From assembly GCA_040289385.1 (NCBI GenBank), contig PSLB01000004.1:1-39598 (forward strand): a DNA stretch of 39,598 nt, written 5' to 3'. The DNA is from Armatimonadota bacterium (GTDB taxonomy: Bacteria; Armatimonadota; Fimbriimonadia; Fimbriimonadales; GBS-DC). The notes below the pieces were generated by a model. That model had not been told where the DNA came from and searched no databases. It worked only from the letters and a program-made list of their open reading frames with translations. Positions within the stretch are counted from its first letter, which is position 1. The number at the start of each line of letters is the position of its first letter. The position numbers and the translations under genes were made by a program. Below are positions 1 to 39,598 of this stretch, piece by piece.

Positions 1-136
1 TGTGTCTTGCAGCTTCGCTGGGCCGGCCGACGCCATCGCTGCGGAGAACATCTGCAGGGCCGCCCCTATGCGGCCGGACGCGGCGGGCCACCCGTCCTAG
101 CTACAAGCCCCTGGCTTTAGCCATGGGGTTCATGAC
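1..136 (+). repeat. Partial, diverged member of the hairpin-ended repeat family; the window begins inside it
   Basis: Carries the conserved terminal module CAAGCCCC-TGGC-TTTA-GCCA-T-GGGGT (104-129, hairpin 108-128), followed by tcaTGAC where the other copies have agtTGAC. The interior is GC-rich with further hairpins (GGCCGC-N6-GCGGCC, CTGC-N11-GCAG). Only the end module aligns to the 237-bp copies. Confidence 0.5.
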
Positions 137-232
137 CAGAATAGCCCTTCACAAGTATACCTTAAAGGAGCGTCCATCTCTCCCTTTCGCCGCTTCTGTG
201 TGGCAGGAATCGGGGCAGGGAACGGGTATATT

Positions 233-248
233 TTGACTCGGCGGTCAA
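233..248. promoter_or_regulatory. Inverted repeat TTGAC-N6-GTCAA, 33 nt upstream of the Fe-S oxidoreductase start; possible regulator site or small hairpin
   Basis: Perfect 5-bp arms read directly (TTGAC tcggcg GTCAA), followed by an A-run. A TATATT box lies at 226-231. Confidence 0.25.
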
Positions 249-280
249 AAAACGCCATTCTATAGACGAGGTGTCCGACG

Positions 281-2335
281 ATGGAATGGAACTGGGATCT
301 GATAACGCGTCACACCTATATCGGTGTTTCTCCGATTCTAAAGCTGTTGTTCTATGGGATTATCTTCGGTTCGTTAGGTGTGGGGGCTTACTGGTACTGG
401 AATCGCCTTCGGATTTGGCGTCAGGGTCAGCCAGATGCAGAGCGATTGCCAATACGAGTGCGCCTCTCGAATATGCTGGGCTACGCTCTGGGACAGAAGA
501 AAGTGCCTCGCCATCGCTTTGGCGCGCTCTTCCATATCCCGCTTTATGCTGGGTTCGTGATACTGTTCATCGGCACCACTTTGCTGGCTATCGCAGAGTG
601 GACGGAAATTGGCACAGGCATCTTTCTGCAGGAGGGCATCTGGTTCCACAAGGGGCTTTACTACATTCTCTATGAGGTAACCTTAGACCTGTTTGGGTTG
701 GGGGTAATCTTTGGCTGTCTGCTGGCACTCTATCGGCGTCATGTGCAGAAGCCCAAGTCGGTCAGTTTGGAGCGTCTCGATGGCGTTGCCGTCTGGCTTC
801 TGCTGATCATCTGTCTGAATGGGTATGCACTGGAAGCTGCGCGCATCGCTTTGGAACGCAATCCGGAGTTTATGAATCCACCACGCCCTGCCTATGCCCA
901 GATCTGGTCGTTTGTAGGCTATTCGCTTTCTCCACTGTTCGACAACATCACCGTGGGCACCTATCGGCTGTGGTGGTGGTTTCATGCACTCTCAATTGCT
1001 GGCTGGTTCACCGTTCTACCCTTCACACGGGTTCGGCACTGGTTTTTGGCGCCGATTGTGGCGTTTTACAAGCCGAACTATCTCCCGAATGTGCCCAGCA
1101 TCGAGAGCCTCGAACGCGTTGAGCAGACTGGAAAGATCGGGGTCAACTCAATCGGTGAGTTCTCGCGCTGGCATTTAATGAGCCTCGATGCCTGCATGGG
1201 ATGCGGGCGGTGTGAGCGCGTCTGTCCAGCAAACGCCACGGGAAAGCCGCTGAACCCGAAGCGTATCGTTGAAAAGCTCCGAGAGGCGATGACGAACGGC
1301 AAAGGCGACGATCTGACTCAGGTCATTAGCGATGAGGAGCTTTTTGCGTGTACCACCTGCGGCGCATGCAATAACGAATGCCCTGTGCTAATTGAGCATC
1401 CGACCCTGATTATGGAGATGCGCCGACACCGCGTCGCAGAGGGCAAACTGCGAGGCACAGCTGCCACCACGCTTCAGCGCACAATGACCCAATCGAACCC
1501 TTGGGGGCTCCCGCTTGCGGAACGCATGAAGTGGGCAGAAGGGCTAAATGTGCCCACCGCGCGCGACAATCCCCAATTCGAGGTGCTGTTCTGGGTCGGT
1601 TGTGCAGGTTCATACGACTCGCGCGGGCAACAAGTGGCGCGTGCGATTGTGAAACTGTTCCAGCGGGCAGGGGTCAACTTCGCAATTTTGGGACCCGAAG
1701 AGCGATGCACAGGGGATACACCCCGTAGGCTCGGCGAAGACCTGATGTTCCAAGAACTGGCTCAGCAGAATGTGCAAACGCTATCAACGTACCAACCCCG
1801 CCGAATCGCGGTGATGTGTCCCCACTGCTTGCATACCCTCAAAAACGAGTATAAAGCTTTCGGAGCACACTACGAAGTGGTACACCATTCGCAGTTTCTG
1901 GTGGAGTTGATTCAGCAAGGGCGTCTCCCGCGCCCTGCCCCCCTCTCCAACGGCTCGGTGGTCTTCCACGATCCATGCTATCTGGCGCGAGTCAACAAAG
2001 TGGTGGACGCGCCACGCACGGTGCTCCAAGAGTCGGGTGTAGAACTCAAGGAGGCAGAACGCCACGGAGACCGAACCTTCTGCTGTGGCGCGGGAGGCGG
2101 GCGCATGTGGATGGATGAACTCCCTCATGAGCGTCCGGGATCGATTCGCGCGGAGGAGCTCCTCGAGACTGGAGCGCGCACGGTCGCCGTAGGCTGTCCG
2201 TTCTGCATGATTATGGTCTCCGATAGCGTCAAGCAGAAGGACGACCGCGTGCCTGTCAGAGATATTGCGGAGATCCTTCTGGAGCGCATCGAGGCAGGTG
2301 AAGTCGTGCCTGCTGACGCTGTAGGAGAGGCTTAG
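281..2335 (+). CDS. Membrane-anchored Fe-S oxidoreductase of the HdrD/DsrK/GlpC type, with an N-terminal polytopic membrane domain
   Basis: 684-aa ORF. The N-terminal ~250 aa contain several hydrophobic helices. Two 4Fe-4S ferredoxin motifs are present (CMGCGRCERVCP, CTTCGACNNECP). Two cysteine-rich CCG-type domains follow (CPHCLHTLK, DPCYLAR, CCGAGGG, GCPFCMIMV). Confidence 0.8.
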   Translation: MEWNWDLITRHTYIGVSPILKLLFYGIIFGSLGVGAYWYWNRLRIWRQGQPDAERLPIRVRLSNMLGYALGQKKVPRHRFGALFHIPLYAGFVILFIGTTLLAIAEWTEIGTGIFLQEGIWFHKGLYYILYEVTLDLFGLGVIFGCLLALYRRHVQKPKSVSLERLDGVAVWLLLIICLNGYALEAARIALERNPEFMNPPRPAYAQIWSFVGYSLSPLFDNITVGTYRLWWWFHALSIAGWFTVLPFTRVRHWFLAPIVAFYKPNYLPNVPSIESLERVEQTGKIGVNSIGEFSRWHLMSLDACMGCGRCERVCPANATGKPLNPKRIVEKLREAMTNGKGDDLTQVISDEELFACTTCGACNNECPVLIEHPTLIMEMRRHRVAEGKLRGTAATTLQRTMTQSNPWGLPLAERMKWAEGLNVPTARDNPQFEVLFWVGCAGSYDSRGQQVARAIVKLFQRAGVNFAILGPEERCTGDTPRRLGEDLMFQELAQQNVQTLSTYQPRRIAVMCPHCLHTLKNEYKAFGAHYEVVHHSQFLVELIQQGRLPRPAPLSNGSVVFHDPCYLARVNKVVDAPRTVLQESGVELKEAERHGDRTFCCGAGGGRMWMDELPHERPGSIRAEELLETGARTVAVGCPFCMIMVSDSVKQKDDRVPVRDIAEILLERIEAGEVVPADAVGEA

Positions 2336-3507
2336 GTTCCCAGCTCTGCCATCTCTGGGTGCTTGCCGAAGAACCGCTTGAGGGCAGGCCAAACATCCTC
2401 TTTGGAGGTGATTTTGACCACTACTACGCGCGGGTCGTCGCCGAAGGCTTCGGTGAGCGACTGCCCCAAAGGCGCCAGTCCACCTGAACTGCCCCAGAGG
2501 TCGTTGGCGATTTCACCATAGCCGATGAGGTTCGCGTAATCTACCAACTTCCGCATATATTCGATCACCTCATGATCACCCCAGTTATAGCCGTCGGAGA
2601 ACATGAAGGGGTAGATGTTCCATTCGCGTGGGTTGTAGCGCTTTTCGATAATCTCCAACGCTAATTTGTAGGCAGACGAGAGCCGCGTACCCCCCGAATC
2701 GCCTGCTGCAAAGAAGGCGGTTTCGTCCACCTCTTTGGCTTCGGTGTGGCAGGTGATAAAGACGATTTCAGTGGCGGTGTATTTGGTGCGTAGGAAGCGC
2801 ACCATCCAGTAGTAGAAGCTGCGGGCAATGTACGCCTCGAACTCGCCCATACTGCCCGACACATCGCGCATGGCGATGACCACCGCGTTGTGCTGTTTTT
2901 CGGGCACAATCTCCCAGCTTTTGAAGCGTTTATCCTCCTCCCGAATCTCCCAGCCAGGATGTCCTTCAGCAGCGTTGCGTTTCCATGCCGCGATGAGGGT
3001 GCGCTTTTTGTCCAGATTCGATTGGGCACCGCGTCGCGAGATGGTGTCGAACCGCACCTGATCGGCGAGAATGTCTTTTGTGCATTTCTCACGCAGGTTT
3101 GGCAGATGCAGGTCTTCAAACACCATCTGAACCAGCTCTTCGATGGTGAATTCTGCCTCGTAGAAGTCGGCACCGGGCTCTGTGCCCGCCTGTTTGCCTG
3201 CACCCTGCCCTTGTTGCCCCGATCGCCCAATCACATCGCCCGGTTGACTATTGCCCTGCCCATGTCCGACCCCCTTTTTGCCGTGGGGATCATAGCGGAT
3301 GTGGGGCAGTTCCAGCCCGCGAATGGGGATCTTGATAATCTTCCCATCCTCGGCAGTGATAATGTCCTGCTGGCTGATAATCTCGCCCAGATTTTCCTTA
3401 ATGACCTCCTTGACCTTCTCGTTGTGACGCAGACGATCCTTCTCAGCACGCCGATGTAAATCCCACGAGTCGGCCGAGAGCCAGTATCCATGTACGCGTT
3501 CGCTCAC
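2332..3507 (-). CDS. yeaH: YeaH/YhbH family protein (DUF444, vWA-like), the usual partner of PrkA
   Basis: 391-aa ORF with a GTG start. The N-terminus DSWDLHRRAEKDRLRHNEKVKEVIKENL...IPIRGLELPHIRYD and the C-terminal vWA-like region (AMRDVSGSMG) are typical of this family. A GGGGGA RBS sits upstream. Confidence 0.85.
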   Translation of the reverse strand: MSERVHGYWLSADSWDLHRRAEKDRLRHNEKVKEVIKENLGEIISQQDIITAEDGKIIKIPIRGLELPHIRYDPHGKKGVGHGQGNSQPGDVIGRSGQQGQGAGKQAGTEPGADFYEAEFTIEELVQMVFEDLHLPNLREKCTKDILADQVRFDTISRRGAQSNLDKKRTLIAAWKRNAAEGHPGWEIREEDKRFKSWEIVPEKQHNAVVIAMRDVSGSMGEFEAYIARSFYYWMVRFLRTKYTATEIVFITCHTEAKEVDETAFFAAGDSGGTRLSSAYKLALEIIEKRYNPREWNIYPFMFSDGYNWGDHEVIEYMRKLVDYANLIGYGEIANDLWGSSGGLAPLGQSLTEAFGDDPRVVVVKITSKEDVWPALKRFFGKHPEMAELGT

Positions 3508-3523
3508 GGTTATCCCCCACTAT

Positions 3524-3532
3524 AATATACCA
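3524..3532 (-). promoter_or_regulatory. Candidate extended -10 (TGgTATATT) for yeaH
   Basis: The reverse complement of 3524-3532 reads TGGTATATT, about 17 nt upstream of the GTG start. No good -35 box is present. Confidence 0.3.
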
Positions 3533-3579
3533 CAGAGTCGATTATCGGGTTTCACGGGAAGCTCTTTGAGGGGGGCAAG

Positions 3580-3609
3580 CCTGCCCTGCCGATAGATTGG
3601 CAGGGCAGG
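3580..3609 (-). terminator. GC-rich hairpin immediately after the RND pump stop codon
   Basis: CCTGCCCTGCC-N8-GGCAGGGCAGG, a perfect 11-bp stem. No U-tract follows on the transcribed strand, so terminator function is not certain. Confidence 0.4.
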
Positions 3610-3613
3610 TAGA

Positions 3614-6600
3614 TCAGATCTTCGTTTCAGTCTCTTGCTCAGCTAGAACCACCACTGCGCGTCGGCGCCACAGCAGACGCCCCAGCCACTGGGTGAGGTC
3701 ATCCATAACCGTATACATGCATGGAATCACCAACAGGGTGAGGAATGTGCTGACACTCACCCCGCCGATGAGAACAATCCCTAACGGCGAACGGAACTCA
3801 CTCCCACGCCCCACGCCCAGCGCAATCGGAATCATTGCCAGAATCAGCGTGAGCGAGGTCATCAGGATCGGGCGTAACCGGATAGGTCCTGCCTCTAAGA
3901 GTGCTTCGTTGCGTGCTAACCCGCGTTCGCGCAAGGTGTTGGTGTAGTCTACCAGCAGGATTGCGTTTTTGCCCACTAGCCCCACAAGCGCGATAATCCC
4001 GATCATGGAGATGATGTTGAGCTCCGAGCGAGCGAGCACCAGCCCTAAGAGCGCCCCAACCAACGCTTGAGGCTGGCTGAACATGATAATGAAGGGGTAG
4101 AGCCAGTTCTCAAAGAGCACCACCATGAGCAGGTAGACCAGAATAAGCCCCAGCAAGAGCGCTTGAACCATGTAGACGCCCTCGCGCGCTATCACTTCGT
4201 TCTCGCCAAACCATTTAGCAGAGACCCCTGGCGGGATGGCGTTCGCCTCGCGTAGCGCTTGGTCTATTTGCACACGCAGGTTGCCTGGCGTATATCCGGG
4301 CATCAGATTGGCGGTGACGGTGACCCGTCGCTGTCGGTCTACGCGTTCTACCTTCGACGGACCTTCACCCAACTGAATGCGTGCCACATCGCGTAGGAAA
4401 ACAGGGGCGCCTTGAACATAGGTCACCACGAGGTTCTCCAGATCTGCGGTGCGTCGACGCTGTGCCTCGCTTAGGCGGACGCGAATGTCGTACTCCTGTC
4501 CCCCTTCCCGATACTTAACGCTGGTATCGCCTTCGTAAGCGGTGCGCAAGGCGAGCGCAATTTCGGCAATACTGACCCCTAACTGGGTGGCACGTGCGCG
4601 ATCGACAACCACTTGGAGCTCGGGACTACCTGCCGTCCAAGAAAGGTTGGGGTCTTTGATACCAGGCATCCGGCTGATAATCTGGCGGGCGCGTTCGGCA
4701 GTTTCCAGAAGGGTCTGGGTGTCCTTGCCAACCAGTGCAAGCTGGATCGGGGCGCCGAACCCGCCACCGCGAAAGCCCGAAACTGGATTGACAGCAATCT
4801 GCGCTCCGGGAATATCGCCGATCCGCTGGCGGAGTTCGCCTGCGACCTCCACATCGCTTCGGGTGCGCAAGGTTTCCTCATGCTTAACCCAAAAGCACAG
4901 ACTATCTAAGAGCGCTTTCTTTTCGTGTAGGCTGACCTGAAGATTGGCGTAGCGTACCCCGACATCGCCGCCACCGACAAAGCCTCCAGAAACACGCCCC
5001 ACAATCGTGGAGACATACTTAACCTCAGGAATCTGGAGCGCCATCGACTCGATGTGTTGAACCACCTTGCTGGTCTGCTCAAGAGAAGTGCCCGGAGGCA
5101 TCTTGACAGTGATATTGATTAATCCCTGATCTTGTGAAGGGGCAAAGCGGAAGGACAGCAGGGGGCTCCCGCGCGCTGCCGAGAACCCTATCACAAATAG
5201 AACCGCTACCAAAGCGCCATTCCCTATCAGGATTACAGCCCAGCGGTGGTGTAACGCCCAGCGGAGCGCGCCACGATAGACACGCTCCAAGCCCTTATAG
5301 AGGCGATCTAGCCAACGGAAGAAGCCCTTCGGTTCCTCCAGAGCCTCACCACGCCGATAGAGCCGACTCGCCAGCATCGGTGTCAGCGTGAACGAGACAA
5401 TTAGCGAGAGCAGAACCGCAACCGCAACCGTTAACCCGAATGAGCGGAAGAACTGCCCCACTACCCCGCCCATAAAGGCTATCGGCACAAACACTACCAC
5501 ATCAACAAAGGTAATGGTAATCGCGGCCAATCCTATCTCGGTGCGTCCGTTGTACGCCGCCTCCATCGGGTCTTCGCCCATCGAAAGGTGGCGGTAGATA
5601 TTCTCAATCACCACGATCGCGTCATCTACCAGCACCCCGACCGCCAGCGAAAGCCCCAGCATCGTCATGAAGTTAATGCTGAAGCCCGCGAAATACATAA
5701 AGATAAAAGTGGCAAAGAAGCAGGTTGGGATCGCCATCGCCACAATAAACGACCCGCGAATATTATACAAAAACAGGTAGATGATCAGCACCACCAATAC
5801 GATAGCGATGCCCAACGCTAACCGCAGGTCCGCCAAGCTCTCTCGAACCGCTTGGGCTTCCTCTTGAGTGATGGTGAACTGGATATCGGGATACTCTTGC
5901 TTCAGTTGTGCCAAAACTCGCTTGATGCCCTCTGCAATCTCAATCGCGTTGCCGTCGCTCGTCTTTTGGACGACGATGGAGACATCCTCTTTACCGTTCG
6001 TTCGGGTAATGATGGTACGCTCCTCGACGCTGTCTCGGATATCCGCCACATCCTGGAGGCGGATGGTGCTGCCGCGAGCCATCGGGTTGCGTGGGTTTTG
6101 CAGGTAAAGGCGCAGTTGGCGCAGATCATCGATCGACTTGAACTCACCCAGCAAGCGCACGCTATATTCGCGCGCACCTTCCGTAACCCGCCCTGCAGGC
6201 ACATTCAAGTTGGCGCGTTGCAGAGCACCAACGACCGCGTTGATAGAAAGCCCATAGGCGTTGAGACGGTTCTTGTCGATAGCAACCTGAATTTCGCGTT
6301 TTTGCCCACCGCTCACCGTCACGGCAGCAACCCCCGGCACACTGGAGAGGCGATCTTTAATGAGATTATCCGCCAGATCGCGCAGTTCGTAAGCCGGGCG
6401 CGCACCCGCCAGGGAGATAAACATCGTCGGCTGCGACTGGGTATCCAGCTTACTTACCACAGGTCGCTCCGCATCTTGAGGAAGCTGAGCGATAGCGGTG
6501 TTAATTTTCGCCTGCACATCGATATAGGCTTGCCCAATATCGGTGCCGATATAAAACTCCAGCACGACCTGTGAGACTCCGTACTGCGAAGTAGAGGTGA

Positions 6601-6838
6601 TTTGGCGGAGCCCCTCCACGCCTGCGACCGCATCCTCAATCGGTTTCGTTACAAGCGTCTCTACCTCATCAGGTGAGGCGCCCGGATAAACCGTGATGAT
6701 AGTGATAACAGGAAAGTCCACTTTCGGCTGAAGTTCAACCTGCATCCTACTGAGCGAATAGAACCCCAGCACAATCACCGCCATGACGAAGGCCATAATC
6801 GTGATGGGGCGGTTAAGCGCCAATCGTGTTGCCCACAT
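3614..6838 (-). CDS. RND efflux transporter permease (AcrB/HAE1-like)
   Basis: 1074-aa ORF with the 12-TM plus two large periplasmic loop organisation. The N-terminus RPITIMAFVMAVIVLG and motifs such as VLVDDAIVVIENI are typical. It is the last gene of the TetR-TolC-MFP-RND operon. Confidence 0.95.
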   Translation of the reverse strand: MWATRLALNRPITIMAFVMAVIVLGFYSLSRMQVELQPKVDFPVITIITVYPGASPDEVETLVTKPIEDAVAGVEGLRQITSTSQYGVSQVVLEFYIGTDIGQAYIDVQAKINTAIAQLPQDAERPVVSKLDTQSQPTMFISLAGARPAYELRDLADNLIKDRLSSVPGVAAVTVSGGQKREIQVAIDKNRLNAYGLSINAVVGALQRANLNVPAGRVTEGAREYSVRLLGEFKSIDDLRQLRLYLQNPRNPMARGSTIRLQDVADIRDSVEERTIITRTNGKEDVSIVVQKTSDGNAIEIAEGIKRVLAQLKQEYPDIQFTITQEEAQAVRESLADLRLALGIAIVLVVLIIYLFLYNIRGSFIVAMAIPTCFFATFIFMYFAGFSINFMTMLGLSLAVGVLVDDAIVVIENIYRHLSMGEDPMEAAYNGRTEIGLAAITITFVDVVVFVPIAFMGGVVGQFFRSFGLTVAVAVLLSLIVSFTLTPMLASRLYRRGEALEEPKGFFRWLDRLYKGLERVYRGALRWALHHRWAVILIGNGALVAVLFVIGFSAARGSPLLSFRFAPSQDQGLINITVKMPPGTSLEQTSKVVQHIESMALQIPEVKYVSTIVGRVSGGFVGGGDVGVRYANLQVSLHEKKALLDSLCFWVKHEETLRTRSDVEVAGELRQRIGDIPGAQIAVNPVSGFRGGGFGAPIQLALVGKDTQTLLETAERARQIISRMPGIKDPNLSWTAGSPELQVVVDRARATQLGVSIAEIALALRTAYEGDTSVKYREGGQEYDIRVRLSEAQRRRTADLENLVVTYVQGAPVFLRDVARIQLGEGPSKVERVDRQRRVTVTANLMPGYTPGNLRVQIDQALREANAIPPGVSAKWFGENEVIAREGVYMVQALLLGLILVYLLMVVLFENWLYPFIIMFSQPQALVGALLGLVLARSELNIISMIGIIALVGLVGKNAILLVDYTNTLRERGLARNEALLEAGPIRLRPILMTSLTLILAMIPIALGVGRGSEFRSPLGIVLIGGVSVSTFLTLLVIPCMYTVMDDLTQWLGRLLWRRRAVVVLAEQETETKI

Positions 6839-6850
6839 CGTGTTGCCTCC

Positions 6851-8296
6851 TTAGTTTTCGGAACGGTTGTTGAGAATGCGTACGGGTTGCCCATCACTCA
6901 GCAGGTCTTGCCCGCGTATGACCACCGTTTCCCCTGCCTTGATCCCTTCTGCATAGACGGTCTCGGTATTCGTGGCGCGTACTTTCAGCAGGCGCGCTTT
7001 GGCTTTCCCGTTTTCCACCACATAGACACGGGTTGTGCCTCCCTTCTCGATGAGAGCGATTTTAGGCGTGAGAGGGACATTGTTGTAGGTGCGGAGCGCG
7101 ACTTCCCCACGAGCGAACAGCCCCGTCTTGAGCGGGAGATCGGCGGGGTTGCTGAGACTGATGCGCAGGCGCAGGTTGCGTGCAGGGTCTGCAGTGGTAG
7201 GATAGATCGCCTCCACAATGCCCTCGAAGGTGCGATTGGGAAAGGCATCCACCGACACGCGAACGGGCATGCCGACCCGCACCGAGTCCAGCAGAGTTTC
7301 GGGGAGGGTCGCTTCGAAGTAGAGCCGATCCAGCTTAATCAGTCGCACAACGGGCGTGCCTGGTCCTGCTATCGAGCCGATATCGAGGAATCGGTCGGCG
7401 ACGGTTCCATCAAAGGGGGCACGGATAAGGGTGTCTTCCAGTTGCTGTTTGAGCAGCGCGTATTGGGCTTTGGCTTGGGCGAGTGCGGCGCGCGCGGCGG
7501 CGACCCGTTGCCGTGCCATTTCGATGTGGGCGCGTCCGAGCAGAGCCTGTCGATAAGCCTCTTCAGCTTGCTTGACTGCCTGTTCTGCCGATTCGATCTC
7601 TTCTCTACGCGGTCCCTCTTGGACGAGGCTAAGAGTCTCTTCTGCTTGACGGAGTTGGGCTTGTGCCGATTCATAGGCGGCTTTGGCGCTATCGAGTTGT
7701 TGTTTGGGGATGGCGCCTTGCTCGTAGAGGCGTTGGGCGCGTTCGTAGTTGGCGCGCGCCAGCTCGAAGTTGGCGCGTGCGGCGCGCACGGCTTGTTCGG
7801 CCTGTTGGCGTTCTTGGGGGCGTGCCCCCACCTGCAGGGCACGCAAGCGCGCTTGGGCAGAGAGTAGCCCGGCGCGTGCGGTCTGAATCTGAGCCGCTAC
7901 CTGATCAGGTTGGATGCGGGCAGTGGTCTCCTCCTGCTGGAGATTGGCTTCTGCGGTGCGGATGCCAGCCTCCGCTTGACGCAGTTGAATGCGCAAATCT
8001 GATGGATCTTGCACTGCAATCACTTGACCCTTAGCCACCCGATCGCCCGTCTGCACGCGCATCTCTATAATCTTGCCCCCAACTTTGGTGGCGACGATTG
8101 TATCGTTGTAGGCAGTGAGTTCGCCTGTGACGGAGACGGTCTCGGTCAGGGTGCCCGGTCGGACGGTTGCGGTCTCGACGGAGACTTCGGTGCCTGGCTC
8201 TGCTTGAGCTTGGGGCGCCGTGCGTCGCCCACAAGCGGACAGGCTGAGTGCAAGCGTTACGAGAATAAGGCTTATAGGGAATGTTTTGAGGTTCAT
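6851..8296 (-). CDS. Efflux RND periplasmic adaptor (membrane fusion protein, HlyD-like) with an unusually long Ala/Gln/Arg-rich coiled coil
   Basis: 481-aa ORF with a lipoprotein-like signal (LSLSAC). It has a barrel-sandwich motif, a long coiled-coil hairpin and a C-terminal beta domain. Its start overlaps the tolC-like stop. Confidence 0.9.
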   Translation of the reverse strand: MNLKTFPISLILVTLALSLSACGRRTAPQAQAEPGTEVSVETATVRPGTLTETVSVTGELTAYNDTIVATKVGGKIIEMRVQTGDRVAKGQVIAVQDPSDLRIQLRQAEAGIRTAEANLQQEETTARIQPDQVAAQIQTARAGLLSAQARLRALQVGARPQERQQAEQAVRAARANFELARANYERAQRLYEQGAIPKQQLDSAKAAYESAQAQLRQAEETLSLVQEGPRREEIESAEQAVKQAEEAYRQALLGRAHIEMARQRVAAARAALAQAKAQYALLKQQLEDTLIRAPFDGTVADRFLDIGSIAGPGTPVVRLIKLDRLYFEATLPETLLDSVRVGMPVRVSVDAFPNRTFEGIVEAIYPTTADPARNLRLRISLSNPADLPLKTGLFARGEVALRTYNNVPLTPKIALIEKGGTTRVYVVENGKAKARLLKVRATNTETVYAEGIKAGETVVIRGQDLLSDGQPVRILNNRSEN

Positions 8297-9600
8297 TGAG
8301 AGTTCCCTCCTATCGTGCCGATGGCTTTGATGAGGCTGGCATAGGCGTCGAGGTAGTCATATTGGGCGTTGATAAGGTTCGTTTGTGCCTGTGTAAACGC
8401 CAGCTCGGCATCGCTGATTTCCAGCTGAGGCGACACGCCTGCTTCGAATCGCACCCGCGCCAATCGAAGCGCCTCTGTGGCGACCTCCAGTCCCTGTCGG
8501 GCGACTTCGAGCCGCTTTTTTGCATCGATCAGGCTGAGGTAGGCGTTGCGCACCTCTAAAACGACCCCTTCGCGAACCTGCTGGAGCTGCAGTTGAGCGA
8601 TTTCGAGGTCATCGCGTGCTTGGGCGACACGCGCTTGCGTGATCCCGCCGTCCCATATAGGAACGGAGAGGACTAAGATTCCGGTGTACGACTCGCGTCG
8701 GGGGTTAAAGGGCGTGGTATTGAGGTTGAAGTCTGCCTGTCCTGTAAGGGCGAGGGTCGGTCGTTCGCCGCGTCGTGCGTTGCGGATGTTCGCTTGCGCC
8801 AGTTCTACACTGCGCTGCACCGCTAGCACTTCGGGACGCTGTGCCAACGCTTGCTGGATAAGGCTCTCGAGATCGCTATGGAATTCGGGCAAGCGCTCGG
8901 GCTTGACGACGGTGAAGGGGGTATCAAGCGGACGCCCCAACAGATTGTTGAGAGCCGAGCGTGCCAAATCCAGTTGGTTGCGGGCACTCAACATGGCTTG
9001 CTCGTTCTGTGCGACTTGGGTTTGCGCCCGCAACACGTCGAACCGAGCAGCGACCCCCGAATCGACCTGTGCCCGAACGACTTTGAGTCGTTCCTGAGCG
9101 TTTTTCAGAGCCTCCTCTGCAACGCGCACGAACTCCTCGGCGCGTGCCACCGCTTGATAGGCGGTTGTCACCTGCAAGATAACCTCGTTGCGCGTGCGTT
9201 GGTAGTCTAACTCCGCAATCTGATAGCTCAGCGTGGCCACCTGCACGGCAGTTCGGATAATCCCGCTAATGTCGATGGGCTGGGTCAGCACGATGCGCGC
9301 CGTGCGGTTTTCGAGGTTTCCCAGTCGGATTGGTTGCGGTCCGAAACGGGCGGTGGCGACGCGGTCGAATCGCGTGTAGGTGGCGTTCGCTTGGATTTGG
9401 AATCGGTTTGCGTTGCGCGTTTCGCTTACTAGGTCGCGCGCCTTCTTGACGCTGCGCTCGCTAATGCGTACCTGACGATTGTTTTCCAGTGCGATTCGGA
9501 TTGCCTCCTCTAAGCGAAGCGGCGCGCCCTGTGGAAAGGCAAGCGACGCAAGACCAAAGGCGGCAGTCACCAGCATGCTCCCGGTACTTGAACGCTTCAT
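8293..9600 (-). CDS. TolC-family outer membrane efflux protein
   Basis: 435-aa ORF with a signal peptide and two repeated alpha/beta halves (LEEAIRIALENN...; LEVARQGLEVATEALRLARVRFEAG). It overlaps both neighbours by 4 nt. Confidence 0.9.
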   Translation of the reverse strand: MKRSSTGSMLVTAAFGLASLAFPQGAPLRLEEAIRIALENNRQVRISERSVKKARDLVSETRNANRFQIQANATYTRFDRVATARFGPQPIRLGNLENRTARIVLTQPIDISGIIRTAVQVATLSYQIAELDYQRTRNEVILQVTTAYQAVARAEEFVRVAEEALKNAQERLKVVRAQVDSGVAARFDVLRAQTQVAQNEQAMLSARNQLDLARSALNNLLGRPLDTPFTVVKPERLPEFHSDLESLIQQALAQRPEVLAVQRSVELAQANIRNARRGERPTLALTGQADFNLNTTPFNPRRESYTGILVLSVPIWDGGITQARVAQARDDLEIAQLQLQQVREGVVLEVRNAYLSLIDAKKRLEVARQGLEVATEALRLARVRFEAGVSPQLEISDAELAFTQAQTNLINAQYDYLDAYASLIKAIGTIGGNSQ

Positions 9601-10241
9601 CGGTGTCCCTCCATGTTGACAAATGCGGGCTTGAAAAACTCTAAGGTTCGCTCAACCAGTTCGGGCAGGGAAAGCGGGCTTTGCTCCATGATCCACTCCG
9701 TTAGGCAGATACGGTACAATCGTACGGCATAGTGTGCCAGCTTCTCGGCGCTCACATCGCGGCGGAACTCCCCTCGATCTTGTCCCAGCTGGAACCCCTG
9801 AAGGGCATGCTGGGTGGCTTCCTGAATCATAGCGGATATCATCTGCCTGAGAGGCTCACTATGACAGCACGCCGCAAACATAGAGCGAGTCAGCGCCAGA
9901 GAGCGTCCGTCATGCTCGGCGATGAAGCGCATCACCTGACGCAACACCTCCCACTGGCTTTCTGCGGTTTCTGGTTGGAGTTGATCCAGAAACACATAGA
10001 CCTCCTCAACCATATCGTTTAAGTAGTTCAAGAGGAGATGTTCTTTGGTGGGGAAGTAGTTGAAGAAAGTGCCTTTAGCGACATCGGCGCGTTCGGTGAT
10101 CTCTTCAACAGAGATCTGGTCGAACGGTTTTTCCTGCATCAGCGAGAGCGCCGCATCGATAAGTTTTTGGCGTGTCTCTTCCTTGCGACGCTCTCGCCGA
10201 TTCCCAACAATAACGGGCTTATTCATATCCATAAGAAACAT
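9597..10241 (-). CDS. TetR/AcrR family transcriptional regulator; the start may be the downstream ATG at 10226
   Basis: The N-terminal HTH reads RKEETRQKLIDAALSLMQEKPFDQISVEEITERADVAKGTFFNYFPTKEHLL. It is the first gene of the efflux operon. Confidence 0.9.
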   Translation of the reverse strand: MFLMDMNKPVIVGNRRERRKEETRQKLIDAALSLMQEKPFDQISVEEITERADVAKGTFFNYFPTKEHLLLNYLNDMVEEVYVFLDQLQPETAESQWEVLRQVMRFIAEHDGRSLALTRSMFAACCHSEPLRQMISAMIQEATQHALQGFQLGQDRGEFRRDVSAEKLAHYAVRLYRICLTEWIMEQSPLSLPELVERTLEFFKPAFVNMEGHR

Positions 10242-10273
10242 CTATTTGAACACCAAGTCATATACAACCGGCA

Positions 10274-10285
10274 GTCAATTTTGAC
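10274..10285. promoter_or_regulatory. Candidate TetR operator, GTCAA-TT-TTGAC
   Basis: Perfect inverted repeat lying between the predicted -10 box and the tetR start codon. Confidence 0.4.
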
Positions 10286-10296
10286 CATCGCTCAAT

Positions 10297-10326
10297 ATAA
10301 TACCCAACGGCTGACAGGTTTGTCAA
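10297..10326 (-). promoter_or_regulatory. Sigma70-like promoter of the efflux operon (TTGACA-N18-TATTAT)
   Basis: The reverse complement of 10297-10326 reads TTGACAaacctgtcagccgttgggTATTAT, about 55 nt upstream of the tetR start. Confidence 0.55.
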
Positions 10327-10492
10327 GGGGGGGTAGGGATGTTCGACCTTGAGTTGTCCCCATCTTCCCACACCTACCCCCAGCACACACAACCCACACA
10401 AAAGACGCACCACCAGCCCCATATTCCATACTAGCAGTTGCCTCGTAGAGATACAGATACGCCAAAATCGACCTTATCAAGGACGCAACCCA

Positions 10493-10522
10493 TTGACAAA
10501 CGCCCAAAAAATGGGCTATATA
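10493..10522 (+). promoter_or_regulatory. Divergent sigma70-like promoter (TTGACA-N18-TATATA) pointing into repeat copy 1; no intact gene lies behind it
   Basis: TTGACAaacgcccaaaaaatgggcTATATA read directly on the plus strand. The next coding sequence is the WD40-dockerin remnant beyond the repeat. Confidence 0.45.
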
Positions 10523-10578
10523 TAACCAACACGAAGCGCACCACTTCCTACACGCAGACCAAGCAGAAGCTCGCTTCA

Positions 10579-10815
10579 CCACCTCTTGGACGCGCCGCCG
10601 GGAGCCCCGGGCTTGAGCCCTGGGGAGGAGGCGGCGCTCCCTCCCTTCCATCATCATGTGGTATAATGCGAGCATGCGGACATCAACGCTGCCAGGAATA
10701 TCCGCAACCGCTATACCGTCTCTCGGGACGGTGGGCCGTCGTCAACCGGCCCCGAAGCCCTGCCCGGCTTGCCGGGCGAGGGCAAGCCCCCGGATTTAGC
10801 CGTGGGGTAGTTGAC
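10579..10815 (+). mobile_element. Hairpin-ended 237-bp repeat, copy 1 (non-autonomous element / structured RNA candidate)
   Basis: Manual alignment of its reverse complement to 22642-22878 gives 235/237 identity. Bulged hairpins lie at 10605-10625 (CCCC GGGC TTGA GCCC T GGGG) and 10787-10807 (CCCC CGGA TTTA GCCG T GGGG). An internal TGgTATAAT sits at 10659-10667. The flanks differ on both sides immediately outside these coordinates. Confidence 0.85.
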
Positions 10816-11341
10816 ACATCCAAGCCATGAGGTAAACGATGAGGAATCGGTACATTTCCTCACAGGGCACACGAATTGGGTCTACTCTGTTCCCTTCTCG
10901 CCCGATGGGCAGTCGCTGGCGAGTGGGAGTTGGGATGCCACCATCAGGTTGTGGCGGGTGTTGGATGGCACTTTAGGGCGCACCTATAATCAGGAAACAG
11001 GCACGGCTGTGCGTTCCATCCAGTTCTCGCCTGATGGTCGGTTGTTCTTCTACGGGCGTACAGACGGTACTGTAGTAGTGGCACGCAATCCGTTCTTCAC
11101 CGAGGTGAATGGCGATGGCTGTGTAGACGGTGCCGATCTGCTGGCGGTGCTGTTTGCGTTTGGTCAGTGTGAGTCGGGCTTGCCAGAAGATGTGAACGGT
11201 GACGGCGTGGTAGAAGACGCCGACCTGCTGAGGGTGTTGTTCCACTTCGGGATTGGGTGTCGAATCCCCACCCTAACCCTCCCTGTGAAAAAACAGTTTT
11301 CGGATAGGCTCTTAGGCGCGGTGGGGTTCCCCTATTCCTAA
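10811..11341 (+). pseudogene. 5'-truncated WD40-repeat protein with a C-terminal dockerin-like double repeat (probable gene remnant)
   Basis: Only about 2 WD40 repeats are present (LTGHTNWVYSVPFSPDGQSLASGSWDATIRLW; SIQFSPDGRLFFYGRTDGTVVV), followed by VNGDGCVDGADLLAVLFAFG...VNGDGVVEDADLLRVLFHFGIGC. The only in-frame start is a TTG inside the repeat end. Sequence upstream of the repeat is not WD40-coding. Confidence 0.5.
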
Positions 11342-12352
11342 CAGGTATATGAAGAGATCTTCGGTGATAATCTGCGCGTTGGCGTTGCCGAGGAGGGCAT
11401 GGCGCGCTTCGATGATGCGTTCGATGCTCCGGATGCGCTGTGGAGCGGGCACGCGCTGAGCCAGCCGTTCCAACGCTGACTGGTAGGAACGGAATCGTAT
11501 CTTGTTGGTTTCTAACGCAAGGCTCTCGCGATACCACGCCAAAAGATACTCCAGTCCGACTGCCAGTGCGGTGCGCGCCGACTGGTCATCGGTGGCACTC
11601 TCGAGCTGTCTGCAGAGCGTTCGGAACTGCTCCGCCATACGGAGGGCACGCGTTGTGGGAGCAGTCCCCAGTTCCGCAAACAGGTCTACCAACTGGGTAA
11701 GAGTTTGCCATTCGGAGGCGGTAGGCGATTCGCTCCATCGCAAGGCGCGTCCAATAGCCCCTTCTGCCAGTTCCGCTTGCCGCTGGGCAATAGTGGGTTC
11801 GACGCCCCGCTGGATCAAGATTTGGGCGAGCTCTACAGGCGTAAGCAAGCCGAGCCTCACAATTTGGCAGCGCGACAGTAGGGTGGGCATTAGCAGGTCG
11901 CTGGTGGGGCTGGTGAGCAGGAAGTGGTAGCGTGGTGGAGGCTCTTCTAAGGTCTTTAGCAAGGCGTTGGCGGCAGCGGGATTTAGGCGATGCGCCTCTT
12001 CGATAAGAACGAATCGAAACGGAGCAACGGCTGGCGCGAACTGCGTCCACTGGCGTGCTTCGCGAACCGATTCGATTTTTATCTGGTCGGGGCTGGGACG
12101 CAACACACGCAGGTCGGGGTGGGTCTCTTCGGTAGACCATTTACGGCACGATTTGCAGTGTTCACATGCGCCCTCTGCCGTTCGCTGAAGGCAGAGCCAT
12201 GCCCGTGCCAGCGCTCGCGCCAAAGTGCGCTTGCCGACACCGGGTGTCCCCACCACCAGAATTGCCTGAGATGGCTGGGCGCGTTGGAGCATTGCGCGTA
12301 TCCATGTGGCGGTTGCTTCGGGACGGATAATCAGCTCGGTGAGGCGTCGCAT
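11312..12352 (-). CDS. holB: DNA polymerase III delta' subunit
   Basis: 346-aa ORF with a Walker-type motif GTPGVGKRTLARALARAWLC, a Zn-module-like C..C..HCKSC and an SRC motif (LLSRCQIVRL). Confidence 0.85.
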   Translation of the reverse strand: MRRLTELIIRPEATATWIRAMLQRAQPSQAILVVGTPGVGKRTLARALARAWLCLQRTAEGACEHCKSCRKWSTEETHPDLRVLRPSPDQIKIESVREARQWTQFAPAVAPFRFVLIEEAHRLNPAAANALLKTLEEPPPRYHFLLTSPTSDLLMPTLLSRCQIVRLGLLTPVELAQILIQRGVEPTIAQRQAELAEGAIGRALRWSESPTASEWQTLTQLVDLFAELGTAPTTRALRMAEQFRTLCRQLESATDDQSARTALAVGLEYLLAWYRESLALETNKIRFRSYQSALERLAQRVPAPQRIRSIERIIEARHALLGNANAQIITEDLFIYLLGIGEPHRA

Positions 12353-12354
12353 AG

Positions 12355-12687
12355 CTAAAATCGTTCAAACCGCTCTACATTCAGCACGAACACCACAGCG
12401 CCCCCCACCTCCACTGCTATCGGGGTCGGCAAAAAGGAGCCTATAGGGGCGGTATCGGGAGGCATCGGGTTAACAAACTGCTCACGGGTACGACAATTCT
12501 GTTCCAGCAGTCGCAACAGATCGTCCAGCGCCGAGTCCTCGACTCCAATCAGCAGGGTGGTGTTGCCCTCGCGTAGGAATCCGCCTGTGCTGGCGACCTG
12601 TGTGAACTTGAACCGGCTTTCCAGTAATGCGTCCATCACCCGCCCCTTGTCGCGATTGTGGATGACCGCAATAACCAGCTTCATCAT
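12355..12687 (-). CDS. darA: PII-like cyclic-di-AMP receptor (YaaQ/DarA family, DUF970)
   Basis: 110 aa, MMKLVIAVIHNRDKGRVMDALLESRFKFTQVASTGGFLREGNTTLLIGVED. A GGAGGGA RBS is present and an ATGA overlap joins it to the tmk stop. The tmk-darA-holB neighbourhood is the classical one. The longer 231-aa ORF in the track is an upstream extension overlapping tmk. Confidence 0.8.
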   Translation of the reverse strand: MMKLVIAVIHNRDKGRVMDALLESRFKFTQVASTGGFLREGNTTLLIGVEDSALDDLLRLLEQNCRTREQFVNPMPPDTAPIGSFLPTPIAVEVGGAVVFVLNVERFERF

Positions 12688-13313
12688 TCCCTCCTGCCTG
12701 CGATGCGAATGTTCCAGCGTGCCCAAAGCGTCTCCGATAACTGCTCCTGCAGGATGTATAAGGGTTGTGTGCCGTCTAAGATTAAAAATCTTTGAGGCGC
12801 ACGCTGAGATTCCTGCAAGTAGCCATGCCGAACCGCTTCGTGGAACGCCAATTCTTGGGCTTCGAAGCGATTGCGGTGGGTGGCGCGTCGCAGAGCCACC
12901 TCGACGGGCAGGTCGATCAACACCGTGAGATCGGGCTCGAGCCCATCGGTGGCTAACTGATTGAGGATTCGGAGCCAGTTCAAATCCAGGGCGCGTGCGT
13001 AGCCTTGATACGCCAGCGTCGAGTCGGTGTAGCGATCGCAAAGTACCCATGTGCCTGCTTCGAGGTTGGGACGGATGATACGAGCGACATGTTGGGCACG
13101 GTCTGCCAAAAATAGAAAGAGCTCGGTGGCTGGCTCGAGGGGGGTATTCAGCAGGAGTGGGCGCAGGAGATGGCCGATTTCGCTCCCGCCTGGTTCATAA
13201 GTAAGCAGGCATGGGATCTGGGTCTCCTTGAGCCGTTCTGCGAGCCACAGAGCGAGAGTGGTTTTGCCGGCACCTTCGATGCCCTCGAAGGTGATGAAAG
13301 GGGCACGGTTCAT
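12684..13313 (-). CDS. tmk: dTMP (thymidylate) kinase
   Basis: The P-loop FITFEGIEGAGKTT and DRY motif (CDRYTDSTLAYQG) are present. Confidence 0.95.
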   Translation of the reverse strand: MNRAPFITFEGIEGAGKTTLALWLAERLKETQIPCLLTYEPGGSEIGHLLRPLLLNTPLEPATELFLFLADRAQHVARIIRPNLEAGTWVLCDRYTDSTLAYQGYARALDLNWLRILNQLATDGLEPDLTVLIDLPVEVALRRATHRNRFEAQELAFHEAVRHGYLQESQRAPQRFLILDGTQPLYILQEQLSETLWARWNIRIAGRRE

Positions 13314-13316
13314 AGA

Positions 13317-14951
13317 TTACTCATCGCATTCGTCTGCGTAGATGGGCAGGATTCGCACGCGGCGGCGTGGTTCCTCGCCCACGCTTTCTGAGAGCAGTCG
13401 GTACTTTTCGATGAGTTGGTGCTGGAGCCGACGCAGGTAGCTGTTTTGTGGGGCGAGTTCATAGGGCTGGGCGGTGCTCAGCACATACTCCACGCCCTCC
13501 TCTGCTTCTCGCAGGGCGCGCTCTTCGCTACTCTCGTCGGTATGCGGTTTTTGGAACAGCTCGTGCATGGCGTGCGCTAACTGGGCATAGGTATTACTGC
13601 GCACGACAGCGATAGGAATCTGCTTCTGCAAGGCTTCGCGCACCTTAGGCGGGCGACGCTGATAGGTGGAGTGCATGACCACCATCGCATCGGCGTCGGC
13701 GACATCGCGTGCGACATACGCAGGCACGCGCATATCCCGGAGTGCCTTCTCCAGCCGAGTACGGCTGACTCCATAGGGGAAGATGCGCGTGATGTTCCTG
13801 CGAGGGGTGCCTCCTGGCGGGACGGTGGAGGCGGGGCGCAGGGTCGGCTCAGGCAGACCCGACTCGGCTACCTCCGAGGCGCGTGGCAGGAGGTCGCTCC
13901 GCTGAACAATCTCGTAGGTGCCTGTATCGGTTTGGACACGGATTTCGGGGCGTGGGGGGCTACCGCGCAACATGCGGTCGACCGTTTGTGCCACATCGTG
14001 GTGGATCGCCAAGCGATGGTAGTCCAGAATTTCGATGACCACATCGAAAGTTGGGGGGGCTTTGCGTTCCAGCACGGTTTTTTGGGTGCCGCGTCGGCGC
14101 GCCTCCTCATCGGAGAGGGTCACGGTCTGGATCCCGCCCACCAGATCGGAGAGGATGGGGTTCATCAGCAGGTTTTCGAGGGTCGTGCCGTGGGCGGTTC
14201 CAATAAGCTGGACGCCGCGTTCGGCGATTGTGCGGGCGGCGTAGGCTTCCAGCTCGGTTCCGATCTCATCGATGACAATCACTTCGGGCATATGGTTCTC
14301 GACCGCTTCGATCATCACGGCGTGCTGGAGGCTGGGTTCTGGCACCTGCATGCGTCGGGCGAAGCCGATGCCGGGGTGAGGGATGTCGCCATCCCCTGCG
14401 ATTTCGTTAGAAGTATCTACAATAATCACGCGCTTGTCGTACTCGTCTGCTAGCACGCGTGCTACTTCGCGCAAGCGGGTGGTCTTGCCCACGCCCGGCT
14501 TACCCAACATCAGGATGCTCTTGCCAGAAGCGACGATATCGTGGATAATATCGATAGTACCGAAGATGGCACGCCCTACGCGACAGGTCAGCCCGATGAT
14601 GCGCCCTTGCCGATTGCGAATCGCCGAGATTCGGTGGAGCGTGCGCGGAATGCCCGCACGGTTGTCCTTGCCAAACTCACCGATGCGTTCCTCGACATAC
14701 TTGAGGTCGTATTCTTCCGTCTGGGCGGAATCGAGGCGTAGGGTGCTCTTCATAAAGCGGGCCTCGGGCATGCGCCCCAGATCCAGCACGACCTCCAACA
14801 GAGTGTCGAGATCGGGCTGTTCCTCGAGCCACTGGCGAATGGAAGGCGGAAGAACTTCCAACAGTGCATGCAGATCGTCCGTAAAGCTACGCTCACCCAT
14901 CACAGGCGTTTGGGCATTCTGCTTTGTAGGATCGGTTGGTTGCTTTGCCAT
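13317..14951 (-). CDS. AAA ATPase with a C-terminal R3H nucleic-acid-binding domain (Ycf45/SpoIIIAA-like)
   Basis: Walker [10 protein letters not shown], Walker B VIVIDEIG, the motif [19 protein letters not shown], and a C-terminal R-x3-H ([13 protein letters not shown]). Confidence 0.75.
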
Positions 14952-14979
14952 GTTCCTATGGAATTATACCCGATTTGTC

Positions 14980-15561
14980 TTAGAGCGGGCCAGAGCCCAG
15001 GTTCAAAAAGTTTTCCAACAAGCGTTTGCCCGATTCGCTCAGGATCGATTCGGGGTGGAACTGAACCCCCTCGATGGGGTAGAGGCGATGGCGCACGCCT
15101 TGAATCGTGCCGTCGTCGGGGCATTCTGCGGTGATCTCAAGTTCGGGAGGCAGGCTCTCACGGCGGATCACCAACGAGTGGTAACGGATAGCGGTGAGCG
15201 GGTTCGGCAGGTCTGTGAACACGCCGACTCCTCGGTGGAGGATACGCGACTCTTTACCGTGCAGCGGTTGCGGGGCGCGAACGATCTCGCCCCCAAACGC
15301 CCGACCGATGCTTTGATGACCCAGACAGACCCCCAACACAGGCACTTTGCCCGCACACGCACGGATCAAAGGCACGCTAATACCTGCTTCGTCGGGCGTG
15401 CAAGGTCCTGGCGAGATGACAATTCGTTCGGGCTTTAGTGTCAACACCGCGTCGACATCCAGCTGGTCGTTGCGCACCACGCGTACTTCGGCGCCCAGTT
15501 CGCCCAGATATTGCACCAAATTGTAGGTAAAGCTATCGTAGTTATCGATAACGAGGACCAT
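14980..15561 (-). CDS. Glutamine amidotransferase component II of anthranilate / aminodeoxychorismate synthase
   Basis: [23 protein letters not shown], catalytic GVCLGHQ, and QFHPES at the C-terminus. The start is taken at the ATG at 15561 rather than at the 245-aa ORF start, which would overlap hrcA. Confidence 0.9.
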
Positions 15562-15565
15562 AGCA

Positions 15566-16582
15566 TTAGGAATAGAGGGTCTGAGTGAGTGCCGTGCTGA
15601 GCATTTGCGCCATTCGCTCCACTGTGGGCACGGCATGGTCGTAGTCCATGCGGGTCGGCCCGATAATGCCAAGGACTCCACCCGGACGCGTTCCCACGCA
15701 GTATCGGGCGAACACAAGGCTAAACGCTTGAAGGGGCTCAGAGGGGTGTTCCTCGCCGATGGTGACGGTGGCGTGTGGGTGTGCGTGGCGTTCCAGCCAG
15801 CGGTAGAGGCTCTTGCGCGCCTCCAGGAGATGCATCAGCGCCTCCACCTGGCGCATGGCACGCTGAAACTCAGGTTGGAGCAGGAGGTAGGTGAGACCTT
15901 CGTAGTGCAGCTCGCTATCAGCAGCCTCTTGGGCGATACTCTGAACCGTTTTGAGGAGCAGTGCGAGCGTCTCGCGTTCTGCAGGGGATTCCATGGGGGG
16001 AGAGTGTTGCGGCGAAAGCGTCGTCAAGAACTGTACCGTCTGCCTCTCTACCAGCGCACACAAGACACCTTGCAAGCGTTCTAAGATGCGCGACGAGATA
16101 GGATGGGGGCACTCCACGACGCGGCTTTCGACATAGCCATGTTCGAAGACAGCCACCAGCAGGGCGCGCTGACGCCCACAGTGAGTCAACACACAGCGTA
16201 AGAGTTGCATGCGGTCATCGTGAGTAACCGTGGCGAAGGCGGTATATCGGCTGGCACGGGCGAGGGTCTGAAGTGCGCTTTCCAGCAGTTCGTTCAGGCT
16301 TTCGCCAGTCTGTAGCGGCGCGCGACGGAGGGAGTGTTCCAAGCGCAGTCGGCGCACCTCTGAACGCAGGTGTTCGACATAGTAGCGGTACCCCTGCGTG
16401 GACGGAAGCCGCCTCGCACTCGGATGGGGCTGAATCAAATAGCCCATCTCGGTCATTCGTGCCAGCTCGTTGCGCACGGTAGCAGGCTTAATCCCCAGCG
16501 GATGGCGATAGTCGCGCACAACCGCTCTCAGAATCGCCGACTTCCGCTCGTCTAAGCGCAAGCCCTCCTGCTTCTTCGTCAC
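15566..16582 (-). CDS. hrcA: Heat-inducible transcription repressor HrcA, with an apparently shortened N-terminal winged-helix region
   Basis: [16 protein letters not shown]...[36 protein letters not shown] matches the HrcA signature. The start is uncertain: GTG at 16582 or TTG at 16561. The ATG at 16669 would overlap the upstream gene. Confidence 0.8.
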
Positions 16583-16647
16583 AGCCAACACCCATGAGAT
16601 TTTACCCCTGTTAGAAGCGGTGGGCTCAAGGAAGATCGAGATGGCTA

Positions 16648-17157
16648 CTACACCAGCCTTTCCAGCCACGCTTTACTGCGTGCGTCGAGCACAGTATAGT
16701 CGCGGATTTCGTATCGGCTCCCGTCTACTGCCACGATAAGGTAGCGTACAGGGGAGAGCTCGTGCCCATTGTCGCGCCAATTGCGCACATAGAAGACCCT
16801 ATTGCCCCGATCGGTCTCAACCTCCCACCGAAGCTGACCATACTCTTCAACAAGCGAATAAATCTTTTGGATCACGGGGATAAAGTACCGCTGCGCCAAC
16901 TCCTCTTCAACGAGGCTTCGCGACGGAGATGCCATCCCGTCCAATGAGCGGAACATTCCAATCTCTTTGCCCTCGAAGGTCAACACACTGATATATTGGT
17001 GGGGATTGGAAAAGGGAAAGGCACGCGCAAACTGTACATCTTCATGCACTGCCCCATCTTCCAAGCGGATGCGGATGTGTCGGCTTTCGGGCACACGTTC
17101 CACCACAACGCGCGCAGGGTCTAACCACCGCACATCCAGCGAGCTCATTATTGCCAC
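16648..17157 (-). CDS. DUF1854 domain protein
   Basis: 169 aa. [33 protein letters not shown]...[16 protein letters not shown]...WEVETDRG...[19 protein letters not shown] follows the DUF1854 pattern as I recall it. Confidence 0.65.
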
Positions 17158-17957
17158 TTATCCCAAAGATCGGGGTACTGACTTGGATTTAGGTTGATCT
17201 GCGAGCAGTAGGTGTTGTTGTTGCGCTCGCACTCCTGCTCTGGTAGACCGTAGAGCTGTTCGAATGGGGTCGCCTTCGCGTGTCCATCTGCGTAGGTAAC
17301 CGTAACTAAGCGTGCGTGGCGTCCATGGGGACGCTGATGGAACCCTGCCCCTGGATTGAGCCCTTGCGCTGAGGGGAAAGGTGAGTAAACGACATTCATG
17401 TAGTATCCATACTGTGCCCACAAAGGGTAGCTGTTGACTCCGCTCGGGATCGCATCCATCACCAGCACATGGCTGGCAGGCTTTTCTAACGCAGCCATCG
17501 CCTTACTGGGGACACTCCACGGGCTACCGCATGCCCACAGGTAGCCCATCGGGGAGGGATAAGCAGCCCCGTAGCCAATACGCCCTTCGCACACAAGACG
17601 ACGCCCCGTAGCCTGCGACTCGTCGGGCGTCTTCGCATCGGGGCACTTGGAGTAGAGGTTATTTTTAGAGTAAGGCTGGAGCCAATAAAGAAACCCTATC
17701 GAGGTACAAGTTGTATACCCCCCACCACAGAAACCCGCAGGAGGAATTGTGGCAATCTCAGCGGGGGAGTACACCTCGTCATAATCTTGAACATACATCA
17801 TCGTAGCAAGCCCGATTTGCTTATTGTTGCTGAGGCACATGGTCTGGCGCGCTTTAGCACGCGCTTGCGCAAATACAGGGAATAGGATGGCAGCCAAGAT
17901 AGCGATAATCGCAATCACTACCAGCAGTTCGATAAGGGTGAAACCGCGCTGTCGCAT
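17148..17957 (-). CDS. Prepilin-type N-terminal cleavage/methylation domain protein, H-X9-DG (DUF1559) class
   Basis: [49 protein letters not shown], with a C-terminal [23 protein letters not shown] is present. The 566-aa ORF in the track is an artefactual upstream extension antisense to lpxL. Confidence 0.85.
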
Positions 17958-18032
17958 TGTTGTCTCCTCCACAAAGCACATTATACCCCAATTCCACAAG
18001 GTTATCATACTGTCGGAGTAGGGTATGCTATT

Positions 18033-18956
18033 TTGGACATGGCGCAAGGCGCTTCGGTTCCGAAAAAGGTTCAACAAGTTCTCGGCAGGTGGGGCTTGTA
18101 TAGGGCGTGGGGCGTGTTTCGCTGGCTTCCGATGAGAGTGGCGATCCGATTGGGCGCAGGGCTCGGCTTGCTGGGATATGGGCTGGTGGGGCGGTATCGG
18201 CGCGTGGCACTTGCGAATCTTCAGCGGGCGTTCCCCGAATGGTCGCAGGCGCAGGTGAAGGCCACTGCTAGGCGCGTGTTTCGCAACTTCGGGGTTGCAC
18301 TGGCAGAGTTCCTCAAAGCGCCTTCGATGACCTTGCCCCAGATTGAGCAGCGCCTGCAGGTGGAAGGATTGGAGTTTCTCGATTCGGCGTTTCGCGAGGG
18401 CAAAGGCGTTTTGTTGATTACGGGGCACTTTGGCAACTGGGAGCTGATGGCGCGCTATCTGTGTATGCGAGGCTATCCCATCTCGGTAATCGCTCGGGAT
18501 ACTGACGATCCTGCCGCCACCGCGCTGGTCACACTGATTCGAGAACGCAGTGGGTACAAGGTGATTCCGCGCGGGCATGCTGCGCGCCCCGTTCTCAAAG
18601 CGCTTCGCAATAACGAGGCGGTCGGCATCCTGCCCGATCAGAACGCAGGCGATGTTTTCGTCGAGTTTTTCGGTCAGAAGGCGGGCAGTGTTGCCGGCCC
18701 TGCAATCTTTCACCTGCGGACTGGCGCGCCGATAGTGCCGCTGTTCAATGTGCGTCTGCCCGGCGACTACCATCGGGTAGAGATTCTGCCCCCGCTCCGC
18801 TTCGAGCCCACAGGGGATATACGAGCCGACAGCCAGCGGATTATGCAAGCCCTACACGACATTTTGGAGCGCTACATCCGCCGCTATCCCGACCAGTGGC
18901 TCTGGTTACATGACCGCTGGAAGTCCGCCCGCAAGCGCGGGATGCGGAGTGGATGA
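18033..18956 (+). CDS. Lipid A biosynthesis (Kdo2-lipid IVA) acyltransferase, LpxL/HtrB family
   Basis: [10 protein letters not shown]...[11 protein letters not shown] (an H-x4-E acyltransferase motif)...PDQN...[13 protein letters not shown]. Confidence 0.8.
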
Positions 18957-19234
18957 CGCCTGCGTTCGCTACAAGGAGGTCTAACTGTCCAAACGTTGCA
19001 CCGTGCGCCGAACGGTCTTGGCAACCTCCGCTTCAGACCGGCCATCGCACGGCTGAGCGAGCGTGCGGCAGTGGGGTTAGGTCTCCTAAAGGGCGCGTGC
19101 CACCCGTGTCAGACGCTCCGCCTACACATCAGGGTCAGTCCTCGGCACTCCTCTTGTGCTAATCGCCAAGCGATAGCTTCGCCCAACCTCTGCACACTGC
19201 CTGTGACCCAGGCGAATTGCCCTGCCAACTGCAT
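18957..19234 (-). pseudogene. Remnant of a short-chain dehydrogenase/reductase (N-terminal ~95 codons, frameshifted, truncated at the lpxL end)
   Basis: Three frames together read MQLAGQFAWVTGSVQRLGEAIAWRLAQE.., SEAEVAKTVRRTVQR and [14 protein letters not shown]. These are the Rossmann TGxxxxxG motif and the NAG motif in the correct order. There are stops and frameshifts between the pieces, and no SDR signal continues past 18957. Confidence 0.55.
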
Positions 19235-19239
19235 CGGCT

Positions 19240-19566
19240 TCACGCTCCTATCGGCTCGATACGGACCGCGGTTCCGTAGACCAAAATTTCGGCGGAGTTT
19301 TGCGTGATGTTGCCAGAGACATAGCGCACATTCACGATGGCGTTTGCACCGAGCTTGGTTGCCTCTTCTATCATGCGCTGTTCCGCCTCTGCCCGTGCAT
19401 TGGTTAACATCTCCGTGTACTCTTTGAGTTCGCCGCCTACAATCTGGCGGAGCGAAGCCAAGATATCGCGCCCCAAGTGGGTCGCACGCACCGTGTTGCC
19501 TTTGACGATGCCTAACACGCGTACCGTACGATAGCCAGGCACCTCTGCTAAGTTGGTGATAACCAT
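19240..19566 (-). CDS. ybjQ: YbjQ family protein (UPF0145, heavy-metal-binding-like)
   Basis: 108 aa: TNLAEVPGYRTVRVLGIVKGNTVRATHLGRDILASLRQIVGGELKEYTEML...A.EQRMIEEATKLGANAIVNVRY. Confidence 0.85.
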   Translation of the reverse strand: MVITNLAEVPGYRTVRVLGIVKGNTVRATHLGRDILASLRQIVGGELKEYTEMLTNARAEAEQRMIEEATKLGANAIVNVRYVSGNITQNSAEILVYGTAVRIEPIGA

Positions 19567-19680
19567 TTTGCACCTCCGCCCATAGGTTCGGTACTGTTGC
19601 TACCGTTCCTGCTTGTACGGCGTGTTCTCCAATCGCTGGCTCGCATCTGCATCCACACCGAAATGGGCTATAATAGCATC

Positions 19681-21372
19681 ATGCGAATAAGAACGAGCCT
19701 TTGGGTGGGTTTATGGAGCCTTATTGGGAGCGTCTATGGGCAGGCACTGGTCGATACGAGCCTTACATACGATATAGTCGTCGCTTCGGGACTGACCACC
19801 CCTATTGCGATTGCGTTTCTTAACCCTGCAGAGGCGAACCGCTTCTTTGTGATTGAGAAAAACACAGGGCGGGTCAAGCTTGTGGAGAATGGGGCGGTGG
19901 TTGCTACCGTGCTGGATTTGCCCGTGAACAACGCCAGCGAGCGCGGTCTTTTAGGGATTGCCCTTCACCCAGATTTCGCCAGCAACGGCTATGTTTATTT
20001 GTACTACACCCGCTCCAGTACGGGAACGGATACCTCGACCCAATCCGCCTGGACAGACAATCGTGTGGAGCGCTACACTTGGAACGGCTCCAGTTTGGCG
20101 AATCCCACCCTTATCGTCTCTTTTCCGCGCGATACCAGCCAGAACAACGGACCCAACCATGATGGCGGCGTGATTCTGTTCGGTCCGGAGGGCTTGCTGT
20201 ATGGGGTCACGGGCGATTTGAATCGGGGCACGCTTACCAACGGGCGCATCGAACAGAACACTAGCACCACAGCCGCTGCAGGGGTTGGCGGGATCTTCCG
20301 CCTGAACCCTGATGGTTCCATCCCACCCGATAACCCCTTTATTTCCCATGCAAATGAGCGTATCCAACGGCTATGGGCGTACGGCATTCGCAACAGCTTC
20401 GGCATGGTGTTCGATGCACTGACTGCGCGCTTGTGGCTGACCGAAAACGGACCGAATGTCTACGACGAGATCAACCTTGTCGAACGGGGCTTCAATAGTG
20501 GATGGCTCAAGATTATGGGACCCGATTCCCGCAATGCTACCTATGCCGAGAACGGCAACACCCCCTACAACGCCAGCGATTTGGTCTATCTGCCCAACGC
20601 CTACTATGCTGACCCCCTCTTCTCGTGGTTGACACCGATAGGGGTCACCAGTATCCAGTTTTTGCGTTCTGCGCGTTTCGATTCGAGCTTACGCGACCAG
20701 GCAGTGGTAGGGGAGTCGAACAACGGACAGCTTTACCTGTTTCGACTGAAGTCCACACGCGATGACTTTGACCTAACGGGCGCGTTAGCCGATCGCGTTG
20801 CCGATACAGCCACCGAGCGCAACAGTCTCACTTGGGGAACCAACTGGGGGATCGTGACCGATCTCAAAATTGGTCCGGACGGCTACCTATATGGGGTCTC
20901 GCTCTTTGCCAATCGGGTTTACCGCATCCGTCCTGTGAACCCGCCTCCGATTCTGAACGGGCGTGTGCTTTTGAATGGGCGTGCAGGTCTCCCACTCGGT
21001 GTGCCCTTGAGTCTCACTCTCCTGCAGAACGGCACTCCTGTGGAGACGATTGCAACACAGTTGGATGCTTATGGGCAGTTCTCCGAGCGGATTGCTGCAT
21101 CGGGTACCTACACGGTGCGTGCCAAAGCAGGCTCCTACTTATCGGTGAGCGTGTCGAATGTCACAGTCGGCGCAAGCGGGTTCGCTTACCTGCCTCTTCA
21201 GTTTACCGTCAATGGCGATGTGAACGGCGATGACCAGACCGACGATGCCGACCTGCTGAGTGTGCTGTTCGACTTTGGGCAAAGTGAGTCGCCAGCAGAT
21301 CTCAATAACGATGGCACGGTGGATGATGCGGATCTGTTGATTGTGCTGTTCAATTTTGGTTCCAGTGGATAG
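19681..21372 (+). CDS. Secreted PQQ-dependent (glucose/sorbosone-type) sugar dehydrogenase beta-propeller, with a C-terminal beta-sandwich and dockerin-like double repeat
   Basis: Signal peptide MRIRTSLWVGLWSLIGSVYGQ. GSDH motifs are present: ERGLLGIALHPDF, NHDGGVILFGPEGLLYGVTGD, AYGIRNSFGMVFD and ENGP..DEIN. The C-terminus reads VNGDDQTDDADLLSVLFDFG...NNDGTVDDADLLIVLFNFG. Alternative in-frame starts exist at 19663 and 19597. Confidence 0.85.
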   Translation: MRIRTSLWVGLWSLIGSVYGQALVDTSLTYDIVVASGLTTPIAIAFLNPAEANRFFVIEKNTGRVKLVENGAVVATVLDLPVNNASERGLLGIALHPDFASNGYVYLYYTRSSTGTDTSTQSAWTDNRVERYTWNGSSLANPTLIVSFPRDTSQNNGPNHDGGVILFGPEGLLYGVTGDLNRGTLTNGRIEQNTSTTAAAGVGGIFRLNPDGSIPPDNPFISHANERIQRLWAYGIRNSFGMVFDALTARLWLTENGPNVYDEINLVERGFNSGWLKIMGPDSRNATYAENGNTPYNASDLVYLPNAYYADPLFSWLTPIGVTSIQFLRSARFDSSLRDQAVVGESNNGQLYLFRLKSTRDDFDLTGALADRVADTATERNSLTWGTNWGIVTDLKIGPDGYLYGVSLFANRVYRIRPVNPPPILNGRVLLNGRAGLPLGVPLSLTLLQNGTPVETIATQLDAYGQFSERIAASGTYTVRAKAGSYLSVSVSNVTVGASGFAYLPLQFTVNGDVNGDDQTDDADLLSVLFDFGQSESPADLNNDGTVDDADLLIVLFNFGSSG

Positions 21373-21420
21373 CAGGAGATTTTGCGGTTTGGGTGAAACC
21401 CGCGTTCTGAGGAGAAGACA

Positions 21421-22260
21421 ATGCATGTTGGCATTCTGACCGCACCGTTCGGAAACGAACCGATCGAGACAGTTTTTGAGTTCGCACGCCAGCACGGCTT
21501 CAGGTCGTTGGAGTTGGCTTGCGGATACGGACATCCCCACCTAAACCTCGAGAGCCCAGACCTTGACAGGCTCAAACGCCTGATGGAAACGACGGGTGTC
21601 AGGCTCTCCGCGATAGCCTTCTACACCAACAACACTCATCCCGATCCCGCAGAACGCCAACGTAACAACGACGGCGTGCGCAAAGCGATTGATATCGCGC
21701 ATGCCCTGGGAGTGTCGGTTGTCTGCACGCTGGCAGGGCATCCTGTGCCCAGTAAAAGCAAGATGCAGACCATCGAAGAGGATTGTGCCCAAGTGTTTCG
21801 CCCTCTGGCAGAGTACGCCGGGGAACGGGGCATCAACCTCTCGTTGGAAAACTGGTTTGCGACCAATATTCAGGCGTTGGATCACTGGCAACGGCTGTTC
21901 GAGGTGGTGCCTGCGCCCAACTTCGGGCTGAACTTTGACCCCTCACACTTGCTGTGGCAACAGATCGATTACATTAACGCAGTCTTTCTGTTCGGCTCAC
22001 GAATCTTCCACACGCATGCCAAAGACACCGAGGTGATGCGTCAGCGGCTGGAATATGTGGGCAATCAGGGAACGGGTTGGTGGCGTTACGTGATTCCGGG
22101 GTTGGGACTGGTGCGCTGGGGCGAGTATATCGGTGCCTTGCGACGCGTCGGCTACAATGGGGTCCTTTCTATCGAACACGAAGATAGCGCCGTAGGGCGT
22201 GAGGAAGGGTTTCTCATCGGCCGGCGCTACTTGCAACAGTTCCTTGCGGAGGAGTCTTAG
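21421..22260 (+). CDS. Sugar phosphate isomerase/epimerase (xylose isomerase-like TIM barrel)
   Basis: 279 aa with family-typical blocks: G..S.E., INLSLENW, FDPSHLLWQ, HAKD, SIEHED. Confidence 0.85.
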   Translation: MHVGILTAPFGNEPIETVFEFARQHGFRSLELACGYGHPHLNLESPDLDRLKRLMETTGVRLSAIAFYTNNTHPDPAERQRNNDGVRKAIDIAHALGVSVVCTLAGHPVPSKSKMQTIEEDCAQVFRPLAEYAGERGINLSLENWFATNIQALDHWQRLFEVVPAPNFGLNFDPSHLLWQQIDYINAVFLFGSRIFHTHAKDTEVMRQRLEYVGNQGTGWWRYVIPGLGLVRWGEYIGALRRVGYNGVLSIEHEDSAVGREEGFLIGRRYLQQFLAEES

Positions 22261-22262
22261 CG

Positions 22263-23138
22263 ATGCGCTCTATCGGGCTCTGAGGGATTATTTTTCTGAT
22301 GCTAATAGTGCTGTGGGCACAAGCGGAGCCTACACCCCAAACAGTGCTGAATCGGCTTGTGCAGAAGGCACGCACGACGCGTGCCTATGCCTATCATTGG
22401 GAGCTCCAACAGCGCGACCCCCGCACCAATAAACTGGGCGAGAAGCAGGTCTACAAACTGGAACTGCTCAAGCCGCCCTACCGCAAGTTGACCATTATTC
22501 AGCGCGACCCTTTCAGTAACGGCGCTGTACTGATCTACAATCCCGATAAGGATAGAAAGTTCATGCACGCAAAGGATTGATCCACCGCACCTACGCGACG
22601 GACGATCCCGAAATAGCCGACTTCTTCCGAACCGATCTAGAGTCAACTACCCCACGGCTAAAGCCGGGGGCTTACCCTCGCCCGGCAAGCCGGGCAGGGC
22701 TTCGGGGCCGGTTGACGACGGCCCACCGTCCCGAGAGACGGTATAGCGGTTGCGGATATTCCTGGCAGCGTTGATGTCCGCATGCTCGCATTATACCACA
22801 TGATGATGGAAGGGAGGGAGCGCCGCCTCCTCCCCAGGGCTCAAGCCCGGGGCTCCCGGCGGCGCGTCCAAGAGGTGGATTGCGAAGGATATTCAACGCC
22901 TCTTCAAAGGCGCGAGAGCAGAACCCGTTCGGCGTGTGAAATACAACCGTCGCGACTGCTATCTGCTTGCTTTCACCACAAAGGATCAGACCTACACGCG
23001 CGTTGTGCTGTGGTTGGAAGTGAACGACTCGATGCCCCTCCGCATCGAGCCATCATGAATGCGAAGGGTCTTTACTCTGTGCGGGTGTATACCGATTACT
23101 CTTTCCCCAATCTGCGGGTAGGTGATTCCTCAGTGTGA
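22263..23138 (+). pseudogene. Decayed LolA-like / outer-membrane lipoprotein-sorting-fold gene, interrupted by repeat copy 2
   Basis: The signal peptide MRSIGL*GIIFLMLIVLWAQA carries an in-frame TGA at 22281-22283. There is a frame change near 22575 (..FMHAKD* then IHRTYATDDPEIADFFRTDLE). A 237-bp insertion follows, after which the gene resumes as IAKDIQRLFKG...VVLWLEVNDSMPLRIE. A second frame change near 23050 leads into NAKGLYSVRVYTDYSFPNLRVGD. Confidence 0.6.
22642..22878 (-). mobile_element. Hairpin-ended 237-bp repeat, copy 2, inverted relative to copy 1 and inserted in the LolA-like gene
   Basis: Two mismatches to copy 1 (22663 and 22674). Hairpins lie at 22650-22670 and 22832-22852. 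The internal TGgTATAAT is on the minus strand at 22790-22798. The host reading frame is recognisable on both sides. Confidence 0.85.
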
Positions 23139-23444
23139 GGGAGGAACCCCTCGAAAGCTAGCGTACCGAAACCCGCCCCGCACGAAATTCGTAGTATAAT
23201 ATTAGGTGGGGCGCCCCATCATAGAGGGGCTATCCTTCACAATTGGGTGCATCGGCAAAGTTGCCTCCGCACGCCAGAGAGGCTTTAGGGTTTTTCTCGG
23301 CGTCTATGGAACAATTCCTCTACAAAGGCGTGGAACTCCCTGCAACCGTTGGAGAGTCTAACCGATAATCATGGTGAGTGGCATCGGGGGAACCGTTCCA
23401 GCAGGGGGCAGTGACCATGCACTCGACCCACTAAGGGGGTAAAA

Positions 23445-25376
23445 ATGATGAGCGCATCGGATTTCTTGCGCCAGATTGAAGAGCAACGCCGTCTGGAAAA
23501 ACAGGTGGCATGGGAAGGCACTTTTCGGGACTATCTGGAGATCGTCCAGAAGAATCCGAAGGTGGCGAACCTGGCTCATGCACGCATCTATGATATGATT
23601 CTGAGCGCGGGCGTCGATGAACGCGGCGAGGGACAGCCGCGCGAGTACCGATTCTTCACCTCCGAACTGTTTGGCCTGGAGCGCACCCTCCAGCAACTGG
23701 TAGAGGAATACTTCGCCCCTGCCGCACGCAGGCTAGATGTGCGCAAACGGATTCTGCTCCTTGTCGGTCCGGTTGGTGGGGGGAAGTCGACCCTTGTGAC
23801 CATGCTCAAGCGCGGGCTGGAGCGCTACTCTCGCACCGACGAAGGCACCGTCTATGCCATCAAAGATTGCCCCATGCACGAGGAACCGCTCCACTTAGTC
23901 CCTGAAGAGTTGCGCGCCGATTTCAAACGCCAGTTTGGGGTGCATATCGAAGGTGACCTCTGCCCCGTGTGCCAGTGGAAACTCAAAAATGAGTGGGGCG
24001 AGCGTATCGAGAATGTGCCCGTTGTGCGCATCAAGTTCTCCGAGAGGGAACGCATCGGCATCGGAACCTTCAAGCCTTCGGACCCCAAGTCGCAGGATGT
24101 TTCGGAGCTGACTGGCAGCGTCAATCTGAGCTTGTTGACCCAGATCGGGGTCGAATCGGACCCGCGTGTCTATAACTTCGACGGCGAGCTGAATAAATCC
24201 AATCGCGGGATCATGGAGTTCATCGAGATGCTCAAGGCGGACAAGCGGTTCCTCTACGAACTGAACACCGTCGCCGGCGAACAGATGATTAAAATCGGGC
24301 GATTCGCCCTGATCTATACCGATGTGGTCGTTATCGCCCATACCAACGAGTACGAATACAACGCCTATTTCTCTAATAAAGAGAACGAGGCGATGATCGA
24401 CCGCATGTTCGTGGTCAAAGTGCCGTACAACCTGCGTGTGTCGGAAGAGGTGCGAATCTACGACAAGCTCATCCAGCAATCGCAATTCAGCGACGAGACC
24501 GAAGACCTTTCCAAGGTGCATATCGCACCGCATGCCCTGCACGTGGCGGCGATGTTCGCCGTGCTGAGCCGTCTCAAGCCCCCTAAGAAAAGCGGCATGT
24601 CGCTGATGACCAAGATGAAGCTCTACGATGGCGAGCAGCAAGTCGGTGATTGGGATCAACGCCATGTGAAGGAACTGCGCGATGAGTACCCCGAAGAGGG
24701 GCTCTCGGGTGTCTCACCTCGGTTCATTCTGAATCGCCTCTCCGCCGCGATGGTCAAGGGGCGCCAGTGCATCACGCCTATCGATATCTTACGCTCCATT
24801 CGAGACGGGCTGACCGAATACACCAACAACGACGAGGAACGCAAGAAGCTGCTCACCTTCCTCGATGATGTGCGCAAAGAGTACGACGAGCTGATCAAAA
24901 AAGAGGTTCAGCGATCCTTCGTCTACAGCTACGAGGAAGCCGCGCACACCCTCTTGGAGAACTACTTGGACAATGTGGACGCCTACTGCAACAAGACCAA
25001 AGTGCGCGACCCAATTACGGGCGAGGAGGTCGACCCCGATGAGAAACTGATGCGGAGTATCGAAGAGCAGATTGGGGTCTCCGAGAATGCCAAGCGCGAG
25101 TTTCGCGAGGGGATTATGCGTTCGGTGGCCTCGCTGGCGCGCCGCGGCGTGCGCTTCGAAATCGGCAGTGATGAACGCCTGCGCGAAGCTATCGAACGCA
25201 AGCTGTTCGCCGACCTCAAAGATGTGGTGAAGATCACCACCTCCGTACGCACACCCGATCCTGAACAGCTGCGTAAAATCAACGAAGTGGTCAACCGCAT
25301 GGTGGAGCAAGGTGGATACTGTCCCATCTGTGCGAACGAGGCTCTGCGCTATGTGGGCACTCTGCTGAACCGCTGA
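23445..25376 (+). CDS. prkA: PrkA family serine protein kinase (AAA+-like)
   Basis: 643 aa. N-terminus FRDYLEIVQKNPKVANLAHARIYDMI, P-loop GPVGGGKST, CPMHEEPLHL..CPVC and the ELNKSNRGIMEFIEMLK block. An AGGGGG RBS is present. Confidence 0.95.
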   Translation: MMSASDFLRQIEEQRRLEKQVAWEGTFRDYLEIVQKNPKVANLAHARIYDMILSAGVDERGEGQPREYRFFTSELFGLERTLQQLVEEYFAPAARRLDVRKRILLLVGPVGGGKSTLVTMLKRGLERYSRTDEGTVYAIKDCPMHEEPLHLVPEELRADFKRQFGVHIEGDLCPVCQWKLKNEWGERIENVPVVRIKFSERERIGIGTFKPSDPKSQDVSELTGSVNLSLLTQIGVESDPRVYNFDGELNKSNRGIMEFIEMLKADKRFLYELNTVAGEQMIKIGRFALIYTDVVVIAHTNEYEYNAYFSNKENEAMIDRMFVVKVPYNLRVSEEVRIYDKLIQQSQFSDETEDLSKVHIAPHALHVAAMFAVLSRLKPPKKSGMSLMTKMKLYDGEQQVGDWDQRHVKELRDEYPEEGLSGVSPRFILNRLSAAMVKGRQCITPIDILRSIRDGLTEYTNNDEERKKLLTFLDDVRKEYDELIKKEVQRSFVYSYEEAAHTLLENYLDNVDAYCNKTKVRDPITGEEVDPDEKLMRSIEEQIGVSENAKREFREGIMRSVASLARRGVRFEIGSDERLREAIERKLFADLKDVVKITTSVRTPDPEQLRKINEVVNRMVEQGGYCPICANEALRYVGTLLNR

Positions 25377-25413
25377 GGTGGGTTCCGGAGAGCTCCTTTA
25401 CAGAAAAGGGGGT

Positions 25414-25437
25414 GTGGGGGGGTCTAATGCCCCCCAC
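25414..25437 (+). terminator. GC hairpin downstream of prkA (GTGGGGGG-N8-CCCCCCAC), no U-tract
   Basis: Read directly 38 nt after the prkA stop. Confidence 0.35.
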
Positions 25438-25495
25438 CTCAGGTCACGCGCCAGCGTACCTTGGTCTTGGCCTTGCAGCAGCCTCGCTTTTGCTA

Positions 25496-25512
25496 TAGTC
25501 AACTACCCCATA
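25496..25512 (-). repeat. Solo 17-nt copy of the repeat-family terminus (TAGTCAACTACCCCATA)
   Basis: Identical over 17 nt to the end of the edge copy at 39522-39538. The 5' arm of the hairpin and the rest of the element are absent. Confidence 0.4.
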
Positions 25513-25635
25513 ATGGTCTCATGCCCATCGCGCTCTCACCTCCCGAGTATGCCCCTCACATCGGTGTTCGCTGTTAGAAACCATCCTGCACGGTATAATT
25601 CGTATCAGTGAGCGTACGGTAAGGTATCCACAACA

Positions 25636-26331
25636 ATGAACGAGCAGATCGCACCCTCAGCAGTGGTACTGTTCTCTGGGGGACAGGACAGCACCACATG
25701 CCTCTATTGGGCAAAAAGACGGTTCGACGCCCTCTATGCGCTCAGCTTCGATTACGGTCAGCGACACCGCATCGAACTGGACGCCGCGCGCACAATCGCC
25801 CAGATGGCAGGGGTAGCACAACACCGAATCGTGAAGGTGAGCGCGCTGGAACAACTGGGGGATTCCGCCCTGCTCACCGACGCCCCAATCCAAGAGACAG
25901 GGGGGCGGGGCAACCTGCCCAACACCTTCGTTCCCGGACGCAACTTGCTCTTCCTCGTGCTGGCAGCCGCCTGGGCATACCAACTGGAGTGCCACCATCT
26001 GGTCGGTGGGATGTGCCAGACCGACTACTCTGGCTATCCCGACTGCCGCCGCGCGACCCTTGACACGCTGGAGCAAGCCCTCCAACTCGGCATGGAGTGG
26101 GAGATCCACATTCACACCCCGCTCATGTTCCTCACAAAGGCAGAAAGTGCCCGATTGGCGATGGAGGTGGGTGCGATGGAGGCACTGGCTTACTCCCACA
26201 CCTGTTATGAAGGGCGATTTCCGCCTTGTGGCACCTGCCCCGCCTGTCGCCTGCGGGCAAAAGGATTCGCGGAAGCCGGCATCCCAGACCCCCTGCTCCT
26301 CCGCTGGCACGCCGCCACCCAACGCGGATAG
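25636..26331 (+). CDS. queC: 7-cyano-7-deazaguanine synthase
   Basis: VVLFSGGQDSTTCLYWA (PP-loop), NTFVPGRN and the C-terminal Zn cysteine cluster C..C..C..C (CYEGRFPPCGTCPAC). A TATAAT box lies at 25592-25597 upstream. Confidence 0.95.
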   Translation: MNEQIAPSAVVLFSGGQDSTTCLYWAKRRFDALYALSFDYGQRHRIELDAARTIAQMAGVAQHRIVKVSALEQLGDSALLTDAPIQETGGRGNLPNTFVPGRNLLFLVLAAAWAYQLECHHLVGGMCQTDYSGYPDCRRATLDTLEQALQLGMEWEIHIHTPLMFLTKAESARLAMEVGAMEALAYSHTCYEGRFPPCGTCPACRLRAKGFAEAGIPDPLLLRWHAATQRG

Positions 26332-26398
26332 TTGTGATGGGGCATTATCGCTCAGACGTTCTGTTTCAGGTATACTCATGTCGACACGCAATCGGTAG

Positions 26399-28471
<2,073 letters not shown>

Positions 28472-28474
28472 GCG

Positions 28475-28858
28475 CTACTCTTCGCCCTCAAAAAGGGCCC
28501 TAACGCTCACTATCCAGTATTCGGGAATACCTGCACGGGCATAAACCCTGCTCTTGATATTACGGTCGTAATCGATGGAGGTATCGGCGACCTCGATGAT
28601 AAGCAAGGCTGTCGTGGGGTGGCGCTCCCGATAGCCGTTGGGCTTGCCAGGCACCACAGCAATATCTGGCAATAACTCGCTCTCGCCAATGCGGAGGGCG
28701 TTCTGCACGCGTATGTAGTAGCCTTTCTTCTTGGTCGTGCGATACAGCACCTGCAAAGCTTGATCTACTGTGCATCCGTGCTCAGGTCCAATAGGTGGCA
28801 TTTGGAGAATGGCTCCTTCTAATAGCTCGACGCGGGTATCGGGCGGAAATACCCCCAA
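28475..28858 (-). CDS. Uma2 family (DUF820) endonuclease. The open part starts at a TTG; the full-length frame (GTG at 28984) is broken by an in-frame TAG at 28859-28861
   Basis: RVELLEGAILQMPPIGPEH...PDIAVV...LLIIEVADTSIDYDRNIKSRVYARAGIPEYWIV is the Uma2 core. Upstream in the same frame, ...LRIVPELFHQMG-TAG-LGVFPPDT continues the family N-terminus. TAG is used as a genuine stop by other genes in this window. Confidence 0.7.
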   Translation of the reverse strand: MGVFPPDTRVELLEGAILQMPPIGPEHGCTVDQALQVLYRTTKKKGYYIRVQNALRIGESELLPDIAVVPGKPNGYRERHPTTALLIIEVADTSIDYDRNIKSRVYARAGIPEYWIVSVRALFEGEE

Positions 28859-29187
28859 CTACCCCATCTGATGGAACAGTTCAGGAACAATGCGGAGCGG
28901 TGCAGGGCGTCCGTCCCCCTGAGACAGGGGACGAGACGGTTCGGATTCCGTCTGGACTTGGGTGGAAACAGCACTTATAGCCACTTCGAGTATACCCCGA
29001 TCACGGGATTGTCCATTCCTTAAACAACAAGGAGGCGCAAAGCGGTTTCAGATTTTTGTCTGTAAGCATCTTGTCGAGGCGTCTGTGGGCAGGTCAATCG
29101 CATTCCACTTGGTCGCCATATTCGGGCAGGCGGGTCTGCCAGCCGAGCGTGTTGCGGATGATACCCCAAGCGGGGTACACTTTGGAT

Positions 29188-29769
29188 ATGCGGATTTACA
29201 CGCGTACGGGCGATCAGGGCGAAACGGGGCTGATAGGGGGTCAGCGTGTGTCGAAGGATGACCCGCGCGTTTGCGCCTATGGCAGTGTGGACGAATTGAA
29301 TGCGGTTTTAGGCGTGGTTCGGTGCTACTTAAACGACGGGGAGCTTTCGGCGATTGTGGAGCGGATTCAGAACGAGCTGTTCGATATTGGGGCAGAGTTG
29401 GCTTCCCCTCCAGAGCGAGCGAGCCAATTTTCCGCAATTGACGAATCGCACATCGTGGCGATGGAACAATCGATCGACCGATTCGAGGAGGAGTTGCCTC
29501 ATCTGCGCCAGTTCATTTTGCCCGGTGGAACCCATAGCTCCGCCTATCTGCATTTGGCACGCACGGTGTGTCGGCGTGCCGAGCGCGAGGTAGTGCATCT
29601 AAGTCGATCCAGCACGGTGAACGCCGTGCTTGTGCGCTATCTTAATCGTCTCAGCGATCTGTTGTTTGTGATGGCACGAGTAGCGAACCATCGTGCAGGG
29701 GTGCCCGATGTCGTTTGGGGGGAGCCGGGTTGGCGTCGCAAGCGGCAGGGAGGTGAAAGCCAGCCGTGA
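29188..29769 (+). CDS. PduO-type ATP:cob(I)alamin adenosyltransferase
   Basis: MRIYTRTGDQGETGLIGGQRVSKDDPRVCAYGSVDELN..., FILPGG and ARTVCRRAER are present. Confidence 0.9.
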   Translation: MRIYTRTGDQGETGLIGGQRVSKDDPRVCAYGSVDELNAVLGVVRCYLNDGELSAIVERIQNELFDIGAELASPPERASQFSAIDESHIVAMEQSIDRFEEELPHLRQFILPGGTHSSAYLHLARTVCRRAEREVVHLSRSSTVNAVLVRYLNRLSDLLFVMARVANHRAGVPDVVWGEPGWRRKRQGGESQP

Positions 29770-30758
29770 GAGCTTCCTACGCCCATGTTGCCGACTACGC
29801 TGGCTGGATGAACCTCACAGAGTGGGGCATCCTTCAGGTGCGCGGCGCCGACCGAATCCGATTTCTGCAGGCCCAACTGACCAACGACCTGCGGGCTGCC
29901 GCGCTGGGAGGCGGTCTCTTCGCGCTTTTCTGCACACCCACTGGGCATGTGCTATCCGATACGGTAGTTCTGCTAACGCCCTACGAAGCGCTTTTGATTC
30001 TCCCGCCTGAGACCCACGCCTCCATTTCCGACAGATTGAACGATGCGATTATCTTGGACGATGTGGAGGTATGCCCCCAACATGAAAGCCTCGGGCTGTT
30101 GAGCCTTCAGGGAAGCCAGGTGGATGCGGTATTGGAAGAACTGGAGATGGAACCCCCTCCGCCTGCCCCGCTCACCCACCACCTTCAGTATTGGCAGGGT
30201 GCCGAGATCCGCCTCGCCCGACATGACCGAACAGGCTTCGGCGGAGTAGACCTATTGGTGCCCTATACGGTGATGGAGACGCTCCAAACTGCGCTAATTG
30301 CCACGGAATGCTGGCGCATCGAAGAGCCTTTAGCGGAGGTGCTGCGCTACGAAGCGGGCATTCCACGATGGGGCATAGATATGAGCGCTCGCACCCTCGC
30401 TGGCGAGATGGACGAACCGTTCGTGCGCACGCACATCTCCTACACGAAAGGGTGCTATGTAGGGCAGGAAGTGCTGATGCGGATCCACGCACGCGGACAT
30501 ACGAACCGCACTTGGGTTCCGATGCAGATTGAGGGCACGGTTGTCCCCCCTGCAGGCACTGCAGTTCAGGCGGAGGAGCGTCCTGATGCGGGCGTGCTGA
30601 CAGGAGCAGTCCCCTCACCCGCGTTGGGCGGGGCGATTTTAGGCTGGGGGTTCGTGCGCAATGCCTACATCGATCCTGGCACGACGCTCCAAATTGCGGG
30701 CGAACCGCCTGCCTTAGCCACGATTTTGCCTCACGCTCCCCGACCTGCCCAGCGCTAA
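29766..30758 (+). CDS. ygfZ: YgfZ/CAF17 folate-binding protein (GcvT-like fold)
   Basis: ILQVRGADRIRFLQAQLTNDL and the signature YTKGCYVGQEV. The start is either the GTG overlapping the upstream stop (GTGA) or the ATG at 29808. Confidence 0.8.
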   Translation: MRASYAHVADYAGWMNLTEWGILQVRGADRIRFLQAQLTNDLRAAALGGGLFALFCTPTGHVLSDTVVLLTPYEALLILPPETHASISDRLNDAIILDDVEVCPQHESLGLLSLQGSQVDAVLEELEMEPPPPAPLTHHLQYWQGAEIRLARHDRTGFGGVDLLVPYTVMETLQTALIATECWRIEEPLAEVLRYEAGIPRWGIDMSARTLAGEMDEPFVRTHISYTKGCYVGQEVLMRIHARGHTNRTWVPMQIEGTVVPPAGTAVQAEERPDAGVLTGAVPSPALGGAILGWGFVRNAYIDPGTTLQIAGEPPALATILPHAPRPAQR

Positions 30759-30772
30759 GGTATACTCGCACC

Positions 30773-31744
30773 ATGCAGGGCAAGCGCACTGTACCGTATC
30801 GGATAGAGGGCAGTCCCGACCCCCTCCATGAGCCGATTACCGATCCCCTCTACAAGGCGGTCTTCCCCTACCGAGTGCAGGGGTATTGGGAAGCAGCGGG
30901 GCGGGTGCTTTTGTTTGAGGTGCACGCCCAACGCCAACCCCTCTATGCGTATGCCGAACGCGCATGCCGTCTGCTTTTGGAGTGTTATCAGCTGGCGCAA
31001 ACACGGCTCGGTTTAGAGCATTCGCTTCGTTATGGGCAGACGCTCCGCGTGTTTCTGATGGTCGAGGGCAAGCCCGGCGCCGAGCAACAGCAGAATCTCC
31101 TGTATCTGTATGACCTCACCGAGCAGGTTCCCCCGCGCGAATGGGTGCGCGAACTGACCCACGAGTACGGACACTGGATTATGCCCCCTATCAACTCTTT
31201 CGTCGAGCCGGAGGCGTGGGCGAACGGTGATTTGGGTGAGCGGTGGTTTCTCTATCACCTATGGGAGGGCGTGCAAGCGGGGGCGATTCCCACCTCGGTG
31301 ATCATGGGCGCCAGCGTGGACGATCTGGAACGCTATCTCCGTCGAGCCTACCACCCACTGGTGGAGCGTGTGGCACGCGAGGGATTGAACTCGGCTCGAT
31401 GGCGTTCACGCCGACGCGCAGGCTATGAGGAATATCTCGCGCTTGCGCTCTACGCAGATCGGATCTACGGGAGTGCCCTTCTGGGGCGCGCGATGCGAAT
31501 CGCGGGAGGCGTCGAGCCCGACGATTTCCTCATGGGACTGCGTGAAAGCCTGCTGGAGCGTGAGACGCTCACCGTACGCCTGCCGACGAACCCCTGCTGG
31601 TTGATACTTCCCGCTGGGCTGAAGTTCTGGCAGGTTGCGGCACCGCACCAAGCCCAACTGACCCCCGATCCGAAACGCCCCGATTGGGTACGCGCCCAAT
31701 CGCCGACTCCCGAACTCACGCTCCGTCAGAGGCACGCACGCTAA
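30773..31744 (+). CDS. Hypothetical protein with an HExxH motif (possible zinc metallopeptidase of unrecognised family)
   Basis: 323-aa ORF with coding-like composition and a single LTHEYGHW motif. I recognise no other family signature. Confidence 0.6.
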   Translation: MQGKRTVPYRIEGSPDPLHEPITDPLYKAVFPYRVQGYWEAAGRVLLFEVHAQRQPLYAYAERACRLLLECYQLAQTRLGLEHSLRYGQTLRVFLMVEGKPGAEQQQNLLYLYDLTEQVPPREWVRELTHEYGHWIMPPINSFVEPEAWANGDLGERWFLYHLWEGVQAGAIPTSVIMGASVDDLERYLRRAYHPLVERVAREGLNSARWRSRRRAGYEEYLALALYADRIYGSALLGRAMRIAGGVEPDDFLMGLRESLLERETLTVRLPTNPCWLILPAGLKFWQVAAPHQAQLTPDPKRPDWVRAQSPTPELTLRQRHAR

Positions 31745-32769
31745 GGTACGACGAGTACCTTCAGTGCCTCAGCACGGCGCAAGAGCGCATAGCCTTCTGG
31801 CGCCTGTGACAGCGGCAAGCGGTGGGTGATGAGTTCCGCCACAGGCAAGCCCCCATGTAATAACTGAACCGCCTGACGCATTTCTATAGGACCTGCGGAG
31901 TAGGAAGGAATCAAGCGCACCTCTTGGAAGTAGAGCGCGTACCCGTCGAGAGCGTAGCGGAGATCTGGCGGGGCGGGTGTGAACAGCACGATTGCTCCAT
32001 CGGGAGCCACTATCTTCCAGCCCAGATCGAGCGCATCGAGCGTGCCAGGACCCACGACGACCACTTCGGCGCCCTGACCATCCGTCTGCTTGCGCATGGC
32101 TGCTATGGCATGCGCGGGCTCAGGGGCTTCTACAGGCACTGCCCCCAGCGATTCGGCAACCTGCAGGCGGTGCGGTAGCCGATCGATTGCGAACACCTGC
32201 TGGGCTCCCCAAGCCCGCGCCAACAACAGATGGAGCATCCCCATGACCCCCATGCCGATTATGGCGACCGTTGCCCTGTGTAGGCTTCCTGCCCGCCGAA
32301 GCGATTTGACCACGCATGCCAATGGCTCGGTAAAAACCGCCACCTCGTCGGGCATCGTGTCGGGAATAGAAATGAGGTCGGCGCGCACAATCTCTGGTGG
32401 TACCAAAAATCGCTCGCTCAGCCCACCGGGTTCCAGCCGTGTTGCTCGCCAGGTAGGGCAGTGCACAAAGGCGCCCCGCCGACACAGAGCGCACTGACCG
32501 CACGGGGCATGATGATGCACCACGACCCGCTGCCCTTCGCAAAACCCTTTTACTTCCGAACCGAGCGACTCAATGATCCCCACCAGCTCGTGTCCTGGCA
32601 CAAGGGGTGCCTTTTGGCGGATGTACCAGTCCATCACCTCACCCGTGCAGAGCCCACATGCGCTCAGGTGCACCAGCACCTCACCTTCAGTGGGCAGGCG
32701 CAGAGGGATCTCTTGCCACTCAAAGCGTCCATCGGGTAGGAATCGCCAAGCGTGGGTGTAGAGTGCCAC
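31741..32769 (-). CDS. Zinc-dependent alcohol dehydrogenase family (MDR) oxidoreductase
   Basis: CGLCTGE, the GHELVGIIESLG catalytic-zinc motif, the structural-Zn cysteines C..C..C.......C, and the GxGxxG-like IIGMGVMG. Confidence 0.85.
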   Translation of the reverse strand: MALYTHAWRFLPDGRFEWQEIPLRLPTEGEVLVHLSACGLCTGEVMDWYIRQKAPLVPGHELVGIIESLGSEVKGFCEGQRVVVHHHAPCGQCALCRRGAFVHCPTWRATRLEPGGLSERFLVPPEIVRADLISIPDTMPDEVAVFTEPLACVVKSLRRAGSLHRATVAIIGMGVMGMLHLLLARAWGAQQVFAIDRLPHRLQVAESLGAVPVEAPEPAHAIAAMRKQTDGQGAEVVVVGPGTLDALDLGWKIVAPDGAIVLFTPAPPDLRYALDGYALYFQEVRLIPSYSAGPIEMRQAVQLLHGGLPVAELITHRLPLSQAPEGYALLRRAEALKVLVVP

Positions 32770-32770
32770 C

Positions 32771-33625
32771 TTACACCTCCAGCCAGCGTGGGGTTGTCAT
32801 AGGCACGATGCCCGCCTCGGCACCACGACGCAGAAACTCCGTAATCGCCAGTCGCCCCCGCATTCCCATATCTAGGGTCAGGTCGTTCACATACATCTGC
32901 ACGAATCGGTCGGCAGTGGCCGGGTCTATCCCGCGTCCGAAGCGCATGGCATACGCCATCGCCTGCTCACGGTTTTCCAGACCCAGCCGAATGCTTTCGC
33001 GAACCACCCGCGCGATCTCGCGCTGAACCCATTCAGGCAAGTCCGCGCGCACCGCGTTGATCCCCAACGGGAGAGGCAGTCCCTGAAGGGTGTCGGTTGA
33101 CCAAAGTGAGCGGGTCTGCTCTTGCCACCACACTCCAAGATCGACGAGGGTGTGCAGTCCTGCGGTGCGATGGGTCAGTTGTCCCTCATGAATGAGCAAG
33201 CCCACAGGCACATGCCCCGCCAGCACTGCGAGCATAATCTCGTCGAAGGGCATCTCTATCGTTTGGGCTTCGGGGAGCAAGAGGCGCAACGCTAAGTAGG
33301 CACTGGTAAGCCGTCCGGGAACGGCTATCGTATATTCGGCTAACCGCTCTAACGGGATCGGCTCGCGCGCCACCAGCATGGGACCGTAGCCATCCCCGAA
33401 ACTTCCCCCTTGATTCAGCACTCGGTAGCGGTCTGCCACATAAGCAAGGTTATGCACCGACATCGCCGTGAACTCTAATCGCCCTTGGCGCGACCACTCG
33501 TTTAGAGTCTGAATATCGCGTAAGACATGCTCGAACTGCAGTGGGGTCTCCACCCGCCCTTCCGCGAGGGCCCAGAACATGAAGGCGTCATCGGCGTCGG
33601 GGCTATGACCGAGGCGGATGATCAT
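32771..33625 (-). CDS. MqnA/MqnD/SBP-fold family protein (futalosine-pathway menaquinone biosynthesis-like)
   Basis: MIIRLGHSPDADDAFMFWALAEG... resembles the MqnD/DUF191 N-terminus. A GGAGG RBS is present and an ATGA overlap joins it to the upstream gene. The longer ORF start at 33772 lies inside the upstream gene. Confidence 0.65.
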   Translation of the reverse strand: MIIRLGHSPDADDAFMFWALAEGRVETPLQFEHVLRDIQTLNEWSRQGRLEFTAMSVHNLAYVADRYRVLNQGGSFGDGYGPMLVAREPIPLERLAEYTIAVPGRLTSAYLALRLLLPEAQTIEMPFDEIMLAVLAGHVPVGLLIHEGQLTHRTAGLHTLVDLGVWWQEQTRSLWSTDTLQGLPLPLGINAVRADLPEWVQREIARVVRESIRLGLENREQAMAYAMRFGRGIDPATADRFVQMYVNDLTLDMGMRGRLAITEFLRRGAEAGIVPMTTPRWLEV

Positions 33626-34368
33626 CGTCCTGCCTCCGATTTGTGGGCAAGTGTCTGCTTCTTGGCGTCGTTGAGCCCTTGCACGATGGTCTCGGCGATG
33701 GAGGGATCGAAGATGGGCTGGATTTGCACATCGGAGCGTTGGAGCGCGGAGAGTCGGCTCAGGAGCCACCAACTGCCGGCTACCTCCGAGCGAATAATTG
33801 GCGCTGCCCAGAACTGGTCACCAATTTTGATAAGGAGTCGTTCGTCTCGGGGTTTCTCTCCGAAGGTGCGGAAGCGTGCAACTCGTTCGCGTGCATAGTG
33901 CCACAGTCGGGCGCGCCCCTCCGGAGTGAGTTTGAGGTGGACGACTGAGAAGCCCGGCCGGGCACGCAAGGTCTCCGCTTCGCGGGTCTCCACCCACCCC
34001 TTCTCGATGTGGGCTTCGGTTAGCACCACAGGGCACACTTTGGCGACCTCTTCGGGGTCTATCCGTCGGGCATCTTGGGGGTCATCGCCCTCACCCGTTT
34101 CGGGGTAGTAGCCGGGTCGGGAGAGGCTGACCTCGCGCAACTGCTCCACCACTTTGGGGATTTCATGCGTAATGCGGATTCGCCATCGACGCGCCTCCAT
34201 CTGCTCCGATGGGAAGCCCAGAACCGTAAAGGCAGAGGGTTGGAGTGGGGTCAGCGTCATCCGAGTGGTTTGGTAGTAGCCCCAGCCCAGGTTGACCAGA
34301 TAGACCAATACCAACACCCCAAGCACAATTCCAGCCAATCGTACTGTCCTCTGACGACTGGTGTCCAT
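33622..34368 (-). CDS. Membrane-anchored hypothetical protein (single N-terminal TM helix; the C-terminal part is faintly SecD-head-like)
   Basis: 248 aa with TM helix LAGIVLGVLVLVYLV. It is translationally coupled to the mqnA/D-like gene. Confidence 0.55.
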   Translation of the reverse strand: MDTSRQRTVRLAGIVLGVLVLVYLVNLGWGYYQTTRMTLTPLQPSAFTVLGFPSEQMEARRWRIRITHEIPKVVEQLREVSLSRPGYYPETGEGDDPQDARRIDPEEVAKVCPVVLTEAHIEKGWVETREAETLRARPGFSVVHLKLTPEGRARLWHYARERVARFRTFGEKPRDERLLIKIGDQFWAAPIIRSEVAGSWWLLSRLSALQRSDVQIQPIFDPSIAETIVQGLNDAKKQTLAHKSEAGR

Positions 34369-34471
34369 AACGATGGGAATTGTACCCTATAGGGTAGGAT
34401 GGGGCGATTCTCGAAATTGGAAGCCTCCAGCGAACACTTTCTCCGGCAAGATGGGGTATAGTAGAGGCGCT

Positions 34472-34765
34472 ATGAGTCAGCCGTACGCACGCTTGAGTGC
34501 AGGAGTTCTGCTTGCGCTGATGCTTGCTTGGATAGCAGGCATCCTTCTGCACCCGCTGACGCATCACCCGCTGGAAGCATCCAACGACTGTTTCGTCTGT
34601 ACGCTCCAGCACACGCCAGCCAACTCCGATAACCCGAGCGAGCAGCTCCTCCGTGCGATTGCGCCACCTCCAGTGGAATCTGGAGTTCGGGTCTCGTCGG
34701 AGGTGCCGCTGCGAATTGGTCTTACTCTGCTTCAGCCTCTTATCCCCCGTGCCCCCCCTGCCTAA
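34472..34765 (+). CDS. Small membrane protein with His-rich and CxxC motifs (hypothetical)
   Basis: 97 aa: TM helix LSAGVLLALMLAWIAGILL, then HPLTHHPLEASNDCFVCTLQH. An alternative start is at 34451. A TATAGT box at 34457-34462 lies 9 nt before the ATG. Coding status is unverified. Confidence 0.4.
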   Translation: MSQPYARLSAGVLLALMLAWIAGILLHPLTHHPLEASNDCFVCTLQHTPANSDNPSEQLLRAIAPPPVESGVRVSSEVPLRIGLTLLQPLIPRAPPA

Positions 34766-34924
34766 CCGCCTGTAAAACACGCCTACATTCCCTAAATCTT
34801 CTTTCTTGAGAATGCCCCTTATTGGGCAGGAGTCCGAGTCGTTGTAGGCGTTGTTCCTTACTCTTTTGGCAATTCCTTGCATGCCTTTTGGCACAGATTC
34901 TCGACTCACGGGAGGTTCAGCACT

Positions 34925-35854
34925 ATGCGCAAATGGGCAGTTCTTTGGGCAATCATGGTGGTGCTACCAGGCGTCGCCCAGCATGAGAACGACCTACTGT
35001 TTGGGGCTTCGGCGGGGCGAGCCACCATCATCCAGCCCGTCCCACACCCGGTGCGCCAGATGAGTCCGGTTGTGGGCAACTTTGTGCTGGATGTTGGGTT
35101 AGATTTCTACTTCGAGCCTGACACGGGTCTGCCTCAGCTTCAGTCGTGTCGCGTGCAACAGGTCTGGATCAGCCCTGGATTACTGGGTACGCGGTCTGGC
35201 ATGGGCACGGTTTTCTGCGAGGCAGGGTGCCAAAACTACTTCGACCTGCCGACTCGGGGCACTCCGCACCACCATCTGCTTTTCGCGGTGAACACAGCAG
35301 GCGTTTATGTGTGGGATGTGCGAGCCGTGCGTGCCCGCGATCGCAACGGAGTTCCACTCGCTGACATGGACGGGGTGTACCGCATCTATATGGTTGCGGG
35401 CACCCCGCGGCGGGTGTACGGCGATGTGGTCATCCGTTCCGCCTATCAGGGCGATCCGTATCTGCGCAGGCTCACTATCGCTTTACGCCGGAACGGACAG
35501 TTCCTTGCCCAGCAGACCCAGCCCCCCAACCCCAACGCCATCTATCCCTACATGGTGGGTTTCACTCAGTCAGGCACGGTGGATCTCGTCGCAAAGCTGG
35601 AAGGACACCTCTCCCGCCGCATCCGAGGCTTCGCCCTTACAGGAGCCCATCGGATCGATTGGGAGTTCACTGTCGCAGGCGACATCAACGACGATGATGT
35701 GATCGACGATGCCGACCTGCTGCAGGTGCTGCTCGCCTTCGGACAATCGGGAGCCAACCCTGCGGATGTGAACGGCGACGGTGTCGTAGATGAAGCGGAC
35801 CTACTGGTGGTGCTATTCAACTACGGCGCCACAGGGGAAGGCAGCCAGCCCTAA
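34925..35854 (+). CDS. Secreted protein: unknown His-rich N-terminal domain, a beta-sandwich and a dockerin-like double repeat
   Basis: Signal peptide MRKWAVLWAIMVVLPGVAQ, then HENDLLFG.. The N-domain is paralogous to the next gene. The C-terminus reads INDDDVIDDADLLQVLLAFG...VNGDGVVDEADLLVVLFNYG. A GGGAGG RBS is present. Confidence 0.75.
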   Translation: MRKWAVLWAIMVVLPGVAQHENDLLFGASAGRATIIQPVPHPVRQMSPVVGNFVLDVGLDFYFEPDTGLPQLQSCRVQQVWISPGLLGTRSGMGTVFCEAGCQNYFDLPTRGTPHHHLLFAVNTAGVYVWDVRAVRARDRNGVPLADMDGVYRIYMVAGTPRRVYGDVVIRSAYQGDPYLRRLTIALRRNGQFLAQQTQPPNPNAIYPYMVGFTQSGTVDLVAKLEGHLSRRIRGFALTGAHRIDWEFTVAGDINDDDVIDDADLLQVLLAFGQSGANPADVNGDGVVDEADLLVVLFNYGATGEGSQP

Positions 35855-35877
35855 ATTACGCAACATAGGAGGTACGG

Positions 35878-36480
35878 ATGAAACAGTGGCTAACTTTCGG
35901 TATGAGCGCGTTCTTAGCGGTTCTGTTAAGCGTTTCGTTCGCTGATCACCATGAAGATATCCACTTGGGTATTCGCGACGGCTCTGCTGCGGTTGTAGAA
36001 CCGCATGAATTAGCTGACCCACCTTATACCACCGAGCGGATGTTCGAAGAGTTGATACCAGGGCTGTTCGGCACCGACGTCGGCTGGGATTTCTACACGG
36101 AGTCGGGCGCTTCCCATCCGCAACTGCGGCGGGTTACGGTGCGCCAAGTCTTCATCTCCAACGGGCTTTTTGGCGTGCTGGAAGGGCAGTCAGACCCCCT
36201 GTTCGGGGTAGGCGCGCCGGGCGTCTGGACCCTCGAATACGACCCGAACGACCCCGAATCGGTGCATCAGCACATCATCTTCGCCAGCACGACGCTTCCC
36301 GACCACCACAACCCGCTCCGCTTCCAGTTCGAGCTGATCGACGCGCTGGATTGGCACGGCAACCCTGTGGGCAACTCGGTGGTCTACACCCTGCAGTTTG
36401 TGCCCGAGCCTGCCTCGCTGACGGCGCTAGGGGTAATGGCGTTGCTGGGGCTTCGGCGCCGCACCCGGAGGAACCCATGA
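35878..36480 (+). CDS. PEP-CTERM-anchored paralogue of the preceding protein
   Basis: Signal peptide ending SVSFA, then DHHEDIHLG. Blocks shared with 34925-35854 are DVGxDFYxE...PQL...V.QVxIS.GLxG and HxHxxFA. The C-terminus VPEPASLTALGVMALLGLRRRTRRNP is a canonical PEP-CTERM sorting signal. Confidence 0.8.
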   Translation: MKQWLTFGMSAFLAVLLSVSFADHHEDIHLGIRDGSAAVVEPHELADPPYTTERMFEELIPGLFGTDVGWDFYTESGASHPQLRRVTVRQVFISNGLFGVLEGQSDPLFGVGAPGVWTLEYDPNDPESVHQHIIFASTTLPDHHNPLRFQFELIDALDWHGNPVGNSVVYTLQFVPEPASLTALGVMALLGLRRRTRRNP

Positions 36481-36878
36481 AAGTCGCCTATGTCTTTATC
36501 TCACCCCGTGCCGCGCCCTACAAGTTAGGGCAGATGATTCTGCCCCAACTTGAGGCGGGAACACACGGCGTGGAGGTAGTCGGGATGTTCTTCTTCGATG
36601 ACAATGTTTACACTCTGCGTCGTGGTGACCCCATCGGGGAGCGCTTGGCTCGTGTGGCACGCGAGAAAGGGATTCTCCTGATGATGTGCGACATGTGCTC
36701 ACTGGAACGCCACTTGGCACACGGCTCACCGCGCTGGTGCGACTCTTCCGGACACGGGCGTACCGAACCCGCTGAATGTCGCCCTACCGACACCGTCGAG
36801 GGGGTGCTGGTAGGTTGCTTCCCTTGCCTATACCGTGCCCTTGCAACTAATCCACCCGATCAGGTGATTTCGCTCTAA
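36477..36878 (+). CDS. DsrE/DsrF-like (sulfur-relay fold) family protein
   Basis: 133 aa: MKVAYVFISPRAAP...HGVEVVGMFFFDDNVYTL...GILLMMCDMCSLERHL...DQVISL. An ATGA overlap joins it to the PEP-CTERM gene stop. Confidence 0.65.
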   Translation: MKVAYVFISPRAAPYKLGQMILPQLEAGTHGVEVVGMFFFDDNVYTLRRGDPIGERLARVAREKGILLMMCDMCSLERHLAHGSPRWCDSSGHGRTEPAECRPTDTVEGVLVGCFPCLYRALATNPPDQVISL

Positions 36879-36894
36879 GTCGGGTGCGTAGACC

Positions 36895-36924
36895 CCCTCA
36901 GCCTCGTCTCGGCGAGGCTGAGGG
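36895..36924 (+). terminator. Perfect 12-bp hairpin after the DsrE-like gene (CCCTCAGCCTCG-N6-CGAGGCTGAGGG), no U-tract
   Basis: Read directly 17 nt after the stop codon. Confidence 0.4.
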
Positions 36925-36939
36925 CAGTCGTGACGTCCT

Positions 36940-36959
36940 CCCCTCAATCAATTGAGGGG
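36940..36959. promoter_or_regulatory. 20-bp palindrome CCCCTCAATCAATTGAGGGG, 25 nt upstream of the pseudopilin start
   Basis: Perfect dyad read directly. It is either a hairpin or a dimeric-regulator site. Confidence 0.3.
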
Positions 36960-36983
36960 CATCCTTACAGGAGGTGATCACAG

Positions 36984-37664
<681 letters not shown>

Positions 37665-39497
37665 CTACGATCGCTTGACAAAAACCCACCATTCCAGCAT
37701 CAGCACGGCGAGCATGATAAGCACGAGGGGGCGCCAAAGGTCGCGCAGTGTCAGCATCTGCCCTTGCGCCTGAACGGTGCGTCCTCCTAACTGAATGGTC
37801 TGGCGTGGGGTGACATCCGACTCGTCGCTATTGAACAGATTGCCTGCAAGTGGGATGCGCACTTTATCGCCCTGAAGCGTGTAAAGCCCTACCCGCCTGA
37901 GACCGGGCACCACCACTGTCCCCTCGTTCACAGGGAGCTCCTGAGCCTGGGAATCGGGTCCCACCAGTTTCAGACGCGTCTCGGTAGGCGGCACATTCAC
38001 GCTGAAGGGTGTGCCCGTGCGGAGGGTCATCCCCTGAGTTCCGCCCTGTTCCCCTACTGCCCACCGAATGAGGTTGCCGATAAAAATCGGAAAGGCGGGT
38101 TGCAGAGGGAAGTCCGACTCCATCAGGTTCCATGCGATGCCGACCCACCGCCTGCCTGCGTGTTCGCCTGCCACGATGAGGGGGGTCTGCTGGCTCTCGG
38201 CGATGACCTTTGCCCACGGAGCGGGTTCGATGCGGGGCGCATTATCGATGAGCACCGACGCCAATTCCACATAGCGCAGGAGCGGATGCTCGCGCTCCCA
38301 GACCACCCCGCGCGGGGTCTTCACCGATGCCCCCAGCTTCGCAATCGGGCCGCCTGCTGCCCGAATGACCATTACCGCACGCGCTCGAACGGGCACTGGC
38401 GGCGTGCCATCGAAGATTACCAGGTCGTACCGACCGCCTCCTACGCGCGTGTTGCGCTCCGTATCGGGCACTGTGGGGGCTTTGTCCACCTGCACATTCG
38501 GCTCCAGTGCCAGAGCGCGCTCCAGAAAGAAGTTGCCCTCGCCGACCAGAAGCACGCGTCGGCTCTGCTCGGTAATCCCCACCAGGAAGGCGCGGTTATC
38601 GCTGGGGAGCGCATCGTTGAGGTTCAATCGTGCCTCCAGCGGTTCGGCAAGCGTGCGTGCTTGAAGGAGCTGGGCGATGGTCTGTGCGGGGGGGAGGCGC
38701 ACCTCGCGAGCGTCCACCAGCTTCCCCCCAGCATAAAACTCCAATGTGCCCCGTGCCTCAGTCTTGCCGAAGTTGCGCAGCGCCACGAACCATTCGTAAC
38801 CGTTTCCCCGCATCTGCACATCCATCGCCGTAATCGCCACATTCTCGCTCTGCGTGCCAAACGATTCGTAGATTAGCTTCGCGTTCCCGGGCGAGAAATC
38901 GCTCACTGGGGGGAATGCGCCGTCCGACATCAGAATGATGCGCCCGCTCTCGCTTTTACCCACCAACGCGCTGGCAAGGCGCAAGGCTTCGTCGATGTTG
39001 CCTGCACTGTCGGTTAGCTGAAGATTCTCAATAGCCGTGTAGAGCCGTTGCTTGTCAGCCGTCAAGGGGGCGACCACGCGCACCTGTGCCCCCGCTTCGA
39101 TAATAGCGACCTGTTCTCCAGGATTTAGCTCGCGCACCAGCGTGCGCAGGCGTGCACGCGCCTGATCAAAGCGGGTTCGCCCGTTCTCTAAAGCCCCCAT
39201 GCTGGCAGAGGTATCCACCACCACCACCGACTGACCCGGCAAGCCCTTCGTCTGAAACATCGGGCGTGCCAGTGCAGCCAGCAAAAGGAACGCCATCAGC
39301 AACTGCAAAAACAGCAATAGGTTCGGACGCAGTTTCTGGAAAAGCGTATTCGCACGCACATCGGTCGTAATCGCAGGCCACAGAAACCGTGCCGGCACGC
39401 GCACCTCACGGCGACGCACTTTCAGCAGGTACAGAAAAATGATGAACCCTGCCACTGGCAAAAACCAAAGCCATACCACCAACGACTGGGACTGCAT
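37665..39497 (-). CDS. BatA-type N-terminal double-TM / von Willebrand factor A domain protein
   Basis: 610 aa. The N-terminus WLWFLPVAGFIIFLYLLKVRRREVRVPARFLWP is the Bat/aerotolerance-type N-terminal domain. The vWA MIDAS-like motif VVVVDTSASMG and a C-terminal TM helix are present. Confidence 0.8.
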   Translation of the reverse strand: MQSQSLVVWLWFLPVAGFIIFLYLLKVRRREVRVPARFLWPAITTDVRANTLFQKLRPNLLLFLQLLMAFLLLAALARPMFQTKGLPGQSVVVVDTSASMGALENGRTRFDQARARLRTLVRELNPGEQVAIIEAGAQVRVVAPLTADKQRLYTAIENLQLTDSAGNIDEALRLASALVGKSESGRIILMSDGAFPPVSDFSPGNAKLIYESFGTQSENVAITAMDVQMRGNGYEWFVALRNFGKTEARGTLEFYAGGKLVDAREVRLPPAQTIAQLLQARTLAEPLEARLNLNDALPSDNRAFLVGITEQSRRVLLVGEGNFFLERALALEPNVQVDKAPTVPDTERNTRVGGGRYDLVIFDGTPPVPVRARAVMVIRAAGGPIAKLGASVKTPRGVVWEREHPLLRYVELASVLIDNAPRIEPAPWAKVIAESQQTPLIVAGEHAGRRWVGIAWNLMESDFPLQPAFPIFIGNLIRWAVGEQGGTQGMTLRTGTPFSVNVPPTETRLKLVGPDSQAQELPVNEGTVVVPGLRRVGLYTLQGDKVRIPLAGNLFNSDESDVTPRQTIQLGGRTVQAQGQMLTLRDLWRPLVLIMLAVLMLEWWVFVKRS

Positions 39498-39523
39498 CCA
39501 TGAAAGTTTACCCTATACGCCTA

Positions 39524-39598
39524 GTCAACTACCCCATAGCTAAAGCTAGGGGCTTGCACCTAACCCGCTTCCGCGGGCTGGCACGATAGGCCGGTTGA
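39524..39598 (-). repeat. Partial, diverged member of the hairpin-ended repeat family; the window ends inside it
   Basis: GTCAACTA-CCCCATAGC-TAAA-GCTAGGGG-CTTG..., with the hairpin at 39532-39552. A second hairpin (CCCGC-TTCC-GCGGG) and the conserved GGCCGGTTGA occur at the same relative positions as in copy 2. Confidence 0.6.

Follow-up and report, generated by a model that had tools for sequence, protein, structure and literature searches.

The window, i.e. the whole stretch of 39.6 kb of Armatimonadota DNA that was analysed, carries at positions 10579-10815 (+ strand) and 22642-22878 (- strand) two sequences that are reverse complements of each other over 237 nt, 235 of the 237 positions being identical. 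A repeat search of the window and direct reading confirmed in this respect an earlier note on this DNA, which had described the pair, its two mismatches and its abrupt edges. One mismatch (A/C) is located on the loop side of the right-end hairpin and the other (C/T) in GGGCAAG, and the match ends sharply at either edge of the two copies. An identity of 235/237 within 39.6 kb is beyond chance. The ends of the repeat present no inverted-repeat relation (CCACCTCTTGG.. versus ..GGGGTAGTTGAC) and the flanks of copies 1 and 2 show no target duplication, as had also been noted.

Copy 2 is inserted, in antisense orientation, in a LolA-like lipoprotein-sorting gene (22299-23138, + strand), which is split by it and exhibits further frameshifts near 22578 and 23050. 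Two other traces, overlooked in the earlier note, were found in the window. Copy 3 (39524-39598, - strand) is the right-end part of an element of a diverged sister subfamily; it is cut by the window end and sits 26 nt upstream of a BatA/VWA gene, and its stems depart from those of copies 1 and 2 through compensatory changes, e.g. CGGC/GCCG to TAGC/GCTA. The second trace is a solitary right-end tip, TGGGGTAGTTGAC, at 25498-25510 (- strand), identical to copy 3 over 17 nt if 25496-25512 is taken; neither a hairpin nor other element parts were found around it. The copies are spaced apart, neither clustered nor in tandem.

The limits of the insert were deduced from the disrupted gene. Uninterrupted LolA-like orthologues of Fimbriimonadales (57-76% identity) continue FFxTDLEWIAxD over the copy-2 junction, the best of them, from a Fimbriimonadales MAG with 76% identity, reading FFRTDLEWIA(N/K)D. 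The window protein was rebuilt assuming a 233-nt insert and a host-owned GTGG (CCAC on the element strand); under this assumption the removal of 233 nt keeps ..TDLEWIA.., whereas the removal of 237 nt shifts the frame. As the uninterrupted reading of the orthologues is obtained only with 233 nt removed, the first four bases of the repeat, CCAC, belong to the host and represent the target, or transposon-adjacent motif (TAM). The insert is thus shown to be CTCTTGG...GTAGTTGAC, of 233 nt, placed directly 3' of CCAC and without duplication. The leftover ambiguity of the insertion point is 2 nt (AC), because the target CCAC and the element end TGAC both finish with AC. The true ends of the insert likewise lack terminal inverted repeats (CTCTTGGACG.. 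versus ..GGGGTAGTTGAC). Mini-element copy 1 therefore occupies 10583-10815 (+ strand) and copy 2 occupies 22642-22874 (- strand). The CCAC of copy 2 is at 22875-22878 (- strand; GTGG on the + strand, within the host codons GAG TGG for Glu-Trp) and that of copy 1, assigned to host DNA outside the insert from the empty-site reconstruction of copy 2, at 10579-10582 (+ strand). The extent of 237 bp given by the earlier note holds for the match between the copies and not for the element, and the weakness that the note had seen in an IS200/IS605 reading, the lack of a shared target tetranucleotide, disappears, the shared CCAC having been counted there as the first 4 nt of the repeat. The empty sites would read ..GCAATCCAC/TCTAGATCGG.. 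and ..GCTTCACCAC/ACATCCAAGC.., the slash marking the insertion point.

NCCAC forms the left flank in all four cases, with A, T, T and T as the preceding base in copy 1, copy 2, L025 (a complete relative described below) and L048 (a metagenome contig, see below), respectively. Relatives collected by protein homology and having an intact left end present CCAC or CCAT 5-9 nt before the left-end outer stem; in this set L055 is ambiguous, and the left ends of several relatives are degenerate or truncated. Pairing in the IS608 style between CCAC and the GGAG located just 5' of the left-end hairpin was also considered; this rule fits the window element, not all relatives, and was not retained. The right termini of the relatives are TTGAC, CTGAC, CTGAT or TCGAC. 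The same TAM/TEM layout has been described for IS608 and ISGst elements (PMC10055086).

The origin of the element was traced through its 3' part. Representative genomes were scanned with two conserved boxes of this part (GTCAACCGGCC..GGGGTAGTTGAC), which gave 44 loci, 43 of them real, in Hadesarchaea, Methanotrichaceae, Thermococci, Pyrinomonas, Chloroflexota, Clostridiales and Patescibacteria; the remaining locus, L035 (Marinobacter), was dropped as a chance match within a LysR-type gene. Immediately upstream, several of these loci show the final part of an ORF carrying the motif ..CPxCG..HADxNAAxNI... One of them, L025 (Pyrinomonas sp. ERB_32_1), is a complete element composed of a left end, a 395-aa ORF and a right end finishing with ..GTAGTTGAC. 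This ORF matches the Pfam families Cas12f1-like_TNB and OrfB_IS605 and the NCBIfam family guided_TnpB ('RNA-guided endonuclease TnpB').

In blastn comparisons numbered along the 237-nt repeat, positions 13-89 correspond to L025 1333-1409, just before the tnpB start, with 76% identity, and positions 92-237 to L025 2469-2608, which comprise the tnpB 3' end and the right end, with 86% identity. Against the partial element L008 the identity of positions 92-237 reaches 92.5%. When the L025 TnpB was searched against the window by tblastn, residues 352-395 alone were matched, once in copy 1 and once in copy 2 (76-78% identity). These comparisons assign to the mini-element a left end, a tnpB 3' remnant and a right end. 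The remnant (10670-10810, + strand) corresponds to the last 46 tnpB codons and the stop (EHADINAARNIRNRYTVSRDGGPSSTGPEALPGLPGEGKPPDLAVG followed by the stop codon); it has no start codon, and a TAA lies in frame just upstream. The statement of the earlier note that no protein is encoded is right, but the right half is what remains of a coding sequence.

As the element matches L025 in two blocks while the window has only a tnpB stub, the repeat corresponds to an IS200/IS605 tnpB-only element minus tnpB. It is shown to be composed of about 87-90 nt of left end joined to the 3'-terminal 146 nt of the parent, which include the final 46 tnpB codons (doubling as omegaRNA scaffold), the right-end hairpin and the terminus ..TTGAC. 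Judged on sequence comparison, about 1.06 kb of the parent, nearly the whole tnpB, has been deleted, with the junction at ~10668-10670. Neither tnpA nor an intact tnpB was found within the 39.6-kb window.

The L008 TnpB fragment, used as a query, retrieved no closer full-length parent. Even the nearest full-length relative found has just 76% identity at the left end and 86% at the right end, so that the exact parent is not among the elements found. The same search detected in an Armatimonadota MAG of the same study an 84-aa TnpB remnant (P0170), whose C-terminal 43 residues, past a shared conserved histidine, present two differences from the window stub. This near-identity indicates that the TnpB lineage has lived in this host group. 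The lineage itself is large and ordinary, with 833 database clusters at E <= 1e-20, many of them in Ktedonobacteria. A scan of viral contigs with a single TnpB query returned nothing; it was redone with a profile of 25 TnpB homologues.

Both ends of the element exhibit, on the same strand, a subterminal hairpin of the design CCCC-N4-loop-N4-T-GGGG, with a bulged T. The left-end hairpin, CCCC GGGC TTGA GCCC T GGGG, is at 10605-10625 and the right-end one, CCCC CGGA TTTA GCCG T GGGG, at 10787-10807, where the earlier note had placed them. At the left end (10592-10637, + strand) the hairpin is enclosed by an outer stem formed by GCGCCGCC (10592-10599) and GGCGGCGC (10630-10637). This architecture is kept in the relatives despite different sequences. 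Within each relative element the left- and right-end hairpins are alike, as expected if one TnpA reads both. The compensatory changes on which the note had made its reading depend were found among the relatives, where the inner hairpins of the left end and of the right end covary. The internal helices that it had listed (GCGCCGCC/GGCGGCGC, GCCCGGC/GCCGGGC, ACCGTC/GACGGT and GTCAAC/GTTGAC) are all present and are regarded here as supported by covariation.

The right part of the element, 10715-10815 (+ strand), folds in the covariation model into an omegaRNA-like scaffold. It starts with a hairpin at 10715-10732, followed by the stem GGGCCG/CGGCCC (10733-10738 with 10747-10752), the loop of which carries GUCAAC (10741-10746); this segment pairs with the terminal GUUGAC (10810-10815) in a pseudoknot. 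Hairpin A (10757-10783) and the right-end hairpin (10787-10807) lie between the two strands of the pseudoknot. The alignment comprised the last 104 nt of 15 sequences, the window element and 14 relatives, 12 of these selected by TnpB protein homology only, independently of any DNA pattern. Five helices were counted, namely the 10715-10732 hairpin, GGGCCG/CGGCCC, the pseudoknot, the base of hairpin A and the inner right-end hairpin. In these helices 98.5% of 405 cells are paired and 21 of 27 pairs are compensatory, counts that leave out the outer stem of the left end and, in the right-end hairpin, the outer half, because the bulged T there shifts the register from one sequence to another. None of 500 shuffles reached any of the observed values, and partners slid along the alignment were paired in 31-44%. 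In the pseudoknot helix pairing reaches 100%, and compensatory changes affect 4 of the 6 pairs (e.g. GTCAGT/ACTGAC, ATCAGT/ACTGAT, GTCGAT/ATCGAC).

Upstream of the right end, the stems of the scaffold fall within former coding sequence, and their conservation could be partly protein-driven. The compensatory changes argue for an RNA or DNA structure over purely protein-driven conservation.

The position of the scaffold, at the tnpB 3' end and right end and finishing at the transposon boundary, matches that in L025, L008 and 12 further tnpB loci. As read from its covarying helices, the retained 3' segment is a pseudoknotted scaffold of the TnpB omegaRNA type. The earlier note had offered a mobile structured sRNA gene as an alternative, which is partly right too, since the right half represents the guide-RNA scaffold of TnpB. 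The comparison with Rfam that the note had proposed matched no family; over the window, all 4227 families gave 0 matches at the gathering threshold, and the E-value mode returned chance-level matches only (E > 1). In ISDra2 a pseudoknotted omegaRNA scaffold of 116 nt suffices and the 5' region is dispensable (PMC10097598). As no more than 116 nt are needed there, the mini-element, with its 146 nt, has retained the predicted core in full.

The left end contributes an extended -10 promoter-like box, TGgTATAAT, at 10659-10667 (+ strand), 2-3 nt upstream of the deletion junction and ~5-10 nt from the retained 3' segment. In the relatives the homologous spot, just before the tnpB ATG, carries TTGACA-N17-TGGTAnAAT, a full sigma-70 promoter. 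A generic promoter scan of 10300-11100 reported no sigma-70 site, the box being missed because it has no -35 element. The promoter call is consequently based on the extended -10 together with the homology with relatives.

The element moved after tnpB was lost. A metagenome scan with the left-end pattern returned two loci. One, L047, is a chance match within a coding region and was discarded. The other, the L048 contig, presents the same junction between left end and tnpB stub in unrelated flanks, GTGTTT CCAC before the element and CTCTTT after its terminal GTTGAC. The presence of one deletion junction at at least three different sites indicates that the deletion occurred once and that the unit was transposed afterwards. 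Other, independently made short-read assemblies of this organism match the window with at least 99.9% identity and stop inside copy 3; an ENA contig, judged by its coordinates, also stops inside copy 2. One small mobile element is thus enough to explain both repeats, the truncated copy where the contig ends and the disruption of the LolA-like gene, as well as the breaks of the short-read assemblies at these places.

Copy 1 is on the + strand and copies 2 and 3 are on the - strand, with no clear GC-skew switch between them, the comparison comprising three copies only. The occurrence of both orientations within 12 kb without such a switch is a poor fit to a strict lagging-strand orientation bias.

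Taken together, these data make it very likely that the repeat is a protein-less, non-autonomous deletion derivative of a tnpB-only (IS1341-like) IS200/IS605 element, i.e. a palindrome-associated transposable element (PATE). It would be moved by a TnpA and might provide an omegaRNA used by a TnpB, both acting in trans. The element exhibits the traits of the IS200/IS605 family, with same-strand subterminal hairpins, no terminal inverted repeats, insertion 3' of a tetra- or pentanucleotide and ends homologous to those of a TnpB element. The multiple copies typical of PATEs are present too, with two full copies and one diverged copy in the window and another site in L048. The assignment to an IS200/IS605-type mini-derivative, favoured by the earlier note, is supported by the homology to the L025 ends and tnpB 3' end; its term 'undescribed' does not stand, since the element matches a described IS/MITE family.

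The mechanism established for IS608, ISDra2 and ISGst serves as a model for the following steps, and by analogy with it we infer mobilisation by TnpA and use of the RNA by TnpB, each in trans. A Y1 (HUH) TnpA encoded elsewhere would bind the two same-strand hairpins on single-stranded DNA, excise the 233-nt top strand as a circle, with a junction of right end to left end reading ..GTAGTTGAC/CTCTTGGACG.., and paste it 3' of another (T)CCAC. Less certainly, the left-end extended -10 would drive a pseudoknotted scaffold RNA of ~140 nt, which would start near 10673-10676 and pass the right end into flanking DNA. The guide of the resulting omegaRNA would then be the adjacent host sequence and would match the element's own empty site (CCAC and right flank). 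For copy 1 the predicted guide segment of this read-through omegaRNA is ACATCCAAGCCATGAGGTAA at 10816-10835 (+ strand), as deduced from the TnpB/omegaRNA mechanism (PMC10055086, PMC10097598). With this guide a TnpB acting in trans could cut vacated sites, and recombination would restore the element.

A less favourable reading is that the copies are dead deletion remnants, immobile and yielding no functional RNA, whose structure was merely inherited from the parent. The window, which has no transposase or TnpB, would agree with it, as would a promoter without -35 element and the right-end tip at 25498-25510, which shows that such elements decay here. We consider it unlikely, given that a single deletion junction at three insertion sites implies transposition after tnpB loss, that no more than 2 of 237 nt distinguish copy 1 from copy 2, and that the two hairpins, the TAM context and every scaffold helix have been preserved intact. 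Still less probable is a mobile promoter or regulatory cassette, in which the left-end promoter would serve outward transcription into the neighbouring gene and not a guide RNA. Copies 1 and 3 do lie directly upstream of co-oriented ORFs (WD40/dockerin from 10811; BatA/VWA at 39497), but two cases are too few for a pattern, copy 2 is inside the LolA-like gene and antisense to it, and read-out transcription is in any case an intrinsic by-product of omegaRNA production.

That the sequence is hairpin-rich, non-coding, repeated and unmatched in Rfam would also suit a RAYT-mobilised REP/BIME, the end of an IS110-type element with its bridge RNA, or an sRNA or riboswitch unrelated to transposons. 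Both ends of the repeat are, however, directly homologous to those of a TnpB element, and its right part to a tnpB 3' end; together with the dispersed copies and the precise insertion at CCAC, this makes any of these extremely improbable. The REP/BIME alternative mentioned in the earlier note is likewise rejected, the unit being composite, dispersed and, with 233 nt, far above the length of a REP unit. A segmental duplication, a DGR template/variable repeat pair, a group II intron remnant and a leader were also considered, as were the IS110 bridge RNA and the riboswitch, and all were rejected.

In addition to the PATE described here, other omegaRNA-only mini-elements were found, of ~350 nt in a Clostridiales MAG (L022/L024/L034/L038) and, in archaea (Thermococci and Alkanophaga; L006/L019/L039), of ~250-280 nt and with a TATA-like box. 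The Armatimonadota (233 nt), Clostridiales and archaeal minis are independent versions that all end in the same pseudoknot motif. We tentatively suggest, as a possibility that we hold to be somewhat improbable, that omegaRNA-only minis are recurrent, selected 'guide-RNA genes' with their own left-end promoter, which would parasitise the TnpA of others for movement and their TnpB for retention. If one TnpB does serve many guides in trans, this would represent a natural multi-guide state between TnpB and CRISPR-Cas12.

The window element is a clean natural case of an element reduced to its ends, a promoter and a guide-RNA scaffold, with a (T)CCAC TAM verified by the empty site. Such minimal units define the sequences sufficient for mobilisation and, if the RNA is used in trans, also for TnpB-guided retention. 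The alignment could, in addition, seed a family model for a widespread omegaRNA type that has no Rfam entry. The points of interest are thus the empty-site-verified TAM, the fusion of promoter to scaffold, the covariation-supported omegaRNA model and the similar minis elsewhere.

PATEs are said to have been first named in haloarchaea by Dyall-Smith et al. in 2011. PATEs and omegaRNA-bearing PATEs are already described, and the window element adds another. PATE-like elements have been reported in Geobacillus stearothermophilus (PMC10055086) and 'often encode omegaRNAs', for use by TnpB in trans (Meers et al., PMC10055086). The window element resembles PATEs in being short and non-coding, in its same-strand subterminal hairpins at both ends and its multiple copies, in the lack of terminal inverted repeats and target duplication and in the omegaRNA region that it carries. 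It differs from known PATEs by its Armatimonadota host, with TnpB relatives in Pyrinomonas and Ktedonobacteria, by a deletion that puts the left-end extended -10 within a few nt of the scaffold, and by its TAM, (T)CCAC.

With the tnpB-only IS200/IS605 elements (IS1341 group), of which L025 is the closest example and ISDra2 the studied model, it shares a homologous left end, right end and tnpB 3' end, the TAM/TEM logic (CCAC versus TTGAC) and a pseudoknotted omegaRNA ending at the right-end boundary. The ~1.06 kb of tnpB is, however, missing from it, so that the element would depend on both TnpA and TnpB in trans. As in the ISDra2 omegaRNA seen by cryo-EM (PMC10097598), the guide-adjacent 3' nucleotides pair ~70-100 nt upstream, the pseudoknot is stacked on a stem, and the scaffold, of ~100-116 nt, overlaps the dispensable C-terminal tail of TnpB. 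No sequence similarity to the ISDra2 omegaRNA is detectable; the helix layout here is derived from covariation only, and the scaffold has no Rfam entry. Classical MITEs (IS630/Tc1 and IS5 derivatives) and REP/BIME are, like the window element, small, non-autonomous, repeated and structured; the MITEs, however, have the terminal inverted repeats and target duplications that are both lacking here, and REP units are of ~20-40 nt, often clustered and RAYT-dependent.

The two copies of the gene-less mini-element, copies 1 and 2, are mutually inverted (10579-22878) and flank an 11.8-kb segment that includes the genes for DNA polymerase III delta', a c-di-AMP receptor domain protein and a dockerin-repeat protein. 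Were the two copies to recombine homologously, this segment could be inverted. The window (at 39598) and two independent metagenome contigs of the same organism (L001 and L002) all terminate within copy 3, the diverged element at the window end, and the opposite end of a 16.8-kb ENA contig, NODE_634, falls by its coordinates within copy 2. Assemblies of this organism thus break systematically at the element.

Copy 2 is inserted in a LolA-like gene (22299-23138), which, relative to its orthologues, also carries two frameshifts. The first is near 22578 (..FMHAK|GLIHRTY..) and the second near 23050, where ..RIE|YHDAKGLYSV.. goes on in another frame. Comparison of the window with the other assemblies over positions 27671-39598 showed no single-base indel and one 6-nt gap, in L001. 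Since this second-assembly coverage is free of single-base indels, the frameshifts, which lie outside the covered interval, probably reflect real pseudogene decay and not assembly error.

Copy 1 is adjoined by a WD40/dockerin ORF (10811-11341, plus strand), whose TTG start lies within the terminal GTTGAC of the element. This ORF looks N-terminally truncated, because it opens partway through a WD40 repeat, and the missing N-terminal part is not encoded in the flank upstream of copy 1. A family of direct repeats of approximately 83 nt (11085-11254, 21200-21282 and 35664-35746; 63-76% identity) reflects repeat protein architecture and not mobile DNA. At least the first two copies sit in an ORF matching Pfam Dockerin_1 (..VNGDG.VDDADLL.VLF.FG..), which suggests that the repeats code for calcium-binding repeats of the dockerin type, located in different genes.

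A solitary right-end tip, TATGGGGTAGTTGACTA, is present on the minus strand at 25496-25512, in the interval that separates the PrkA gene from queC. Its 17 nt are identical to copy 3, two flank bases counted in, and neither a hairpin nor further element sequence was found around it. The tip may be a decayed element or the scar of an aberrant excision.

The copy at the third insertion site (L048, 1381-1604, minus strand) retains the CCCC/GGGG pairing and the terminus, while a different 13-bp palindrome (GTAGGGGCACGGC AT GCCGTGCCCCTAC) takes the place of hairpin A and of the 5' half of the right-end hairpin, which results in a length of 224 nt. Right ends with 92-95% identity to the window element were found in Bacillota bacterium CF.Solf.bin.16 (L030 and L042) and, likewise, in Pyrinomonas sp. 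ERB_32_1 (L008 and L043). These are mostly contig-terminal and belong to MAGs assigned to phyla other than that of the window, a pattern indicating either recent cross-phylum transfer or mis-binning of repeat-ended contigs.

Within the host phylum, P0170 (locus tag C4337_04955 of an Armatimonadota MAG) is an 84-aa ORF that contains the zinc-ribbon and RuvC-III part of TnpB. The tail at its C terminus (..GKPPAFAVG) is nearly the same as that of the tnpB stub in the window (..GKPPDLAVG), and the ORF is another, longer derivative that arose from the same IS by deletion. Protein-less mini-elements of this IS lineage also occur elsewhere. Those of Clostridiales bacterium RBS10-35 (L022, L024, L034 and L038) are about 350 nt long and carry the left end and TGTGGTATAAT, and those of archaea, from Thermococci (L006 and L019) and Ca. 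Alkanophaga (L039), are about 250-280 nt long, and in these a TATA-like TTTTTAAA comes after the left-end hairpin. All of these mini-elements have a longer omegaRNA with a conserved 5' module, AAGGCAC..GGGGAAACGGCTT, and the same 3' pseudoknot motif as the window element.

Follow-up and report, generated by a model that had tools for sequence, protein, structure and literature searches.

A probable gene-less tnpB derivative carrying a candidate omega-RNA scaffold, present in two copies on an Armatimonadota contig

In the 39,598-nt stretch of Armatimonadota DNA analysed here (the window), a 237-nt repeat occurs twice, at 10579-10815 on the forward strand and, inverted, at 22642-22878 on the reverse strand. 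Self-comparison of the window showed the two copies to be 99% complementary, with two mismatches only (10783 C/T and 10794 A/C). Each copy is probably a non-autonomous, protein-less derivative (PATE/MITE) of a tnpB-only insertion sequence (IS) of the IS200/IS605 family, in which the left end and predicted promoter of the parent element adjoin the 3' end of tnpB, a candidate omega-RNA scaffold and the transposon right end.

Homology to full-length tnpB elements

An exact 26-mer taken from the 3' hairpin was found at three sites in a scan of a genome collection, all of them in a single Bacillota-labelled MAG; one (L006) is the 3' end of a tnpB gene carrying the Pfam TnpB domains OrfB_IS605 and Cas12f1-like_TNB, and the other two are right ends in the same MAG. 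The last ~140 nt of L006 align with 10673-10815 of the window, and the 3' ~143 nt of the element were found to consist of a tnpB C-terminal coding region (EHADINAARNIR...LAVG*) and the transposon right end. Translated, this remnant (EHADINAARNIRNRYTVSRDGGPSSTGPEALPGLPGEGKPPDLAVG*; 10670-10811 on the forward strand, with a stop codon at 10809-10811 and no in-frame start) is 80-83% identical over 46 aa to the TnpB C-termini of P0003 and P0115 (tblastn, E ~1e-17, range 1e-15 to 1e-18), and represents the RuvC-III motif (HADIN) and C-terminus of TnpB. The corresponding TnpB family gave 777 matches at E<=1e-20 among the candidates scored, and its members retain the RuvC residues D, E and D. The original prediction, made from the letters of the window, had proposed a TnpB omega-RNA-like scaffold at a transposon end and had suggested a search for tnpB genes whose 3' ends align with it. 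Such genes were recovered on other contigs (L006, P0003 and P0115), no complete tnpB being detected in the window by tblastn, and this homology, together with the covarying structure described below, supports the proposed scaffold.

The left ~90 nt of the element correspond to the left end of the same IS family, including the native tnpB promoter. Full-length members L009, L011 and L017 each comprise a left-end compound hairpin and promoter, the latter just 5' of the tnpB start codon, followed by a tnpB encoding ~395 aa and a right end. Positions 10590-10667 of the window align with the left-end hairpin and promoter, and 10671-10815 with the tnpB 3' end and right end; in local alignments, DNA identity to full-length relatives is 85-88% for the right part and 72-86% for the left hairpin core. 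Because both ends align with full-length relatives, the element is best read as an internal-deletion derivative. The right end at 10815 is common to all relatives in the alignment, and the family terminus, which always reads ...GGGGTAGTTGAC, lies 1-5 nt past the stop codon in most elements. A repeat end at this position, about 140 nt from the predicted transcription start site (TSS), had been anticipated from the sequence and is upheld by the relatives; measured from ~10674, the distance is ~142 nt.

Closer inspection of the deletion junction (10668-10675, forward strand) shows the tnpB 5' end joined to the RuvC-III (HADIN) region, with the predicted TSS inside the junction. Left-end homology stops at ~10667 and right-end homology begins at 10671-10673. 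Compared with full-length relatives, ~1.05 kb of tnpB is absent. The junction of a sister copy, L039, reads ATG GAC AT|C AAC, combining the tnpB start (ATG GAC ATT CAG) with the HADIN codons GAC ATC AAC, and its deletion spans a GACAT microhomology. An internal deletion reaching from the tnpB start codon to HADIN would have joined the left end and promoter to the last ~140 nt of the parent element.

The target site was examined through relatives at different positions, which diverge directly 5' of one point (for example, ...GAGCCAC|AGAATC in L024 and ...AACCTAC|AGAATC in L034). In the family alignment, the tetranucleotide before this point is CCAC, at times CTAC or CCAT; CCAC precedes 7/7 gene-less copies and the full-length elements L009, L011, L017, L024 and L032. 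In the window it occupies 10579-10582 on the forward strand (copy 1) and 22875-22878 on the reverse strand (copy 2). The insertion of copy 2 splits a forward-strand gene for a LolA-like lipoprotein-sorting protein (PF17131), and intact homologues, among which a Fimbriimonadales MAG protein has the highest identity (77%), show the site as ...FFRTDLEW|IA.... In the window, ...TDLE is followed by the element and then by [W]IAKD, the split falling exactly after CCAC, and this empty-site comparison revealed no target-site duplication. Since the codon for the conserved host Trp, read on the forward strand, is supplied by the first four bases of the repeat, CCAC is host target DNA outside the element, which leaves an element proper of 233 nt without duplication (copy 1, 10583-10815, forward strand, both ends homologous to L009, L011 and L017; copy 2, 22642-22874, reverse strand). 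The repeat therefore stands as originally delimited, except that CCAC at 10579-10582 had been counted within the element and is better assigned to the target. A target duplication or shared target just outside the 237-nt repeat was also considered and rejected, the flanking TTCAC and CAATC being inconsistent and the target being the repeat's own CCAC. Insertion 3' of a fixed CCAC without duplication is an IS200/IS605 signature; in this family the target of TnpA doubles as the TAM of TnpB (PMC10055086).

Terminal inverted repeats are absent, as the ends CTCTTGGAC... and ...GTAGTTGAC do not match when inverted. DNA and RNA folds placed a compound hairpin, presumed to be the TnpA recognition structure, at the left end (10592-10637, forward strand), with an outer stem GCGCCGCC/GGCGGCGC and an inner hairpin (GCCCCGGGCTTGAGCCCTGGGG, 10605-10625) resembling the right-end hairpin (GCCCCCGGATTTAGCCGTGGGG, 10786-10808). 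Relatives retain this left-end hairpin through compensating substitutions, and left and right hairpins co-vary between the family members L024, L027 and L031. Neither the window nor the surroundings of the full-length relatives retrieved contained a tnpA.

Predicted promoter and omega-RNA

An extended -10 box, TGgTATAAT, had been proposed inside each copy and is indeed present at 10659-10667 (forward strand) and 22790-22798 (reverse strand, by motif scan). These TGGTATAAT sites are the sole two matches to TGNTATAAT in 39.6 kb, where 0.4 are expected by chance. The box aligns with the tnpB promoter of relatives, corresponding to TGcTATACT in L011 and L009 and to TGaTGTAAT in L017, and represents the inherited, predicted tnpB promoter of the parent IS. 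In L011 it is preceded by a TTGACA -35 box; no -35 hexamer was found with the -10 box of the window. The tnpB promoter box lies 6-9 nt from the start codon, suggesting that the tnpB mRNA is near-leaderless. A likeness of the promoter region (TGTGGT) to zinc-finger codons of the L017 tnpB was set aside as coincidence, given that the left-end homology of L017 spans the -10 box. The lack of a -35 hexamer weighs against the preferred reading of the element.

For the RNA, we aligned the last ~146 nt of 19 members, namely the two window copies, L036, two MAG right ends and 14 full-length elements whose TnpBs are 48-86% identical to the protein queries. RNAalifold returned four stems from these 19 sequences, with double changes in 20 of 27 pairs. 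When the four stems are taken together with a pseudoknot, 97.6% of cells are paired and 24 of 33 pairs are compensatory; 0 of 500 shuffles reached any of these measures, and slid controls gave 28-48% pairing. The fold z-score is ~-3, as RNA and as DNA of either strand.

All features of the predicted scaffold lie on the forward strand in copy 1. Stem A (10715-10732; 7 bp, ACCGUC(U)/(G)GACGGU) is 100% paired, with 6 of 7 pairs compensatory, and is followed by stem B (10733-10752; 6 bp, GGGCCG/CGGCCC), an analogue of ISDra2 stem 1 that is likewise 100% paired (4/6 compensatory) and is the same in all seven gene-less copies. The loop of stem B, GUCAAC (10741-10746), forms the 5' strand of the pseudoknot. 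Its 3' strand, GUUGAC (10810-10815), comprises the last bases of the right end and includes the transposon-encoded motif TGAC; this helix is 100% paired across the 19 sequences, 4 of its 6 pairs being compensatory, and covaries as GUCAGU/ACUGAC in L028 and L030, GUCGAU/AUCGAC in L029 and AUCAGUGG/CCACUGAU in L026. Stem C (10757-10783), an analogue of ISDra2 stems 2/3, has a basal 5 bp that is 95.8% paired (4/5 compensatory) and a distal part of varying length; the C/T difference between the copies at 10783 turns a G-C into a G-U pair and so preserves pairing. Stem D (10786-10808), with a UUUA loop at 10795-10798 (-21 to -18), is 93.6% paired (6/9 compensatory) and doubles as the transposon right-end hairpin; in copy 1 the C-G pair closing the UUUA loop is lost (10794 A).

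Four of the hairpins listed in the original prediction are recovered in the MFE fold and by covariation, including the GCCCUGCCCGG hairpin at 10757-10783, which has 11 bp and one bulged G in place of the 12 bp first described. The remaining one, GCGGA...UCCGC (10676-10705), was dropped as a conserved feature, 231 of 500 shuffled controls being as good. The window retains the scaffold at 10715-10815 plus ~40 nt on its 5' side and, on this covariation model, the retained ~140 nt is a candidate for a complete omega-RNA scaffold with its right end. Because tnpB coding sequence overlaps the stems and transposition also requires the stem D hairpin, conservation may in part not be RNA-driven.

A comparison with known omega-RNA covariance models, also suggested at the outset, yielded no match: across the whole window no Rfam 15 family attained its gathering score, and with permissive settings (E up to 10) positions 10400-11000 matched only unrelated families, at chance level. 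This null result reflects an RNA of this clade that is uncurated and is not evidence against an omega-RNA. A tRNA/tmRNA scan gave no genes.

Gene-less relatives and alternative readings

Besides the two copies in the window, we identified five gene-less copies on metagenome contigs (L036, L039, L040, L041 and L042), giving seven in all. L036 was found by a scan for the left-end/promoter motif, and L039-L042 through the 46-aa remnant peptide, which led to four short spurious ORFs, all from JGI sample 3300003453; this sample also has contigs with window proteins. The seven copies have the left-end hairpin, junction region and right end in common, and score 58 to 117 bits against the covariance model. 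The CCAC preceding L041 consists of the CCA terminus of a tRNA-Thr gene and one further base. The copies are short and noncoding, with identical boundaries at unrelated sites, the features by which a PATE or MITE is defined. Judging from these sites, the deleted form has clearly transposed repeatedly, which suggests that it is mobilised in trans.

Mobility of this kind could also belong to a transposition-only relic, moved by TnpA via its end hairpins and carrying the omega-RNA part by chance, either not transcribed or not used by TnpB. Among the copies, stem C varies or is replaced, and L036, L040 and L041 carry damage in distal stem D, which suggests decay in at least some of the family; decay in the two stems (L036, L040, L041, L042), the loop-closing pair missing from copy 1, the lack of a -35 box and the fact that no tnpB is established in the genome would all suit a relic. 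However, ~140 nt are kept on the right, far past the right-end hairpin and including every conserved omega-RNA stem, and stem B, the pseudoknot loop and its 3' strand are unchanged in the seven copies, bar one base in L039. Furthermore, the -10 box is kept in 7/7 copies, as TGnTAyAAT or TGGTATGAT (four copies have TGGTATAAT, and TGTTACAAT, TGGTACAAT and TGGTATGAT occur once each), while other left-end spacer positions vary, and the one change in stem C between the window copies, at 10783, is the pairing-neutral G-U. With this pattern of retention, we regard a transposition-only relic as unlikely.

The original prediction had also raised the possibility that the RNA is simply a leader for downstream genes. 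As a portable outward promoter or structured leader, the element would serve the host gene beyond its right end, and copy 1 is indeed followed by a WD40-dockerin ORF whose sole start codon (TTG, 10811) is part of the right end itself, with no terminator after the element. That ORF, however, looks truncated, with one or two WD40 repeats; the read-out of copy 2 enters the 5' half of the interrupted LolA-like gene in antisense orientation, which argues directly against the proposal; the genes downstream of L039 and L041 lie on the opposite strand; and the structure is already accounted for by omega-RNA homology. A role of this kind is therefore highly improbable. A coding role, the product being a small C-terminal mini-TnpB peptide (~44 aa), can for practical purposes be dismissed: gene callers do report 43-59-aa ORFs on sister copies and L039 joins the tnpB start in frame to the last 41 codons, but in the window copies the ATG at 10674 does not share the frame of the TnpB remnant, a stop codon interrupts that frame at 10664-10666, the copies disagree in frame and start, and 46 residues are too few for a RuvC or zinc-finger fold.

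Proposed mechanism, TnpB partners and known systems

Under the preferred reading, a protein-less tnpB derivative served in trans, the flanks would supply the guides. Following the known omega-RNA layout (PMC10097598, PMC10055086), the predicted guide of copy 1 is the flank ACATCCAAGCCATGAGGTAA (starting ACATCCAAGCC...; 10816-10835, forward strand) and that of copy 2 is TCTAGATCGGTTCGGAAGAA (starting TCTAGATCGG...; 22622-22641, reverse strand), the latter being antisense to the 5' part of the broken LolA-like gene. A search of the window for CCAC followed by either guide found no other site. Transcription from ~10674 would cross 10815 to give a ~140-nt scaffold with a 16-20-nt flank-derived guide. 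TnpB turns its own transcript into omega-RNA (PMC10278001), and the TnpB of a full-length relative might bind this RNA in trans and possibly trim its 5' end (PMC10278001). A Y1 TnpA acting in trans would excise the element, leaving a rejoined empty site (CCAC + guide) that TnpB could cut, with repair from the sister chromosome restoring the element (model of PMC10055086). The occupied site would be protected, because TGAC and not CCAC adjoins the guide. We infer the expression of the element, its loading by TnpB supplied in trans, its homing and the source of TnpA.

Further members of the family lie at both edges of the window. The window begins inside one of them, such that positions 1-136 (forward strand) hold the 3' end of a different tnpB (...CSFAGPADAIAAENI...*) and a right end at 136 (covariance-model match of 32 bits, E 3e-6). 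This member has a stem D nearly the same as in the gene-less element, and it belongs to a more divergent subfamily with different upstream stems. At the other edge, blastn and the covariance model identified a further right end (39524-39598, reverse strand, ending at 39524), with the stem B/pseudoknot loop as in the gene-less element and a body extending past the end of the window; its C-terminal motifs (...STGLSCQPAEAG) had no match in 120 fetched TnpBs. Short-read contigs of other samples break at both of these edge elements and inside the 237-nt repeat. A full-length relative, P0115 (L016-L019), has a near-identical scaffold and left end and occurs in the same ENA samples. The P0115 contigs differ in coverage and are labelled Pyrinomonas, another phylum, and P0115 may therefore not share a cell with the window element. 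That the cell also carries a cognate TnpB is plausible.

In this community, gene-less copies appear commoner than assembled full-length elements. As a more speculative and rather doubtful proposal, the gene-less copies, which would couple a strong promoter of their own to a bare omega-RNA, could be hyperparasites that outcompete full-length elements for TnpB (guide competition) and thereby ensure that they are retained, or some of them could be host-adopted trans-acting guides that bring TnpB or a nuclease-dead relative to chosen sites.

PATEs with omega-RNAs have already been described in the ISGst families of Geobacillus stearothermophilus (Meers et al. 2023, PMC10055086). Like these, the window element has both IS605-family ends, no protein gene and multiple copies, and would need TnpB and TnpA in trans. 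Unlike these, it derives from another TnpB clade, has CCAC as its TAM candidate and is hosted by an Armatimonadota-like member of a thermophile community; its deletion also joins the native tnpB promoter straight to the scaffold, producing what would be a minimal promoter-plus-omega-RNA cassette. The tnpB-only (IS1341-type) relatives L009/P0003, L011/P0001 and L017/P0115 have in common with it the left hairpin, promoter position, right end, scaffold and CCAC, but still code for a TnpB of ~395 aa whose RuvC triad is intact.

The omega-RNA of ISDra2 from Deinococcus radiodurans, as seen by cryo-EM, is built of stems 1-4, with a pseudoknot that links the loop of stem 1 to positions -5 to -3 and a UUUA tetraloop at -20 to -17 (PMC10097598). 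The predicted RNA resembles it in deriving from the tnpB 3' end and right end with a flank guide, and in its stem-loop pseudoknot 5' of the guide, long variable middle stem and terminal UUUA loop ~20 nt from the guide. In contrast, there is no detectable sequence similarity between the two; the window pseudoknot has 6 bp, compared with three canonical and two non-canonical pairs in ISDra2; an extra conserved 5' stem (stem A) is present; the TAM candidate is CCAC and not TTGAT; and ISDra2 has tnpA and tnpB in cis. The kind of element is thus already known, and the uncurated TnpB clade, the candidate CCAC TAM and the promoter-scaffold fusion are its particulars.

The analysis accounts for a repeat at which metagenome assemblies break, for the interruption of a LolA-like gene and for spurious ORF calls of 40-60 aa. 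It also defines a predicted, uncurated omega-RNA structure of four stems and a 6-bp pseudoknot, with CCAC as candidate TAM, for a widespread TnpB clade, which may help genome annotation and the choice of compact, thermophile-derived genome editors. Taken together, these findings suggest a minimal natural cassette, composed of a promoter, an omega-RNA scaffold and a flank guide, by which the RNA of a TnpB system can spread without its protein.

Host genes flanking the two window copies

Copy 2 of the gene-less element, a 233-nt protein-less derivative of a tnpB-only IS200/IS605-family IS, splits a LolA-like gene (22299-23140, + strand) which, compared with its homologues, also carries two frameshifts, located at ...PDKDRK|VHARKG... 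and ...RIE|..AKGLYS.... This locus is either a pseudogene or affected by indel errors in the assembly. On the 3' side of copy 1 lies an ORF (10811-11341, + strand) encoding one or two WD40 repeats together with dockerin-like repeats, the sole possible start codon of which is a TTG within the transposon right end. This ORF looks like a truncated gene fragment, and the predicted outward transcript of copy 1 could read into it. Repeat detection in the window also identified a family of direct repeats of ~83 nt (11085-11254, 21200-21282 and 35664-35746). At 11085-11254 and 21200-21282, the sequence corresponds to dockerin-type repeats (GDVNGD...DLL.VL), which are located C-terminally in two or more secreted proteins that are unrelated to each other.

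Family members at the window edges and full-length relatives

Window positions 1-136 (+ strand) begin inside the 3'-terminal part of a second tnpB that is more divergent (...VSCSFAGPADAIAAENICRAAPMRPDAAGHPS*), and run on into a right end that stops at 136 (GGGGTTCATGAC). The terminal hairpin of this element and its counterpart in the gene-less element are nearly identical, whereas the upstream stems differ and no sequence in 1-136 is an obvious match as a pseudoknot partner. The region 39524-39598 (- strand) holds a third family right end, whose boundary at 39524 lies 27 nt upstream of a BatA/VWA gene, with the element body situated past the end of the window; metagenome contigs likewise break at this right end.

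Among full-length relatives, the element encoding the TnpB protein P0001 at locus L011 (990-1160) is inserted after CCAC inside an unrelated tnpB gene; the interrupted gene possesses its own TGgTAGAAT promoter, and the arrangement therefore constitutes a nested IS. Three further loci (L013-L015) encode the same TnpB and retain the promoter, with the left-end hairpin upstream of tnpB swapped for unrelated sequence. These may be left-end-truncated, immobile copies.

Sister gene-less copies in metagenome contigs

In contig L041, a tRNA-Thr gene directly precedes a gene-less copy (1356-1650), such that the CCAC target consists of the tRNA-encoded CCA and one additional C. At the end of this contig, 87 nt downstream of the copy, a second family right end occurs on the opposite strand (1735-1797). 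Together with contig L036, this copy defines a sub-lineage (L036 1381-1472, - strand; L041 1557-1648) in which a perfect 13-bp palindrome (GTAGGGGCACGGC AT GCCGTGCCCCTAC) takes the place of two parts of the predicted omega-RNA scaffold, namely stem C and, in distal stem D, the 5' strand. The resulting RNA may still be functional, or the palindrome may represent a new TnpA hairpin. A copy in contig L039 (2523-2656) comprises an in-frame deletion, its 44-codon ORF joining the tnpB start codon in frame to the last ~41 codons, a reading frame not kept in other gene-less copies.

Distribution across assemblies

Right ends and omega-RNA scaffolds with near-identity across about 100 nt were identified in three assemblies: the JAPNUR01 MAG (L006-L008), the PSLQ01 MAG (L017) and the window, labelled respectively as Bacillota (isolate name CF.Solf.bin.16), Pyrinomonas and Armatimonadota-like. 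This near-identity suggests either recent spread between phyla or errors in binning.

Follow-up and report, generated by a model that had tools for sequence, protein, structure and literature searches.

The hairpin repeated along this contig is very probably the subterminal right-end stem-loop of an IS200/IS605-family, TnpB-type transposon, acting both as single-stranded DNA and as stem 4 of a guide RNA. The window (the whole stretch of DNA analysed) is a complete contig of 39,598 bp, and the family members in it are copy 0, two gene-less mini-elements (copies 1 and 2), copy 3 and a 15-nt relic (Table 1). The mini-elements and the hairpin belong to a known system: a TnpB transposon end explains the hairpin and nothing new has to be invoked. 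The first-pass annotation that drew attention to these hairpins did not name the type of element, which is an ordinary rather than a new one.

Table 1. Positions of the transposon-related features in the window
Feature	Position	Strand	Details and basis
Probable degenerate tnpB 3' end (..SCSFAGPADAIAAENICRAA..GHPS, stop TAG 98-100), gene mostly outside contig	2-100	+	translation; weak TnpB C-terminal profile match, E=0.2
Copy 0, diverged ωRNA-type scaffold and right end; tail UUCAUGAC (129-136), stem-1 loop CCCCUAUG	56-136	+	R1, 54 bits, E~1e-11
Hairpin, copy 0, CCCC-TGGC/GCCA-T-GGGG	108-128	+	location confirmed
CCACC, probable target/transposon-adjacent motif (TAM), before copy 1	10579-10583	+
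Mini-element copy 1, 232 bp, gene-less, PATE/MITE-like (left end, promoter-like motif, scaffold, right end)	10584-10815	+
Left-end structure, copy 1, outer stem GCGCCGCC/GGCGGCGC around the left-end hairpin, then AGGAG	10592-10637	+	read from sequence
Left-end (far-end) hairpin, copy 1, CCCC-GGGC-TTGA-GCCC-T-GGGG	10605-10625	+
TGGTATAAT (TGnTATAAT), extended -10 promoter-like motif	10659-10667	+	inferred; read from sequence
tnpB C-terminal relic, copy 1, EHADINAARNIRNRYTVSRDGGPSSTGPEALPGLPGEGKPPDLAVG (EHADINAARNI...GKPPDLAVG*), stop TAG inside GGGGTAGTTGAC	10670-10810	+	hmmsearch, TnpB C-terminal (TNB-domain) profile, E=1.8e-17
Scaffold, copy 1	10732-10815	+	covariance model R1, 77 bits
Stem 1, copy 1	10733-10738/10747-10752	+	covariation
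Pseudoknot, copy 1	10741-10746 with 10810-10815	+	covariation
Stem 2, copy 1, around variable hairpin 10762-10777	10757-10761/10779-10783	+	covariation
Hairpin, copy 1, CCCC-CGGA/GCCG-T-GGGG, right end of mini-element	10787-10807	+	location confirmed
Predicted guide segment, copy 1, flanking DNA, ACATCCAAGCCATGAGGTAA (ACAUCCAAGCCAUGAGGUAA)	10816-10835	+	analogy with TnpB ωRNAs (PMC10097598)
Mini-element copy 2, 232 bp	22642-22873	-	relic profile match, R1, repeat identity
Scaffold, copy 2	22642-22725	-	R1, 81 bits
Hairpin, copy 2, CCCC-CGGC/GCCG-T-GGGG, right end of mini-element	22650-22670	-	location confirmed
Left-end (far-end) hairpin, copy 2	22832-22852	-
CCACC target/TAM motif, copy 2	22874-22878	-
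15-nt right-end relic, TATGGGGTAGTTGAC, lacking the hairpin 5' arm	25498-25512	-	exact 12-mer GGGGTAGTTGAC; 15 nt identical to copy 3
Copy 3, right end/ωRNA scaffold cut by contig end	39524-39598	-	R1, 61-74 bits
Hairpin, copy 3, CCCC-TAGC/GCTA-T-GGGG	39532-39552	-	location confirmed
Variable hairpin, copy 3	39564-39577	-
Pseudoknot 5' strand and stem 1, copy 3	39589-39598	-

All four right-end hairpins lie where the first-pass annotation had placed them. The motif CCCCNNNNTTNANNNNTGGGG (CCCC-N4-TTNA-N4-T-GGGG) is found six times in the window, four times at right ends and twice at the far (left) ends of the mini-elements, against 0.01 occurrences expected, and none of 100 shuffled sequences reaches six. 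The second hairpin reported for copy 3 and its GGCCGGTTGA were likewise found, while the tail context given for copy 0 has to be corrected, the actual 3' neighbour of its hairpin being GGGGTTCATGAC and not GGGGTAGTTGAC. The stem changes had been described as paired (C:G to T:A and G:C to A:T), which holds for copies 0, 2 and 3 but not for copy 1 (CGGA/GCCG), where a single uncompensated C-to-A change relative to copy 2 leaves an unpaired A.G at the loop-closing position. The window alone contains only three independent stem sequences, and covariation taken from its copies without a larger sample is a hint rather than proof. The clamp, the bulged T and the TTTA loop, said to stay fixed, do so within the window, but in the wider family the loop varies or shifts (TTTA, TTGA, TTCA, TTTG and, in a Pyrinomonas MAG, TGCGC). 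The TTTA loop can also lie 1 nt further 3', giving an upper stem of 3 bp and a 2x1 internal loop in place of the single bulged T; this form is seen in many members from archaea (Methanosarcina, Asgard, Nitrososphaeraceae) and in some from bacteria (loci L015-L019, L034, L045, L048, L049, L054, L064, L073, L087 and others).

The larger sample comes from a scan of one genome per prokaryotic species with the pattern CCCC-N12-TGGGGTAGTTGAC, in which only CCCC, TGGGG and the tail are fixed, stem and loop being free. At least 82 loci from very diverse Bacteria and Archaea match this pattern, and most of the matches listed have in common a (C)AAG before the hairpin and a TTNA loop. Among the matches listed, 38 distinct hairpins have the geometry seen in the window; 97.7% of their cells are paired (81.9% when shuffled), and 46 cells are changed on both sides versus 13.0±4.7 in shuffles (0/500 reaching the observed value). 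Covariation is seen at each of the four variable pairs, where 4-5 standard pair types occur, and sliding the 3' partner by 1-3 columns as a control leaves no more than 10 double-change cells. Compensation in a larger alignment, which the first-pass annotation had allowed might prove no better than chance, is therefore above chance, and selection on the hairpin fold is supported. The accompanying statement that selection does not act on the sequence goes too far, since sequence is conserved in the CCCC/GGGG clamp, at the bulged T and in the TTNA loop, and also in the tail and in the (C)AAG that comes before the hairpin.

Relatives of this right end are found beside TnpB in many bacterial and archaeal phyla. 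Reading frames matching Pfam OrfB_IS605 or Cas12f1-like_TNB stop 8-98 nt before GTTGAC at four loci (L042, L057, L066, L072), tblastn places TnpB directly upstream at six (L008, L028, L041, L048, L060, L087), and on two annotated plasmids the gene that ends at the match is called 'RNA-guided endonuclease TnpB family protein'. The TnpB of L042 matches solved Cas12f and TnpB structures in sequence. The same linkage is visible in the mini-elements, as the right 146 nt of the repeat (repeat positions 92-237) share 92.5% identity with a tnpB 3' fragment and right end from Pyrinomonas sp. ERB_32_1 (L028). Their sole reading frame is a 46-codon tnpB relic, the copy 2 version of which matches the TnpB C-terminal profile with E=6.5e-18; an Armatimonadota MAG has a near-identical relic among its annotations, and Pyrinomonas MAGs contain close relatives. 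The hairpin is part of the TnpB frame in this subfamily, the stop codon being the TAG or TAA of GGGGTAGTTGAC (..GKPxxLxxG*; 10784-10810, L057, P0001, P0037, P0039), so that a protein tail, an RNA stem and a single-stranded DNA hairpin overlap in the same 21 nt.

The region upstream of the right end was modelled as a scaffold core of ~84 nt made of stem 1, a pseudoknot, stem 2/3 and the terminal hairpin as stem 4. From 5' to 3' the order is stem 1, a 5-bp stem carrying a variable hairpin, (C)AAG, the hairpin, UA-GUUGAC and then flanking DNA, with the stem-1 loop GUCAAC pairing with the 3'-terminal GUUGAC to form the pseudoknot. In an alignment of 26 scaffolds of the window's type, which is the basis of covariance model R1, the four helices are 97.4% paired and contain 66 double-change cells (19.9±4.1 in shuffled alignments, 0/500). 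Stem 1 (GGCYG/CRGCC) has U:A in place of C:G in 10 of the 26 scaffolds, all five pairs of the 5-bp stem enclosing the variable hairpin covary, and the pseudoknot between the stem-1 loop (GUCAAY) and GUUGAC is 100% paired. RNAalifold independently gives the same three nested helices, and R1 picks out this ωRNA/right-end type specifically.

As the first scan held the tail fixed, the pseudoknot was checked by separate scans forcing tail variants. A GTTTAC tail is accompanied by the loop GTAAAC (L092/L100, L094, L097, L098, L099 and the plasmid locus L090), GCTGAC by GTCAGC (L106-L111, L113, L107) and ATTGAC by GTCAAT (L114, L117); the pseudoknot thus changes on both sides in independent lineages. 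Scans of viral sequences with variants at two further pseudoknot positions (GTVGAC, GTTGBC) returned none. The hairpin being one of four covarying helices in a pseudoknotted scaffold points to RNA, and more precisely to a TnpB ωRNA; from this covariation, the 21-nt hairpin appears to be the last stem of a TnpB ωRNA (reRNA) scaffold. A second scaffold type with the terminal hairpin and tail in common was also seen (L011, L017, L019, L025, L026, L037, L045, L059, L077, L106-L113); its pseudoknot partner lies within ..TTAGGCTGGTCAACCAGGGCTT.., which could instead pair with AAGCCC at the hairpin foot.

The helix order of the scaffold is that of the ISDra2 ωRNA of Deinococcus radiodurans, known from cryo-EM (PMC10097598). 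Both lie over the 3' end of tnpB and end at the right boundary of the element, and the helices come in the same order: the stem-1 loop and the last 6 nt make up a pseudoknot, a variable stem 3 lies within stem 2, stem 4 stands just before the 3' strand of the pseudoknot, and the guide is flanking DNA. In ISDra2 that 3' strand comprises nt -6 to -2 and stem 3b is dispensable (PMC10097598), the variable apical hairpin here corresponding to the latter. The two differ in the length of the core (~84 nt here, 116 nt in ISDra2), in the pseudoknot loop (only 8 nt here), in the tail (GUUGAC here, C and A at -3 and -1 in ISDra2; PMC10097598) and in the TAM, which is probably CCACC here (TCATC in a sister group) and TTGAT in ISDra2. 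Rfam gave no match at gathering score across the window and nothing relevant at E<=10 in 10400-10900, the TnpB-associated families RF03065 and RF02998 included; there is no sequence match between the scaffold and these families, and the two models cover only a small subset of ωRNAs (PMC10055086).

The 237-nt repeats that contain copies 1 and 2 are 99% identical, in opposite orientation and with unrelated flanks. They have no terminal inverted repeats and no target duplication. CCACC directly precedes the left end at all five sites (copy 1, copy 2, L031, L077, L119), while in the sister group TCATC is found there, and the mobile unit is thus 232 bp long (10584-10815 and 22642-22873) rather than 237 bp. 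A metagenome scan for the deletion junction returned one further copy only, L119 (contig JGI25065J35084_100324, ~1300-1530, minus strand), which lies at a third, unrelated site behind TCCACC and is ~99% identical over 175 nt, its stem 2 and hairpin 5' arm being replaced by the perfect 28-nt palindrome GTAGGGGCACGGCATGCCGTGCCCCTAC. When the empty sites of copies 1 and 2 were rebuilt, no convincing interrupted gene emerged, and the predicted guides have no second target within the window.

Each mini-element carries hairpins at both ends, on one strand and with a shared geometry. The left-end hairpin has the same clamp, bulged T and TTNA loop as the right-end one and differs in its stem from the right end of its own element, and it is situated in the left 91 nt of the repeat, outside the ωRNA. 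The presence of a hairpin of the same geometry outside the ωRNA points to a Y1 transposase recognising folded single-stranded DNA. The first-pass annotation had left open whether the fold is selected as single-stranded DNA or as RNA; it is apparently both, the scaffold helices speaking for RNA and the left-end twin hairpin for single-stranded DNA. Left ends built alike were found at six other loci (L066, L077, L082, L030, L039, L085): at L066 the left and right ends flank a full TnpB, and L030, L039, L085 and L082 are gene-less elements of ~340-350 bp with a promoter-like motif at the same place. At L077 (a Thermogemmatispora MAG, 5695-7406) a left-end-type hairpin and a right end bracket 1.7 kb which, instead of TnpB, holds frameshifted IscB-like ORFs on the opposite strand.

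Such ends resemble those of IS608 and ISDra2, which are handled by Y1 TnpA (PMC5027513), in having subterminal hairpins on the same strand at both ends, an extrahelical T, no inverted terminal repeats, no target duplication and a fixed short motif 5' of the left end. For TnpA of IS608, a key determinant is the extrahelical T in the right-end hairpin, and the target is read by nucleotides 5' of the foot of the left-end hairpin (PMC5027513). For the family described here, no convincing rule could be derived by which guide nucleotides at the foot of the hairpin would pair with either cleavage site, CCACC or TTGAC. Unlike in IS608 and ISDra2, the left-end hairpin sits inside an extra outer stem and no copy was seen to have a tnpA nearby; neither in the window nor in the fetched loci did a crude HUH/Y motif scan detect a TnpA. 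From the mechanism of the family, the 21-nt hairpin would serve Y1 TnpA as a single-stranded DNA signal.

With this anatomy, which bears the hallmarks of the family, the 232-bp units are, as read from their sequence, gene-less PATE/MITE derivatives of IS200/IS605 elements. According to Meers et al. (PMC10055086), who proposed this use in trans, PATEs 'often encode ωRNAs' that require a TnpB from elsewhere, and like them and the PATE-like minimal elements of Geobacillus stearothermophilus (PMC10055086) the mini-elements are gene-less and keep both ends. They differ from PATEs in that their junction is resolved, the left end with its promoter-like motif being fused to tnpB at codon ~46 from the end of the gene so that the whole scaffold is left, and in their low copy number (two in the contig and one more in the metagenome scan). 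The promoter-like motif TGGTATAAT is located ~65 nt upstream of the scaffold core and ~148 nt upstream of the 3' end of the element. A scan with the sigma-70 consensus, for which a -35 hexamer is required, found no promoter, since TGGTATAAT comes without such a hexamer.

The main rival to a double role in DNA and RNA is a role in DNA only, in which the hairpin is a transposase signal and TnpA moves the mini-elements as plain PATEs or MITEs, their ωRNA part decaying unused as a remnant of the parent element. We regard this as possible, though on balance doubtful. The left-end twin with its identical geometry, the A.G mismatch in copy 1 and the disruption of the hairpin and stem 2 in L119 would all be in keeping with it, as would the state of the cognate TnpB proteins and the lack of a tnpB of matching type within the window. 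Nearly all of the closest TnpB relatives of the relic (P0001-P0046; L114, L117) comprise just 80-220 aa from the C-terminus, even where the contig is as long as 6 Mb, P0001 and P0039 being 5'-truncated or frameshifted tnpB relics; there is no full-length tnpB in the window, and neither an intact tnpB nor a tnpA was found for this clade. The prevalence of C-terminal fragments suggests that the lineage may be decaying and that its ωRNAs may no longer be used. These relatives form a 5'-deletion series in which the ωRNA-encoding 3' end is always kept (L117 has no left end), and serial 5' deletions of this type, to judge from the sequences, would fit either retention driven by selection or the mere need for a right end. 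Against a role in DNA only, the mini-elements keep the full 84-nt scaffold with stem 1, pseudoknot and stem 2 intact, and covariation of these three helices is seen across phyla as well as among copies 0, 1/2 and 3. TnpA is not known to require any of them. Independent mini-elements in Anaerolineales and other bins also retain both the left-end promoter-like motif and the scaffold.

A REP/REPIN-type palindrome mobilised by a RAYT, or an intrinsic terminator, would likewise be a GC-rich hairpin in intergenic DNA; the tail even has the GTAG tetranucleotide known from REP sequences, and contigs break at the hairpin, which is hence repeated. Both are nonetheless extremely improbable and are ruled out by the anatomy. 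The hairpin is followed by UAGUUGAC and not by a U-run, and a terminator scan did not report it; the 232-bp units, with their distinct left and right ends, are not doublets of the short palindromes (20-40 nt, at high copy number and accompanied by a RAYT gene) that characterise REP elements; and neither a REP nor a terminator accounts for the direct linkage to TnpB genes or for a pseudoknotted scaffold of several helices.

The position of the copies relative to genes has also to be considered, as 4/4 of them lie upstream of a gene on the same strand and the TGnTATAAT motif is directed into the flank. Downstream of copy 1, an ORF (10811-11341) with dockerin-like and WD40 repeats begins inside the end of the mini-element, its only early in-frame start (TTG) falling within the terminal GTTGAC. 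Paired dockerin-like repeats (DVNGDG..DADLL.VLF.FG) occur at the C-termini of three ORFs in the window (11085-11254, 21200-21359, 35664-35826). A cis-regulatory leader or mobile promoter, that is a structured RNA that controls or drives the downstream gene, could produce such an arrangement, yet we hold it to be very unlikely: the genes that follow the copies are not related to one another (Fe-S/CCG protein, WD40-dockerin protein, small ORF, BatA/VWA protein), relatives lie at tnpB 3' ends in many phyla, Rfam has no such family, and an orientation of 4/4 would arise by chance with a probability of ~1/16. The orientation is also predicted by top-strand insertion: in IS200/IS605 elements the top strand goes into the lagging-strand template, and for genes transcribed in the direction of replication this template is the sense strand, so that a same-strand orientation is expected (PMC5027513, together with our own reasoning). 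A combined role, in which mini-elements are free-standing guide-RNA genes with a promoter of their own, recruit a TnpB made elsewhere, and by reading into the neighbouring gene act as mobile promoters and start-codon donors as well, seems unlikely too; if true, a single primary transcript would be both guide RNA precursor and host mRNA, coupling host expression to maintenance of the transposon.

Copy 0 is a diverged member of the family following what looks like a degenerate tnpB 3' end, which stands directly before the scaffold as at TnpB loci elsewhere; between its loop CCCCUAUG and its tail UUCAUGAC four pseudoknot pairs are preserved, of which two have changed on both sides. Copy 3 is truncated because the assembly breaks at the repeat, and L002 lengthens it by 13 nt, with the expected GGGCCGTTG. 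Both contig ends (1-136 and 39524-39598) lie inside TnpB/ωRNA repeats, as do the contig ends in all other assemblies of the same organism (L001-L007). Copies 0 and 3 could not be extended through those assemblies, none of which crosses the repeat, every one breaking inside it. The 15-nt relic, a fifth trace of the family that had been missed previously, includes an exact 12-mer for which a stray occurrence in 79 kb of two-strand sequence has an estimated chance of ~0.005. It is found ~125 nt upstream of, and divergent from, a queC-like ORF (25636-26331).

A life cycle in keeping with these features can be proposed. The right-end hairpin with its bulged T and its left-end twin, in the top strand, would be bound by Y1 TnpA for peel-and-paste transposition, and the element, terminating in ..GTTGAC, would insert after a CCACC target. 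Encoding no transposase, the mini-elements would be moved in trans, as single-stranded circles, by a Y1 TnpA encoded elsewhere. From the left-end promoter an ωRNA would be made whose guide is flanking DNA (ACAUCCAAGCCAUGAGGUAA for copy 1); by analogy with known systems the scaffold would be transcribed, bound by TnpB and used to guide TAM-dependent cleavage. A TnpB encoded elsewhere could load the mini-element ωRNA and cut the emptied site (CCACC followed by the guide), after which recombination would restore the mini-element. What the sequence shows directly is that the mini-elements have intact scaffold helices and sit at unrelated sites behind CCACC, each with left end, promoter-like motif and full scaffold and right end. 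Stem bases would be free to change as pairs because neither protein partner, we propose, needs their identity. In ISDra2 the WED domain of TnpB holds the upper part of stem 4 through mainly electrostatic contacts (PMC10097598), and contacts of this kind would explain why stem bases drift as pairs.

A covarying hairpin at a contig end is thus explained cleanly as the right end of a TnpB transposon. The ωRNA/right-end type to which it belongs, (C)AAG-CCCC-stem-TTTA-stem-T-GGGG-UAGUUGAC, is very widespread and has no Rfam model; the lineages carrying it include Acidobacteriota, Chloroflexota, Bacillota (Selenomonadaceae, Alicyclobacillus), Cyanobacteria, Methanosarcina, Nitrososphaeraceae, Halobacteria and Asgard archaea. 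Its 21 nt apparently serve as RNA stem, as single-stranded DNA hairpin and, in this subfamily, as the last codons of TnpB, which makes for a compact case of overlapping constraints. The mini-elements show what survives serial deletion, namely the left end, the promoter-like motif and the whole scaffold, and this is consistent with their providing guide RNAs in trans. For work on this TnpB clade they also supply a candidate TAM, CCACC, and a minimal scaffold of natural origin that is ~84 nt long.
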